The notes under the pieces were generated by a model. It saw only the letters and a program-made list of their open reading frames with translations, made no database searches and was not told the DNA's origin. From Pseudomonadales bacterium (GTDB lineage Bacteria > Pseudomonadota > Gammaproteobacteria > Pseudomonadales > CAWVSB01): a stretch of DNA of 64,000 nt. Below are positions 1 through 64,000 of this stretch, piece by piece (position 1 is the first letter of the stretch; every line of letters starts with the position of its first letter). The position numbers and the translations under genes are program-made. The stretch is taken from NCBI GenBank assembly GCA_036960375.1, contig JBALVY010000011.1, positions 69,290 through 133,289 of the forward strand, written 5' to 3'.

Positions 1-45
1 CCCAGCGCCGGTCAGTACTACGATAGACGGAAGATCTTTTGCCAT
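1..45 (-). CDS. cobB: NAD-dependent protein deacylase (sirtuin), 5' end only, runs off the window
   Basis: Not in ORF track. Minus strand from ATG at 45 reads MAKDLPSIVVLTGAG, the sirtuin N-terminal VVLTGAG motif; AGGA Shine-Dalgarno upstream. Only 15 codons are visible. Confidence 0.75.
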   Translation of the reverse strand, partial: MAKDLPSIVVLTGAG

Positions 46-167
46 AAGCTGTCCTACAAAAAGGTAATGACCTTACTATACGTTGACGGTTAACATGCTA
101 CCAGCAAACAGAAGCGCATTAATATGGCTTGGCTTGTTAAGACCTTCATGCCCATCGGGAATATTTT

Positions 168-662
168 ATGTCAACTGGAATCTTATTTGTATGCCTGGGT
201 AATATTTGTCGATCACCCATGGCACAAGGTGTGCTTGAAACACTTATCGCGGAGCGAAAATTATCAGACAAATTACATGCTGATTCCTGTGGTACTGCTG
301 CGTTTAACGTGGGCAAGTCTCCCGACCCCAGAGCAATTGCCAGCGCGAATAAAGCTGGCTACGATATTGGCTCGCAAATCGCCAGACAAATAGAAGATGA
401 TGACTATCACCAACATCAGTACATTATTGTTATGGATAGACAAAACCTTATTAACGTCGAGTCCTGGGCGCCGGCAGCCCACCGCGCCAATATTTCATTA
501 ATGATGGATCATCACCCATCTGCTCGGGGTAATAGCCAGGTCCCGGACCCTTACTATGGAGAAGATCAGGCGTTTGATCAGATCATCAACACCATTGAAA
601 TCGCCTGCAAAGGTTTATTAAATACCATCTGTGAACAACAGCAACTTCGGAACAGTATATGA
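168..662 (+). CDS. ptpA: Low-molecular-weight protein-tyrosine phosphatase
   Basis: P-loop CLGNICRS and general-acid loop DPYYG. Confidence 0.93.
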   Translation: MSTGILFVCLGNICRSPMAQGVLETLIAERKLSDKLHADSCGTAAFNVGKSPDPRAIASANKAGYDIGSQIARQIEDDDYHQHQYIIVMDRQNLINVESWAPAAHRANISLMMDHHPSARGNSQVPDPYYGEDQAFDQIINTIEIACKGLLNTICEQQQLRNSI

Positions 663-1528
663 AATTTGTTATCTCCATGGCCTATAGTTCGATAGCCGAC
701 ATTCTTGAGCTTGCCAGAACGGCAGATGAGACCGGCTGGGATGCAATTACGTTTTCGGACCATATTGTTCATCCGCAGACAATTAATACGCCCTACCCTT
801 ACACCGAAAACGGAGAACGACGCTGGGATGCTTTTACCGAGTGGCCCGACCCATGGGTAATCATCGGTGCCTGTGCAGCCGTCACAAAAAACCTTCGTTT
901 TACCAACAATGTATTTGTACTTCCCATTCGCAACCCATTTATTGCGGCCAAGGCAATAAGTACTGCAGCAATTGTTTCCAATAACCGAGTAACGCTAACC
1001 GTTGGCGTAGGCTGGAGTAAAGACGAGTATCAGCTAATGCAGCAGGATTTCCACACTCGTGGTAAACGCTGTGACGAAATGATCGAAATACTGAAGAAAC
1101 TCTGGACCGGAGATATGGTTGAGCACCACGGTGAGTTTTATGATTTTGACAAGCTCGAAATGAACCCTGCACCTAGCCAGGACATACCAATATGGGTAGG
1201 TGGTATCTCGACGGCGGCACATAAACGTGCGGCACGACTCGGTGATGGCTGGCTGAGTGACTTACAGCCCAGCGACGAAATAATCCAAACTGTGGCGCAG
1301 ATCCAGGCCTATAGAAATACCTACGATAGAAGCCATTTACCTTTTGAGGTCATGGCATCACCTTCCGATGCCTGGGATATTAGTGGCTACAAAAAACTCG
1401 AAGACGGTGGAATCACACATTTGATGACGATGCCCTGGATGTTTTACCACGGTGAAAATGCCAGTTTGGAGCAAAAAAAGGACGGTATTAAGCGCTTCGC
1501 CGACGAAATTATCAGTAAAATGTCCTAA
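659..1528 (+). CDS. Luciferase-like (LLM) oxidoreductase, probable F420-dependent Rv2161c-like family
   Basis: SDH, DPW, SNNRVTLTVGVGWSKDEY and PIWVGG...AARLGDGW motifs; ATGA overlap with ptpA. Confidence 0.85.
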   Translation: MKFVISMAYSSIADILELARTADETGWDAITFSDHIVHPQTINTPYPYTENGERRWDAFTEWPDPWVIIGACAAVTKNLRFTNNVFVLPIRNPFIAAKAISTAAIVSNNRVTLTVGVGWSKDEYQLMQQDFHTRGKRCDEMIEILKKLWTGDMVEHHGEFYDFDKLEMNPAPSQDIPIWVGGISTAAHKRAARLGDGWLSDLQPSDEIIQTVAQIQAYRNTYDRSHLPFEVMASPSDAWDISGYKKLEDGGITHLMTMPWMFYHGENASLEQKKDGIKRFADEIISKMS

Positions 1529-2217
1529 TGCGTCTGGATAAGCGAATAGCCAATTCTACCGACTACTCCCGCAGCGAGGTCAAAAAAGCCCTGCGCTCGT
1601 GTGATGTGTATGTCAATGGCGTATGCGCCAACAGTCCGGCACAACAGGTAAGTACGGATGATGACATCAAGATTTTTGGCAATCTATTGCGCGCCCAGGG
1701 GTATCGCTACTTTATGTTAAACAAACCCCTTAATTGTGTATCGGCCAATAAGGATCACCGTCACCCTACGGTGCTCGACTGTATCGATGAAGACAACCAT
1801 CAGAATTTACATATTGCCGGACGGCTTGATATAGATACAACGGGTCTGGTACTTATTACAGATGATGGACAATGGACTCACCGAACCATCAGCCCAATCC
1901 GGGATTGCCAAAAGTGCTACAGGGTCGGGGTCAACGAGCCCGTCAGTGAAGAGGACATCAAAGTTTTCGCCGAAGGCATTTTTCTTTCTGGTGAAAAAAA
2001 GTGCTGCCGCCCTGCTGACTTAAAGGTGATAAGCGACAACGAAGTGTTACTCACCATTAGCGAAGGAAAATTTCACCAGGTCAAACGTATGTTCAAACAG
2101 AGAAACAATCGAGTCATTTCGCTACACCGCGAGTCAATTGGCAATATCGCATTGGACCCCGCTCTGGAACCAGGGCAATACCGTGCGTTAACCCAGACTG
2201 AAATAGAGTCCATTTAA
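1528..2217 (+). CDS. rsuA: 16S rRNA pseudouridine(516) synthase
   Basis: S4-like N-terminus, NKP motif, catalytic GRLDIDTTGL, EGKFHQVKRMF. Confidence 0.92.
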   Translation: MRLDKRIANSTDYSRSEVKKALRSCDVYVNGVCANSPAQQVSTDDDIKIFGNLLRAQGYRYFMLNKPLNCVSANKDHRHPTVLDCIDEDNHQNLHIAGRLDIDTTGLVLITDDGQWTHRTISPIRDCQKCYRVGVNEPVSEEDIKVFAEGIFLSGEKKCCRPADLKVISDNEVLLTISEGKFHQVKRMFKQRNNRVISLHRESIGNIALDPALEPGQYRALTQTEIESI

Positions 2218-2218
2218 T

Positions 2219-3253
2219 ATGCAAGACAATGCCATTAGCAGTTTAGAACAGACCTTGATACGGGGCAGCGGCAGAGCGCTTTGGTTGATTGATGAGCAAA
2301 CTGATGTCACACAATTCTCATCAATGGCAAATAATAGTGAATTGCAATGTCTGACCAACCGCATCGATCAGCTATCCATATTAGAAACATTCAATATAGA
2401 CTCGCGCATCAACGACTTCGATATTTCAGGCATTGCGGCACCCCAGCGGATATTTCACCGTATATCCAAGCAAAAAGCACTGGTTCACCACATCATTAAT
2501 CAGGCGGCCGATCTGCTACCAGCCAACGGTGAATTATGGTTAAGCGGTTTTAAATCTGAAGGTATTAAAACCTATTTGAAAAAAGCACAAGACAGACTCG
2601 GCGGCTCGTTGGATATTAAGCGAGGAAAAAATTCTCTATATACCGGCAGTATCAGCATGGGAAGGAAGGGCAACGTCCTTAAAGATGACGACTACGCCGT
2701 AATTCGCCCAGCGGTACATGAAGACGATAAAGATTATTATAGTAAACCCGGTGTTTATGGCTGGCAGAAGATCGATAGCGGAAGCCGAATACTGAAACAA
2801 CAGCTTATCGAAGCGATTGCGCCGACGGAGAAAAGCCTGGAGATACTCGATCTGGGGTGTGGCTATGGCTATCTTTCTGTTGCGGCCAGTGCACTGGGAA
2901 AAACCTCTATTACCGCTACCGACAATAACCTTGCGGCAATTTCATCGTGCCGCAAAAACTTCGAAATTCACAATATTACAGGGCAGTGTGTTCTGGCCGA
3001 TTGTGGCGAGGGGATTGACCAGCTATTTGACCTGGTGATATGCAACCCCCCGTTTCATCAAGGTTTCTCTGTCGATGGTGACCTAACGGAAAGGTTTCTC
3101 ACATCAGCACGCAATCATCTCAAAAAAGACGGCATGGCGCTGTTTGTTGTTAATGAATTTATAGCCTTGCCCAAAAAGGCCAGCGCGCTGTCTTTTAAGG
3201 TCAGCGAACTCAGCCATCAATCCGGTTTCAGAGTCTATAAGTTAAACTTATGA
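2219..3253 (+). CDS. Class I SAM-dependent methyltransferase, RsmC/RlmG-like (MTS family)
   Basis: LDLGCGYG motif I, NPPFH motif IV, PGVYGWQKIDSGS resembling the RsmC PGVFS..LD.GS segment. Confidence 0.85.
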   Translation: MQDNAISSLEQTLIRGSGRALWLIDEQTDVTQFSSMANNSELQCLTNRIDQLSILETFNIDSRINDFDISGIAAPQRIFHRISKQKALVHHIINQAADLLPANGELWLSGFKSEGIKTYLKKAQDRLGGSLDIKRGKNSLYTGSISMGRKGNVLKDDDYAVIRPAVHEDDKDYYSKPGVYGWQKIDSGSRILKQQLIEAIAPTEKSLEILDLGCGYGYLSVAASALGKTSITATDNNLAAISSCRKNFEIHNITGQCVLADCGEGIDQLFDLVICNPPFHQGFSVDGDLTERFLTSARNHLKKDGMALFVVNEFIALPKKASALSFKVSELSHQSGFRVYKLNL

Positions 3254-4311
3254 ATACAATTCCACTATCCCCAAAAGACATCACAGCCGAATGGCTTTCG
3301 ACCGTATTATCCAAATCCTATCCGGGCACCAAGGTAACCAGAGTGAACATTCTGGATGCCCACTACGGCACCACGGGTCGCGCAAAACTTGGTCTGGAAT
3401 ACGCTCAAGCTGGCAACCAACCTGATTTTATGTTCGCGAAATTTCCCCCGACTGACGAGCAGCAGAAAGCTTTTGTTATTGCTACCGGTATGGGCAGACG
3501 AGAGGCCATGTTTTATCGCGACCTGTCGACAAACTTTCCTGCCAGAGTGCCCGCTTGTTATTATTCAGACTGTAACGAATCGGGCGATCATTACTTGATG
3601 CTGCTGGAAGACCTGGAACACAGTGGCTGTAGTTTCCAAAACGCTACAAACCAATATTCCATTGACTACGTAAAACGCGTATTGGCCTGCTTCGCCAGTT
3701 TTCACGCTATGTACTGGCAGTCGCCTCAATTCTCGGCTCGGCTGGCCTGGGTAGAGCCACTTCAGTCTCATCCCATTGCGGTACCATTGGTTAGCCAGGC
3801 CTTGGCAACCTATCGCAATGAGATGCCCCCAGTTTTTGCCGAAATGGCAGAACTGTTTATTGAAAAAAGTGAAACCATTCATGAGTTATGGCGCAGTGGC
3901 ATAGAAACTCTGGTTCATGGTGATGTGCACGACGGCAATCTGTTTGCAGATGGTGATGCACCGGGCTTTCTGGATTGGGCACTGTGCGCCAGAGCTTCGG
4001 GAATGCGAGATGTGGCCTATTTTTTGGCCGCCACCTTAAACCGGGACGACCGGCAACAATCTCAACATGAGTTATTGCAGTATTACCGTGATCAACTAGA
4101 ACTCGGCGGCATCACTCCACCCTCGCAGGAAGAAATGTGGCAGCAGTACCAGTGGCATGCGGCCTATGTCTGGGTCGGAGCAACTACAACTCTTGCAATG
4201 GGAGAAGCCTGGCAGCCGATAAGCTATACCCGAAAGTCTCTTGAACGAATCAATCATGCCCTGCTAGATATCGATTCAGTCGCTTCAATCAGTAAGGCTA
4301 TCGCCCGCTAA
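3250..4311 (+). CDS. APH/choline kinase-like phosphotransferase
   Basis: Brenner motif LVHGDVHDGNL and FLDW metal-binding motif; LLLEDL hinge. Confidence 0.88.
   Translation: MNTIPLSPKDITAEWLSTVLSKSYPGTKVTRVNILDAHYGTTGRAKLGLEYAQAGNQPDFMFAKFPPTDEQQKAFVIATGMGRREAMFYRDLSTNFPARVPACYYSDCNESGDHYLMLLEDLEHSGCSFQNATNQYSIDYVKRVLACFASFHAMYWQSPQFSARLAWVEPLQSHPIAVPLVSQALATYRNEMPPVFAEMAELFIEKSETIHELWRSGIETLVHGDVHDGNLFADGDAPGFLDWALCARASGMRDVAYFLAATLNRDDRQQSQHELLQYYRDQLELGGITPPSQEEMWQQYQWHAAYVWVGATTTLAMGEAWQPISYTRKSLERINHALLDIDSVASISKAIAR
4192..4308 (+). repeat. Left copy of a diverged direct repeat (3' end of the phosphotransferase gene)
   Basis: Encodes LAMGEAWQPISYTRKSLERINHALLDIDSVASISKAIAR; aligns without gaps to 17860-17976. 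Confidence 0.93.
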
Positions 4312-4442
4312 GGCATACCAATCAAGAATACCCGGGTCTGCTCGAAGCTCCCTTCTAGCCATAGCCTAAAATTGAAAAGGAAAACCGTTAACGTCGGCAA
4401 TACCCACTTGTTGCAAAGGCAATGACACATCCCCGCTTATAG

Positions 4443-5399
4443 CTAAGCCGTGTTAGGCTGTACGGCGATTACGATTTTTCCCACGCAACGTTTGGTCGCA
4501 ATTTTTTGGTGCCCCTTTTGGACTTTGTTCAAAGGTAATACCTCATCAATGATACTGCGTAACTTACCTTGCTCGGCCCATTGCGCCAACATCTCCAGGT
4601 CAACTCCGCTGGATTTACACATCACGAAACGTGCTTGTTGTCGGCGCCAGCGGTTGGCGATAAACATCGAGAAAATCACATTCAGACTGGGAACGGCTGC
4701 GGCAAAGTGACCACGGCGGGATAACTGCTTGCGTGCCTTACCGTAGGCTAAGGAGCCGACCACATCATAAATTGCATCATAGACGGTATGCCCGTCCAAG
4801 GCAGGTGATTGATGGTAGTCAATGACCTTGTCTGCACCCAAACCAACGACTAGATCGGCATTGACGCCACTGCATACAGCGGTAACCGTGGCGCCCATCG
4901 CTTTGGCAATTTGTATGGCATAGGTGCCAACGCCGCCCGATGCGCCGACAATTAGCACGTGTTGACCTGCTTGCAGTTGGCAATCATCGCGTAAGCCCTG
5001 CAGCGCGGTGAGTCCGGCGAGGGGCATTGCCGCCGCTTCAATATAGCTAAGGGAAGACGGCTTTTTGGCCACGGCAGACGCGCCAATCGCCACAAATTCA
5101 GCCTGAGTGTGACCACAGAGCTGGTCCGAGCGAGCGTAGACGGCATCGCCTACCTTAAGATGGGTAACGGCCGCACCCACTTCATGCACTACCCCACTGG
5201 CATCAAAGCCCATGATCTTTGGAAAGGACTTGCCAAAGCGAAACGACATCGACCCGTCGCGTATTTTAGTATCAATGGGGTTTATCGAAGCGTAGTAGAC
5301 TTCAATCAGTACCTGATCTGCCTGCGGCGAAGGGCGTTCTAATTCTCTTAGTTGTAGAACATCCACCGAGCCATATTTGTCTATGACAACAGCTTGCAT
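4443..5399 (-). CDS. NADP-dependent oxidoreductase (MDR / quinone oxidoreductase family)
   Basis: INPID, GFDASG, AAAMPLAGLTALQ and GASGGVG motifs, GKIV C-terminus. Start moved to MQAVVI at 5399 (the ORF track extends to 5495). Confidence 0.9.
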   Translation of the reverse strand: MQAVVIDKYGSVDVLQLRELERPSPQADQVLIEVYYASINPIDTKIRDGSMSFRFGKSFPKIMGFDASGVVHEVGAAVTHLKVGDAVYARSDQLCGHTQAEFVAIGASAVAKKPSSLSYIEAAAMPLAGLTALQGLRDDCQLQAGQHVLIVGASGGVGTYAIQIAKAMGATVTAVCSGVNADLVVGLGADKVIDYHQSPALDGHTVYDAIYDVVGSLAYGKARKQLSRRGHFAAAVPSLNVIFSMFIANRWRRQQARFVMCKSSGVDLEMLAQWAEQGKLRSIIDEVLPLNKVQKGHQKIATKRCVGKIVIAVQPNTA

Positions 5400-5555
5400 A
5401 GTCGTTCTTTCCTTCGTGATAGACTCGCCATGGTAGCGCATCAAGCCTGCAAACCAATAAAGCTTATCGATTTGATAATGGCCGTTTTTGGGCATGGCAA
5501 GGTGTTGGCTGTCGCGCTGGTATTTGCTGCTGGCAACTTGCCACTGGCCTAGCGA

Positions 5556-6452
5556 TTATAGAACCTGACTCACCTCATCAGCAATGAAATCAAATACTCG
5601 CCGAACCCTAAGGCTCGTTCGCAATTCTTGATGACACACCAACCAAACAGGTAGCCGCATTACCGGCCCCATATTGTCAAAAGCACGTATTAAACTTGAG
5701 TCTTTATCACCCATGCTTTCGGGAAAGAAAATCAGCCCCGCCCCTTCTTTGCACAGCCCCAGCTGTAAAATCTGGAATGAAGTAACAAGCTGAAAATTCT
5801 TGTTCGACAACTGCCAACCTTGTTGATTGAGTAGATCATATACCGCATTACTCCGCTCGAAACCTATTATTTGGAGATTGGTGTGTTCAGAAAAATCTGC
5901 AGAGGGAGGTAGCCCTGCCACATAATCCTGAGTGCCATAGAGCCAAATGGCTTCTTCACCAAGTTTTTTGGCGATCAAATCATTCTGCTGCGGATGAAAG
6001 TTTCGAATCGCGATATCCGCTTCCCGCCGTTTTAAGTCACTCGGCGCGTTAGTCACAACCACTTCAATATCGATACCCGGTTCTTCGCGACGTAATTTGG
6101 CAATAATTTTAGGTAGACGAAAAGCCGCATCTAGCTCTCCAGCAGAAACGACCACAGAACCTTCTATTCGTTGAGATTGACCAGAGGCTGATAGTGAAAA
6201 CAACAGCGCTGCATCACCCATTGAGCGAGCGTGCTCTAATAATCCCATACCGCTGCCAGTCAAGACCAACCGCTGCCCAACTCGCTCAAATAATGTGATA
6301 CCCAACTCTGCCTCGAGCGCGGCCACTTGACGGCTCAAAGTTGGCTGAGTCATACCCAAAGCTTTAGCTGCAGCAGATAAGGTGCCTTCTTCTGCAGTGA
6401 CTAAAAATGCGCGGGTGCGATTCCAGTCGAAATTTACGGATTCCCACTTCAT
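5556..6452 (-). CDS. LysR-family transcriptional regulator
   Basis: HTH GTLSAAAKALGMTQPTLSRQVAALE, DLKRREADIAIR, LRVRRVFDF; divergent from the reductase at 6553. Confidence 0.93.
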   Translation of the reverse strand: MKWESVNFDWNRTRAFLVTAEEGTLSAAAKALGMTQPTLSRQVAALEAELGITLFERVGQRLVLTGSGMGLLEHARSMGDAALLFSLSASGQSQRIEGSVVVSAGELDAAFRLPKIIAKLRREEPGIDIEVVVTNAPSDLKRREADIAIRNFHPQQNDLIAKKLGEEAIWLYGTQDYVAGLPPSADFSEHTNLQIIGFERSNAVYDLLNQQGWQLSNKNFQLVTSFQILQLGLCKEGAGLIFFPESMGDKDSSLIRAFDNMGPVMRLPVWLVCHQELRTSLRVRRVFDFIADEVSQVL

Positions 6453-6552
6453 ACAAAAACACATACCTTTTATACATTTATAGCCAATGTACCCTCTACT
6501 AGCGTATATGTATAGTGGCGGCCAATCAATTGAAATGTGGAGATAAAGGCTT

Positions 6553-7278
6553 ATGACAATTCTTGTTGTTGGAGCAAGTGGGGCTACGGGCCGATTACTC
6601 GTGGAGCAATTACTCGCCCAAGGGCAAAAAGTTAGAATTATCGTGCGTTCAGCCGAGAGTTTACCGAATAGACTAAAACAAAATGATCAGCTCACCATCA
6701 CTGAAGCAAGTCTACTGGATTTGACTCAGACACAGCTTGAAGAGCTGGTTCAGGGGTGTAGCGCGGTGGCTTCATGCCTTGGCCACAACTTAACATTTAA
6801 AGGAATGTTTGGTCAGCCTAGACGTTTGGTGAGCGATGCCATTAAACGTTTATGCGATGCCATTGAGGAAACTGAGCCAACAATGCCGGTAAAATGTATT
6901 TTAATGAACACTACCGGCAACCAAAATAAGCAAGCGGGTGAAAGCGTATCAACAACACAATCTCTGGTTGTGGCATTGATAAGGCACCTGTTGCCACCCC
7001 ATGCAGACAACGAAATGGCAGCGGCCTACCTGCAGTCGCGTTATCCAACAGAAAGCCAGACAGTAGAATGGACTACTGTGCGCCCCGATAGTCTTATAGA
7101 TGAAGAATCCGTGAATGAATATAATATCTATCCATCTCCCATTCGCAGTGCTATTTTTGATGCAGGCAAAACGAGTAGGATAAACGTAGCCAACTTTATG
7201 GCAGAGTTGATTCTTAACAGCGCCACATGGGATAAATGGAAGGGACAAATGCCCGTGATTTACAACACTTCGTATTAA
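6553..7278 (+). CDS. NAD(P)H-binding atypical SDR (BVR-B/flavin reductase-like)
   Basis: N-terminal GASGATG Rossmann motif, WTTVRPDSL, SRINVANFM. Confidence 0.87.
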   Translation: MTILVVGASGATGRLLVEQLLAQGQKVRIIVRSAESLPNRLKQNDQLTITEASLLDLTQTQLEELVQGCSAVASCLGHNLTFKGMFGQPRRLVSDAIKRLCDAIEETEPTMPVKCILMNTTGNQNKQAGESVSTTQSLVVALIRHLLPPHADNEMAAAYLQSRYPTESQTVEWTTVRPDSLIDEESVNEYNIYPSPIRSAIFDAGKTSRINVANFMAELILNSATWDKWKGQMPVIYNTSY

Positions 7279-7469
7279 CATAAGGGGCAGTTTCAACATA
7301 TTCGAATGCCACACCTTTGTGGAGCAAGCTCATCCACGTTCGTTGTGCGAAAGGGCAATACCAAGCGCTGTATAATTTCATTGTCATTCCTATATATTAC
7401 GCAGACAAAATAAGTTGCGAGCCGGCCATTGTAAGGCTGAGGCCTTCTACTGAATGTCCCGACACCACA

Positions 7470-7748
7470 TTATGCTACCAGATGAAACTGACTATCCATG
7501 CCCTGATCACGGATAGGGATAATCGCCTGATAGGCGTCGGACTGATACCAATTCACCGCGCTTTCCCGATCGGGAAACTGGATCACCACCTTAGTGCTAA
7601 ATCTAGCATCACCGTGCAGAGCTTTTATAGGCCCCTTGGCCAGAAACTCCCCGCCGTAAGGCTTTAATGTGTCGGCAGCCAGAGCACTGTAGGCGCCGAG
7701 TTTTTGTGTATCGGTGGGTGTTAAATCGACAATAATTAACGTAGACAT
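7470..7748 (-). CDS. DUF1330 family protein
   Basis: YGGEFLAKG, VVIQFPDRESAVNWYQSDAYQAIIPIR pattern; 92 aa. Confidence 0.88.
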   Translation of the reverse strand: MSTLIIVDLTPTDTQKLGAYSALAADTLKPYGGEFLAKGPIKALHGDARFSTKVVIQFPDRESAVNWYQSDAYQAIIPIRDQGMDSQFHLVA

Positions 7749-7885
7749 ATCTTTTTCCTCGTTTAATAGAATTGAAAATGGGTATCGATAAAAGACTATT
7801 GTTGGTTAGCCGTGAATAAGACTCGGATTGATAGGAACCATCATTAGTCACAACAAATAAGCCCGCCGCTGAGATCATTTTTCCT

Positions 7886-9988
7886 TCATAACTTTAACGT
7901 AATTTTTACCACATCCTGTCCTGTCACCGCAGCAGGCACAGCACAACATAATAGAACTTCATCGGCATTGAGTGGCACCGAAGGCTCAGTCAGATAGCTC
8001 ACAACGCCAGAATTTAAGCCCACTTTACAGGCTCCACATTGACCGCTGCGGCAACCGAACTCAGGGCTAAGACCGTGTGCCTCGGCGAAGTCTAGCAAAC
8101 TGCCATCACTCTTAGACCAGGCTTGCTCTACCTGAGAATCAGAAAACTCTACGACCGCCTGACTGGCGACTGTCAAGGGCTGAAATTTGTTGCTGGCCTG
8201 ATCGCAGGCTCGCCGCAACGATGCTGGGCCAAATTCTTCGGCTAAAATCCGCACATCATTGACACCTAACTCCCTTAACATGTCATACATGGATTGCATA
8301 AAAGACGCTGGCCCACACAGATAAAAATCGTAATCGTCCAACGGCAGTATCGCTTGCAACAACCCCGCTGAAATTCGCCCGTGAGCGTGATAGTCCTGCC
8401 CAGCTACCATGCTGTCGTCGATCTGGCTCAATGCCCAGAAACTGCGAATATTACCTTCCGACTGCTGCTCAATATCTTTAAGCTCTTGGAAAAAAGCGCG
8501 CTGCTGGCCATTACTGGCAGCGCAAATCAAGGTTGTTGGTCGAATACTTCGCGTACGCATACCTTCAATTAAGGCATGTCGCGCCATCGAGACCATCGGG
8601 GTTATGCCTACACCACCGGCCAACAATACTGCCGGACGCTGCACTGAAGCATCAAAGCTAAACGCGCCGGAAGGTGCTTTGGCGTAGATAATATCACCCA
8701 CGCTTAGCTGACCATGGAGGTAATTGGAGAACAAGCCATCGGGCATATGGTTAGCTAAGGACTGTTCACGCTTAACACTGATGCGAAGTTGTTGATCGGC
8801 AGGCGCACTTGAAACAGTGTATGTTCTGATCGTATCCTTAGCGTCAACGGCGAGCTTAACAGTCAGAAACTGGCCCGGTTTAAAACTCGGTACAACGTGG
8901 CCTTCCGCTTGTAGATAAAAGGACTTTATCACGCTACTTTCATTGACAATTTTTTCCACCACATAGGGTAACCACTGCTGCCGCTGAGATTCGGCCTGTT
9001 GTTTTTGCTGCGCTTCACCCCAGGTACCGGTGAGTAAAGTATTAGGCGAATATTCATCCATTGCCCAACGCAGCGGCAAACCATTTTCTATCCATCGACC
9101 GTGATCGATATGAAATTTCCACAGCCGTTCGGCACCATCGAAGAATTGTGCATCCGGGCTGTTCCACAATATTTCTACGGTACCGGTCAAGGTTAATAGA
9201 TGACCGTTTTCAAAATCCAAAAACAATAATCCCGCTTTGGCGTTCTCAACAAAATTGCCCAGGGTATTAAAGTGATTATTGCCCAGATAATCCGGAATGG
9301 TGAGCGTGGTAACGTTGTCGACACGGATAAATCCAGGTCTGCCACCACGGTGAGAAACATCGGCGCCTTCGCTCGCCTCACCACTGCCATTGCTAACAGA
9401 ACTGGCAACAAAAAAGGTATCGCTGTATTGAATTAGCCTGCGGGCTTTTTCGTCTAGTTCAGTCATCTCTTCAATAGACCTTGCCGGCAGGGTCTCGCTG
9501 TCTACCCGCTCAAGCTGCCGCGTTTGAATATATTGAGGGCAGTTGCCGAACGACTGGTCAACCGCGAGTCGAATGTGGTCGCTGGAGGATTCAACAATAT
9601 GGGCGGCCAATCGATTGCGTCGACGGCTGGGAAGATCGATGCCCAGTAAACCAAGCCGAGTCCCTGCTTGCAGGCCGTCGGCTAACGGATCACCGGCCAC
9701 TGGCGCACAATGGATGTCCAGGGTTTTATCATCCTTTGAGCTAATAAAACCGGGGTCATTAAACAGAATCGATGCCCAGGGCCAGCCTGTGTTATCGGCG
9801 TGCCCAACAAAAACAAAGGGTAATTGGTGATAAAAATCCCTGTGTTGAGCCGGCATGTGATCGCGTATTACGCGACTACCGAAACGCTCCATTTGTTCGC
9901 GAACACCCAGCTGTTGCTGCACTTGTTGCTCACCACGGTGAAACGGTGAAATAGCCGCTTTGGCTAATAGGTTGGCATTGTTTGTCAT
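7886..9988 (-). CDS. Fusion of pyridoxamine-5'-phosphate-oxidase-like split barrels, FAD/NAD FNR domain and C-terminal 2Fe-2S ferredoxin
   Basis: DQSFGNCPQYIQ, DVSHRGGRPGF, PDYLGNNHFNTLGN; RTYTVSS, GGVGITP, YLCGP; CRSGQCGAC...LCC. Start taken at MTNNAN. Confidence 0.9.
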   Translation of the reverse strand: MTNNANLLAKAAISPFHRGEQQVQQQLGVREQMERFGSRVIRDHMPAQHRDFYHQLPFVFVGHADNTGWPWASILFNDPGFISSKDDKTLDIHCAPVAGDPLADGLQAGTRLGLLGIDLPSRRRNRLAAHIVESSSDHIRLAVDQSFGNCPQYIQTRQLERVDSETLPARSIEEMTELDEKARRLIQYSDTFFVASSVSNGSGEASEGADVSHRGGRPGFIRVDNVTTLTIPDYLGNNHFNTLGNFVENAKAGLLFLDFENGHLLTLTGTVEILWNSPDAQFFDGAERLWKFHIDHGRWIENGLPLRWAMDEYSPNTLLTGTWGEAQQKQQAESQRQQWLPYVVEKIVNESSVIKSFYLQAEGHVVPSFKPGQFLTVKLAVDAKDTIRTYTVSSAPADQQLRISVKREQSLANHMPDGLFSNYLHGQLSVGDIIYAKAPSGAFSFDASVQRPAVLLAGGVGITPMVSMARHALIEGMRTRSIRPTTLICAASNGQQRAFFQELKDIEQQSEGNIRSFWALSQIDDSMVAGQDYHAHGRISAGLLQAILPLDDYDFYLCGPASFMQSMYDMLRELGVNDVRILAEEFGPASLRRACDQASNKFQPLTVASQAVVEFSDSQVEQAWSKSDGSLLDFAEAHGLSPEFGCRSGQCGACKVGLNSGVVSYLTEPSVPLNADEVLLCCAVPAAVTGQDVVKITLKL

Positions 9989-10204
9989 TGTTATCGCTCT
10001 GGTTCGTCTGTTGACCAATAGACCCTGTAACGAGCTTCGGTTTACTCAATATCAATCAGTTCAATAGGTTTATCACCAACCAAATTGGCCGGCCTAACAC
10101 GTTGCTAAAGGCTGACATCTCTAGGGGTTCAACACCATTGGCTAGTAACATCATAAATCAGCCAGATCATGTTCTAACGATCTGACTGAGTCATTAACCG
10201 CAGT

Positions 10205-10828
10205 TTACGCCGCCAGGCCTACCGCTGTGGCCTGCATGGGCACAAAACCTGGTAGCTGCTCAATACGCTGTAACCAAGCCCGAATATGAGCGTAGTTTTC
10301 CAACGACACATCACCTTCAGGGGCATGGGCTATATAGGCGTAGTTGGCAACATCCGCGAGGGTGGGTTTATCCGTCGCCAACCAATTGCGACCTTCAAGA
10401 TGCGCATCAATATTACTCAAGAAATCGTGGGAAGCACTAATAGCTGCCTGATGATCCAAACCCGCACCGAAGACATTAACCAAGCGAGCAGCCGCGGGGC
10501 CGTAAGCCACTTTACCAGCCGCAAAAGATAAAAAGCGTTGCACTTCGGCCGCACCTAGAGCGTCCTCCGGCAACCATTGGCGAGTAGCATCATACTTCGA
10601 TGCCAGGTAAATCAGGATGGCGTTGGAATCTGACAGCGTAGTGTCGCTATCCTCCAAAACCGGTACCTGACCAAAACGATTTTTTTGCAAAAACTCTGTA
10701 TTTTTTTGCGCGCCAGCAGCAAGGTCGACGTCGATAATATCAGCACCTAGCCCAAGAATGGATAAGAGCAGCTGTACACGATGTGAGTGGCCGGATAGTG
10801 CGTGACGGTAAAGTTTTATGGTAGACAT
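10205..10828 (-). CDS. Glutathione S-transferase family protein
   Basis: LSGHSHRV, GQVPVLED, DSNAILIYLA, TLADVANY. Confidence 0.93.
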   Translation of the reverse strand: MSTIKLYRHALSGHSHRVQLLLSILGLGADIIDVDLAAGAQKNTEFLQKNRFGQVPVLEDSDTTLSDSNAILIYLASKYDATRQWLPEDALGAAEVQRFLSFAAGKVAYGPAAARLVNVFGAGLDHQAAISASHDFLSNIDAHLEGRNWLATDKPTLADVANYAYIAHAPEGDVSLENYAHIRAWLQRIEQLPGFVPMQATAVGLAA

Positions 10829-10911
10829 GGTATTTTCCTTTTAGTAGTTACTGTGTGTTAACGGTTAAAAACTATCTTGAAATATAAAAAAGTTGAATCA
10901 AAATTCTTAAG

Positions 10912-11322
10912 TCATAAAACGCGGCGTTCATTTTCATTAATACTCTGCTCATTGATACTGGCATCGCGATTTTGCATCAGGCCCTCAGCATCGAAGTCCC
11001 AGTTCTCGTTTCCGTAGGCGCGAAACCACTGACCACTGTCGTCGTGGTATTCATACTCAAAGTGCACTGCGATGCGATTTCCGGCAAAGGTAAACAATTC
11101 TTTTTTCAGACGGTAATCGAGTTCTCGCTGCCACTTGCGGGTCAGTAACTGGGCGATGGCCTCCCTGCCCTCTACAAACTCACTTCGGTTTCGCCATTCC
11201 GAATTTTTGGTATAAGCCAGTACAATAAGGCTCGGGTCTTTTCCATTCCACAGGTCTTCGGCGCGCTGGACTTTCAGCTTTGCCGTCTCCAGGTTGAAAG
11301 GAGGTTTAAGTTGTTCGCTCAT
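10912..11322 (-). CDS. DUF1348 / NTF2-like (SnoaL-like) protein
   Basis: KVQRAEDLWN, WRNRSEF, KWQRELDYRLKKEL, WFRAYGNENW signature segments. Confidence 0.9.
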   Translation of the reverse strand: MSEQLKPPFNLETAKLKVQRAEDLWNGKDPSLIVLAYTKNSEWRNRSEFVEGREAIAQLLTRKWQRELDYRLKKELFTFAGNRIAVHFEYEYHDDSGQWFRAYGNENWDFDAEGLMQNRDASINEQSINENERRVL

Positions 11323-11351
11323 TGGCTTGCTCCGTGACAAGGGCGTTAATG

Positions 11352-11367
11352 GACACCGATCGGTTTA
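11352..11367. promoter_or_regulatory. Putative TetR operator O2 (GACACCGATCGGTTTA)
   Basis: 14/16 match to the perfect palindrome 29 bp away; lies just downstream of the predicted DUF1348 transcription start. Confidence 0.75.
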
Positions 11368-11376
11368 CTTGAAACA

Positions 11377-11405
11377 AAGATACACCGATCGGTGTACCTT
11401 GTCAA
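11377..11405 (-). promoter_or_regulatory. sigma70 promoter of the DUF1348 gene with operator O1 (perfect palindrome TACACCGATCGGTGTA, 11381-11396) over the spacer
   Basis: Minus strand: TTGACA (11405-11400), 17 nt spacer, TATCTT (11382-11377); the 16-bp perfect palindrome spans the spacer and the edge of the -10. Confidence 0.82.
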
Positions 11406-11529
11406 AGACTTTTTCCTATTTATTTACAAAGTACTTTTATATCAGTGTATTAGAGCTAATATAAAACCAGGCAATAGTTTTAATTGAGGTAAAAATCGGC
11501 TTAATATAGTATTACTTACGACTTAATAG

Positions 11530-11545
11530 TAAACTCATCGGTTAA
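11530..11545. promoter_or_regulatory. Possible degenerate third operator upstream of tetR (TAAACTCATCGGTTAA)
   Basis: 11/16 match to O1, 25 bp before the tetR ATG; position fits autorepression. Confidence 0.45.
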
Positions 11546-11570
11546 GATTCGATATCCGCAGGGGAGTACC

Positions 11571-12146
11571 ATGCCGGCACTATCAAAACGAGACATCATT
11601 GTCGCTACAGCGCTTAAGCTGTTTTATCGGCATGGCTTTAATGCCACCGGCGTTGAGCGCATTATTAAAGAAGCAGGCGTTTCAAAGAAAACCCTCTACA
11701 ACCATTTTAAATCCAAAGATGAGTTAGTACTGGCGACACTGCGACAGCGCGACGAATTATTCAGGAATAATTTAATGCGCGAGACAGAACGCCTTGGTGA
11801 CACCGCACGGGAAAGACTGCTGAGTGTTTTTGATGTTCACCACCAGTGGTTCCAACAAAAAGATTTTTCAGGCTGCATGTTTATTAATGCTGCTGCAGAG
11901 TTTTCTTCCCATCAAAATCCCAACCATATACTCAGCGCGGAGCATAAACGACTGGTTCGCCATTACATTCGCGGCCTAGCCGAGCAAGCTGGTGCAAACA
12001 ATGCTGAAACGCTATCAAAACAGTTGAATTTACTCTTGGAAGGGGCAATTGTTGACGCCTATGTTAGTGGTAATAGCGAAGCAGCAATAATAGCGAAGGC
12101 TATGGCGTCAGTGTTTATCGAAAAAGCTCTTGCCAGGGTTCACTAG
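11571..12146 (+). CDS. TetR/AcrR regulator, NemR-like
   Basis: HTH GFNATGVERIIKEAGVSKKTLYNHFKSKDEL; C-terminal SGCMFINAAAE. Confidence 0.92.
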   Translation: MPALSKRDIIVATALKLFYRHGFNATGVERIIKEAGVSKKTLYNHFKSKDELVLATLRQRDELFRNNLMRETERLGDTARERLLSVFDVHHQWFQQKDFSGCMFINAAAEFSSHQNPNHILSAEHKRLVRHYIRGLAEQAGANNAETLSKQLNLLLEGAIVDAYVSGNSEAAIIAKAMASVFIEKALARVH

Positions 12147-12293
12147 ACTGTCGAGCTCTGAAGGCCGATGGAAATTGGATAAAGGTATCAAGGGTGACTT
12201 ATGGGCCATCCATGGTAGCGGTATTTACGGAGTCTAAGTACCAGCTAGCACCCAAGTAAATGTCGGAAACCCACGCTGAATGGTATGTGAAAT

Positions 12294-13217
12294 ATGTCTA
12301 AAAATCCAAACATGTACTTGGATAATCCGGATGCGCTTAGCTCGGTGCTGTCTAAGCTTCAACTAAATGCCCAGGTATACAGTGACGGCGATTTCTGTGG
12401 CGCCTGGGCAGTAGATACCTCGGGCAGCCGGCGTATACCTTTTCACCTTATTGGCCGGGGCGAGGCCTGGCTGCATATGGATGACAGGCCTACCCAGATG
12501 TTGTCTTCGGGAGATCTGGTGATTTTCCCCGGAGATAAACAGCATGTAATCGCCAGCTCCAGCGAGAAGCCACCGCAAGGCTTGATCAATTCAGAAGTTC
12601 CCATCAATCAGAAGCCGATGACCAATCTGGTGTGCGGTTTTTTTGAATTTAAAAACAAGTCGGCCTGGCCTCTGCTGGATTCGCTGGCGGCGGTCATTGT
12701 TATCGATTTGAGCGATATGAACATATCATCCGTCATCCGAGGTTTGATCGACCTGATGGTGGCTGAACTCGATAGGCGTGCACCAGGATTTTATACGGTC
12801 ATTAATCATCTGGCCTATTTATTGTTTGTCGAGGTGCTACGCCTGCAGATTCAACAAGGGAAGGTAGATTCCGGTTTGCTGGCGGCCCTGTTCGACAGCA
12901 AAATCAGTAGAGCACTGAGTGCAATGCACAGTTACCCAGGGCGGCGCTGGACCTTGGAATCACTTGCGGCGGAGGCTGCCATGGGGCGATCTTCTTTTGC
13001 CCACCAGTTCAATGAATTAACCGGAATACCGCCAATGCAATACCTGACGTCCTGGCGGATGCAGGAGGCAAAGACGCTATTGCAGACAACTACGCTGTCA
13101 TTGGCTCACATTGCAGAACAATGCGGTTATGAGTCTGAGGTGGCGTTCAGGAAAGCCTTTAAAAAAACGGTTGGTACACCGCCAGGAGCGGTGCGAAGGC
13201 GAAAAATCCAGATATGA
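12294..13217 (+). CDS. AraC-family regulator with N-terminal cupin (RclR-like architecture)
   Basis: DALSSVL start, FHLI..GEAWL, GDLVIFP, LVCG; WTLESLA..AAMGRSSFA, CGYESEVAFRKAFKK. Confidence 0.9.
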   Translation: MSKNPNMYLDNPDALSSVLSKLQLNAQVYSDGDFCGAWAVDTSGSRRIPFHLIGRGEAWLHMDDRPTQMLSSGDLVIFPGDKQHVIASSSEKPPQGLINSEVPINQKPMTNLVCGFFEFKNKSAWPLLDSLAAVIVIDLSDMNISSVIRGLIDLMVAELDRRAPGFYTVINHLAYLLFVEVLRLQIQQGKVDSGLLAALFDSKISRALSAMHSYPGRRWTLESLAAEAAMGRSSFAHQFNELTGIPPMQYLTSWRMQEAKTLLQTTTLSLAHIAEQCGYESEVAFRKAFKKTVGTPPGAVRRRKIQI

Positions 13218-13249
13218 TAAGCCAGCCATTCCGTCACTTTAAATACTAT

Positions 13250-13984
13250 CTACTCACCGGCGAGCGTCATGGCTGTCTCGAGTTCTTCCTCTTCAAAATC
13301 CCAATCAGAATCAAAGTCACTGAAGGTATCCTCTGATCGGCCATCGTTTACCAGCAATTCACGGCGCTGCAAATAAACCTCACGGATAAACGCATATTCA
13401 TCACCAGTGATTAGTTTTTCCGCTTCCAGCAGCGAAGCTCGATCATTGACACCCTCACTTGCCACCAGTGACGAGCGCTCCCAGCCCCCCAGGAATTGCA
13501 GGGGATTGAGCAGTACATCAACAAGCACGCCGGCTGAATCTCTTACCGTACTGGGCCCAATAAAGGGGAGCTCAATATACGCACCCGAATCGACCGACCA
13601 ATATCCCAGTGTCTGGCCAAAATCCTCGTAGTGTTTTTCAAGACCTAGGGCAGGTTTGGCTACATCGAACAACCCACCGACACCCACCGTGGTATTTACC
13701 GCCAACCTTCCGGTATCCGCGGCAGCCCGCTTGAGCTTGAGTTGTAGCAGATCGTTAATGATGACCCTGACATCGTCAATGTTATTAAAGAAACTAGTCA
13801 CACGTCGCTTCACGAAGCCTGGCGTAACGGTGGTGTAGGTCTCGGCTAGTGGCTTGAGAACCGTGGTATCCATGGCCTTGTTGAAACCATGCACAGAGCG
13901 GTTCATTCCAATCAAGGGATCCTGGCCAGCATGCGCAGTTAAGGGTATGGCAAATAACCACACTGCAATCATCACAGCGAACAT
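13250..13984 (-). CDS. MlaA/VacJ family protein (no visible lipobox)
   Basis: DPL..MNR..HGFN, NTTVGVGGLFDVA, EDFGQTLGYW, YIELPFIGPSTVRD. Start uncertain (13984 or 14095). Confidence 0.85.
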   Translation of the reverse strand: MFAVMIAVWLFAIPLTAHAGQDPLIGMNRSVHGFNKAMDTTVLKPLAETYTTVTPGFVKRRVTSFFNNIDDVRVIINDLLQLKLKRAAADTGRLAVNTTVGVGGLFDVAKPALGLEKHYEDFGQTLGYWSVDSGAYIELPFIGPSTVRDSAGVLVDVLLNPLQFLGGWERSSLVASEGVNDRASLLEAEKLITGDEYAFIREVYLQRRELLVNDGRSEDTFSDFDSDWDFEEEELETAMTLAGE

Positions 13985-14200
13985 AAGAAACGTATAGTCA
14001 TTACCAGCTCGGCGTATGGCCGCCCCGGATTCATAGATATCAAATGCCGCCAATGTTGCTGTTGTACTACAGTTCACAGTGCTACTCCTATTCATCGCCT
14101 CAAATTGAGAACAGCACTATAGTCTTCCAGCCAAGGAGTATCTGCGCCAGATCGTCCGTATTATGTGTCTGTTAGTCCATGCATAGCCGGCTTGCTCTCT

Positions 14201-14419
14201 CACGAAAATGTCACGGCGGCAGATGGAAAACTATCAATAGCTGCTCACCAGGAAATGATCAATGGCTATCCTTGTAGCTCCGGAAGGCTAAGAACAAGCG
14301 GTAAATTCGATACGCGGTATGGACGTATAGAGGCGAGTATTCAAGTGCCGGACGGGACCGGGCTTTCGCCGGCTTTCTGGATGTTGCCCACGGGTTCGCA
14401 ATGTGGCGGCTGGGTGGCT
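14201..14419 (+). pseudogene. Internal fragment of a GH16 beta-glucanase (laminarinase-like)
   Basis: ENVTAADGKL...SSGRLRTSGKFDTRYGRIEASIQVPDGTGLSPAFWMLP...GGWVA; homology stops just before the expected EIDIME catalytic motif. Confidence 0.8.
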
Positions 14420-14650
14420 CAAGTATGGCGCCCGATCAATCGGAACGGCGTCCATCAATGGAAGCCCTATAAGCATCGGTTGGACCCGTTAAAAAGGCGC
14501 GCAACTCAAATCTTGATCATGAGTAGCCGCTTATACTGTACAATGTTGCAACGTCGCCCTCACTACAAAAACATCCGACGATGTTTTATTGCTGGGGGTT
14601 TAGCCACTAAATCCTATGTACGGGCGTGAGGCTAGTAATAGATATTAGAA

Positions 14651-15664
14651 ATGGGAATAGACATGAAAGGTTTAGTAGGTATCATACTGATTTTTTTTAG
14701 CATGATGGCTTCGGCTGTAGCTAACGAACCGTGCGGTAAAGTTACCATCGCAGACATGAATTGGAGTTCCGCAACTTTTATTGCTCATGTCGATCAGTTC
14801 ATTCTGCAGCATGGCTACGGTTGTGATGTTGGACTCGTTCCAGGCGATACTATGCCAACCACCATATCGATGATGGAAAAAGGAGAGCCGGACATAGCAC
14901 CGGAACTTTGGGTCAATTCCGCAAGAGATGCAATTGATAAAGCGGTTGCTGATAAGCTCTTGAGAATTGCTGGAAGCTCATTGTCTGACGGAGGCGAAGA
15001 GGGTTTTTGGGTGCCGGAATATATGGTCAATAAGGACCCAAGTATCGCGACTATCTCAGGTGTGATGGCCAATGCCAAATTGTTTAAACACCCGGAAGAT
15101 CGATCAAAATCGGGCTTCTTCGGGTGTCCCGCTGGTTGGAACTGCCAAATTAGCGCTGAGCATCTTTTCGAGGCATTAAAATTGGCAGACGCCGGGTTTG
15201 AATTAGTGGATCCGGGTTCAAGCGCTGGCCTTGCAGGATCTCTTGCAAAAGCCTATGAGCGCGGTGAAGGTTGGTTTGGTTACTATTGGGCTCCGACCGC
15301 GGTTTTAGGTAAATACAAAATGGTAAAGGTTGATTTTGGTTCCGGAATAGATTTCGACCATTTTACGAGCTGTACGACACAGGAAGAATGTGAAGATCCT
15401 AGAGTAACAATGTATCCCCCGTCTCCTGTCCATACGGTTACGACTGAAGCTTTTGCATCCAAATTACCCGCCGTTTTTGAATACTTATCAAAACGCTCTT
15501 TTACCAATGCTCAGATGAACACTTTGCTCGCCTGGATGGAAGATAATCAAGCTGAGGGGGATATCATAATGGAAGAGTTTCTTAATAATCATGAGTCCAC
15601 TTGGACTCTTTGGGTCTCATCCGAAGTCGCGACGAAAGTCAAAAAGGCACTTGCAGAGTTGTAG
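14651..15664 (+). CDS. proX: Glycine betaine/proline ABC transporter substrate-binding protein
   Basis: Signal peptide, MNWSSA, PELW, EGFWVP, GCPAGWNC, GYYWAPT; start may be 14663. Confidence 0.85.
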   Translation: MGIDMKGLVGIILIFFSMMASAVANEPCGKVTIADMNWSSATFIAHVDQFILQHGYGCDVGLVPGDTMPTTISMMEKGEPDIAPELWVNSARDAIDKAVADKLLRIAGSSLSDGGEEGFWVPEYMVNKDPSIATISGVMANAKLFKHPEDRSKSGFFGCPAGWNCQISAEHLFEALKLADAGFELVDPGSSAGLAGSLAKAYERGEGWFGYYWAPTAVLGKYKMVKVDFGSGIDFDHFTSCTTQEECEDPRVTMYPPSPVHTVTTEAFASKLPAVFEYLSKRSFTNAQMNTLLAWMEDNQAEGDIIMEEFLNNHESTWTLWVSSEVATKVKKALAEL

Positions 15665-15738
15665 AGAAGTCAGCCAGGAATAATGTATCGATATCTTTTG
15701 TTTTTGATTTGTCACAAGAAAACCAGCGGAGCACCAGT

Positions 15739-16635
15739 ATGGCTAAAGAATCCTGGCTAACGAAATTTCCCGCAATGGATCGCCAAGACCTGACCGCAAT
15801 TAAGAAAAGCCTCGATGGGGCTTATCGGGAATTTTCTCGTAATTATGGCGAGCTTATCGAGTCCTTTTTCGATCCGCTTCTTTATTTTCTTGTTTGGTTT
15901 GAAAAACTATTGTTAGAAACGCCGTGGTGGATTGTTATTATCGTTGTCACTGGCATTGTTCACCTCTCAGCTCGATCTGTAAAACTCTCGGTTGGCGTCG
16001 TTATCGCTTTATGCCTTATTGGATATTTTGGTATGTGGGACAATACCATGCGTACCTTGAGTATTATTACGGTTTGCACGCTCGTATCCATCGCTCTCGG
16101 AATTCCCATTGGTATAATGATGGCTCGCTCAAATCGGGTGCAATCTATTGTTAATCCCATTCTCGATATAATGCAAACCATGCCTGCCTTTGTTTATCTC
16201 ATTCCGGTAGTCATGCTGTTGGGCATCGGTAAGATTCCGGGTGTTATTGCAGTGGTAATTTATGCTATTCCACCGGTCATCAGATTGACCAATCTTGGTA
16301 TTCGGTTAGTCGATCCGGAGGTGCTAGAAGCGGCGACTGCTTATGGCGCGAATAAGTCGCAACGCCTGTGGGGTGTGCAATTACCGCTGGCAATGCCTAC
16401 GATTATGGCGGGCGTCAACCAGACGATCATGATGGCATTGGCAATGGTTGTTGTCGCTTCAATGATAGGCGTAAAGGGGCTCGGGCAGCCAGTTCTTAAG
16501 TCAATTACGAATCAGTATTTTACCTTGGGTTTATTTAATGGACTTGCCATAGTTGCGTTAGCCATCATCTTTGACAGGGTTTCACAAGCCTATGCAAAAA
16601 GAACGCAAAGACATATGGAAGGCACCCATTCATGA
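15739..16635 (+). CDS. proW: Glycine betaine/proline ABC transporter permease
   Basis: PILDIMQTMPAFVYLIP, IRLTNLGIR, EAATAYGA, GVNQTIMMAL; start at MAKESW. Confidence 0.9.
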   Translation: MAKESWLTKFPAMDRQDLTAIKKSLDGAYREFSRNYGELIESFFDPLLYFLVWFEKLLLETPWWIVIIVVTGIVHLSARSVKLSVGVVIALCLIGYFGMWDNTMRTLSIITVCTLVSIALGIPIGIMMARSNRVQSIVNPILDIMQTMPAFVYLIPVVMLLGIGKIPGVIAVVIYAIPPVIRLTNLGIRLVDPEVLEAATAYGANKSQRLWGVQLPLAMPTIMAGVNQTIMMALAMVVVASMIGVKGLGQPVLKSITNQYFTLGLFNGLAIVALAIIFDRVSQAYAKRTQRHMEGTHS

Positions 16636-17819
16636 CCGATCCACTAATCCGTATTGAAGGACTGTATAAAATCTTTGGCAAGAGCCCAAAAACCATTGTT
16701 CCGCTAGTAAAGTCCGGCAAACACAAAGATGAAATTCTTGCTGAAACGGCTCATACAGTTGGACTAAAGGATATTAATCTAAGCATCGAAGCTGGAAAAA
16801 TTTATGTCATTATGGGTTTGTCCGGATCGGGGAAGTCGACCCTTATTCGCCACCTAAACCGTCTGATTGATCCAACAGAAGGCCGCATTATTGTTGACGG
16901 AACTGATGTCATGCAGTTGTCACAGGCAGAACTGGAGGACTTTCGTAAACACAAAATGTCGATGGTGTTTCAGCGTTTTGGTTTAATGCCTCATCGCACA
17001 GTACTTGAAAATGTAGCCTACGGATTAACAGTGCAACGCGTTGACAAAAAGGAACGAGAAAGCAAAGCTATGCAATGGTTGGCGACGGTTGGGCTTACTG
17101 GCTATGAAAATCAATACCCGTCACAGCTGTCCGGTGGTCAACAGCAGAGAGTGGGTCTTGCCCGTGCTCTGTGCACTGACGCTGATATACTTCTCATGGA
17201 CGAGGCATTCTCAGCTCTTGACCCGCTGATCCGAAGCGAAATGCAAGATCAGTTAATTGAGTTACAAGAAAAGCTACGCAAAACCATTGTTTTCATTACT
17301 CACGATTTGGATGAAGCTCTACGTTTGGGTGATCGCATTGCCATATTGAAAGACGGAGAACTCGTCCAGGAAGGGACCCCCGGAGAAATCCTGCTGTCGC
17401 CGGCTGACGACTATGTTGCGGCATTTGTTAAAGGTGTCAATCGGGCTCGCGCGCTCACGGTAAAAAACATTATGCAATCATCGGCTGATAGAATCACTGC
17501 TCCAACTATCGGGGAGGCTCTTTCGCAAATGAAGCAGTTCTCTAACAACTATGGCTATGTTGTTAATAGTGATGGCTATCAGGGCATTGTCCTTCAAACG
17601 ACGCTTGAGAACGCGGCTCAAACGAATTCGAAAGGAGAGCTCGGCCAAGAATTTATGGAAAACGTGAATGCTATCTCACCAGATTCTCTGCTCGAAGAAA
17701 TTATTCCCGAGACACTTGAAGCCAATTACCCACTTCCCGTCGTCGGAAAAAAAGGCGATCTGCAAGGCCAGTTACCTCGTTCTTCACTTGCCAAAGTATT
17801 GGGTTCGAATCGTAGTTAA
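16632..17819 (+). CDS. proV: Glycine betaine/proline ABC transporter ATPase with degenerate CBS pair
   Basis: GLSGSGKS, LSGGQQQRVGLARAL, LLMDEAFSALDPLIR. Confidence 0.92.
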   Translation: MTDPLIRIEGLYKIFGKSPKTIVPLVKSGKHKDEILAETAHTVGLKDINLSIEAGKIYVIMGLSGSGKSTLIRHLNRLIDPTEGRIIVDGTDVMQLSQAELEDFRKHKMSMVFQRFGLMPHRTVLENVAYGLTVQRVDKKERESKAMQWLATVGLTGYENQYPSQLSGGQQQRVGLARALCTDADILLMDEAFSALDPLIRSEMQDQLIELQEKLRKTIVFITHDLDEALRLGDRIAILKDGELVQEGTPGEILLSPADDYVAAFVKGVNRARALTVKNIMQSSADRITAPTIGEALSQMKQFSNNYGYVVNSDGYQGIVLQTTLENAAQTNSKGELGQEFMENVNAISPDSLLEEIIPETLEANYPLPVVGKKGDLQGQLPRSSLAKVLGSNRS

Positions 17820-17859
17820 ACCATCCATAGTCAAATGATCCTATTCAGTTTCCTGCATA

Positions 17860-17976
17860 TTGGCGACGGGAGAGGCCTGGCTGCCGCTAAGCTATACTCG
17901 CAAATCACTTGAGCGAATCCATCATGCGTTGCTGGATATCGATTCAATGGCTTCAATTAGCAAGGCCATTGCCCGC
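17860..17976 (+). pseudogene. Orphan diverged copy of the phosphotransferase 3' end (right direct repeat)
   Basis: Encodes LATGEAWLPLSYTRKSLERIHHALLDIDSMASISKAIAR. Over 17869-17976 vs 4201-4308: 18/108 nt differences, 32/36 aa identical, 13 synonymous and 4 non-synonymous codon changes (hand count). Confidence 0.92.
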
Positions 17977-17998
17977 CAAACCATTTCTAATCGAATTA

Positions 17999-18709
17999 TC
18001 AGATAACTGTACGATCTTCTACGACTGAATTTGTTTCAAATCGATAACGCATATTTCGATAGACACAGACATCAGTTACATTTTCCGGCACACCCTTAGG
18101 CATACAACGATAATTAGTCGAAACACGATAGTGATCTTTTACCGGTAACACACGATGCCATGTGTGCCCGTGTATTAGTAATAGCGTGCCTTGTTGTGGG
18201 AAAATCACCAGTTGATCGTGTAAATCCTCATCGACTTTGCCCGCAGTAATTGCTCCGCGCCGATGCGATCCTGGTACTACTAAAACCTGACCACCAATTA
18301 TATCGGTGATGTGGTGAGTATACATAAGGCGATTCATGTTAAATTGGCTTGTGTCTTCTGGCGGACAATCCTGATGCCACGCCTGCCCCTTTGAGTTAGG
18401 TTTAGAATACATTGACATACAATAAAGACTGCGCCAGCCTTCACCCAGAATTGCTTCCGTAAGTAAAAACAGACGCGGATCATTTTCACCTTCATCAAAA
18501 GCATTCACGCCTTCATGCTGAGGAAACCAAGGAATCACCTCGGTCGCAGATTTTTTCAAGAACTCTTCATTGTGGCAAAATTCAGGATTATATCCAAAAT
18601 GGTCAAGAATAAGTTGGTGGTATTTTTCTGACAATTCAACTGAAAAGAAATCTTCCAGAAGTAAATAACCTTGATCCCAGAACGTCTTTGCCAAATCAAT
18701 ATAATTCAT
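17999..18709 (-). CDS. PhyH-family Fe(II)/2-oxoglutarate dioxygenase
   Basis: FWDQGYLLLEDFFS start, WHQD, VVPGSH, distal TWHR and RVS. Confidence 0.85.
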   Translation of the reverse strand: MNYIDLAKTFWDQGYLLLEDFFSVELSEKYHQLILDHFGYNPEFCHNEEFLKKSATEVIPWFPQHEGVNAFDEGENDPRLFLLTEAILGEGWRSLYCMSMYSKPNSKGQAWHQDCPPEDTSQFNMNRLMYTHHITDIIGGQVLVVPGSHRRGAITAGKVDEDLHDQLVIFPQQGTLLLIHGHTWHRVLPVKDHYRVSTNYRCMPKGVPENVTDVCVYRNMRYRFETNSVVEDRTVI

Positions 18710-18806
18710 AATTTCCTAAATTGTAGCTTGTTGGCGTAGTCTCACGTCCAGTGAAGTCAAAAAGTTAAAATCAGAAGTATAGGAAGGGTTACTAGCCATC
18801 CTTAAT

Positions 18807-20057
18807 TTATGGTCCAGGCTCACTCGAGAGTATCCCACTCCGGATCTGATATTGAGTTTGAAGAGACTCAATGGCGTCGTTGATCTGGCTTTCACCGGTT
18901 TTGTTATCAACCCACAACTCACCGGCCGTGGCTCCATAACCACCAAACTGAACAGCTTCCAAGGTGGGCATATATCCCAATGATCCGTTTGTGTATCCCA
19001 AAAAAAACGTGTGATTTATCGGACTCTGCAACTTAATCCTTTCTCCGAATTCATTGAAAAACTCACCGGAGAAGCTTGCCAGTGCGATATTGTCTGTCAA
19101 TATGAGTGTATTGATTTCGGCAGGTACGGCGTCAATGTCGCTCGGCTCAAAAATGACAGGTAATACATAGCGCAAATTATCAAAACTGAAATTGCCATGC
19201 GCCTGATAGTTATTAATCCCGCGAACAATCTCTATCACTTCAGCGGCGAGCCTTTCCCCCAACTGATTTGATTTTTCAAGCGACAACGCGGTTGGCTTTG
19301 TATCTGCATCGTAGGGGTTTACATCGCCCGCTGCGCCGAGAACAAATAGTGTTTCGCCTTCTCCTTGCTGCTTCAAACTATTGGCCAATTGGCCCGGATA
19401 GTCTGCCGAAACAACGACATTATTCAGATCCATTGTCACGACGGGGTGGGCACTGTAATTGACTATATTAACCAATGTCTCGCCGTTAATTTTTTGCAAA
19501 TTAATTACACCCACAGACTGATCGACACTACGATTTGGCTTTCGGGCCGGATTCGTCCATAACATTTCGACACTGTCATCAGTATGGCGAACGATACGAT
19601 TATAAGCTTCGTCCAGCGTACCTTCCGAGGCGCCTATTTTAACCGCCTGCAGCTTTGCACCTGCTGCTTCTATGGCAGAGACTATCTTTCCTTTTAATGC
19701 CCCGTAATTGTTATTACCCACGTACCCTGAATGGGAATGAGTAATACTGAGAAATATCTGATTAAATGAACTTTGCTCTCTTAGACCCTCCAGCAGTTCC
19801 GCGTAGACCATTGAAGGTATAAACATCAAGTCCAGAGAGATGAAGGCTATACGGCTGAGTCCATCAGACAATATCAATGCCCTGGCATATATAGGGTCCG
19901 AGATGTCCCCCACCGTCTTGGGGCCGGACTGCAAGGTATCCACAACATCTTTATGAGCGACCGGGGTGATTGCCACTTTAGAAAAACCCGCTTCAAATTC
20001 TCCGGCCATGATCAAGGAACTACCCATAATGAACATTAAGTACAATAATACTCTCAC
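18807..20057 (-). CDS. Secreted neutral-ceramidase-like zinc amidohydrolase
   Basis: PIYARALIL, THSHSG, NYSAHPV, SADYPG, GAAGDVNP, GYMPT...GGYG; GTG start at 20057 gives a plausible signal peptide (start uncertain). Confidence 0.75.
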   Translation of the reverse strand: MRVLLYLMFIMGSSLIMAGEFEAGFSKVAITPVAHKDVVDTLQSGPKTVGDISDPIYARALILSDGLSRIAFISLDLMFIPSMVYAELLEGLREQSSFNQIFLSITHSHSGYVGNNNYGALKGKIVSAIEAAGAKLQAVKIGASEGTLDEAYNRIVRHTDDSVEMLWTNPARKPNRSVDQSVGVINLQKINGETLVNIVNYSAHPVVTMDLNNVVVSADYPGQLANSLKQQGEGETLFVLGAAGDVNPYDADTKPTALSLEKSNQLGERLAAEVIEIVRGINNYQAHGNFSFDNLRYVLPVIFEPSDIDAVPAEINTLILTDNIALASFSGEFFNEFGERIKLQSPINHTFFLGYTNGSLGYMPTLEAVQFGGYGATAGELWVDNKTGESQINDAIESLQTQYQIRSGILSSEPGP

Positions 20058-20458
20058 AGTTTTCCCGCTAATATTTGCTGGCGGCGGTTTCACCAATACA
20101 CCCGTAGAAACGCCCTGCATCAGCGTAGCTCTCTGTGTCTCGCAATGGCGTCTATGATAATCACCAGAGCATCGGAAATACCAGTGCTAATCGTTGAAGC
20201 GGGTTTTAAATACGACGACCTCCGAAAGTCCCGGTTTTGCCCATTGCCTGGGCTTTCACGCCAACTCTTTGCCCGAATATCCGTACTCTTGGTATTTTAC
20301 TCGGCGATGCGCCTGATAAGGCTGAGATTTACCACAGAAATGGAGACAACTAAATCTGCGCGTGCATGCTACTGCCTGTACACGAATGACCTCAGGTCTG
20401 TTATTCTAGCGCATTCAAGAATTGCTCGAGCAAAACAGCTCAACAAGGAACTACTGGC

Positions 20459-22147
20459 ATGGCTTACAATCGTCGCTCAAAAAATATTACCCAAGGCGTG
20501 GAGCGAGCTCCCAACCGCTCAATGTATTACGGCCTGGGCTACACCGAGGATGATTTCAGCAAGCCCATGATTGGGGTTGCCAACGGGCACTCCACCATCA
20601 CGCCCTGTAACGCAGGCCTGCAGGTACTGGCAGATGCTGCAGTTGAGGCTCTCCGAGCGTCCGGTGCCAATCCACAGATTTTCGGCACACCGACCATCAG
20701 CGATGGCATGGCGATGGGCACCGAAGGTATGAAATACAGCCTGGTATCGCGAGAAGTGATTGCCGACTGTATCGAAACCTGTGTTGGCGGACAGTGGATG
20801 GACGGCGTATTGGTTGTCGGCGGCTGTGACAAAAATATGCCTGGCGGCATGATGGGAATGTTACGAGCCAACGTGCCCTCTATTTTTGTCTATGGCGGCA
20901 CCATCTTACCCGGCCGGTACAAAGGCGAGGATCTTAACATCGTCAGCGTATTTGAAGCTGTGGGGGAATACAGCGCGGGACGGATTAGCGAGGACGATTT
21001 GATCGCAATTGAGCGCCACGCCATTCCGGGCAATGGCGCCTGTGGTGGCATGTACACCGCTAACTCCATGAGTTCTGCCTTTGAAGCGCTCGGCCTCAGC
21101 CTGCCCTACTCCAGCACCATGGCCAATGTTGAGCACGAGAAGCTGGAAAGTGCCCGGCGCAGCGCAGAAGTTCTAGTTGAAGCGGTCAAGCTGGATATCA
21201 AGCCACGCGATATCGTGACTCGCAAGTCGATTGAAAACGCCGTGGCGGTGGTTATGGCCACTGGTGGTTCAACCAATGCCGTTCTGCACTTCCTGGCCAT
21301 CGCACATGCGGCAGAAGTGGCATGGACCATCGATGATTTCGAGCGTATGCGCAAAAAAGTGCCCGTGCTGTGTGACCTGAAACCCAGCGGTAAATACATG
21401 GCTATTGATCTACACCGTGCAGGCGGTATCCCGCAGGTGATGAAGACTCTGCTTGAAGCCGGGCTATTACACGGTGACTGCCTCACTATTTCCGGCCAGA
21501 CAATTGCCGAGACCTTGGCGGACATTCCGGCTGAGCCATCTGTGAATCAGGATGTTATCCGCCCGATGAATAAACCACTATATGCATCAGGACACCTAGC
21601 CATACTGCGCGGCAACCTGGCGGAAGAAGGTTCTGTTGCCAAGATTACCGGCCTCAAAAACCCGGTAATGACCGGCCCGGCGCGCGTATTCGAAGATGAG
21701 CAAAGCGCGCTAGATGCGATCATGGCCAAGCAGATCACAGCGGGCGATGTCATGGTGCTGCGTTACCTGGGACCGCGAGGCGGTCCGGGCATGCCCGAAA
21801 TGCTGGCTCCAACCAGCGCCCTAATCGGCCAGGGTCTGGGTGAGTCGGTTGGCCTGATCACCGATGGACGTTTTTCGGGAGGCACCTGGGGCATGGTGGT
21901 AGGGCACGTGGCACCTGAGGCCTACGCCGGAGGTTTAATCGCGCTGGTTGAAGAAGGTGATTCGATCACTATCGATTCCCGCCAACTGTTGCTACAACTC
22001 AATGTAGAGCAAGCGCAGATCGATCGGCGCAGAGCGAGCTGGACACGACCCGCTCCCCGCTACCGTCGTGGGGTTCTGGCCAAATTTGCCCTCAATGCCG
22101 CCAGCGCCAGCCAAGGTGCAGTGCTCGATCTTATCGAGCCGGAATGA
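20459..22147 (+). CDS. ilvD: Dihydroxy-acid dehydratase
   Basis: [50 protein letters not shown]. Confidence 0.96.
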
Positions 22148-22150
22148 GAT

Positions 22151-22429
22151 CTATCGCCTTGAATTTAAAATTTTGGCCACCGCACGATCACTACCCAATA
22201 GGCAAATAATCAAGCCATATACACCTAAACCACCAAAAATCAGTACCGGAAACAGATAAGTAGATTCCTCTCCCCTACTGACAAAAAAACCAGCCACACC
22301 GAGGGCTGTAAAGACGCTGCTCATAAAGCCCAGAATTAAACGATGTGAGCGTTTATAGACGTAGGCTTGATCACCAGATTCCAGCCCTTTCAGCAATGGG
22401 GCAAATAAACGTCTTAGTAGATTTTTCAT
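22151..22429 (-). CDS. Small hypothetical membrane protein (two hydrophobic helices)
   Basis: Clean ORF filling the gap between ilvD and the next gene; conserved-looking GSDRAVAKI tail. Confidence 0.65.
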   Translation of the reverse strand: MKNLLRRLFAPLLKGLESGDQAYVYKRSHRLILGFMSSVFTALGVAGFFVSRGEESTYLFPVLIFGGLGVYGLIICLLGSDRAVAKILNSRR

Positions 22430-22525
22430 AATATTATTTATAGACACTCTGGACCAGTTTTACACCCAATGGTATTGCCTGCAGCATCAGAAATAAATAG
22501 TAATCCGTCATAGAAAGCAGGCAAA

Positions 22526-22554
22526 GCAATAAAAGCAATAAAAGCAATAAAAGC
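22526..22554. repeat. Tandem repeat (GCAATAAAA)x3 + GC
   Basis: Read directly; abuts the stop codon of the LLM gene at 22555. Confidence 0.9.
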
Positions 22555-23571
22555 TTATAACACGGCCTCGGCCATAAAGCGTATGGTCTCTAGCGTTTCA
22601 GGTACATTATCCTTACGACCAACCAGCAAAGTGGTGACGCCGGATTTTTTCCAATCCTGCAGGCGTTCAATAATCCGCTCTTTGGGGCCACACAATGCAG
22701 TTTCATCACAGAGCGCATCGGGTACAGCTTTCACTGCAGCTTCGATATCTCCAGCCATATACAGTTCTTGTACACGGGCCGCCTCTTCACCAAAACCCAT
22801 GCGATCCATCAGGTTCTTATGGAAATTTTCCTTCTGCGCACCCATGCCACCTAGATAGAGCGCCATAGTCCATTTAATAGGCAATAGCGCCTCTTCCAAA
22901 TTATCATTAATACTGACGTTAACAGTGGATGCTATTTCAAAATCATCGGGTTTATTGGCCAGTGACTCATCAAAAATGTTCATCCTGTAAGGTGATACAA
23001 AGATAGGCAACCAACCGTCAAACTGGTCTGCCGCCAAAGCAATATTCTTGGGTCCTTCAGCACCCAGAAAGACAGGTATTCTGCTGCGCAATGGATGGGT
23101 AATACTTTTTAGCGGCTTACCCAGTCCCATGCCACCTTTGAGCGGCAATTGATACTGGTTACCGTCCAGTGTTACTGGTCCTTCTCTTGCAATAACCTGG
23201 CGAAAAATATCTATCCACTCTCGAGTTCTTTCCAATGGACGGTTAAATGGCTGGCCATACCAACCTTCAACCACCTGCGGGCCAGATACACCAATACCCA
23301 AGCTCAAGCGACCGTTAGACAGGTGATCAAGTGTCAGTGCCGACATAGCGGCACACACTGGCGTGCGGGCCGAGATCTGCAATACGCCAGTACAGAGACC
23401 AATTTTGGATGTATGCGCGCCGATCCACGACAGCGGAGTCAAAGCATCAGAGCCGTAGGCCTCTGCCGTCCAAACCGAGTCATAGCCCAGGTTTTCTGCC
23501 TCCTGAGCCATTTCAACCATGCCTGAAATCGGGCCTTTCTGCCAATAACCCATTTGTAAGCCGAGTTTCAT
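22555..23571 (-). CDS. LLM-class oxidoreductase, probable F420-dependent Rv3520c-like family
   Basis: MKLGLQMGYW, AEAYGSDA, QISARTP, GVSGPQVVEGWYG, GAEGPKNI. Confidence 0.88.
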   Translation of the reverse strand: MKLGLQMGYWQKGPISGMVEMAQEAENLGYDSVWTAEAYGSDALTPLSWIGAHTSKIGLCTGVLQISARTPVCAAMSALTLDHLSNGRLSLGIGVSGPQVVEGWYGQPFNRPLERTREWIDIFRQVIAREGPVTLDGNQYQLPLKGGMGLGKPLKSITHPLRSRIPVFLGAEGPKNIALAADQFDGWLPIFVSPYRMNIFDESLANKPDDFEIASTVNVSINDNLEEALLPIKWTMALYLGGMGAQKENFHKNLMDRMGFGEEAARVQELYMAGDIEAAVKAVPDALCDETALCGPKERIIERLQDWKKSGVTTLLVGRKDNVPETLETIRFMAEAVL

Positions 23572-23641
23572 CTATCATCTCCTAATGCTGATTTAACACC
23601 ATCTTGCCACAGCTATCCTCGTTGTTAGATAGCATTTACAG

Positions 23642-26600
23642 TCAACTTTCACTGACCATTTGCATCACCCCCAGCAAAGGAAAGTACAAGGCCGCCTGTA
23701 TTCGCTGTTCACCCTGTGTCGAAGCCAGCGCTGTATAATTGGCCAACTGCTGACTATATTGCGCCACCTGCTGAATAAGGAAAGATTCAACGGCCTGACC
23801 TTCAGCTGGAGAACTGGTTTTATAGTCGATCACCCAGCGTTTGTTATCCTCTACAAAACTGCGATCAATTATATAGTGCTCAACACCCCACTCTCCCAGC
23901 TTACTCAGCGGCCATTCATTGTGCGCATCAACATGCTCAGCTAGTAACCATCGACCTGTATCACTGTCCAAGGTGCAGCTAATCGCTTGAACTACACGCT
24001 TGACCGCTTCATCCAGAGCATTGTCTTTTACCCCCAGCTGCCATAAACGCAAACGCCAGGCCGGCTGCAGACTTTCTATTCTTTGCTTATCCCAGTTCAA
24101 CAAACCTTCTACGGCGATCAGCTCCAGTATTTCGTGCACAAGCGTGCCGACATGCACTTCTCCGCCGTGAATGCTCTCCGTAGCCGAACCTTCCGCCTCG
24201 CCTGCATCAACTGGCTCATGAGTTTGCGATACGGGTACTGCCAGCCTTTGTTCAAAACCAGCCGCTAAACGACGCAAAGCCGGAATTACCTTCTCTAGCG
24301 GTGGCTCTTCCATATTAGCTTCGGCAATAATTCCCACATCATCTTTTACTCCATCCCAAATCATTGCTAACAAACTATTGGCAGCCGGTTTGGCATAGCA
24401 GGATTTTTTGGCATCACTCTTAATATTGGCTATCAGGAATAGGCTGCTTTTTGCCCGGGTACAGGCCACATACAACAGTCGAGTTGCCTCCAGCTTCTGT
24501 GCTCTGGAGTTTTCAGCGTGCAAAAAATCATATAATGGATTGCTGCGATTGAGCGTATCCAGTGCCGATAGAGACAAGCCCTTTGTACCATCGGCAAAAG
24601 CCTGTTCGTGCCAGTAAAGTAGCGGTTTATCGGGAGACCGTGAGCTTCTATCCAGCCCGGGTAAAATGACGGTATCGAATTCAAGCCCTTTGGATTTATG
24701 AATAGTCATTATCTGCACTGCGTCTTCAACATCGACCGGTTTGGCATAAAGTTTATCGACGCCCTGAGATAACTTCTGCAGACTAAGCCCGTCTGGTTCA
24801 GCAGCGAGCACTTCAACTAGCTCCAGATAACTATCAACATCTTGCCATTGTGCTGAATCCTGTAGGGTGAAAGGGCCACCCAATGCCTGCCAACAACCCT
24901 CAATCCAGCAGCGCATATCTTTTCTGCCTCGCTCCTGCCAGGCCGCCCTTAATACCGTCATTGTTCTTTGCAGCGAGTGAGAACCTTCTACGCTGATATC
25001 GACAATAGTCGATAGATCTCCCGTTAACAGTAGGGCTGCCAACCTAGCCCCTGCGGTCTCTACAATCGAGTGAATATCGGCTAATCGCAATCCGCACCAC
25101 GGTGCTCGTAACACCGCTAGCCAAGCGACCGAATCTGCCGGGTTGATTAATACACGGGTCAGAGACTGCAGGTCAACAACCGCTTCTCGTTGTGACAGAG
25201 GGTCGATGTCAGTGGCCTTCCAGGCGAGTTTGGCGCGCCCAAGCGCTGGCAGAATATCGCGTAAATGACCTCGATTGCGCACAAGAATAGCAATGCTCTC
25301 CTGTGAGCCTGCTGCTCTACGGCTGGCGATTAAGTCAACCACGGTTTGTGCTTCAACCTGCCGGTCAGTTTGATCGGCTGCTGCTAGTAACTCCACGCCA
25401 TGGCCAACTACCTCACCATCGGAGGCATGAGCATGCAGGTACGGCACCCCCCCTCGTAACAAGTCAGAGCGCGGCGGAAAGGCATCGACAAAGACACGGT
25501 TATACCAATCGACAACGGCTGCCTGCGAGCGAAAATTATGCGACAGCTGGACATCTTCGAGATGTAGATCACCAATGCCGCTTTCGCGGGCCTGTAAAAA
25601 CAGACCAACCTTTGCAGCACGAAACGCGTAAATTGATTGCATGCCATCACCCACAACAAACAGGGTTCTCGGGTTTTCAACCTGAGCGTGATAGTCCTCT
25701 GCCCAACTGGCAGTTAAACGCTTGATTAATTCAAATTGCGGCAATGATGTATCCTGAAACTCATCAACAAGAATATGATCCAGGCGATAATCCCAGCGCA
25801 GCTGAACATCACTTGTTTCTAATTCTCCACCCAGTGCTCTAAGCGCCGCCAGCGTAATTTCTGCATGATCACACTGACCAGTACGTGCAAACACCAACTG
25901 CATGTGCCCCACGGCATTCAACAATACGTGGGTCAGGGGTTTCAAGATATCCCACTGCGCATCCTGATAGTAGCTAAGAGGTAGTTCTCCGACGATTTTC
26001 AGTCTGTCTTCCAGTCCGGCCACTTCACTCAACTGCGCCATTAAATCCGACACCTGCCCCTTGCGCAGGGAATAAAGCGCTTTTAACTCGGGCTCACGTG
26101 CCGTACTCGGCGCCGGAAATCCAACGGCCTTAGTAAAACTTTTACGCAGCGTGCCACTGGTAGTCATCAACCAGCGGGCTATTATCTGCCATTGCTCTAA
26201 ACCATCAACATCGCAGGAAGGCAATTCATTGATACCCAGCAAGCCAAATACAGGGTTGTTCGGATCCAGATCCTTCAGTTGCTGCGCACAAAAATCCAGC
26301 AAACCGGCCATATCCGAGGCATAGGGTATTAACATAGCCTGCAAGGTCATTAGCTCTTGTGCTATCCAGGTTTCAATGGAGTCCATCAAAGCCTGTCTGG
26401 CGTTGTCATCGCCTGAAAAATTCACTACGTGACTCAGCCACTGATCCCTGTTTGCCAACAATGACGAAAGCAGCGCTCTCAGTTTTTCTCCATTATTATC
26501 CAGATATAAAAAAAGACTGGCCAAGTCATCGGATAAATCCGAAGAGCTTTCGAGTTCCGCCAGTAGACTATCAATAGCTTGCTGATAAAGCGGCTCAGCA

Positions 26601-27031
26601 TTATCGACGGGTTGAGGGTTGGCGCCAAAGCGGCTTAAGATTGGCTGATCTTTGGCAATACTTTGGCATAAACTATCAATGGTTTGAATGCGCAAGCGTG
26701 CAGGGTTTATCAGCAGTTGCCAGTTGTGTTGACGGTCTGCAGCCAAAGCTTGCTGGGCAAGTTGCCAGGTGTATTTCTTGTGTGCTTCATCTGGCACCTT
26801 TTCACTGTTACCCAGATGCAAAGCGGTGACGATACGTTCTCGCATTTCCGCCGCCGCTTTACGGGTAAAGGTCACTGCCAGTACTTGCTCTGGTCGCTCC
26901 GCACCAGCCAATAGCTTAAGCACCCGCTGAGTGAGTAACTCGGTCTTGCCAGAGCCTGCAGGCGCAGTAACACAAATAGACTTTTTGATATCCAGCGCCA
27001 GCTCCCTGGCATGTGCATCTACCGGAATCAT
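23642..27031 (-). CDS. addA: AddA-type UvrD helicase with C-terminal PD-(D/E)XK nuclease
   Basis: APAGSGKT, TFTRKAA, VDEFQDT, MTIHKSKGLEFD, LLYVACTRA, IIDR...VIDYKT; start MIPVD overlaps the addB stop (ATGA). Confidence 0.85.
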   Translation of the reverse strand: MIPVDAHARELALDIKKSICVTAPAGSGKTELLTQRVLKLLAGAERPEQVLAVTFTRKAAAEMRERIVTALHLGNSEKVPDEAHKKYTWQLAQQALAADRQHNWQLLINPARLRIQTIDSLCQSIAKDQPILSRFGANPQPVDNAEPLYQQAIDSLLAELESSSDLSDDLASLFLYLDNNGEKLRALLSSLLANRDQWLSHVVNFSGDDNARQALMDSIETWIAQELMTLQAMLIPYASDMAGLLDFCAQQLKDLDPNNPVFGLLGINELPSCDVDGLEQWQIIARWLMTTSGTLRKSFTKAVGFPAPSTAREPELKALYSLRKGQVSDLMAQLSEVAGLEDRLKIVGELPLSYYQDAQWDILKPLTHVLLNAVGHMQLVFARTGQCDHAEITLAALRALGGELETSDVQLRWDYRLDHILVDEFQDTSLPQFELIKRLTASWAEDYHAQVENPRTLFVVGDGMQSIYAFRAAKVGLFLQARESGIGDLHLEDVQLSHNFRSQAAVVDWYNRVFVDAFPPRSDLLRGGVPYLHAHASDGEVVGHGVELLAAADQTDRQVEAQTVVDLIASRRAAGSQESIAILVRNRGHLRDILPALGRAKLAWKATDIDPLSQREAVVDLQSLTRVLINPADSVAWLAVLRAPWCGLRLADIHSIVETAGARLAALLLTGDLSTIVDISVEGSHSLQRTMTVLRAAWQERGRKDMRCWIEGCWQALGGPFTLQDSAQWQDVDSYLELVEVLAAEPDGLSLQKLSQGVDKLYAKPVDVEDAVQIMTIHKSKGLEFDTVILPGLDRSSRSPDKPLLYWHEQAFADGTKGLSLSALDTLNRSNPLYDFLHAENSRAQKLEATRLLYVACTRAKSSLFLIANIKSDAKKSCYAKPAANSLLAMIWDGVKDDVGIIAEANMEEPPLEKVIPALRRLAAGFEQRLAVPVSQTHEPVDAGEAEGSATESIHGGEVHVGTLVHEILELIAVEGLLNWDKQRIESLQPAWRLRLWQLGVKDNALDEAVKRVVQAISCTLDSDTGRWLLAEHVDAHNEWPLSKLGEWGVEHYIIDRSFVEDNKRWVIDYKTSSPAEGQAVESFLIQQVAQYSQQLANYTALASTQGEQRIQAALYFPLLGVMQMVSES

Positions 27032-29700
27032 AGCGCCACCTTCTGTGCCAAATTGATACGACAAACTGGGGCATAGTCGCAATAATTACAGGACGCTGCG
27101 GTATGCGGATCAACACTCGCACGGCCGTCAGTATATTCATTTGCCAGCAGTGTGAGCTCCGTCAGCCATTGTTCTTCCAATGCGGCCCAATCAGCCAGCG
27201 GCGGATCAAGCCTCATGTCATCAAGAGCCTTAATCTGGTCTAACTCCAGTGCATCGGCGCTCACTCCCTGAAACGCCAGCCCGTCGCTGCGCAAACTGGC
27301 AACTGCTACCCCCGCCACCGGCCCGCTTTGTCGAAGTGTCAGTTCATAGAGTGGTATTTGAGGATCCTGCGGCCGTGGTTTGAGCCAGCCGGTCGGGTTT
27401 ACCAGACCGGTCTTGTAATCAATCAGCAGTAGTCGCCCATCAGATAAGCGATCGACTCGGTCGAGCCGTTGGCGCCAGGTAATATTGCCGAGTTCAAGAC
27501 TGTAATCCTGTTCGGTCGTCACTATTTCAAATGGCGGCCTTTGCGCCTCTAACTCCAGCCATTTAACCAGCAGTTTATGCAAGCGCAGCCTTTCCAATTC
27601 TGCCAATTTACGCGGAATTGTATCCAAACGACGATTCTCAATAGCTGCAAGCCCAAGCTCCACCGCTTCTCCAATCTTGCTGTCCAACTCGCCATTTTTT
27701 GCCTCCAAAAGTGCCTGTTGCGATGTATAGACACCCCACAAATACTCCAGTGCGCGATGTACCGCAGTACCCTTCTCGGCCGGAGTCAGCCCTGTATAGG
27801 GCTCATCCAGAGCACGAATTTTAAGCCGATGGCTAAGATAAGCCTTAAACGGGCACGCAGCCTGATCACGTAAGGCCGCGCTATTGCCAGCTCCGGCAAG
27901 TAAAAATGCTTTTCCGTTTTCGTCCTGCACGGTCTCGCTGGTAGATGATGTCTCGAACAGAAAATGCTCGGGAGTATCTGGCGGCACAACGCTTACTGGC
28001 CATTGTTCATCTGATGCTAACAAGGGGCTCAGCTGACACACGACATCGTCCTGTACCCTGGGATAACTAATCACCAAATGAGAACTTGAATGGGTAAAAC
28101 CGCGACTCAGGCGGATACTGTAGTCCAGCTCTCGTTCAACGCTGGCATTAGGCATACCCAAACGCACCTGCAATTCGAGAGGCAATAGTGGGTGGGGTCG
28201 AGGCGGCCTGGGCCACTGGCGATCACCCATACCTACCAGCCAGAGGTAATCGAAACCCTGGCCACTGGCCTCCAGGCCACCCAATAACTGAACCTGCGCA
28301 GATTGAGTCTGGCGATGATATACAGTCTCCTGCATGTGTCGGGCAAGCAGTTCCAGCGCTGAGCGCACCGAAAACGTATTACCGAGAGCACCAAACATCG
28401 AGAAGTCTTCTATTGCCTGCAACCAGGCCTGATGCTGCTGGTATTCGTCACTGCTAAGAGATCGTCCTTGCGGCCATCCCCAAACAGACAGCACGTCATT
28501 GGCATGTGCAAGCCAGGCCTCGACCGAAACCGGCTTAAAACCCCTAACTGCCGTGCTTACCTGCGTCAATGTATCTGCCAGCCCTTGCAATTGAGGCCCG
28601 GCCCGGGTAACCAATTGCTTCACTGTGGCCAGCGATACCTGAGACACGCGCAGACCAAATAATGCGTCTACCAAACCACTGCGGGATTCAGCCGGTTGAC
28701 CCATATCCAAGTGCGGGCTGTACAGTAGCTGAAGCCACTGCTCTATGCTTAACGGGCGATAGGCTGCGCGTAAGGCCAGCAATGCCGTACTTACCAACGA
28801 GGTGGAGGACAAAGGCTTGCCCGCCGAAATATCGTAACTGTCTATACCGCTTTTTTCAGCCGGTAAGATAGCCTGAGGGTCAAAGCGACGCGCGACCACC
28901 CTCTCTGCTTTTTCACGACAATCGTTGAGATTTTGTACCACGATTGCAATCCGTCTATCCGGATCTTGCGCCTTAAGTGCAAAAGCCCAGTCAGCAGCGA
29001 GCCGTAATTCATGTTCCAGGTCAGTACAGGCAAAAACCTGAGTTGTCTGCGGGCTATAGTGGATTTGAAAGCGGACAAGTCGCTCGGCTACTGAACCAAG
29101 AATATCCAGCTGTAACGGGCTTGGTGCCTCAAACCCTGCCATTACCAGCAATGGTTCGCTGGCCGGCAGAACCGTCAAACTTCGCTGTAAACTGGACAAC
29201 TGGGCTACCGGGCTGCTGGAATTTTGCTGCTTAGCTAAAGCGGCATAGGCTCGATGCCAGTGTAAAAATGCCTCTGTGTCCTCGTTACTATTGAACAAGT
29301 CCTGTTCTGTTTCAGGGTCAAGTTGCCACAGGGTCAATATCTCAGAGGCCTGCTGCGCCATTTTTGCTGTCGCAGCAGGTCTTAGCAAGGTCTCATTATA
29401 GGGCGACTGTGCTACAACCTGCTCCCACAGCAACAGATCCTGAGCGCGGGTCAAAGGTAATTGAGCGGCTATTTTTCCTGTGATCAATTGCTGATTCCAG
29501 AGCTTATAGGCCCAGCTATCTATCGGCAAAATACGTGGCGTAGGCCAGCTGCGCTCTTTTCTTTGTGCTATTTCAGCTTCAATCGCCTTGCTCAGGTAGC
29601 GGCTCATGCGCCGGTTCGGGGTTAAAATCAGCGCTCCGCGCTCAACCAGGGGCAACAGTCTTTCAACAGGCCCCTGAATGTTCTCATCGGCCATCGTCAT
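27028..29700 (-). CDS. addB: AddB-type inactive helicase with PD-(D/E)XK nuclease and 4Fe-4S staple
   Basis: RLDRVD...LIDYKTG nuclease motifs; ACPFKAY and CNYCDYAPVC cysteines; no N-terminal Walker A seen. Confidence 0.8.
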   Translation of the reverse strand: MTMADENIQGPVERLLPLVERGALILTPNRRMSRYLSKAIEAEIAQRKERSWPTPRILPIDSWAYKLWNQQLITGKIAAQLPLTRAQDLLLWEQVVAQSPYNETLLRPAATAKMAQQASEILTLWQLDPETEQDLFNSNEDTEAFLHWHRAYAALAKQQNSSSPVAQLSSLQRSLTVLPASEPLLVMAGFEAPSPLQLDILGSVAERLVRFQIHYSPQTTQVFACTDLEHELRLAADWAFALKAQDPDRRIAIVVQNLNDCREKAERVVARRFDPQAILPAEKSGIDSYDISAGKPLSSTSLVSTALLALRAAYRPLSIEQWLQLLYSPHLDMGQPAESRSGLVDALFGLRVSQVSLATVKQLVTRAGPQLQGLADTLTQVSTAVRGFKPVSVEAWLAHANDVLSVWGWPQGRSLSSDEYQQHQAWLQAIEDFSMFGALGNTFSVRSALELLARHMQETVYHRQTQSAQVQLLGGLEASGQGFDYLWLVGMGDRQWPRPPRPHPLLPLELQVRLGMPNASVERELDYSIRLSRGFTHSSSHLVISYPRVQDDVVCQLSPLLASDEQWPVSVVPPDTPEHFLFETSSTSETVQDENGKAFLLAGAGNSAALRDQAACPFKAYLSHRLKIRALDEPYTGLTPAEKGTAVHRALEYLWGVYTSQQALLEAKNGELDSKIGEAVELGLAAIENRRLDTIPRKLAELERLRLHKLLVKWLELEAQRPPFEIVTTEQDYSLELGNITWRQRLDRVDRLSDGRLLLIDYKTGLVNPTGWLKPRPQDPQIPLYELTLRQSGPVAGVAVASLRSDGLAFQGVSADALELDQIKALDDMRLDPPLADWAALEEQWLTELTLLANEYTDGRASVDPHTAASCNYCDYAPVCRINLAQKVAL

Positions 29701-29894
29701 CAGTAAACGTCCTTATCATTCATGGCCTAATTGTGCGCAGAAACAACTGTGCGGGTCCAGTGCTGTGTCAGCAAATTGACTTCTACGTGCACAGCGCAGG
29801 TGATTTACTATACAATACGCCGCCTCGCGCCACTTGCGGCTGACCCGCAATGGTCTGGAACACTTTTTCCTCACAAAATTAATGGACTTTTTTC

Positions 29895-30965
29895 ATGTCT
29901 ACGGTACTAGAAAACATTAACGTCGAGTCTCAGGATATTCTGATTACTCCAAAAGCGCTCAAAGCCAGCCTACCGGTCGGTGCAGCCAGCGAAAAAACCG
30001 TCGCAGAAAGCCGCGAGGTCCTTCGCAATATTTTGGATGGCACAGATCATCGAATCTTTGTCGTAGTCGGCCCCTGCTCTATCCATGATGTGGATGCAGC
30101 AAAAGATTATGCCAGTCGCCTGAAAATACTCGCTGACGAACTATCCGATACACTGTATATCGTTATGCGTGTCTACTTTGAGAAGCCACGAACTACCGTT
30201 GGTTGGAAAGGTCTTATCAATGACCCGCACCTCAACGATTCGTTTAAAATTGAAGAGGGCCTGCATATTGGCCGTCAACTATTACTCGACGTGACAGCAA
30301 TGGGTTTGCCTACTTCAACCGAGGCATTAGATCCCATCTCGCCCCAGTATCTACAAGACTTGATTACCTGGTCTGCAATCGGCGCACGCACCACGGAATC
30401 TCAAACTCACCGTGAGCTTGCCAGTGGCTTGTCTTGTTCGGTAGGTTTCAAAAACGGTACCGATGGCGGACTGGAAGTGGCGATGAACGCCTTGAACTCA
30501 GTATCAAACCCTCATCGATTTCTGGGTATTAACGGCGAGGGTCAGGTGGCCATCATTCACACTCGCGGCAATGCTCATGCTCACGTCGTATTGCGCGGTG
30601 GTAGCAAAGGGCCCAACTATGACTCGGTACATATTAAAATGACTGAAGCGGCCTTGGGTGAAGCAGGCTTGAAAGCCAATATCATGGTTGATTGCAGCCA
30701 CGCCAATTCAAACAAGGACCACAATCTGCAGCCTCATGTACTTGAGAACGTGGCCAACCAGGTACTTGAGGGCAATACGTCTATCACCAGCGTGATGATC
30801 GAAAGTAATATTGAAGCAGGCAACCAGTCTATCCCTGAAAACCTGGCGGATATGCGCTACGGCGTTTCAGTCACCGATAAATGTATCGACTGGGCAACGA
30901 CTGAAACATCTCTGCGCGCCATGCGGGACAAAATCAAGGATATACTGCCTGCCAGACAGCGGTAA
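29895..30965 (+). CDS. aroG: 3-deoxy-D-arabino-heptulosonate 7-phosphate synthase, class I
   Basis: VGPCSIHD, YFEKPRTTVGWKG, AIGARTTESQ.HR, DCSHANS; feedback isoform not determinable. Confidence 0.93.
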   Translation: MSTVLENINVESQDILITPKALKASLPVGAASEKTVAESREVLRNILDGTDHRIFVVVGPCSIHDVDAAKDYASRLKILADELSDTLYIVMRVYFEKPRTTVGWKGLINDPHLNDSFKIEEGLHIGRQLLLDVTAMGLPTSTEALDPISPQYLQDLITWSAIGARTTESQTHRELASGLSCSVGFKNGTDGGLEVAMNALNSVSNPHRFLGINGEGQVAIIHTRGNAHAHVVLRGGSKGPNYDSVHIKMTEAALGEAGLKANIMVDCSHANSNKDHNLQPHVLENVANQVLEGNTSITSVMIESNIEAGNQSIPENLADMRYGVSVTDKCIDWATTETSLRAMRDKIKDILPARQR

Positions 30966-30977
30966 ATTCTCTGATCT

Positions 30978-31015
30978 AAAAAAAGGCCGGTTTCTCATAG
31001 AAACCGGCCTTTTTT
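30978..31015. terminator. Bidirectional intrinsic terminator between aroG and the aldehyde dehydrogenase
   Basis: A7-GGCCGGTTTCT-cat-AGAAACCGGCC-T6 between convergent genes. Confidence 0.92.
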
Positions 31016-31018
31016 CTT

Positions 31019-32539
31019 TTAGAAAAAACCCAGTGGATTAATATCGTAGCTCACCAGCATATTTTTGGTTTGCTGGTAATGCTCCAACGCCACTTTATGA
31101 GTCTCTCGGCCGATACCTGACTTTTTATAACCGCCGAACGCCGCGTGAGCAGGATAAGCGTGATAGCAATTCACCCACACTCTTCCCGCCTGTATACCCC
31201 GTGCCATACGGAACGCCAGATTCTGGTCCCGAGTCCAGACACCGGCACCAAGGCCATATTCAGTATCATTGGCGATAGCCAGTGCCTCAGCTTCATCTTT
31301 GAAGGTTGTGATACACAGCGTTGGGCCAAAGATCTCCTCCTGGAAAACCCGCATATCATTGGTGCCTTTCAGCAGTGTAGGCTCGACATAGAAACCACCT
31401 GATACTTCGCTGGCAACGTTCGCTTTATTACCACCCATAATGAACTCGGCACCCTCTTCACGCGCCACATCCATATAGGTCATGATTTTATTAAACTGCT
31501 GTTCGGATGCCTGGGCGCCGACCATCGTGTCGGTATCCAACGGATTACCCTGAATAATTTGCTTCGCCCTTTCCATCAATTTTTCCATGAAGGCGTCATA
31601 GATACTTTCTTGAACTAGAGCACGGGATGGGCAGGTACACACTTCACCCTGATTAAAGAAACCCAGTAACAGGCCCTCTACACATTTACTGATGTATTCC
31701 TCCTCGTGGTTCATGATGTCTGCGAAATAGATATTTGGAGACTTGCCCCCAAGCTCAACACTAGAAGGAATCAAACTCTTGGCCGCATTGGCAAGAATCA
31801 GGTGTCCGGTTGCAGTAGAACCGGTAAAAGCGATTTTGGCAATACGGTCGCTACTCGCCAGAGCGTTACCAATTTCACTACCGAAGCCGTTTAATATATT
31901 GACGGTCCCCGCAGGCAATAGATCTGAAATTATTTCCATTAATACTAATATCGAACAGGGTGTCTGTTCGGCAGGTTTGAGAATCACGCAGTTGCCGCCC
32001 GCTAAAGCAGGTGCCAGCTTCCAGCCTGCCATCAGCAGGGGGAAATTCCACGGAATGATCTGACCCACAACACCCAGCGGCTCGTGAAAGTGATAGGCCA
32101 CGGTATTCGCATCTATGTCTGCCGCCGTACCTTCCTGGGCTCGAATACAACCGGCAAAATAACGAAAATGATCCACCAATAAAGGCATATCAGCATTTAG
32201 TGTTTCACGAATACCTTTGCCATTATCCCAGGTTTCTACATAAGCCAGCACTTCAAGATTAGCCTCGATACGGTCCGCTATCTTTAACAGTATATTGGAA
32301 CGCTCGGTAGCAGAGGTTTTGCCCCAGGCAGGCGCCGCAGCGTGGGCCGCATCAAGAGCCAAATCCAGGTCGGCTTGCGTAGAACGTGGTATCTCACAAA
32401 ATTCTGCACCAGTCACAGGCGTCACGTTGTTAAAGTATTGACCATCGGCGGGCGCAACCCACTCTCCGCCGATAAAATTCTCATAACGACTTTTAAACGA
32501 AAAGATTGCATCAGCACTACCGGGCATTGCATATATCAT
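31019..32539 (-). CDS. aldB: NAD-dependent aldehyde dehydrogenase (AldB/ExaC type)
   Basis: [39 protein letters not shown]; GAGG SD before MIYAMP. Confidence 0.9.
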
Positions 32540-32784
32540 TTTGGTATCCTCTACGTTAATTTTTTGTTTTCGCAAAACAGACTCAAATAGGAGCTCCCCC
32601 AAAACCTTCTTAAAGCTTTGGACGACATTCACTAGCCAGATATTAGTCTTAAGCCTAATAAATCTAGTAGTGTTTTACGAATATGTCATTATTTTGGCCC
32701 GCATTAAGTCTGAAATCCGGGTGCACACCTCAAAAAGGCAACTATTTACCCATCTAATCGATCACATTGGGTACCGCCAAAAAC

Positions 32785-32811
32785 AAAAAAAGGCAGCCGA
32801 TGGCTGCCTTT
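32785..32811 (-). terminator. Intrinsic terminator of nfuA
   Basis: AAGGCAGCC-gat-GGCTGCCTT stem with a U-run on the minus strand. Confidence 0.85.
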
Positions 32812-32831
32812 CGAGATAACACCCGCAAAGA

Positions 32832-33419
32832 TTACTTGAAATAGGCGTTATCACGCACAGAATGGTCGGTTATGTCACGAACGCCCGCCAGCTGAGGTAA
32901 ATTCTCCATCAGTGTCTTTTCAACTCCACCCTTCAAAGTGGCATCAACCATACCGCAACCCTGACATCCGCCGCCAAACTGCAAAATCGCGAATTGATCT
33001 TCGGTAATCTCCATTAGGCTGACTTCACCACCATGGGAGGCCAACGAAGGGTTTATCTCGTTAGCCAGAAGGTAATTTACCCGATCTTCCAAGGGGCTAT
33101 CGTCACCAATTTTGGGCATTTTGGAGTTGGGGGCTTTAATCGTCAGCTGACCGCCAAATTTATCAGAGGAATAATCTACCGTTGCCTCATCCAGAAACGG
33201 AATGCTACGCTTCTCGAAATAGCCGGTAAAGCCGGCATAGTCGATCTTTTCGTCTTCTTCGGCGTCATCCCCGGGGCGACAGTAAGCAATACAGGTTTCC
33301 GCTTTAGGCGTGCCTGGACTATTCACAAACATACGGATACCTAATACGTCATCACCCTGCTTGGTGAGCAAACTCGCCAAATATTCCTGAGCTGATTCGG
33401 TGATTGAAATATTTACCAT
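32832..33419 (-). CDS. nfuA: Fe-S biogenesis protein NfuA
   Basis: Degenerate A-type N-domain (PGTPKAETC) and Nfu domain INPSLASHGG...FGGGCQGC. Confidence 0.96.
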   Translation of the reverse strand: MVNISITESAQEYLASLLTKQGDDVLGIRMFVNSPGTPKAETCIAYCRPGDDAEEDEKIDYAGFTGYFEKRSIPFLDEATVDYSSDKFGGQLTIKAPNSKMPKIGDDSPLEDRVNYLLANEINPSLASHGGEVSLMEITEDQFAILQFGGGCQGCGMVDATLKGGVEKTLMENLPQLAGVRDITDHSVRDNAYFK

Positions 33420-33579
33420 TGATCTAATCTTCCCGTGCTTTTACGTAGATAGTGATTATACCCCTTTTTTCTTCAAGCTTATCCATAAAGCTTGCAGGGA
33501 TTCTAAGTGATTTTCGCCCTAATAGCGCGTTTTCTGCTAGAATTGCGCGCCATTATTCCCGGACATACACGAAACCAGC

Positions 33580-36500
33580 ATGACAACGACTTCGACCGAA
33601 AGACAAACCGCCCTAAAGGCAGCCCTGAAACAGCGTATCCTTATTATTGATGGCGCGATGGGCACCATGATCCAGGAATATAAACTGGTAGAAGCGGACT
33701 ATCGCGGGGAAAGATTTGCCAGCCACCATAAAGACTTAAAGGGGAATAATGACCTGCTCACGCTGACCAAGCCCGATATTGTGCGCGATATACACAAAGC
33801 CTTTCTGGATGCTGGCTCAGATATTATTGAAACCAACAGTTTCAACTCAACGGCCGTGGCCCAGGGCGACTACGATCTGCAAGAACTTGCCTACGAGCTT
33901 AATGTTGAGAGCACGCGTATCGCACGCGAAGTCGCGGATGAAGTGACACGATCAAACCCTGAAAAACCCCGCTTTGTCGCCGGTGTATTGGGGCCAACAC
34001 CCCGTACTGCGTCAATTTCACCAGACGTTAATGATCCGAGTGCGCGCAATATCACCTTTGATCAACTGGTAGAAGATTATTACCTGGCCACCGGGGGCCT
34101 GATTGACGGTGGCGCCGACATCATTCTGATAGAAACTATATTTGACGCCCTCAACGCCAAGGCCGCCATATTTGCGGTGAAAAAGTGTTTCGACGATAAG
34201 GCTATCGAGCTGCCTATAATGATATCGGTGACCTTTCCGGATGTATCCGGACGTATCCTCTCCGGCCAAACTCCGGAAGCCTTCTGGAACGCTATCGCAC
34301 ATGCTCGACCACTCATCGTAGGCACCAACTGCGGACGCCGCTTTAAAGAAGTCAGGCCTTTTGCGGAAGAACTGTCCAATGCCGCGGATTGCTATTTCAG
34401 TGGGCATTTCAATGCAGGCCTACCCAATGCCTTCGGCGAATACGATGAAACACCCGAGGACATGCACGACGAACTGGCAGATTTCGCCCAGCGCGGCTTT
34501 CTCAACCTTGTCGGTGGTTGCTGCGGTACCACACCAGACCATATTCGAGCCATAGCTGCGGCTGTGGCAGACAAATCACCGCGTAAGCTGCCTCAGCATG
34601 AAGTAGCCTGTCGCCTCAGCGGCCTGGAACCCTTCAGTATTACCGCCGATTCCCTATTCGTTAACGTGGGTGAGCGCTGTAATGTCACCGGCTCTGCCCG
34701 TTTCAAGCGGCTGATCATAGAGGAAGATTACACCACGGCGTTAGAAGTTGCTCTGCAGCAGGTACAGGATGGCGCGCAGATCATCGATATCAACATGGAT
34801 GAAGGCATGCTCGACGCCAAAGCGGCGATGGTGAAATTCCTTAACCTTATCGCCACAGAACCTGACATCTGTCGGGTGCCCATCATGGTCGACTCATCCA
34901 AATGGGACATCATAGAAGCGGGCCTGAAATGCATCCAGGGTAAGTCTGTAGTGAATTCCATCAGCCTGAAGGAAGGCGAAGAGGAATTCATTGAAAGAGC
35001 CACCCTGTGTCTGCGCTATGGCGCTGCGGTGGTAGTCATGGCATTTGATGAGGATGGCCAGGCCGATACGCTGGATCGCAAAAAGGAGATCTGTAAACGC
35101 TCCTACGACATCCTGGTCGATAAGCTCGGCTTTGCACCGCAGGATATTATTTTCGACCCCAATATTTTTGCCGTAGCCACCGGTATCGATGAGCACAACA
35201 ACTACGCCGTCGATTTTATCGAAGCTTGTCGCTACATTAAAAGCGAGCTACCCCACGCGCTGATATCTGGCGGCGTCAGTAATGTCTCATTCTCTTTTCG
35301 CGGCAATAATCCAGTACGAGAGGCTATTCACTCAGTTTTCCTCTATTACGCGATCAAAGCCGGCTTGGGCATGGGCATTGTGAACGCGGGCCAACTGGCG
35401 GTATATGATGATCTACCCAAGGAATTACGCGACTGTGTTGAAGCCGTCATTCTCAATAAAAACGACGACACCACTGAACAGTTACTCAATATTGCGGATA
35501 AGTACAAGGGTGACGGAAGTATCGGACCACGCGAAGAAGACCTCGCATGGCGAGAACTGCCGGTCATAAAGCGCCTCGAGCACGCGCTGGTTAAGGGCAT
35601 AACAAGCTTTATTATAGAGGACACCGAACAGGCCCGACAGGAGGCAGACAAACCCATTGAAGTTATTGAAGGGCCTCTAATGGATGGTATGAACGTCGTC
35701 GGCGACCTGTTTGGCGAAGGCAAAATGTTTCTACCCCAGGTAGTAAAAAGCGCCCGCGTTATGAAGCAGGCGGTTGCCTATTTACAGCCTTATATAGAAG
35801 ACGATAAAACCGAAGGTAGCCGTACCAATGGCACCATTATCATGGCTACGGTCAAAGGTGACGTACACGATATCGGCAAAAATATTGTCGGCGTCGTGCT
35901 GCAGTGTAATAACTTTGAAGTAATCGATCTGGGCGTCATGGTGTCCTGCGACCGCATTCTCGCCGCGGCTAAGGAACATAACGCCGATATCGTCGGGCTG
36001 AGCGGACTCATTACCCCTTCGCTGGACGAAATGGTCCACGTGGCCGAAGAAATGCAGCGACTGGATTTCGACCTACCGCTGCTGATTGGGGGCGCCACCA
36101 CGTCCAAGGCCCACACCGCAGTAAAAATTCAGCCCCGTTATAGCAATGACATGACCGTTTATGTGCCGGACGCCTCACGCAGCGTATCGGTAGCTACCGC
36201 CATGCTCAGTGATAACCAGAAAGAGAATTTTGTTCAGGCAAGACAGGAAGAGTACGACAAAATTCGTATTCGCAACGCCAACCGGCGCCCCAAGGGCCAG
36301 CAATTGACGATTGAACAGGCGCGCATAAACTCGCCCCTGATTAACTGGGAAGGCTATCAAGCACCCAAGCCGTCTTTTACCGGTGTCAAGGCGCTAGAGA
36401 ATTACCCGCTCGAAGAATTGATAGCCACCCTGGACTGGACGCCATTCTTCATGACCTGGGAGCTGGCGGGCAAATATCCTGCCATTTTGGAAGATGAGAA

Positions 36501-37281
36501 GGTGGGCGAAGCCGCGCGCAATCTATTTGCCGATGCACAAGCCATACTCAAAACCCTGGTCAATGGCAAGCAGATAACTGCCTCAGCTGTTATAGGCTTT
36601 TGGCCGGCAGCAAGCGATGGTGATGATGTTGTCGTATATGCCGATGAAAGCCGAACTGAAAAACTGACCACGCTATACCATTTGCGCCAGCAAACGGCCA
36701 AAGCGGGCGATAAACCCAATTACTGCCTATCCGACTTTATCGCGCCGGTAGATAGCGGCATCAAGGATTATATCGGTGGTTTTGTGGTGACCGCTGGCAT
36801 CGGTGTAGAAGAGATAGCGGCTAAATTAGAGGCAGATCTCAACGACTATGACGCCATTCTGGTCAAGGCGTTGGCTGACCGGCTCGCCGAATCCTTTGCT
36901 GAGCATATGCATCAGCGGGTGCGCAAAGAATTCTGGGCCTATGCCGCAGATGAAACTCTGAGTAACCAGGACCTGATCAAGGAGCAATATCAGGGCATTC
37001 GCCCTGCTCCAGGCTACCCCGCTTGTCCGGATCATACGGAAAAAACCGCTTTGTTTGAGCTGTTGGATGCGACCAACAATATCTCCGTTGTATTGACAGA
37101 GCACATGGCAATGACCCCTGCCGCATCGGTCAGCGGTTTTTACTATTCTCACCCTGAATCCTGTTATTTCGGTCTGGGTAAAATAGGCAAAGATCAGGTA
37201 AGCGATCAAGCTGAGCGGCGAAATATGGACCTGGCAGTACTTGAACGCTGGTTATCGCCCACTTTGTCCTACGACCGCTAG
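33580..37281 (+). CDS. metH: Cobalamin-dependent methionine synthase
   Basis: [35 protein letters not shown] cobalamin motif, [10 protein letters not shown]. Confidence 0.97.
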
Positions 37282-37367
37282 GTAGCGCATAACCAGTACG
37301 GAAATCTATATGATATTATGGCAGTAGCAAAGCGGGGTCGAAATGAAGATAGAATATGGGGTGAGAC

Positions 37368-37589
37368 GTGGATAAGACACCTGATAGCGAAAAAAAGAAA
37401 CCGGGGTTTTTTCAGGTTGTAAGCAGTGTTATGGCCGCCGGTATTGGCGTGCAAAGCAGTAAAAATCGCGAACGTGACTTCGAAAATGGCAGCCCTGTCG
37501 TATTTATCGTTGCCGGCCTGATTTTCACCGTAATCTTTATCGCAACGGTAGTTACAATAGTATCCACCGTATTATCCAAGGCGGGCTAG
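37368..37589 (+). CDS. DUF2970 family small membrane protein
   Basis: FFQVVSSVMAAGIGVQSSKNRERDF signature; GTG start. Confidence 0.88.
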   Translation: MDKTPDSEKKKPGFFQVVSSVMAAGIGVQSSKNRERDFENGSPVVFIVAGLIFTVIFIATVVTIVSTVLSKAG

Positions 37590-37593
37590 CAAC

Positions 37594-37617
37594 AAAAAAG
37601 GCAGCCAAGGCTGCCTT
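37594..37617 (-). terminator. Intrinsic terminator, U-tract on the minus strand
   Basis: A6-GGCAGCC-aa-GGCTGCC-TT; polarity fits a minus-strand transcript ending here. Confidence 0.8.
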
Positions 37618-37639
37618 CTCTATAATGACTATGAATTGT

Positions 37640-37759
37640 CTAGGTCTGGTTTAATAACCAAACACAGGCAGTCACTACTGCAATGGTAATAACAGCTATC
37701 GTGGCAATTGCATCTGCCTTCGAATCGCTTTGTGCTTCTACGCTCTGCTTTAATTCCAT
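37640..37759 (-). CDS. 39-aa single-pass membrane protein (not in ORF track)
   Basis: MELKQSVEAQSDSKADAIATIAVITIAVVTACVWLLNQT*; followed by a minus-strand terminator. Confidence 0.7.
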   Translation of the reverse strand: MELKQSVEAQSDSKADAIATIAVITIAVVTACVWLLNQT

Positions 37760-37991
37760 GGTAATGTCCAAACGGTGGTTTCTACGGGATACAGCCCGCC
37801 AAGGCTGCGCGCATTATGCCCCAAGGCCAGCGGCCTCACAAGCAGGTTATAAGCTTATGAACAACTGGCTATTTTTTTGCATGCAAAGTTCTGGTATTGT
37901 GGCGGCCCTATTGGCTTTCCTGCTTGAAATCCATTGATTTTCAATGCTTTTTCTCGACCAACGAGGACACTGCGGTATTCCGCGTAAAACT

Positions 37992-39656
37992 ATGTACCAA
38001 TACGACGAAACAGACCAAAAATTCCTGACCGAACGGGTATCCCAATTTAGGGGTCAAACCGAACGTTTTCTTAAAGGCGAATTGACTGAGGCGGAGTTTC
38101 TACCGCTGCGCCTTCAAAACGGCCTCTATGTGCAACGACTAGCGCCAATGTTGCGTATTTGTATTCCCTACGGCATGTTAAATTCAGCCCAGGTCCGCTG
38201 TTTAGCGCATATTACCCGTGAATATGACAAGGGTTATGCCCACTTCAGCACCCGTCAGAACTTGCAACTGAACTGGCCGCTACTAGAAGAAGTGCCCGAT
38301 ATCCTTGCCGAGCTGGCTGAAGTTCAAATGCATGCCATCCAGACCAGCGGCAACTGTATTCGCAATACCACCACCGATCAATATGCCGGTGTCGCACCAG
38401 ACGAAATCGAAGATCCCCGGCCGTGGTGTGAAATCATTCGCCAGTGGGGCACCTTCCACCCGGAATTTGCTTTTTTACCGCGTAAATTCAAAATAGCTGT
38501 CTGCGCCTCTGAAAAAGACCGAGCCGCATTCCAGCTTCACGACATTGGCCTGGAAATAGTGCACAACGCAGCCGGTGAAATGGGTTTTAAAGTCTATGCC
38601 GGCGGCGGCCTGGGCCGCACTCCTGTAATCGCGCCTGTGATCCGCAAATTCTTGCAGCCCGAGCATCTGCTAAGCTATCTTGACGCCATACTACGGGTAT
38701 ATAACCAGCTTGGTCGACGGGACAACAAATATAAAGCTCGAATTAAAATACTGGTTCGCGCTATGGGTCCTGAGGCTTTTGCAGAAAAAGTCGATCAAGC
38801 CTGGTCACATATTAAAGATGGCCCTGCCACACTGACAGACGAGGCTATAAATCAGGCTAAGAGCTACTTCACGGCCCCCGCGTATGATCAAATAGTTGAT
38901 TCAACGGCTGAATCCGAGCTTCAAAATCAAGCGGCAGAAGATAAAGCTTTCGCAAACTGGCTAAAACGCAATGTCAGTGAACACAAGATAGCCGGCTACT
39001 CCATCGTTAACCTGTCACTGAAACCCACCGGTATAGCTCCGGGAGATGTCACCGATAAACAACTGGAAGCTATAGCAGACCTGTCTGATGCTTTCTCCTT
39101 TGGCGAGGTCCGCTCAACTCACGAGCAGAATGTGGTGCTGGCCGATGTACGTAAAAGTGACCTATATGTCTTATGGCAGCAGGCACGCAGCCAGGGTTTC
39201 ACCACAGCAAATATTGGTTATTTGACCGACATGATCTGTTGTCCAGGTGGCGATTTTTGTGCGCTTGCCAATGCCAAATCAATTCCCGTCGCAGATGCCA
39301 TTCAACGCCGTTTCGATGATCTGGATTATATGTATGACCTGGGAAAAATTGACCTGAATATTTCCGGTTGCATGAACGCCTGTGGTCACCACCATGTGGG
39401 GCATATTGGTATTCTGGGCGTGGATAAAAAAGGCAAGGAGTTCTATCAAATCTGTCTCGGTGGTAACGCCGGTCGGGATGCATCAATCGGTAAAATTCTC
39501 GGCCCCTCTTGTTTTGCCGATGAAGTACCAGAAGTCATCGCTCAAATACTCGATGTTTATGTCGAAAATCGCACTGCTGAAGAATCCTTTCTGGATACCT
39601 ATCGACGAGTCGGTATGGCCCCCTTCAAGGAGAAGGTTTATGCCAAAAATAATTAA
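37992..39656 (+). CDS. cysI: Sulfite reductase hemoprotein (nitrite/sulfite reductase family)
   Basis: RLQNGLY, TSGNCIRN, LPRKFKIA, CCPGGDFCALA and SGCMNACG siroheme/Fe-S ligands; start MYQYD. Confidence 0.92.
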   Translation: MYQYDETDQKFLTERVSQFRGQTERFLKGELTEAEFLPLRLQNGLYVQRLAPMLRICIPYGMLNSAQVRCLAHITREYDKGYAHFSTRQNLQLNWPLLEEVPDILAELAEVQMHAIQTSGNCIRNTTTDQYAGVAPDEIEDPRPWCEIIRQWGTFHPEFAFLPRKFKIAVCASEKDRAAFQLHDIGLEIVHNAAGEMGFKVYAGGGLGRTPVIAPVIRKFLQPEHLLSYLDAILRVYNQLGRRDNKYKARIKILVRAMGPEAFAEKVDQAWSHIKDGPATLTDEAINQAKSYFTAPAYDQIVDSTAESELQNQAAEDKAFANWLKRNVSEHKIAGYSIVNLSLKPTGIAPGDVTDKQLEAIADLSDAFSFGEVRSTHEQNVVLADVRKSDLYVLWQQARSQGFTTANIGYLTDMICCPGGDFCALANAKSIPVADAIQRRFDDLDYMYDLGKIDLNISGCMNACGHHHVGHIGILGVDKKGKEFYQICLGGNAGRDASIGKILGPSCFADEVPEVIAQILDVYVENRTAEESFLDTYRRVGMAPFKEKVYAKNN

Positions 39657-40128
39657 GAATGATAAAATTATTAGTGACGACTGGCAGCTACTAGCCAAAG
39701 ACGCCACGCTGGAAGAAATGGGTAACAATCCAGTGATTATACCGTTAAATCTTTGGCAGTCAGCCAAAGAGCAATTAACAGGCCGTGAGCAATTAGGGAT
39801 CTGGCTGGATAGTGACGAATCTCCTGAGAGCATAGCAACCGATCTCGATAACTTTCAGCTAATAGCTATTAATTTTCCGGTTTTTGCTGACGGTCGCGGC
39901 TATAGCTACGCTCGAGTACTGCGTGAAGAGTACAACTATAGTGGTGAATTACGCGCTATTGGTGATGTCTTACGAGACCAACTGTTCTTTCTGATGCGCT
40001 GCGGTTTTGATGCCTTTGCTATCCGTGAGGATCGCGACGCCACCGACGCCCTTGCCTCTTTAACAGATTTCTCCGACAGTTATCAAATTGCGGTCGATCA
40101 ACCCGTGCCACTCTTTAGACGCCGCTAG
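39640..40128 (+). CDS. DUF934 family protein (cysI partner)
   Basis: FPVFADGRGYSYARVLR, ELRAIGDVLRDQL..L.RCGFDAF. Confidence 0.9.
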   Translation: MPKIIKNDKIISDDWQLLAKDATLEEMGNNPVIIPLNLWQSAKEQLTGREQLGIWLDSDESPESIATDLDNFQLIAINFPVFADGRGYSYARVLREEYNYSGELRAIGDVLRDQLFFLMRCGFDAFAIREDRDATDALASLTDFSDSYQIAVDQPVPLFRRR

Positions 40129-40158
40129 AGCTTTCGCGCATTGCAATTACTGCCTTCA

Positions 40159-40196
40159 TTCACTACTGTAGTAAGCTAATACGCTACAGTAGTGAA
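40159..40196. promoter_or_regulatory. Perfect 13-bp inverted repeat just upstream of the antiporter start codon
   Basis: TTCACTACTGTAG-N12-CTACAGTAGTGAA, ending 2 nt before the ATG at 40199; no U-tract. Function is inferred. Confidence 0.55.
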
Positions 40197-40198
40197 AC

Positions 40199-41368
40199 AT
40201 GGAAGGCATCTCTTTTACACACGCATTTTTTATCATTTTTACAGGCGCCGCCGTACTGGCTTCTGTGGCTCTCTATACCCGTCAGCCTCTACTTATAGCT
40301 TATATCTGTCTCGGTGCGATCGTTGGCCCCTACGGTCTAAAATGGATCGATGATCTGCAGCTACTGTCCGATATATCCAAGGTCGGTATTCTTTTCTTGC
40401 TATTCCTACTCGGTCTGGATATGCAGCCGCAAGCGCTGCTTACCGTGCTTCGCAAAGCGACGCTAGTCGCCATTCTCAGCTGCGGCACTTTCGCCTTGGG
40501 TGGCTATGCTGTGGCAATCAGTTTTAATTATCCACACGGCGAAGCGCTCATTATTGGTGCAGCAATGATGTTTTCCAGCACCATTATCGGCATCAAACTA
40601 TTACCTACCACCATTTTGCATCATAAACATATGGGCGAATTGATGATCGGTATCCTGCTGTTACAGGATATGATCGCCATTTTCTTGCTAATGGCCTTGC
40701 TCACTGGCAACGATGGCAACCTCGATCCAGTATCATTTGGTAAAGCCGTAGTCGCGCTGCCCTTTTTAGTCGGCATGGCCTTTGCCTTTGTTAAGTGGGT
40801 ATTGCTGCCGCTTATCAGTCGCTTTGATCGATTCCACGAATATATCTTTTTGCTCGCTCTAGGCTGGTGTCTGGGCATGGCTGAGTTAGCACACTGGCTG
40901 GGTTTATCCGCTGAAATCGGTGCTTTCTTAGCCGGCATATCCATAGCTGCCAGCCCCATATCGCAATACATCGCGACCAGCTTACGGCCGCTGCGTGACT
41001 TCTTTCTGATTATGTTTTTCTTCTCACTGGGAGCCAGCTTTGATCTGAGTCTGTTGGCATCTATCGCTGTACCGGCGCTAATTTTGGCCGCTTTAATGCT
41101 GGGGCTGAAACCCATAATCTTCAGGCTTCTATTAAGGCGAATGAGTGAAACCAAATCACTGGCATGGGATGTCGGTTTTCGACTTGGACAGATCAGTGAG
41201 TTTTCATTACTGGTCGCTTATTTAGCGGTAGATCGCGGCTTGATAGGTAAAGACGCATCACATCTGATTCAAGCTACGGCAATCCTCACCTTCCTTATTT
41301 CAAGCTATATCGTCATATTGAATTACCCTACGCCAATAGCCATTTCAGACAAATTGCGCAGAGATTAA
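40199..41368 (+). CDS. CPA2 cation:proton antiporter (membrane domain only)
   Basis: GILFLLFLLGL, SSTIIGIKLL, ILLLQD, GAFLAG, LRDFF, QISEFS. Confidence 0.88.
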   Translation: MEGISFTHAFFIIFTGAAVLASVALYTRQPLLIAYICLGAIVGPYGLKWIDDLQLLSDISKVGILFLLFLLGLDMQPQALLTVLRKATLVAILSCGTFALGGYAVAISFNYPHGEALIIGAAMMFSSTIIGIKLLPTTILHHKHMGELMIGILLLQDMIAIFLLMALLTGNDGNLDPVSFGKAVVALPFLVGMAFAFVKWVLLPLISRFDRFHEYIFLLALGWCLGMAELAHWLGLSAEIGAFLAGISIAASPISQYIATSLRPLRDFFLIMFFFSLGASFDLSLLASIAVPALILAALMLGLKPIIFRLLLRRMSETKSLAWDVGFRLGQISEFSLLVAYLAVDRGLIGKDASHLIQATAILTFLISSYIVILNYPTPIAISDKLRRD

Positions 41369-41493
41369 GCCTTAACCGGTGTTGCGGCTTGAATTTTCAC
41401 CGCGATAGATAACACAACAGCAACGCCCATTACGCCAATCACCACATTAAATGGCAGACTGTAGCTGCCACTGTAATCCAATAGCGATGACAT
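41365..41493 (-). pseudogene. Probable C-terminal relic of an MFS transporter (last helix)
   Basis: Reads SLLDYSGSYSLPFNVVIGVMGVAVVLSIAVK...*, similar to the MFS loop-plus-TM12 pattern D.TGSY..AF; in-frame stop immediately upstream. Confidence 0.5.
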
Positions 41494-41523
41494 TTATCAA
41501 TGTCGGAGATCGCTGTTTTCTGG

Positions 41524-42936
41524 TCAGGCAATAACTTCCCTCACTTGAATAGAATCCGCGCCCTCACTACCAGCCAGTGCATCCGAAATAACAACAACTC
41601 TGTCGCCGGCAGAAAAGTCTTCACGCTCCAGCAAAATCCGAAATGCCGTCAACAGTGTTTTTTCCGGTTCACTGCTAAAGTCTATTCGGTGCGCATAGAC
41701 GCCTCGAGAAAGCGCTTGTTGGCGTCGGGTTCTACTGTCATTGGTGAACGCATAAATAGCTGACACCTTAGGGTGGCAATTGGCCACCCAGTTAGCCATA
41801 CGTCCACGCCGGGTGATAACCACAATGCCTTTGGCCTTGAGTGAATCGGCCAAGTGAACCGCACTGGAAGCAACGTTCTGCTTATGGTGATCCAGCGACA
41901 ACTTATCAATAAAGCGAAGGCCTCGACTGGCCTCAACCGTGCGGGCGATTTTATCCAGACTTTCAACACATTTTATTGGATGTTTGCCTATCGTTGTTTC
42001 GCCTGACAACATCACGGCATCCACTTCTTCATAAACCGCGTTAGCCACATCGGTTACCTCCGCCCGAGTGGGCATAGGGTTGGTAATCATCGACTCCAGC
42101 AAATGTGTTGCCACAATCACACGTTTACCCGCCTCTGCGCACTTACGTACGATTGTTCGCTGTATTTCAGGCAGCTCATAAAAAGGCACTTCTACACCCA
42201 GGTCACCCCTGGCCACCATGATACCGTCGGCTTCAGCGATGATTTCATCCAGATTTGTCAGGCCCTGTTGATCTTCGATCTTGGCAATAATTTTGATTTT
42301 TTTTGCTTTGGGTCCCAGGAATGCGCGCAATTCACGCACATCCTCCGCTTCTCGCACAAAAGACAAAGCAATAAAATCAACTTCCTGCTCCATGCCAAAT
42401 CGAATGTCAGCTTTGTCTTTTTCGGTAATGGCCGGTAAATTGACTCTGACACCCGGAAGATTGACGTGTTTTTTGCTCTTTAGTAGACCGCCATCAATAA
42501 CGCGGCAGTTCATTCGCTGTGCTTCCTTGGCCAGAACCTCCAGGTTAATCAGGCCGTTATCAACAGTGATAATGTCGCCAACGCTCACGGCGTCTATCAG
42601 ATCGGCATAATCTATATGTATCGAGCTTTCCTCTACGCTGTCAGCGCCCCGTACAACGACCTCTACTTCCTTGCCTTCCTGCAGGTTAAGATCTGATGTC
42701 ATTTGTCCTGTACGTATTTCAGGGCCCTGGGTATCCAGTAGTACGGGTATCGTGTAATTCACTTTTTTATTCAGCGTGCGAATAGCCTTTATGATATCGG
42801 CGCAGACATCGTGTTCACCGTGAGACATATTCAGGCGCACCACATTCATACCGGCTGCATAAAGCTTCTCCAGCATGTCATAGGAACTGGTTGCCGGTCC
42901 GATGGTACAGACGATTTTAGTCTTACGTTTTATCAC
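41524..42936 (-). CDS. pyk: Pyruvate kinase
   Basis: TKIVCTIGPA, RLNMSHG, DTQGPEIR, IAKIE, MVARGDLGVE, MLSGET. Confidence 0.96.
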   Translation of the reverse strand: MIKRKTKIVCTIGPATSSYDMLEKLYAAGMNVVRLNMSHGEHDVCADIIKAIRTLNKKVNYTIPVLLDTQGPEIRTGQMTSDLNLQEGKEVEVVVRGADSVEESSIHIDYADLIDAVSVGDIITVDNGLINLEVLAKEAQRMNCRVIDGGLLKSKKHVNLPGVRVNLPAITEKDKADIRFGMEQEVDFIALSFVREAEDVRELRAFLGPKAKKIKIIAKIEDQQGLTNLDEIIAEADGIMVARGDLGVEVPFYELPEIQRTIVRKCAEAGKRVIVATHLLESMITNPMPTRAEVTDVANAVYEEVDAVMLSGETTIGKHPIKCVESLDKIARTVEASRGLRFIDKLSLDHHKQNVASSAVHLADSLKAKGIVVITRRGRMANWVANCHPKVSAIYAFTNDSRTRRQQALSRGVYAHRIDFSSEPEKTLLTAFRILLEREDFSAGDRVVVISDALAGSEGADSIQVREVIA

Positions 42937-43003
42937 TCACTACTCCCGTTTTCACACTAAATGAATAATTGTTAATTCTACCCCGCCATTTTCGAATAGC
43001 CAT

Positions 43004-43031
43004 AAAAAATGCCGGCAGTTGCCGGCATTTT
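43004..43031 (-). terminator. Intrinsic terminator of the pnt operon
   Basis: AAAAAATGCCGGC-agtt-GCCGGCATTTT. Confidence 0.88.
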
Positions 43032-43049
43032 CAATATCAATCGAGCTTA

Positions 43050-44420
43050 TTAACTAAACTCTCGAATCATTTGTCCAATAGACTCCTTTGCATCGCCAAA
43101 GATCATTCGTGTATTGTCTTTGAAGAATAGAGGATTATCGATACCGGCAAAACCCGAAGCCATGGAACGCTTCAGTACAAACACCGTGCGAGCATGATCA
43201 ACATTAATGACCGGCATGCCGTAAATTGGGCTGCCTTCCATCTCTCTTGCTGCGGGGTTAACCACGTCGTTGGCGCCGATAACAATGGCAACATCAACAT
43301 TGGCCATGCGAGGATTGATATCATCCATTTCCATTAGCAGATCATAGGAAACGTCGGCCTCAGCCAGCAATACGTTCATATGACCAGGCATACGCCCGGC
43401 AACAGGGTGAATACCGAATACCACCTCGGCACCATTCTCTTCCAGCAACTCCTGTAGCTCTTTTACCACATGCTGTGCCTGGGCAACTGCCATACCGTAG
43501 CCGGGAATAATGGCTATGCTACTGGCTGCTTCAAGAATGTAATAGGCATCTTGTGGCGTCAGAGGTTTGACCTCGCCCTCGATCTTGGTATTGGTGGTCT
43601 TTACCGCACCGAAGCCCGAGAACAGCACATTGGATAATGAGCGGTTCATAGCCTTACACATGATCTGGGTAAGAATGATACCGCTGGCCCCAACCAATGA
43701 ACCGGCCACTATCAGCAAATTGTTCTCTACCGCAAAACCTGCCGCACAGGCCGCAAGACCTGAGTAGCTATTAAGCAAAGAGATAACCACGGGCATATCG
43801 GCGCCGCCAATGGGAATAACCGCCAAAACACCAAACACAACAGATATTGCTATAGCACTGTACAGCCATAACACATTGCTAGGGTCGTTAACAAACATCA
43901 CTCCGCAGCCAATAATAGACAGTATTAACACGCTATTAACAATTTGTTGACCGGAAAATAACAGCGGGCGTCCTGGCATCTTTTCGCTAAGCTTGGCATA
44001 AGCGATTAAAGAGCCGGTAAAGGTCATACCACCGATAAGAATGGACAGGAAAATAGTAGTGATTGTAAAGCTCGACTGGCCAGGCGCGATCGCCGACCAA
44101 CCCACCAGTAAACTGGCGGCACCACCAAAGCCATTAAACAGGGCTACCATTTCTGGAATCACTGTCATTGCAACCACACGGGCAACTGTCGCGCCTATAA
44201 CACCACCGATGATGATACCAACAGCGATCCATTTGAAATCGACAATACTCTGGTCGAGTAAAGTCACAACGACAGCAAGCAACATACCCAGAGCGGATAA
44301 CATATTACCTTTACGCGCAGTCGCAGGAGAGCTGAGTTTTTTCAAGCCTAATATAAATAAGGCCGCGGAAACAACATAGGCAAAATTGATTATCAGAGCA
44401 TTTATCGTAACTTCTTCCAT
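43050..44420 (-). CDS. pntB: NAD(P) transhydrogenase beta subunit
   Basis: PEMVALFNGFGG, PGYGMAVAQAQH, HPVAGRMPGHMNVLLAEA, GANDVVNPAA. Confidence 0.96.
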   Translation of the reverse strand: MEEVTINALIINFAYVVSAALFILGLKKLSSPATARKGNMLSALGMLLAVVVTLLDQSIVDFKWIAVGIIIGGVIGATVARVVAMTVIPEMVALFNGFGGAASLLVGWSAIAPGQSSFTITTIFLSILIGGMTFTGSLIAYAKLSEKMPGRPLLFSGQQIVNSVLILSIIGCGVMFVNDPSNVLWLYSAIAISVVFGVLAVIPIGGADMPVVISLLNSYSGLAACAAGFAVENNLLIVAGSLVGASGIILTQIMCKAMNRSLSNVLFSGFGAVKTTNTKIEGEVKPLTPQDAYYILEAASSIAIIPGYGMAVAQAQHVVKELQELLEENGAEVVFGIHPVAGRMPGHMNVLLAEADVSYDLLMEMDDINPRMANVDVAIVIGANDVVNPAAREMEGSPIYGMPVINVDHARTVFVLKRSMASGFAGIDNPLFFKDNTRMIFGDAKESIGQMIREFS

Positions 44421-44707
44421 TATTTGCCCGCCTTCTTCTTAAACATGGCCAGCATACGGTCTGTCACCATATAACCACCCACCACATTGATAGTAGCCAG
44501 CGTAACAGCACCCACCGCAAGCCAATTGGCCATAACTGGGTCACTGGTAGAACCGGCAATAGCCAGCGCTCCAACCAGAGTAATACCCGAAATAGCATTT
44601 GATGCAGACATCAACGGTGTATGCAGGGTCGCGGGGACCTTATTGATCAATTCAAAGCCCAGAAAAATAGACAGGACCAGAATAAACGTGAGAAATACGA
44701 TTTCCAT
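44420..44707 (-). CDS. pntA: NAD(P) transhydrogenase alpha subunit part 2 (membrane)
   Basis: LHTPLMSASNAISG, NVVGGYMVTDRML. Confidence 0.93.
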   Translation of the reverse strand: MEIVFLTFILVLSIFLGFELINKVPATLHTPLMSASNAISGITLVGALAIAGSTSDPVMANWLAVGAVTLATINVVGGYMVTDRMLAMFKKKAGK

Positions 44708-44718
44708 ACTTGCTCTCC

Positions 44719-45852
44719 TTAGGCGTAATGCTTCGCGATCATTTGGTTAACGACCGAACCTTCATGGGTGATCACACATCCGGATATTTCATTTTCGAAA
44801 TCCAGTGTGAAAGTTTTGGCTTCTTCATCCCAAAACTCATCCACAAGGTTAAAAAGATTACTGGAATACATCTGACTGGCATCGCGAGGCACTTCATTGG
44901 GCCAATTACCGCTACCAATAATTTTAACGCCATTGGCAGTGACGACATTCTCACCTGCAACAGAGCCTTCTACATTACCGCCATTTTCAGCCGCCATATC
45001 GACAACCACGCTGCCCGGCTTCATTGCTGCAACCATGTCGGCAGTCACTATAACCGGAGGCTTGCGGCCAAATAACTGAGCCGTCGTTATGACGATGTCA
45101 GAATCGGCAATTTCGGCTTTTTGGCCATCCAATTGAATTTGTAGCTGCTCTGGCGTTAGCGCCAGCGCGTATCCGTCTGCTGTTTGTCCGGTTTCACCCA
45201 GATCAATATCGAGGAATTTGGCACCCAACGACTGAACTTGCTCGGCTACAACGGCCCTGGTATCAAATGCAGTTACCTTGGCGCCAAGTCGTTTGGCTGT
45301 CGCGATAGCCTGCAAGCCTGCAACACCGGCACCAATGATAAATACCTTGGCAGGTTTTAAAGTACCTGCAGGTGTCATCATCATTGGCAATATACGATCG
45401 AGCGCGTCGGTCCCTTTAACTACCATGACATAACCGGCAAGGTTGGCCTGAGAGCTCAATGCATCCATTTTCTGTGATCGCGTAATTCTGGGAACCATCT
45501 CCATGGAAATAGAGCTGATATTTTTCGCCTGGAATTTTTCAACCAGTTCACGTTCATTAAACGGGTCGAGAAAGCTGATATGCACGCTACCGGACTTCAG
45601 CAGGTCTACCTCCTCTATAGCAGGTTTGCGCAGCCGCAGCACAAGATCGGCCTCGGTAAGTAAGGCAGCGCGGTCAGACACAATGGTTGCGCCAACTTCA
45701 CTATATTGCTCATCGGAAAATCCAGCACCATTGCCCATTCCTGTTTCAATATGAATGGTGGCACCAGCGCGAATCAGCTTCTTGACGGAATCTGGGATCA
45801 TCGGTACCCGGTTTTCTCCCGGATACTGCTCCCTGGGAACTGCAATTAACAT
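44719..45852 (-). CDS. pntA: NAD(P) transhydrogenase alpha subunit part 1 (NAD-binding dI)
   Basis: GENRVP, RSQKMDALSSQANLAGY, GAGVAGLQA, VDMAAENGGN. Confidence 0.95.
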   Translation of the reverse strand: MLIAVPREQYPGENRVPMIPDSVKKLIRAGATIHIETGMGNGAGFSDEQYSEVGATIVSDRAALLTEADLVLRLRKPAIEEVDLLKSGSVHISFLDPFNERELVEKFQAKNISSISMEMVPRITRSQKMDALSSQANLAGYVMVVKGTDALDRILPMMMTPAGTLKPAKVFIIGAGVAGLQAIATAKRLGAKVTAFDTRAVVAEQVQSLGAKFLDIDLGETGQTADGYALALTPEQLQIQLDGQKAEIADSDIVITTAQLFGRKPPVIVTADMVAAMKPGSVVVDMAAENGGNVEGSVAGENVVTANGVKIIGSGNWPNEVPRDASQMYSSNLFNLVDEFWDEEAKTFTLDFENEISGCVITHEGSVVNQMIAKHYA

Positions 45853-46139
45853 AGACGGCCCTCTTACTTAATGAATGCGGTTTGATTTTTTGTCAAACTC
45901 TGTTCAGGTTGGGCATTAGAGAGCAAAGAAGTGCTCTTATCAAGCTTGTAACTATTTATTTCGGTGATACCGGTAAAGCACTATTCGCATAACAAATGAT
46001 TATATGAACTGTCAAAAACACCCGATAAGCTGTTGTTTATCAAGAACTTACATAAAAACGACATCTGATATATGCAGCGAAATTGGTCGTTTTAATGAAA
46101 ATTAAAAAATGTCCCCAGATACCACCTCAATTAGCTACT

Positions 46140-46763
46140 TTAGCCCAATAATACCGCCATTCGCTTGTGATGCGAGGCTAACCGGGTGCAGTGCTCGGGA
46201 ATAGAAGTCTTCGTCCAGCCGGCAAAATTTACCAGCACGAATAAATCGATATCAGCCAAGCTTGGCCCGGAACCTACTAAAAACTCCCTGGCTTCGAGCG
46301 CCGCGTCGGCAATGTCGAAGAAAGCATCAAGCCGCTTTACGCCTCGATCAATCAATTCAGGTATCTGCTCGACAGCCAATGCCCCGGGCATGGCCCGACC
46401 GGCAAATGCCTTGTTTCCATTACGCAAAATTTCCGCAACAGGGCTCATGCCTTCCAGGTAGATGCGATGATCCCAGGAAATGACCTGCGCCCTCTCCAAG
46501 CTATCATTGCCCATCAATGCTCTGTCCGGATACAGATCTTCCAGATAAGAGCAGATTCCAATGACTTCAGACAGTATCTGGCCGTCATCTAATACCAGAC
46601 ACGGTACGGTGCAGGAGGGGTTAATCGATTTGAAGTCAGGACTAAATTGCTCCTGCGGTTCACCCAGGTTGATTTCCTGCGAGGGGATCTCTATACCCTT
46701 TAGCTTCATAAACAGATGCAAGCGCTGGGGATTAGGGGCAAATTCGAATGTGTATAATTTCAT
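46140..46763 (-). CDS. Glutathione S-transferase family protein
   Basis: APNPQR, NPSCTVPCLVLDDG..LSE, SLADI. Confidence 0.9.
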   Translation of the reverse strand: MKLYTFEFAPNPQRLHLFMKLKGIEIPSQEINLGEPQEQFSPDFKSINPSCTVPCLVLDDGQILSEVIGICSYLEDLYPDRALMGNDSLERAQVISWDHRIYLEGMSPVAEILRNGNKAFAGRAMPGALAVEQIPELIDRGVKRLDAFFDIADAALEAREFLVGSGPSLADIDLFVLVNFAGWTKTSIPEHCTRLASHHKRMAVLLG

Positions 46764-47131
46764 TGAGCAATCTCTAAATTTGGACTATATAACTGGCGAA
46801 ACTCCAGCCGTGACTGGTGCTCGCCAAAAGGTTCATATATCGGCACGGAAGAAAGCATGATTAAAGATACCAAACCAATCAAGCCCACTACCGAGCCGCG
46901 GATTTTATACGGCCAATTTGCCGACCATCTTCCGTAAACATAACAAATGAGCGTTAAGCCAATTACAGCCAGCACTAACACTACACCAAGCGTCTGATAT
47001 CCGGCAGCCTGTGGCCATTCTTTAACCAAATACAGCAAAGGAGCAAAGGCCGTGTGCCCACCAAACACCGGTAGCGGCAATAACACCCACAGAAAGCCCC
47101 ACAGCACCAAGCGGCTTAAACCGACACTCAT
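46760..47131 (-). CDS. Hypothetical membrane protein
   Basis: Three hydrophobic segments; ATGA overlap with the GST start. Confidence 0.65.
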   Translation of the reverse strand: MSVGLSRLVLWGFLWVLLPLPVFGGHTAFAPLLYLVKEWPQAAGYQTLGVVLVLAVIGLTLICYVYGRWSANWPYKIRGSVVGLIGLVSLIMLSSVPIYEPFGEHQSRLEFRQLYSPNLEIAQ

Positions 47132-47236
47132 GCTTGACTCATTTTGTGTTTTATCATCACGCTATCCTGCATGAAAACCTGAAAATTCCATGGTATCTTA
47201 ACCGACTGATTTAATATTCACTAAGGATGGTATAGC

Positions 47237-47689
47237 GTGCCAAGCATCGAAGACAACTGTTTTATCTTGCCTTGGACGGTCCCGGCTGATGCTATCGATG
47301 GTCTTGGCCACACCAATAATGCAGCTTATATCCCCTGGTGCGAAGCCGTCGCCTGGCAACATTCGGAATTGTTGGGCCTGAGCCTGGCGGATTATCAGGC
47401 AACAAATAAAGCCATGGCAATACGGCAAGCGCACTACGACTACCACCAACCCAGCTTTGAGGCGGACAAACTGGAGATAATCACATGGCTGAGTGACTGC
47501 GACGGTAAATTGCGCCTGCGGAGAAACTTTCAAATAAAACGCTGTAGTGACCAAGTATTGATAATGGAGGCCTATTGGAATTTTATCTGTATCAATATAA
47601 AAACAGGCAAACCGAGCAGAATGCCCGAGTCATATCTTAGCGCCTACGCCACTGCAGCCCTAGCCCAACCAATGCGGCAAGAAGACTAA
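47237..47689 (+). CDS. Acyl-CoA thioesterase (4HBT/YbgC hotdog fold)
   Basis: IDGLGHTNNAAY motif. Confidence 0.87.
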   Translation: MPSIEDNCFILPWTVPADAIDGLGHTNNAAYIPWCEAVAWQHSELLGLSLADYQATNKAMAIRQAHYDYHQPSFEADKLEIITWLSDCDGKLRLRRNFQIKRCSDQVLIMEAYWNFICINIKTGKPSRMPESYLSAYATAALAQPMRQED

Positions 47690-48028
47690 AGCACCAACCA
47701 CAGCAGCTCCTATCGCAGTCAGTAATACCCCGGCTGCGGCCAGGTCTTTTACTGTCTTAATAGCGGGACTGTGCTCTGGCTCCACCTTGTCACACAGCAC
47801 CTCCAAAGCGGTATTAAAGGCTTCAGCGGCCCATACCATCGCTATAACTATCACTAGCGATAGCCATTCCAAGCGATTGATGCCGGTGACAAAACCAGCA
47901 ATGGCCACCAGCACAGTGGCCAATAAATGCAACTGGGCATTAGGCTGGCTCTGCATTAACTCAAGCACCCCGGCTAAGGCATGACCGATGCTCTTGATTC
48001 GCAGCTTAGGAGAAAATGCCTGTTTCAC
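47660..48028 (-). CDS. dgkA: Diacylglycerol/undecaprenol kinase family protein
   Basis: AEAFNTALEVLCD, VKDLAAAGV; GTG start with GAGG SD. Confidence 0.88.
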   Translation of the reverse strand: MKQAFSPKLRIKSIGHALAGVLELMQSQPNAQLHLLATVLVAIAGFVTGINRLEWLSLVIVIAMVWAAEAFNTALEVLCDKVEPEHSPAIKTVKDLAAAGVLLTAIGAAVVGALVFLPHWLG

Positions 48029-48144
48029 TGAATTACCTCTTATGTGTCTCACACAGATTAACGCCGCTAAAGCTGGAAGACAAATCTGCTCTATCTACCC
48101 ACCGCCCAGAGACTTATAATCCGTCATCAGAACAGAGGAATGAC

Positions 48145-48450
48145 ATGAAAACATTTAGTCGAATTGATATCACCCAGGCGCGACAGCTTATAGATGACGG
48201 AGCGAACATCGTCGACATTCGTGATGAACAGACCTTCCAGGGAGGTCACGTTGAAGGCGCAACCAACCTAGGTAATCACAACATCAGTGAATACGTCGCC
48301 CAAACGCCGCAGGATACACCTCTGGTTGTGTTTTGTTATCACGGCAATTCCAGCCAATCAGCGGCGCAATTCCTGGTCGAGCAAGGCTTCGACCAGGTTT
48401 TCAGCGTCGACGGTGGTTTTGAGGCCTGGGCCAATAGCCCGCAAATCTAG
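48145..48450 (+). CDS. glpE: Thiosulfate sulfurtransferase GlpE
   Basis: VDIRD, active-site CYHGNSSQ, DGGFEAW; GAGGA SD. Confidence 0.92.
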   Translation: MKTFSRIDITQARQLIDDGANIVDIRDEQTFQGGHVEGATNLGNHNISEYVAQTPQDTPLVVFCYHGNSSQSAAQFLVEQGFDQVFSVDGGFEAWANSPQI

Positions 48451-50288
48451 TGGATGACACACTCAGCACAGTGAAGGTATGTATGCTTAGGGTCGTTATA
48501 TAGATGTGGCTGGCTCAACAGAGGTGGTAACCCGGCCTGCAGCTGCGCCAGCAAAGGTAACTTAGCCATCAAGCGTGCAGATATATTGCCCAGCAGTGCG
48601 TCCAGCGCGGACATCTGGGCCCACTCTTCGTCCTCAACCCACAACACCTGGTAGTCATTCTCCAAATTGACCAGTTTGGCGGCCGATTCAACTGCAGCCG
48701 ATAAACCACCTAAATGATCCACCAGACCCGCATCAAACGCATCTTTACCCGTCCATACACGCCCCTGCGCCAATTTTTCTACATCTTCTATCGCCATCCC
48801 CCTGCCTTCAGCCACAATTTGAATAAACCGGCTGTAGCCGTATTCGATGCCCGACTGTATAGCCGCAGCAGCGACAGCATTTAATGGGCGGTCAATCGCA
48901 TAAGCACCGGCCAGCCGGGTAGTGCCCACCCCATCACTGTAAATACCCATCTCGGCCAGGCTGCGATTAACCGTGGGAAATGCGCCATAGATACCAATAG
49001 AACCGGTCAAGGTAACCGGTGAGGCCCAGATTTCATCCGCCCCTGCGGCAACCCAGTAACCGCCCGAGGCCGCCATTGCGCCCATTGACACCACCACAGG
49101 TTTACCCGCCTGCTGTAATGCGACAACCTGTTCACGAATGACTTCTGAAGCGAAGGCGCTTCCGCCACCACTCGATACACGCAGCACTACTGCTCGAATA
49201 TTGTCGTCACGGCGAGCCTTGCGTAACAATGTGGCCACACTTTCACCTGCCGCTACGCCTGGCGGTTCGTTTCCATCAATTATCATGCCTTCGGCAACCA
49301 CTATGCCGATGCCATTTTTATCAACTACCTCAGGGGTAAACGGAAAATCGACGATATTGAGGTAATGTCGATTATCCACCCGACTATAATAGCCGTCCTC
49401 GTCTTCACCGACCTGCTCAGTCAGATAACGCACCATCTCATCTTTGGTTTTGATGCCATCTACCAGGCCATATTCCAGCGCAGCCAGCGCCGCATTACCG
49501 CTAACTGTAGTCATGATCTGATCAATATTATTGATATAGTGATCGATAGATTGTTCCGGCAGATCCCGGTTGGCAATCACCGTTGAGGTATATTGCTGCC
49601 ATATTGCTTGCAGCCAATGGTTATTCGCTTCCTTGGCCTGCTCCGACATATCATTTCTTAAAATGGGCTCTAAAGCAGACTTGAACTGGCCGACACGAAA
49701 AACATGAAAGTCGACCTTCAGCTTATCGAGCGCATCTTTAAAATAATTGCGATATACAGCAAAACCAGTAAGTACCACTCCACCCATAGGATGCACATAG
49801 ATTTCATCGGCAAAGCTTGCCAACATGTAAGTCTGCTGATTAAAGTTATTACCATAGGCAACAACCTTTTTACCGGCTGCTTTGAACGCCTGAATTTCCA
49901 AAGCCAGCTCATAGGTCTTACTCATGCCGATGGCCTGCATCTCATCCAGACGCAATACCATCATCGTAATACGTTTATCCTTGCTCGCCTCCTTAATGGT
50001 GGTAATCAGCCCTCTTAATGGTGTTTCCGACTGTAGAGCCGACGGATCAACCAAACGAGTAAGAGGGTCGATAAAGCTTCTCTGATCAACAACGACACCT
50101 GTAGGCGCTACTACCAGAGCGGCCTTATCCGGCATGGTAAATGGCTCATAGCTACCGTAGACGACAAACATCACCACCAGCATCAACAAAAAGAAGATAT
50201 TCGCCAGCATACCGCGGACAAAAGTCACCATGCCCCATATGCCTGTAAAAAAACGCCTGATTAGTCCTGGCTTCTTAGTTTCACTCAT
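48447..50288 (-). CDS. sppA: Signal peptide peptidase SppA, 67K type
   Basis: RVGQFKSALEP, SGGGSAFASE, MAASGGYW, TLTGSIG, QGRVWTG. Confidence 0.94.
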   Translation of the reverse strand: MSETKKPGLIRRFFTGIWGMVTFVRGMLANIFFLLMLVVMFVVYGSYEPFTMPDKAALVVAPTGVVVDQRSFIDPLTRLVDPSALQSETPLRGLITTIKEASKDKRITMMVLRLDEMQAIGMSKTYELALEIQAFKAAGKKVVAYGNNFNQQTYMLASFADEIYVHPMGGVVLTGFAVYRNYFKDALDKLKVDFHVFRVGQFKSALEPILRNDMSEQAKEANNHWLQAIWQQYTSTVIANRDLPEQSIDHYINNIDQIMTTVSGNAALAALEYGLVDGIKTKDEMVRYLTEQVGEDEDGYYSRVDNRHYLNIVDFPFTPEVVDKNGIGIVVAEGMIIDGNEPPGVAAGESVATLLRKARRDDNIRAVVLRVSSGGGSAFASEVIREQVVALQQAGKPVVVSMGAMAASGGYWVAAGADEIWASPVTLTGSIGIYGAFPTVNRSLAEMGIYSDGVGTTRLAGAYAIDRPLNAVAAAAIQSGIEYGYSRFIQIVAEGRGMAIEDVEKLAQGRVWTGKDAFDAGLVDHLGGLSAAVESAAKLVNLENDYQVLWVEDEEWAQMSALDALLGNISARLMAKLPLLAQLQAGLPPLLSQPHLYNDPKHTYLHCAECVIH

Positions 50289-50666
50289 TAATTTTGGCCT
50301 CCTCGGGCCGTACTAATTTACCCTGCCATCTTGCTGCCATCATACCGCTTATATAGGTGATGACACAGAGAATGACTGTCAGCCAATCGTAAGTAGAAAC
50401 CACCGGTTCAAAGGTATTGCCACCAGAGGAAATAAAATACACCAGCAATACAAAACACAAACCCACATACCAGCGTGGCTTTCGTTTAATAATACCGGGT
50501 ATAAAGACCAGTAGGGGTACCACATGAATCAGCCAGATGACTGGATTGGGCTCTCGCCCCCCCAACGGAAATATCAGCGTTTTGGCGGTAAACAGCACCA
50601 GCAGATCAACATAGCCCACTAACATAACCCACCAGGCCACGGTGAATTTTTTTTCTAATTTTGTCA

Positions 50667-50667
<1 letters not shown>
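50281..50667 (-). CDS. DUF2069 family membrane protein
   Basis: PLL..IPG...PR.Y....FV.L.YF pattern; conserved position after wrbA. Confidence 0.75.
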
Positions 50668-51625
<958 letters not shown>

Positions 51626-51682
51626 CCGAAATAACTCCGTTAGGATATACTGAAACATTCAACAGGCAACCATTATAGAACT

Positions 51683-52939
51683 ATGCTGGAACAACTAAAA
51701 ACCACAGTCGCGTTTTTACGTCATTTTATTCGCCGCTACAGTGAAGATGATTGTATGCGAAGCGCTGCCGCTCTCACTTATATGAGTCTGTTTGCCGTTG
51801 TGCCGTTAATGACCGTGGCCTATACCATGTTCTCGCTTATCCCCAGCTTCGCCGAAATGGGCGATAAAATACAGGCGCTTATATTCTCCAATTTCCTACC
51901 CGCGGCCGGTGACCAGGTACAAGGCTATCTGGTCGAATTCTCCGGCCAGGCTCGCACGCTCACCGCATTTGGCATCGGATTTCTGGCTCTCACCGCCTTC
52001 CTGATGCTCAAAAATATTGAGCAAACGTTAAATAGTATCTGGAAAACACGCGCCAACCGCCAAGGTTTAAGCAGTTTTCTATTATATTGGGCAGTACTCA
52101 GCCTGGGTCCGCTGTTTATCGGTATAGGTTTTTTGATCAGTACCTACCTCATTTCCTTAACCGTAATATTCGACGGTGAATACAATCTGGGTATATCGGA
52201 ACTACTATTACGCCAAATACCACTGGCACTACAGATACTGGGCTTTAGCTTACTATTTGGCGTAGTACCCAACGCCAAGGTGCCCCTCCGCCATGCTTTG
52301 GCAGGCGGTACGGCGGCTGCATTGGTATTTGAACTGGCCAAAAAAAGCTTTGCTGCCATTGTGTCAAACTCCAGTTACCAGCTAATTTATGGCGCATTTG
52401 CCGCCGTTCCGCTGTTTCTACTGTGGATCTACCTTAGCTGGTTAATCATTTTAGGCGGCGCGGTATTCACCCAGTCACTGGCGGGTTTCTCCAATCGCGC
52501 CAGCCGGGTATTTGACCCTCTTATTATCGCGGTCGCGCTACTTGAACTCTTCTATCGTCGCCACCAAACCGGCAAACAAGTCACTGAACGCGACATTCTG
52601 TCTGACCGCTGGTTACTCGATAAATACCCCCTGACGGCTCACCAATGGCAACAATTACGCGACATATTGATTGATGCAAAAATAATATGCGCAACCGACA
52701 ACGACACTTACATTCTCAGTCGAGATCTAAACCGTTTAAGTATTTGGCAGCTATCACTTTTGTTGCCCGGCATCGAGTCTACCGAACAGACTCGTCCGGG
52801 TAGCAATGAGCAATATCCATGGTACGACGATCTACGTGGATTGCTTATCGATGTTGATCGTTATAGCCGTGACAAAATGGACATCAGCCTGGCTGACTTA
52901 TTTCAGCAAAAAGAAGACAAAGGCGATGCCGGCGAATGA
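51683..52939 (+). CDS. yihY: YihY/virulence factor BrkB family inner membrane protein with C-terminal extension
   Basis: AAALTYMSLFAVVPL, LNSIW, LSLGP, YQLIYGAFAAVPLFLLWIYLSW. Confidence 0.9.
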   Translation: MLEQLKTTVAFLRHFIRRYSEDDCMRSAAALTYMSLFAVVPLMTVAYTMFSLIPSFAEMGDKIQALIFSNFLPAAGDQVQGYLVEFSGQARTLTAFGIGFLALTAFLMLKNIEQTLNSIWKTRANRQGLSSFLLYWAVLSLGPLFIGIGFLISTYLISLTVIFDGEYNLGISELLLRQIPLALQILGFSLLFGVVPNAKVPLRHALAGGTAAALVFELAKKSFAAIVSNSSYQLIYGAFAAVPLFLLWIYLSWLIILGGAVFTQSLAGFSNRASRVFDPLIIAVALLELFYRRHQTGKQVTERDILSDRWLLDKYPLTAHQWQQLRDILIDAKIICATDNDTYILSRDLNRLSIWQLSLLLPGIESTEQTRPGSNEQYPWYDDLRGLLIDVDRYSRDKMDISLADLFQQKEDKGDAGE

Positions 52940-53397
52940 AGTCAATATCACTGGTGTTTACGTTTTTACTTTTTCTATCGGCTTGTAGCGAGCCGGCACC
53001 TGGCACGACGGTACAGCTGAAACAGGGCCAGTCGATCGACCTGCTCAATCATCCTGACCATTGGCTGGTCATCAATTATTGGGCCAGTTGGTGCAAACCC
53101 TGTATAGAAGAAATACCCGAACTGAACAAGTTCATGAGAGCCCGTCCTGATGTACATATCGTTGGCGTTAATTTTGACGGCCTCAGCGGAGAGGCTTTAA
53201 ACGAACAGATCACCGCTATCGGCATGGAGTTCTCTCCGCTGGAGCAGGACCCTTTCTCTTTACTGGGCTATGATCGCCCCGTCGTACTACCTGTTACTTA
53301 CATATTTACCCCCTCAGGCAAACTGGTGGCTGAACTCGCAGGGCCACAAACACTGGAATCCCTCCTCGCAGCCACCAACAACAACCACGATGGCTGA
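52936..53397 (+). CDS. TlpA-family thiol-disulfide oxidoreductase (lipoprotein)
   Basis: Lipobox LSAC; INYWASWCKPCIEEIP. Confidence 0.9.
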   Translation: MKSISLVFTFLLFLSACSEPAPGTTVQLKQGQSIDLLNHPDHWLVINYWASWCKPCIEEIPELNKFMRARPDVHIVGVNFDGLSGEALNEQITAIGMEFSPLEQDPFSLLGYDRPVVLPVTYIFTPSGKLVAELAGPQTLESLLAATNNNHDG

Positions 53398-53665
53398 GAT
53401 CAACTGTGTGCACGGATATGCCAGTGGCCAGGTTCAGGGCGTCTGGTATCGCGACTTCGTTCGTCGCTGTGCGCTACGTTATAACGCCAGCGGATGGGCT
53501 AAAAATCTGGCCGATGGCCGTGTGGAATTTAGACTGTTCGGCAGCCAGGCAGACTTACTCCAACTAATAGCAGATCTTAGAACCGGGCCTGAGTTATCCC
53601 TTGTAGACGATGTGGTTTACCAATGGCACCACGCCAAAGCAGAAAACGGCTTTCGGATACTCTAG
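53390..53665 (+). CDS. acyP: Acylphosphatase
   Basis: GQVQGVWYR, GWAKNLADGRVE. Confidence 0.9.
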   Translation: MAEINCVHGYASGQVQGVWYRDFVRRCALRYNASGWAKNLADGRVEFRLFGSQADLLQLIADLRTGPELSLVDDVVYQWHHAKAENGFRIL

Positions 53666-53699
53666 TGCTTATCGATATTAACACCGGCTCAACACAGGG

Positions 53700-55877
53700 T
53701 TATTGAACCGCTGCCTTAGCTTTCTGGTTGCCAACACCACGCCACGCTTCCTGAATAACATAAGCTCGAACAGTTTGCGCCTCTTCTTCGCTTAGATAAC
53801 TCTCAAAACCAGGCATCCCGTTAGTCGCGAGCGCTCCTTTTAACACTACCTTACTCCAGCCATCGGCATCATGTAGCCAGCCTGAACCGCGAAGATCAGG
53901 GATGATCAAACCAGAGACAGCATTGAGACCGTGACACCCGGCACAGTTATCTTGATACAAAACCTGACCTGCTAAAGTCGTTGCTTTGTCAGCGGTCTCT
54001 GGCGGGGGATTAAAAGTGACTCGCGGACGCCATTCAGGCTCGGGGAGTTTACCCCTGGCGCCTAATTTGAACGTTACTATGCGGTTTATCGGAGACTGGC
54101 TTTCTGACATCACATACTCACCGAATACCAGAGCATATGCGCCCCCCCACCCGACGTTAACAGAGATGTATTGCTCACCATCAATCTCGTAGCTAATTGG
54201 CGGAGCCACTGTTCCTGTATTAACCGGAAACTCCCACACGGGTTCACCTTTGTCAGCAGTAAATGCTTTCAGTTTACCATCGGCAGTGCCCTGAAAAACC
54301 AAGTTGCCAGCAGTACTCAATACCCCACCATTCCAAGTGCCTTTGTGCTCCACTCGCCACGCTTCTTTCTGGGTTTTAGGGTTCCACGCGAGAAGTCGTC
54401 CGGCGACAATAGCTCCGTAAGCATCGCGCTCAGCTTGTGAGTCGGGCAAGCTGCCTAAAATAGCATCGGTCCCCAAATGTGCGGCGCCTGGACGATAAAC
54501 AAAATCTTTATCATCGCCATAAACGGCAGGGAAATCCAACACCGGTATGTAGACAAGGCCAGTATCCTGACTGTAAGACATTGGATGCCAATTGTGTCCC
54601 CCTAAATAGGAGGGAAGTACTGTCGCGGGTTCACCGTTGTAATAGCGAGCCTCGGGAACTTCTACTGGTCGCCCTGTTTCCATATCGACATGCGTAGCCC
54701 ATGTTAGGTTGATAAACTTCTCTGCCGAAAGCAAGGTGCCATCAGTGCGGTCCAGAACATAAAAGAACCCATTCTTTGGTGCCTGCATCAATACCTTGCG
54801 ATTTTTGCCATCGAGTTCCATATCGGCCAAAATAATGTGCTGCGTCGCGGTGTAGTCCCAGGTTTCGCCAGGCGTAGTCTGGTAGTGCCACACGTATTCA
54901 CCCGTATCAGCTCTCAATGCGACGATCGACGACAGGAACAAATTGTCGCCACCGCCCGGTGAACGAATCGATTGATTCCAGGGAGTGCCGTTACCGACAC
55001 CGATATAAAGCAGGCCCAAATCGGGATCGTAGGCCATTGAATCCCAAACAGTGCCACCGCCACCGCCTAGTTCCCACCATTTACCATTCCAGGTTTTAGC
55101 GGCCATTTCCATCGCTTCATTTTCAAAGCCTAGCTCTGGATCACCCGGCACCGTATAAAATCTCCAGGCCATGGTACCGTCGACGGAATTGTAGGCAGAA
55201 ATAAATCCGCGCACCCCGTATTCTGCACCACCGTTACCGATCATGACTTTGCCGTCAATAACCCTGGGAGCACCAGTAATGGTATAAGGAAGTTCCGGGT
55301 CGACTGTTGCAACCTGCCAGTTAACCTTACCGGTAGCTGCATCCAGAGCAATCAAGCGACCGTCGAGAGCACCAAAAAATACTTGCCCTTGCCAGACCGC
55401 GACGCCGCGATTCACAACATCACAGCAGGCGTGTCGTGATTTTTCTTTTGCTACTTCAGGGTCATAAGTCCATAAAGCCTCACCGGTCCTTGGGTCTACG
55501 GCATGCACAATACTCCATGACGAAGTGCTATACATCACACCATCAACAACGATTGAGGTAGCCTCAATACCGCGCTGAGTACTAAAATCGTATGACCACG
55601 CCAAACCCAGATCTTTAATATTGTCGGAAGTGATTTGTGCTAACGGACTGTAGCGTTGCTCGCTATAGGTTCTGCCGTGAGACATCCAGCTACCGGGTTC
55701 TGCGTCAGCGGCAATAAGTCGTTTAGCATCAACAGCGGCGGCGCTTTTTAAGGGCAGGACTATGGCTTCTACAGCCGGAGCAGCGACACTATTCACATCT
55801 TCGGTTTTTTGCTCGCTGCAGGCAGCCATACCAAGGGATAGACTTAACAGGGCGACAGTCGACAACTTTGTTTTCAT
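53700..55877 (-). CDS. Quinohemoprotein (type II) PQQ-dependent alcohol dehydrogenase, lipoprotein
   Basis: Lipobox MAAC, CCDVVNRG, GAEYGVRG, WDYTATQH, APKNGFFY, C-terminal CAGCH heme-c site. Confidence 0.93.
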   Translation of the reverse strand: MKTKLSTVALLSLSLGMAACSEQKTEDVNSVAAPAVEAIVLPLKSAAAVDAKRLIAADAEPGSWMSHGRTYSEQRYSPLAQITSDNIKDLGLAWSYDFSTQRGIEATSIVVDGVMYSTSSWSIVHAVDPRTGEALWTYDPEVAKEKSRHACCDVVNRGVAVWQGQVFFGALDGRLIALDAATGKVNWQVATVDPELPYTITGAPRVIDGKVMIGNGGAEYGVRGFISAYNSVDGTMAWRFYTVPGDPELGFENEAMEMAAKTWNGKWWELGGGGGTVWDSMAYDPDLGLLYIGVGNGTPWNQSIRSPGGGDNLFLSSIVALRADTGEYVWHYQTTPGETWDYTATQHIILADMELDGKNRKVLMQAPKNGFFYVLDRTDGTLLSAEKFINLTWATHVDMETGRPVEVPEARYYNGEPATVLPSYLGGHNWHPMSYSQDTGLVYIPVLDFPAVYGDDKDFVYRPGAAHLGTDAILGSLPDSQAERDAYGAIVAGRLLAWNPKTQKEAWRVEHKGTWNGGVLSTAGNLVFQGTADGKLKAFTADKGEPVWEFPVNTGTVAPPISYEIDGEQYISVNVGWGGAYALVFGEYVMSESQSPINRIVTFKLGARGKLPEPEWRPRVTFNPPPETADKATTLAGQVLYQDNCAGCHGLNAVSGLIIPDLRGSGWLHDADGWSKVVLKGALATNGMPGFESYLSEEEAQTVRAYVIQEAWRGVGNQKAKAAVQ

Positions 55878-56234
55878 AATTATAATGAAGTCTCTGACTA
55901 TTATTATTGACCTCGGAGCATAGCACGAAATAATGAGCGTTAAATAGCGCCTATATATGCGATCCATGCGTAGCTATCCCCCACGCTTTTACTTAACTTA
56001 GATCGTTACCGGAGCAGCAGATTAATAACTGGAGCTCTAAGCGCGCCTCGCGGTGAACGTGAGCCGCTTGATCTTCAGGAGAGCTGACGGGTATAGCATG
56101 TGGATAGAAGCGGCTATGCCGTAGCTTGTCGCCGGAAAGTGCCTGTCCCACTAAGTATGCTAAGTAATTCCAAGTAATTTCATATATTATTGTTCAAAAT
56201 AGAGTTAACCCAATAAAAAGCAAAGGCCGCCAGC

Positions 56235-57038
56235 ATGATTATTGATCCCAATGCAGAATATCATATGCCCGTCTTTTTTGGCCCTTTGCCCCGCAAGGTT
56301 ACAAGAAGACAATATAATGATGTAACCAGCATTACGGTCTCTTATCTTACTGACCGTGAACAACTGGCTAAGTATCTTCCTCCATCTTTTGAGGTTGGGG
56401 AATGGCCGATTATCACAGTCTCCTATGCCTGTAACAAAGAAGTTGAATGGCTAGCCGGTCGGTCTTACAACCTTATTGGTGTTACTGCAGCGGTGAAATT
56501 CAATGGAAAAGAAGACCAGCTGGAAGGGGCCTTAACTCTGGCGATGTGGGAAAATCTGACCGACCCCATTCTCACCGGTCGTGAAATCAAGGGGATTCCC
56601 AAGATCTATGCGGATATCCCCGAACATCAGATTATCAATGGTCAGTGGCAGGTAAACGCCAGTCATTTTGGCAATCGGATTCTGACAATAAGCGCCGACA
56701 ACCTTGTGCTCCAGAGTGCCCAGGAGATGGCTGATGCTAAAAAATCCATGGAGGGGAAAGATAACTGGATGGGATACAAATATATCCCGAACCCGAATGG
56801 TATTGGTGCGGCCATCAGCCAGGCAACACTTTTCCCGTCTGAAAATATCGCCAAAGAAGTATGGCTGGGACAGGGAGAGGTTCACTGGGAACATCTGACC
56901 TGGGAGCAAAACCCGACACAGTTTCACATTGTTAATGCCTTGGCAGGCTTGCCGAATCTTGGCGTTGTTTACACCGCCGTAACCAAAGGTACCTCCGACC
57001 TCGAGCCGGAAGGAAAATCCGTACGGGAGATAAGATAG
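56235..57038 (+). CDS. Acetoacetate decarboxylase-family protein
   Basis: GREIKGIPKIYA (Schiff-base Lys motif), MWENLTDPI. Confidence 0.82.
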   Translation: MIIDPNAEYHMPVFFGPLPRKVTRRQYNDVTSITVSYLTDREQLAKYLPPSFEVGEWPIITVSYACNKEVEWLAGRSYNLIGVTAAVKFNGKEDQLEGALTLAMWENLTDPILTGREIKGIPKIYADIPEHQIINGQWQVNASHFGNRILTISADNLVLQSAQEMADAKKSMEGKDNWMGYKYIPNPNGIGAAISQATLFPSENIAKEVWLGQGEVHWEHLTWEQNPTQFHIVNALAGLPNLGVVYTAVTKGTSDLEPEGKSVREIR

Positions 57039-57099
57039 GCTTTCCCATAAAGTTGATCGTATTGAACGTTTATCCACTGACAACAGACGTGACCTTCAA

Positions 57100-58074
57100 A
57101 TGAATAGATTAGACCTACCATCCGCTATCGAAAATAAAACCATTCAGCAAGTGACCGTTCTTGGGCAGGGCGTAATGGGTGTTGATATCGCCATTATCTT
57201 TGCCATCGCAGGGTATGACGTCACCGCAGTGGATCTTTTCGAGGAACAATTAGAAAAGGCGGCAACAAGAGCTGAACTCAATGCTATGCAGATGGTCGCC
57301 GGCGGCATTCTGGACAAAGACACGGCAGAGAGTGCGCTGCAGCGTATTCATCGATCAACAGATTGGGATACCGCCATTGCCAACGCTGATTTCATCATGG
57401 AAGTTATTCCAGAAGATATAGCTAAGAAAAAGGCGGTTTTTAACCGCTGCGACAAACTCTGCGCTCCGGAGGTTATTATTGCCTCTAATACCTCTTCTAT
57501 GAGTATCACAACTATTGCCGAGGAGATGACATACCCGGAAAGGGCGATTACAACACACTGGACTATTCCTGCCCATTTAAGCCCGCTGGTGGAGGTTGTG
57601 TCCGGAGTGCAGACCGCCAAGACCACGGAAGAAAAAGTCATGAGTTTGTTGCAGGGAATGGGGAAACGGCCAATGCTCTGCAAAGACACGCCCGGTTTTA
57701 TCCATAATATTCTTCAGGGCGCTCTGATCGGTGCAGCCATGGGCCTGATGGATTGGGAGATTGCCACTGCTGAAGAAATCGATAATGTTGTTAAAAACGG
57801 ATTCGGCTTGCGACTGGCCAGCGTAGGGCCTATTCAGTTTATGGACATGGTCGGGCTGGATTCCATTAGCAATGTGGGAGAGTATCTTGCCGAGGTAAAT
57901 AATGACCCCAGTTATCGATCGCACCAACGCATCCGCGATAAAGTGGAAAATGGAGATCTCGGTGTTAAAACTGGCAAAGGATTTTATGAATACCAAAATG
58001 CCGGTTCAGATGAGTTCTGGGAAAAGATCAACGGCAGCATTATCAGAACATTGAAGGCAAATCAGCAGGATTAA
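57100..58074 (+). CDS. 3-hydroxyacyl-CoA dehydrogenase-family NAD-dependent dehydrogenase
   Basis: GQGVMG, EVIPED, ASNTSS, H...PLVEVV, PGFIHN, GP..FMDMVGLD, LGVKTGKGFY. Confidence 0.88.
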   Translation: MNRLDLPSAIENKTIQQVTVLGQGVMGVDIAIIFAIAGYDVTAVDLFEEQLEKAATRAELNAMQMVAGGILDKDTAESALQRIHRSTDWDTAIANADFIMEVIPEDIAKKKAVFNRCDKLCAPEVIIASNTSSMSITTIAEEMTYPERAITTHWTIPAHLSPLVEVVSGVQTAKTTEEKVMSLLQGMGKRPMLCKDTPGFIHNILQGALIGAAMGLMDWEIATAEEIDNVVKNGFGLRLASVGPIQFMDMVGLDSISNVGEYLAEVNNDPSYRSHQRIRDKVENGDLGVKTGKGFYEYQNAGSDEFWEKINGSIIRTLKANQQD

Positions 58075-58098
58075 AAAGGCATTCTTGTTCTAATAATT

Positions 58099-58299
58099 TT
58101 GATTGGGCGTCTTTTATATCATTCTCAACGAGAAGAAGAAGCCTTTGAATGGTATCAAAAAGCGCTTGATGTGCGTGACGAGTGGCTGCTTGGTTTTTTA
58201 ATTGATCGCCGTACAAATGGGCCTTTGCTAGAAGACCCGCGAGGCATGAAATTACTACTGAAAGCCAAGCTTAAACCCGAATGGGTGCTGGCTAGCTAG
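58099..58299 (+). pseudogene. C-terminal relic of a TPR-containing (TolB-like/adenylate cyclase-type) protein
   Basis: EEAFEWYQKALDVRDEWLL...LLEDPRGMKLL resembles the AFEWLEKA...RD..L....L..DPRF..LL tail; only a TTG start and no SD. Confidence 0.65.
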
Positions 58300-59657
58300 A
58301 GTGGTGTTGGTGGATCGCTTAGCTCATCCAGCCCCTGTTCCTTCAAGCTGTTACGGTAATACGACAGCCCAAAAGCAATAGTGATCACTGCAAGCGGATA
58401 AACGATTGCCGCTACAGTCGCCAGTGAATAATTCAAATGCTCATCGCCTGCATAGACGAAGTCTGTAAAAAAGGCCACAAAACTACCACCCAAAGCCAGA
58501 CCAAATAAATTGGTACTAAAAAGCATCAGCGCGGATATTTGCGCTCGCATATGATTAGGCGTAATCACATTCAAAGCCGCCATGGCGACACCAAAATGCG
58601 TATAGTGGACAAATATTATCGGCCAGGTGAGAAGAATTGCTAGATCAGCTGAGGGCATCAGTGGCGCAGCCGCAGCTGGAACGATGAGTATAGCGGCAGC
58701 TAACATCACCATTCTCATATTTGCATCAAGATAACCCCTGGCCTGTAATCGCTCCGCAAAAAAGGCACCACTCAGCGTGCCCGCGCTGCCTGCGATTAGA
58801 AAAATCCAGCCTAGTGCCTGCCCTGCCTCTGTCCGAGGCATCGCGTAACTGCGCTGTAAAAACTCGGGATACCAGGTCAAAGTGCCATAACCAATCACTG
58901 CCATCATGGATACGCCAAAAACCAGTGAAAAATAGACCTGCCAGTGGCTTCGCAGCCAACCGATTAGCTCAGAGCCTTGTCCATCACTCCCCCGCCTTGC
59001 CGACCGCCCCTGACGTTGCGGCTCCTTGATTGCCAGCAACATCAAGACCACAATCAAACCGGGCAAGCCCACCGCAATAAATGTCGCCTGCCAGGCTGAA
59101 ATAGATACTAGCCATTCAATACCGGTGATGGTCCCAATAGGATTGGCCTCCAGATAATCGTAAACGCTGCCTCCAATCATATAAGACGTACCACTACCAA
59201 TAGTGATGCCCAGAGTGAATACGGAAGTTGCCCAACGTAAACGCCGGGCGCTAAAATAATCCGCCATCATAGAATAGGCTGGCGGTGACAGGGCCGCCTC
59301 GCCTACGCCTACGCCCACCCGTGTAACAAAAAGTGCGTAGAAACTGCCCGCTAATCCACAAAGACAGGTCATCAGGCTCCAGAAAAACACTCCACCGGTA
59401 ATAATCCATTTGCGACTATAGCGGTCGGCCAGCCAGCCTATTGGCAAACCCAGAAAGATATAAAAAAGAGTAAAAGCCCAGCCGTGGAGAATACTGAATT
59501 GAAAGTCGCTGATGTCAAACTGCTGGCGAATGGGTCCAACCAACATCGCCAGTACATTACGATCAATAAAAGAGAGAATATAAGCTAATAAAAGAGTGAC
59601 CAGAACATAGGTGGTGTAGGCGCTACCGGGCGGTGAAGAAACATCAGTGCGACTCAT
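58296..59657 (-). CDS. MFS transporter, spinster-like
   Basis: SFIDRNVL, GWLADRYSRK, RVGVGVGEAALSP, PNHMRAQ. Confidence 0.92.
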   Translation of the reverse strand: MSRTDVSSPPGSAYTTYVLVTLLLAYILSFIDRNVLAMLVGPIRQQFDISDFQFSILHGWAFTLFYIFLGLPIGWLADRYSRKWIITGGVFFWSLMTCLCGLAGSFYALFVTRVGVGVGEAALSPPAYSMMADYFSARRLRWATSVFTLGITIGSGTSYMIGGSVYDYLEANPIGTITGIEWLVSISAWQATFIAVGLPGLIVVLMLLAIKEPQRQGRSARRGSDGQGSELIGWLRSHWQVYFSLVFGVSMMAVIGYGTLTWYPEFLQRSYAMPRTEAGQALGWIFLIAGSAGTLSGAFFAERLQARGYLDANMRMVMLAAAILIVPAAAAPLMPSADLAILLTWPIIFVHYTHFGVAMAALNVITPNHMRAQISALMLFSTNLFGLALGGSFVAFFTDFVYAGDEHLNYSLATVAAIVYPLAVITIAFGLSYYRNSLKEQGLDELSDPPTPL

Positions 59658-59690
59658 AGAGCGCGTCTTCTTTTACAGTGAGCCGTCATT

Positions 59691-60038
59691 CTATGCGTTC
59701 TTTTCTGCGCACAGAATACAAAACTGTGCTTCGGGTTTTATCATTAGCCGCGCAAAACCAATATCGTTGCCGCAATCTTCACACCAGCCATAATCGTCCG
59801 TCGCCATGCGCAGCAGGGCTTCATTAATTTCCTGCAAATGTTTAGTCGCCTGTCTGAGGCTTGCCTGTGCCATTTGCTGTTGCTGAATGGCATCTATGCG
59901 CGATACACGCCCAACACTTTGCTGGTCAAGAATAACCGGCTCACTAGCGTCGGTCAGGCCTTGCAGTTGCGCCTTAAGCTCGAGGGCCACATCTTTTAAT
60001 TCAGTTTGCAGGCGGGACAATTGGTCCTGGTCAAGCAT
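59691..60038 (-). CDS. TraR/DksA C4 zinc-finger protein
   Basis: GRVSRIDAIQQQQMA, YGWCEDCG..I...RL...P....CILC. Confidence 0.88.
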   Translation of the reverse strand: MLDQDQLSRLQTELKDVALELKAQLQGLTDASEPVILDQQSVGRVSRIDAIQQQQMAQASLRQATKHLQEINEALLRMATDDYGWCEDCGNDIGFARLMIKPEAQFCILCAEKNA

Positions 60039-60735
60039 CGTTTTGCGCCAAAACTTCGCGTATCAGAGGAATAGTCAATTTGCGTTTTAAATCCAGCGTG
60101 GTTTGGTCCAATAATTCCAAACACACCATTAAGGAGCGCATATCGCGTCGCTGCCGGCTGAGGATATACTGCGCAAGCTCATCGTTAAGATTCATACCCC
60201 TAACGCTGGCTCGCATCTGTAAGGCCTTGATACAGTCATCGTCCGAGGGGCTTTTTAGTGTCAAAACCAACATTTGATTCAGGCGGGATAAAAGATCCGG
60301 TAGTTGAACAGCGAGCCCGGAGGGTGCCTGCCTTGAGGCCACCAGTAAACGGTTACCAGAGGACAACATACGGTTATAGAGGTTGAATAACTGCAGTTCC
60401 CATTCGTCGTTTGCCAATACGCTATCTATTTCATCCAGACAGACAATATTGGTATGTTCGAGCCCGTCCAATACCGCGGCTGGATCGTAATCGCTCATTT
60501 CGCCAAGCGGCAAATACAAGGCAGTACGGCCTGCAATACTTGCGGCATGACAAACCGCCTGAAGTAGGTGACTTTTACCGCTACTCTGCGGACCGGCGAT
60601 AAAGACGGCCAGTTCTGCCGCTGAATTAACGATTTCAGATAGGGTTTGAAATGCCAGGGCGTTAGCTTGCCCTGGGAAATAGTTAGCAAAAGTCAGTTCA
60701 TCGTTAAGGCGCATGGCCAGCGCAAGTTGCTGCAT
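60031..60735 (-). CDS. hda: DnaA regulatory inactivator Hda
   Basis: MQQLAL clamp-binding motif, GPQSSGKSHLL, LFNLYN, LPDLLSRL, RKLTIPL. Confidence 0.93.
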   Translation of the reverse strand: MQQLALAMRLNDELTFANYFPGQANALAFQTLSEIVNSAAELAVFIAGPQSSGKSHLLQAVCHAASIAGRTALYLPLGEMSDYDPAAVLDGLEHTNIVCLDEIDSVLANDEWELQLFNLYNRMLSSGNRLLVASRQAPSGLAVQLPDLLSRLNQMLVLTLKSPSDDDCIKALQMRASVRGMNLNDELAQYILSRQRRDMRSLMVCLELLDQTTLDLKRKLTIPLIREVLAQNDA

Positions 60736-60736
60736 G

Positions 60737-61894
60737 TTAGCTGCCTGGCAACCACTGATAAAGGCGCCCGGTGGGTTCCGGTAAAACACCCGTATCTTGG
60801 TATTGCAGCTGTTTATTGAGGGCCATCAGCTCATATAATTGTGCCGATTCACCATCCAACACCAGCTCTAAGTGAACCGTACTTCCATCAAAACCGTTAA
60901 CAATTACCTCGCGAACGGCAATCAGGTTTTGTAGATACAGCAATAAACTACCGTATGATTCAAAATCCGCCAGACCCGCTACATCAATGCTAAGTCTGTT
61001 AGCCGCCCCCTCATTTGATACAACCCCATAACGAGCTGATAACAGGTCTGCCACTGCTTCTACTGGCGGCTGCATACAGTCTGCCAGCAGCTCACATTCG
61101 AATTCCCAGAACGCCGGGTCAGCAGAGAGGTAATCCCAATTACTGCGCCATTTACCGTCGCTGGTACCCAGCATTTTACCGACTAAAACGCCGCTAGCTG
61201 CATATCGAACAGACGCCTCGGCGATTTTATCCTGCTCTGTCAGCCACAGACTGTCCAAACTCAGTGCCGCGCGATCTTCAAGATCGTATAGTGGAAAGAT
61301 TAATGGCAATGCTCGCTCATCAGCTGATTGCTGTATCAGCTGTATCATGTCTTGATCCTCTTCAGCGGGCACTCTACGGCCGGCAGGATCATCTATGACT
61401 ATCCACACCAGTGTGACCGGTCGATTATCACTCCAGCGAGATGCGCCACTACTGCGCAGCACATCATCAACCAGCGACTGACGAAATGATACTTGAAGCA
61501 AAAAAGGCAGGTTTGGTGCTGGATCGGCAACTACTGGTTCGACGTCAACATCTGGCTCTACAATTTCTTCAACATCCAGGATTTCAGCCGTCTGTGGCAG
61601 AATATCGTTATCTGGTATGAAATCAGGGTTATCGATATAGCTGTAAGTGCTCAAATATCGATCAGCTCGTCGCAAAGTAGCCTGGATTTCCGGCAAATCT
61701 GTTAACGCCCGGCTACCCGAAACCTTAATAAAAACCTGTTCTAAGGCCTGCCCTAATGCCTTGTTACGATCTTGGGCATCGTGGCTATTTACCGCAACAC
61801 TAGTGGAATAGAGGTTCTTCACCACCACGGCATGGCTATTCATAACAAATAGACACAGTAGAACCGCTAGCAAGCCTCTTATTTTATCTCTCAT
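60737..61894 (-). CDS. DUF2066 family exported protein
   Basis: Signal peptide, LY...V.V, KVSGS, RGLP-like ERALPLIFPLYDLED; conserved position divergent from purM. Confidence 0.82.
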   Translation of the reverse strand: MRDKIRGLLAVLLCLFVMNSHAVVVKNLYSTSVAVNSHDAQDRNKALGQALEQVFIKVSGSRALTDLPEIQATLRRADRYLSTYSYIDNPDFIPDNDILPQTAEILDVEEIVEPDVDVEPVVADPAPNLPFLLQVSFRQSLVDDVLRSSGASRWSDNRPVTLVWIVIDDPAGRRVPAEEDQDMIQLIQQSADERALPLIFPLYDLEDRAALSLDSLWLTEQDKIAEASVRYAASGVLVGKMLGTSDGKWRSNWDYLSADPAFWEFECELLADCMQPPVEAVADLLSARYGVVSNEGAANRLSIDVAGLADFESYGSLLLYLQNLIAVREVIVNGFDGSTVHLELVLDGESAQLYELMALNKQLQYQDTGVLPEPTGRLYQWLPGS

Positions 61895-62068
61895 AGAACG
61901 TCTATCACCCAATATTACGATGGCCAGCATTCTAGCATGACAAGTCCATGTTTATAATCGGTAGCTTATGGTGTATCAATAGCTGCCCTGCTAAAATGCG
62001 CGCTTTACTGAATTCAGCCAGCCTTTCAATAACGACAATGTCGTATTGAATCACATGAGAACCCCTAC

Positions 62069-63115
62069 ATGAACAAACCTGACCAGCCATCGCTTAGTTA
62101 CAAAGATGCGGGAGTAGATATTGATGCGGGCAACCAGCTTGTCGATCGTATCAAATCCGTTGCCAAGCGCACCACCCGACCTGAAGTACTGGGCAATCTG
62201 GGTGGTTTTGGTGCTCTCTGTGAAATTCCCGCAGGCTATAAAGAACCGGTTCTGGTGTCTGGCACAGACGGTGTAGGCACTAAACTGCGTCTGGCCATGG
62301 AGCTGGGCATTCATGACACTATCGGTATCGACCTGGTCGCGATGTGCGCCAATGACCTCATTGTCGCAGGCGCCGAGCCGCTGTTTTTCCTCGACTACTA
62401 CGCCACCGGTAAACTCGATATCGACACGGCTGCTGCAGTAGTCAGCGGTATTGGCGATGGCTGTATATTGGCGGGCTGTTCATTAATAGGTGGTGAAACC
62501 GCCGAAATGCCCGGTATGTATGAAGGCGAAGATTACGACTTGGCCGGTTTTTGTGTAGGCATAGTCGAAAAGAGCAAGATCATCGATGGCAGCAAGGTAA
62601 CCACCGGTGATGTACTTATTGGTTTAGGCGCCAGCGGCCCCCATTCTAATGGCTACTCACTTGTTCGTAAGGTTTTGGAAGTCAGTGGTGCAGACCTGCA
62701 ACAAGCACTGGGCGACACGACACTGGCAAAGGCACTGCTCACACCTACGCGGATCTACGTTAAATCAATACTTGAGCTGGCTAAAAGTGTCGAACTCAAG
62801 GCTCTGGCGCATATCACCGGCGGCGGCTTACCTGAAAACCTACCCCGGGTTCTGCCTGAAGGAGCTAAAGCCATAATTGACGGTACTAGCTGGCAGCGGC
62901 CTGCAGTATTTGACTGGCTGCAGCAGCAAGGCAATATTGCCGACAGTGAAATGTTGCGCACCTTTAACTGCGGCGTAGGCATGGTGTTATGTATCGCCCG
63001 CGAAGACCTCGAGCAAACCTTACAGATACTGGCAGACTGCGGTGAAGATGCCTGGTTGTTAGGTGAAATTGCGGCCGCCGAAGCTGGCTCAGAGGCGGTG
63101 GAAATTACTGCATGA
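62069..63115 (+). CDS. purM: Phosphoribosylformylglycinamidine cyclo-ligase
   Basis: [44 protein letters not shown]. Confidence 0.97.
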
Positions 63116-63786
63116 ACCCACCGCTACGCATTGTTGTGCTGATTTCCGGAAGCGGCAGTAATCTGCAGTCTTTAATTGACGACGCAAAATTACCTGGCAG
63201 TCTTTACGATATTGTTGCGGTTTTAAGTAACAAGCCTGAGGCCTACGGACTGGAACGAGCCGCCAAGGCCCATATCGACCAGATCTGCATCAAACATCAG
63301 GATTTCCCCGACCGAGAATCTTTTGATAGCGCACTAGTCCATGCTTTGGAGGGCTATCAGCCTGATTTAGTCATTCTGGCAGGTTTTATGCGTATTTTAA
63401 CCGCAAGTTTTGTCAGTCGATTCAAGGGTAAGCTGCTGAATATTCACCCCTCCCTGCTACCAAAGTATCCTGGCTTGCATACCCACCAACGGGCCATTGA
63501 TGCAGGTGACAGTGAAGCCGGCTGTACGGTCCATTTTGTTACCGAAGATCTGGACGGTGGGCCACCCATCTTGCAGGCAAAAGTCCCTGTATTAGCCAAT
63601 GATAGCCCTGACCTGCTGGCTACGCGCGTATTAGCCAAAGAACACCTCGTATATCCCTTGGTGGCACGCTGGTTTGCGCGCACACGGGTAGAGTTGCAGG
63701 GCGACAATGCACTTATTGACCAACAGCCCATAGCTGAAAGCGGGCTGATCTATGATCAACTTGCACCCGATTTGTTAAACGTCTAA
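63112..63786 (+). CDS. purN: Phosphoribosylglycinamide formyltransferase
   Basis: [38 protein letters not shown]. Confidence 0.97.
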
Positions 63787-63807
63787 CTCCCCTAAGAGGC
63801 CTTAGTC

Positions 63808-64000
63808 ATGAGAGTTATTGGTGTTGTAGGTTGGAAAAACAGTGGTAAAACGACTCTTTTGTGCGCTCTGGTGAAGGAGCTAAACTCACGTGGGTTGAGT
63901 GTTTCTACCATCAAACACACCCACCACGACATAGAGATAGACCAACCGGGTAAAGATAGCTATCAACACCGCAACGCGGGTGCGCAAGAAGTGATTCTAG
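63808..64000 (+). CDS. mobB: Molybdopterin-guanine dinucleotide biosynthesis protein B, 5' part, truncated by window end
   Basis: Not in ORF track. Reads MRVIGVVGWKNSGKTTL...STIKHTHHDIEIDQPGKDSYQHRNAGA. Confidence 0.92.
   Translation, partial: MRVIGVVGWKNSGKTTLLCALVKELNSRGLSVSTIKHTHHDIEIDQPGKDSYQHRNAGAQEVIL

Follow-up and report, generated by a model that had tools for sequence, protein, structure and literature searches.

The locus lies in a window of 64 kb, the whole stretch of DNA that was analysed, and all coordinates given here are positions within that window. It opens with an intact gene for a phosphotransferase of the EcKL/APH family, whose start codon overlaps the stop codon of an RsmC-like methyltransferase gene (ATGA). 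The 3' end of this kinase gene recurs 13.5 kb downstream as an orphan, a remnant of about 110 nt that lacks the first 317 codons. The two copies enclose genes of several unrelated families as well as two further gene fragments:

3250-4311, plus strand: intact EcKL/APH-family phosphotransferase of 353 aa (PF02958, 3e-19; PF01636; HGDxxxxN motif in the translation)
4201-4311, plus strand: resident copy of the repeat, kinase codons 318-353 and the stop codon, which keeps the family-conserved M317, Q322 and V344 (from the alignment)
4321-4416, minus strand: relic of a class II aldolase-like gene, its last 32 codons with an in-frame stop (tblastx)
4443-5495, minus strand: Zn-dependent alcohol dehydrogenase-like (ADH) gene (Pfam)
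5556-7278, no strand assigned: LysR regulator and NmrA-like NAD(P)H-binding protein, a divergent pair forming an independent module (Pfam)
7470-12146, no strand assigned: module of DUF1330, PNPOx-FNR-ferredoxin fusion, GST, DUF1348 and TetR genes (Pfam)
12294-14095, no strand assigned: AraC/cupin regulator and a second MlaA paralogue (Pfam)
14204-14420, plus strand: internal relic of a GH16 glycoside hydrolase gene, 72 codons, truncated at both ends (homology to the GH16 on contig C28)
14526-17838, plus strand: proXWV, glycine betaine/proline ABC transporter, a horizontal import (homology to foreign contigs)
17839-17868, no strand assigned: about 30 nt of unassigned sequence that separates proXWV from the start of the orphan (from the end of homology in the proV flank to the start of kinase homology)
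17869-17979, plus strand: orphan kinase 3' relic, codons 318-353 with the stop codon changed to CAA, with no 5' part and no start codon context (from the alignment)
17999-18709, minus strand: PhyH-family dioxygenase, convergent on the orphan (Pfam)

The closest homologue of the kinase among 5.8e9 proteins is 57% identical, and the other kinase paralogues in the genome reach only 28-31% identity. Its 3' flank holds the first of the gene fragments, as the 131-nt spacer that separates the stop codons of kinase and ADH contains the aldolase relic, which is convergent with the kinase and matches the C-terminus of the protein encoded at C13:229868-230695, a member of PF00596 (Aldolase_II; tblastx E 2.4e-7, 62.5% amino acid identity). 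This decayed convergent tail indicates that the resident kinase 3' end stands in an old chromosomal context. The neighboring ADH gene has no close relative in the genome collection (contig scan), and in the sister assembly GCA_036961145.1 it is split by a nonsense SNP at position 5000.

In two genomes of the same genus, G001 and G003, the methyltransferase gene is followed by rapA-yaeQ-TCS-rlmD-addA; rapA-yaeQ is found on contig C21 in the present genome, indicating that the whole locus has been scrambled and the ancestral gene order lost. Neither this kinase nor its second copy was found at the DNA level in 41 relatives or in 400 genomes of the order, two degenerate DNA patterns for the kinase gave 0 matches in the JGI metagenome contigs, no viral contigs carry the kinase gene end, and no public sequencing runs contain either junction. 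Likewise, a full-length second kinase gene preceding PhyH was not found in any genome. The contexts of the closest kinase and PhyH homologues contain no kinase-PhyH, kinase-ADH or proV-kinase adjacency, and the nearest PhyH homologue (on contig L026, 83% amino acid identity) has other neighbors and no kinase remnant downstream. Because no kinase homologue exceeds 57% identity anywhere, no empty site is findable.

Divergence of the two kinase 3' ends

Positions 4192-4311 align with 17860-17979 in the same orientation with 0 indels. Homology is secure from 4201/17869 (GGGAGA) onward, which delimits the repeat as 4201-4311 and 17869-17979; in the three codons 5' of this point 5/9 nucleotides are identical, possibly by chance. 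Against the whole 4.76-Mb genome the repeat is detected with E values of 5e-14 (blastn) and 8e-14 (tblastn), too low for a chance match, and the genome contains two copies and no others. The position and orientation given in an earlier note on this DNA are correct. The sister assembly (99.94% identical) has the same architecture and an identical orphan region; the repeat is therefore not an assembly artefact.

The two ends share about 83% nucleotide identity (17-19% of positions are different), with 18 differences across the 36 codons at 4201-4308 and, when counted over 4192-4308, a distribution of 5/2/15 over codon positions 1/2/3. The Nei-Gojobori method yields Sd 13.5 and Nd 4.5, corresponding to dS 0.85, dN 0.057 and omega 0.07. 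If the orphan had been noncoding since duplication, about 61% of the changes would be expected to be non-synonymous, compared with at most 5 of the 18 observed (P = 0.005). This synonymous bias indicates that both copies evolved as coding sequence, as the earlier note had argued, and that the orphan descends from a once-intact kinase gene under selection. Given its low omega, the lack of any indel or internal stop in its 36 codons and the rejection of a model neutral from the start, we conclude that the orphan was coding for most of its history and was truncated late.

The identical runs between the copies are short: the longest is 12 nt (GATATCGATTCA), followed by runs of 10, 8, 7, 7 and 6 nt. 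Blocks of 6 and 7 nt (GGGAGA and GCCTGGC) lie at the 5' edge of the repeat, and the blocks of 10-12 nt lie inside it. These blocks would be compatible with a crossover core, yet they are not above expectation at 83% identity.

The orphan has the properties of a decayed gene copy: its 5' part is gone, the resident TAA stop has become CAA, and two substitutions, Q322L and V344M, affect residues that are conserved in 116/119 and 105/119 homologues, respectively. The changes at conserved residues and the loss of the stop indicate a short period of decay. We also considered a small open reading frame or a regulatory role for this segment and rejected both, because promoter and terminator patterns are missing, neither ATG nor GTG is available as a start and no Shine-Dalgarno-like sequence was seen upstream; the only start-like codon nearby is a TTG at 17860.

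Gene modules of the interval and the search for a recombinase

About seven modules make up the 13.5 kb between the two kinase ends, a patchwork whose parts are not linked to one another elsewhere. The LysR-NmrA pair is found at 67-73% nucleotide identity in three other genomes (G313, G203 and G350), unlinked to the other modules. The block from DUF1330 to TetR is kept in G003 (contig C6, 73-81% amino acid identity), G203 and G178, in neighborhoods other than the present one, and part of it is found on rhizobial megaplasmids; in G003, which belongs to the same genus, both modules lie elsewhere. The MlaA protein of the interval is 43% identical to the copy at C25:813871. The GH16 relic has 74% amino acid identity to residues 109-180 of a 537-aa GH16 protein encoded at C28:75728-77341, and comparison with this intact counterpart gives dS 0.885 and omega 0.16.

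The proXWV genes are a horizontal import separate from the rest of the interval. They have 86-87% nucleotide identity to the metagenome contigs L032-L034 and L037, where they stand in a different, conserved context, and the genes flanking them there have no close orthologue in this genome; proX is absent from three same-genus genomes. The sampled relatives of proXWV are dS 0.35-0.83 away, which fixes neither the true donor nor the date of the import. Homology to the foreign contigs ends about 20 nt past the proV stop, at most 30 nt from the cut end of the orphan, and the GH16 relic on the other side of proXWV is truncated toward the block. A truncated gene fragment thus abuts a demonstrated import, as is expected of an illegitimate junction. 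In contrast, the interval does not have the properties of a single unit that an island should have: its modules turn up apart from one another in other genomes and on plasmids, proXWV is of separate origin, and the GC content is level across the junctions. A MarR gene is common to the MAG contigs and G003; the synteny around it is uninformative.

Every open reading frame of the interval could be assigned by Pfam to a metabolic, regulatory or transport family, and the largest intergenic gap is 230 nt. A six-frame scan of contig C1 for PF00589 gave no match, and tblastn of the genome's own integrases against positions 1-30000 of the window returned nothing below an E value of 0.2; the absence of serine recombinases and transposases is judged from the family assignments and the gap sizes. 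Neither a recombinase nor a recombinase relic was found in the interval or on the 138-kb contig; for the interval this agrees with the earlier note. That note also proposed that an integrase with a matching att core might be encoded elsewhere in the genome, a suggestion that does not hold for any of the 7 recombinase loci, none of which has such a core nearby.

Origin of the orphan kinase tail

Most probably, the orphan is an ordinary scar left where genes were gained and lost piecemeal, in a region that has been heavily rearranged, and does not mark the border of a self-contained mobile island. More specifically, we give about an even chance to its being the junction relic of a second kinase copy that was cut when illegitimate recombination joined proXWV to it. 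A second, once-intact kinase (paralogous, or xenologous and derived from a related lineage, with a dS of about 0.85) would have stood head-to-tail upstream of the PhyH gene. Its first 317 or so codons would have been lost by recombinase-independent insertion-deletion, most likely in the event that joined the acquired proXWV block; the approximately seven modules of the 13.5 kb would have been added in separate illegitimate events, and the surviving 3' tail would persist as a non-functional orphan. We infer, accordingly, that a full-length second kinase once occupied the place of the orphan and that the arrival of proXWV truncated it. The closeness of the orphan's cut end to the end of proXWV, together with a GH16 relic cut toward the same block, fits an insertion-deletion junction. 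The dS of the GH16 relic is also near that of the orphan (0.885 and 0.85), a match that could be coincidence, as the two relics comprise only 72 and 36 codons. The aldolase tail, the modules unlinked in other genomes, the different position of rapA-yaeQ and the lack of an integrase also favor a junction relic. Several points count against it: the ancestral state with a complete second kinase was seen in no genome; two kinase copies of about 83% nucleotide identity must have stood in one orientation less than 14 kb apart, in a genome whose other paralogues reach only 28-31%; and a 3' end retained exactly to the stop is also expected from an integrative element that targets gene 3' ends.

Such an element, in the manner of e14 in icd, would have carried a surrogate kinase 3' end and integrated at about codon 318 by means of a tyrosine recombinase, restoring the kinase and displacing the native tail to attR; its integrase and attR arm would later have been lost or overwritten, or it would have been moved in trans (CIME-like). 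The locus has the corresponding architecture, a direct repeat of the 3' end with the intact gene on the left and the displaced tail on the right. In addition, homology does not extend past the stop codon, the predominance of synonymous changes suits a surrogate end that stayed functional, the short identical blocks at the 5' edge (GGGAGA, GCCTGGC) could act as the core, and e14 with its 163-bp icd' provides a precedent (PMC6379469). We nevertheless consider a fossil island of this kind unlikely. The interval contains no mobility gene of any sort, and its gaps are too small (at most 230 nt) to add one; the element-side attR arm would be at most 30 nt, with proV and its own foreign relatives reaching that far; the cargo is a mosaic nowhere seen as a unit, with flat GC across its junctions. 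Moreover, the target gene is accessory, found at the DNA level neither in the genus nor in 400 genomes of the order, and would make a poor conserved att site; the putative att has no second copy near any integrase, and no viral contigs contain this gene end. The proposal of the earlier note that the interval arrived as one circle with a foreign replacement C-terminus is not supported, in view of the mosaic modules, the separate import of proXWV, the closeness of the orphan's cut end to that import, the old aldolase-bearing context of the resident 3' flank and the lack of an integrase near a matching core.

A recombinase would be unnecessary in a single event of homology-facilitated illegitimate recombination (HFIR), in which DNA from a related species, with its own kinase allele and the 13.5 kb already assembled, found a homologous anchor in the conserved upstream operon (or, in the mirror arrangement, in addAB), while an illegitimate joint formed between its other end and the interior of the recipient's kinase gene, orphaning the tail of the recipient (or of the donor). 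This would account for the same orientation and the same locus, for the sharp 5' breakpoint and for the orthologue-like divergence under purifying selection, and orphaned 3' regions of T6SS and Rhs loci have been ascribed to HFIR (PMC5361080). We regard it as quite improbable here, as three independent relics and a separately traceable proXWV point to several events and no donor-like genome is known. A dS of 0.85 is about the distance between Salmonella and Escherichia coli, at which the donor would be distant and anchoring very inefficient. A Campbell-type single crossover, also raised in the earlier note, would have been the RecA-dependent integration of a circle with only 117 nt of the kinase 3' end, and a direct repeat bracketing the insert is the topology expected of it. 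Efficient RecA pairing, however, needs about 20-30 nt of identity, and here, with 17-19% of positions different between the copies, the longest stretch of identity is 12 nt; the synonymous bias, moreover, shows that their differences are older than the event. We therefore hold this route to be very unlikely. Finally, a recent local duplication (tandem or segmental) of this gene end, with the extra copy then drifting neutrally, would explain the proximity and shared orientation of the two copies, but it is rejected by the substitution test (P = 0.005, at dS 0.85 and omega 0.07, with neither indel nor stop in 36 codons); the earlier note was right to discount it, and we assign it hardly any likelihood.

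Comparison with known gene-end remnants

CIMEs (cis-mobilizable elements), known from the Streptococcus literature, are what is left of decayed ICEs or IMEs, still flanked by attL and attR but lacking an integrase; their repeats are near-identical att sites, recognised by the cognate ICE integrase in related strains. The present interval resembles them in being an integrase-less stretch bounded by direct repeats from a gene 3' end. In contrast to CIMEs, its repeats share at most 12 identical nt, and no cognate integrase or second att was found in the genome (two repeat copies, 7 recombinase loci) and no viral contigs with the gene end. We think it rather doubtful that the interval, now or in an earlier form, belongs to a putative recurring class of integrase-less islands that would insert at the 3' ends of protein genes with a replacement end and depend for their movement on an unlinked or unknown recombinase acting in trans; the present example would then be old, diverged and in part overwritten.

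In E. coli, e14 and phage 21 insert in icd and leave a 163-bp icd' pseudogene, as stated in PMC6379469 (Hill et al. 1989 as cited there). The likeness extends to the duplication of the 3' end as a direct repeat, with one copy keeping the gene intact and the other orphaned, and to differences that are mostly silent. However, e14 has an integrase and phage genes and excises, whereas the locus described here has no recombinase or mobility gene and a mosaic cargo, its repeat is far more diverged (83% identity), and its target gene is not conserved even in the genus.

Rhs, CDI and T6SS effector-immunity loci contain 3' gene ends that displacement or HFIR has orphaned, the mechanism ascribed there being homologous anchoring plus illegitimate joining (PMC5361080). 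As in those loci, a truncated 3' piece lies downstream of an intact gene in the same orientation, with new DNA between them and no recombinase. The gene concerned here, however, encodes a small-molecule kinase and not a polymorphic toxin, and there is no cognate immunity gene and no multi-orphan array; the insert consists of 13.5 kb of unrelated metabolic modules, with no apparent selective reason for keeping the orphan.

The locus calls for caution, as a diverged direct repeat of a gene 3' end around accessory genes resembles an att pair, and such a pair can form without a site-specific element when the border of an import cuts a second copy of a gene. No new mechanism or function emerges from it; what it preserves is a legible history of the assembly of a flexible region, with three relics, one datable import (proXWV) and separately travelling modules, and it may be of use as a case study of recombinase-independent accretion in marine Pseudomonadales. 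The orphan is like ordinary truncated pseudogenes at import borders in that it has no start, has lost its stop, is changed at conserved residues, adjoins an import and has two other gene fragments nearby. Compared with such remnants, its sole oddity is that an intact homologue with the same orientation lies 13.5 kb away, so that the two look like an att pair.

The kinase 3' end and its orphan copy

Positions 17860-17979 repeat, in direct orientation and with zero indels, the 36-39 codons that end the kinase gene, which encodes an EcKL/APH-family phosphotransferase. Solid homology starts at position 4201 in the intact copy and 17869 in the orphan, and ends just beyond the stop codon, which is TAA in the former and CAA in the latter. 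The repeat gives E values of 5e-14 (blastn against the whole genome) and 8e-14 (tblastn), and the match is far beyond chance. The repeat has a copy number of two in the 4.76-Mb assembly, and the remaining kinase paralogues of the genome are 28-31% identical. A twin assembly, GCA_036961145.1 (99.94% identical), has the same layout with an identical orphan region, indicating that the repeat described in the earlier note is real and not an assembly artefact. Over 14.3 kb, 9 SNPs separate the twin from the window; the one at 4230, a synonymous site, gives the resident copy of the twin the base of the orphan.

Over 4201-4308 the two copies differ at 18 positions, with third codon positions predominating (Nei-Gojobori dS 0.85, dN 0.057, omega 0.07). 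An orphan that had been non-coding ever since duplication is predicted to show about 61% non-synonymous differences; at most 5 of the 18 are non-synonymous (P = 0.005). This bias indicates that the source of the orphan was a full-length gene, under purifying selection through most of the divergence and truncated late, in agreement with the previous proposal that both copies evolved as coding sequence. Local duplication followed by non-coding drift is rejected by the same pattern, and the doubt already cast on a recent local duplication was justified. The orphan carries Q322L and V344M at sites conserved in 116 and 105 of 119 homologues, respectively, where the intact kinase retains the family state; together with the loss of the stop codon, these changes point to a brief decay phase.

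A mosaic interval

The features of the kinase, the orphan and the approximately 13.5-kb interval between them, in which the largest gap is at most 230 nt, are as follows.

3250-4311, plus strand: intact kinase, EcKL/APH family
4321-4416, minus strand: class II aldolase-like relic, last 32 residues, with an in-frame stop (tblastx E 2.4e-7)
inside the interval: Zn-ADH
inside the interval: LysR/NmrA-like pair
7470-12146: module of DUF1330, PNPOx-FNR-ferredoxin, GST, DUF1348 and TetR
inside the interval: AraC regulator
inside the interval: second MlaA paralogue
14204-14420: GH16 relic, an internal 72-codon piece cut on both sides, inside a spurious 154-aa ORF
14526-17838: proXWV
17869-17979, plus strand: orphan

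No tyrosine recombinase domain is found on the 138-kb contig holding the window, nor any integrase relic in the first 30 kb of the window when queried with the genome's own integrases, consistent with the lack of a recombinase noted before. GC content is level over both junctions. A SNP at 5000 in the twin assembly coincides with a split of the ADH gene call there and is probably nonsense.

When 400 genomes of the order were searched at the DNA level, matches to the LysR/NmrA pair turned up separately from those to the DUF1330-to-TetR module, and the two were unlinked. The DUF1330-to-TetR module is kept as a block (68-81% nt) in the same-genus genome G003 and also in two further families within the order; in G003 it lies on a different contig, amid genes whose counterparts here are on contigs C21, C19, C25 and C13. 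The PNPOx-GST-DUF1348 core also occurs on rhizobial megaplasmids, and the 7470-12146 segment behaves as a portable module. Plasmid records contain single modules of the interval only.

Metagenome contigs, one of them labelled Oceanicoccus sp., match proXWV at 86-87% nt identity in a setting that differs from the window and is conserved across more distant contigs, with MarR or an alpha/beta-hydrolase on one side and an M48 peptidase on the other. Because this foreign context differs, its flanking genes have no close orthologues in this genome, and none of the three same-genus genomes has proX, proXWV is a separate horizontal import. With its modules unlinked in other genomes and proXWV of its own foreign origin, the interval is a mosaic rather than one unit. 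The earlier note's arrival of the interval as one DNA circle is thereby not supported; of its island reading, the repeat and the coding history of both copies stand, and the single unit does not.

The foreign contigs match the proV flank until about 20 nt past the proV stop, near 17838, and kinase homology sets in at 17860-17869, placing the truncated 5' end of the orphan at most 30 nt from the import. Across the import from the orphan, the GH16 relic is truncated towards the import; it has 74% aa identity to residues 109-180 of an intact gene on contig C28, with a dS of 0.885, close to the kinase relic value. The aldolase relic, 62.5% identical to the C-terminus of an aldolase on contig C13 (C13:229868-230695), lies in the 131-nt spacer that separates the kinase stop from the ADH stop. 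Its position directly after the kinase indicates that the intact 3' end adjoins what is left of an old convergent neighbour, a decayed gene tail that the ADH block had in turn truncated. The interval contains at least three illegitimate junctions.

Origin of the orphan

Overall, the locus is most likely a flexible region bearing an ordinary scar of recombination. We give about an even chance to the orphan being a truncated second kinase copy beside an interval built piecemeal. A second copy, paralogous or xenologous and in the latter case from a lineage at dS ~0.85, would formerly have stood upstream of PhyH; its first 317 codons would have been removed by a recombinase-independent insertion-deletion, most likely the joining of proXWV, and the rest of the interval would have been assembled piece by piece. 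A close variant, which we hold to be quite improbable, is a single import by homology-facilitated illegitimate recombination: conserved flanks would have anchored the whole block, and its illegitimate joint would have fallen within the kinase. Orphaned 3' regions in T6SS and Rhs loci have been proposed to arise in this way (PMC5361080).

The two copies could also be a fossil att pair of the e14/icd type (PMC6379469), left by an element that integrates at a gene's 3' end with a surrogate end. This reading, which we consider improbable, requires that every mobility gene was lost without a scar, that the attR arm was overwritten to within 30 nt, and that the target gene was a non-conserved one; the search previously suggested for an integrase with a matching att core found no core matching the repeat near any integrase of the genome. 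Campbell-type homologous capture, offered earlier as an option, is unlikely, since the longest identical run between the copies is 12 nt and their differences are older than the orphaning.

The kinase and the wider locus

In the same-genus genomes G001 and G003, rapA, yaeQ, a two-component system, rlmD and addAB come, in that order, after a conserved operon of luciferase-like, pseudouridine synthase and methyltransferase genes. Here rapA-yaeQ is found at 671-674 kb of contig C21, and the space up to addAB is taken by some 20 kb of genes specific to the lineage, one of which is the kinase. Relative to the compared loci L024 and L025, where the methyltransferase is RsmC-like, the synteny break is located at 3253-23642.

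The kinase is an accessory gene: orthologues are lacking in the genus, none of 400 genomes of the order matches it at the DNA level, and its best homologue among 5.8e9 proteins is 57% identical. Its nearest homologues are in Halieaceae MAGs, in unrelated contexts, and the homologue nearest to PhyH (83% aa) stands among different neighbours, with no kinase remnant. Apart from the twin, no close relative with the kinase was found; two degenerate-pattern scans of metagenome contigs and viral scans gave no match to it, and sequencing-run look-ups for the locus returned no run. The start codon of the kinase and the stop of the conserved methyltransferase share bases (ATGA, 3250-3253), resembling the operon's other tight junctions; yet the genus lacks the kinase, and the junction therefore looks adapted or old. 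Further right in the variable region, a dihydroxy-acid/6-phosphogluconate dehydratase-family gene (20459-22147) has 56-57% GC versus ~47% nearby and is probably another recent import.
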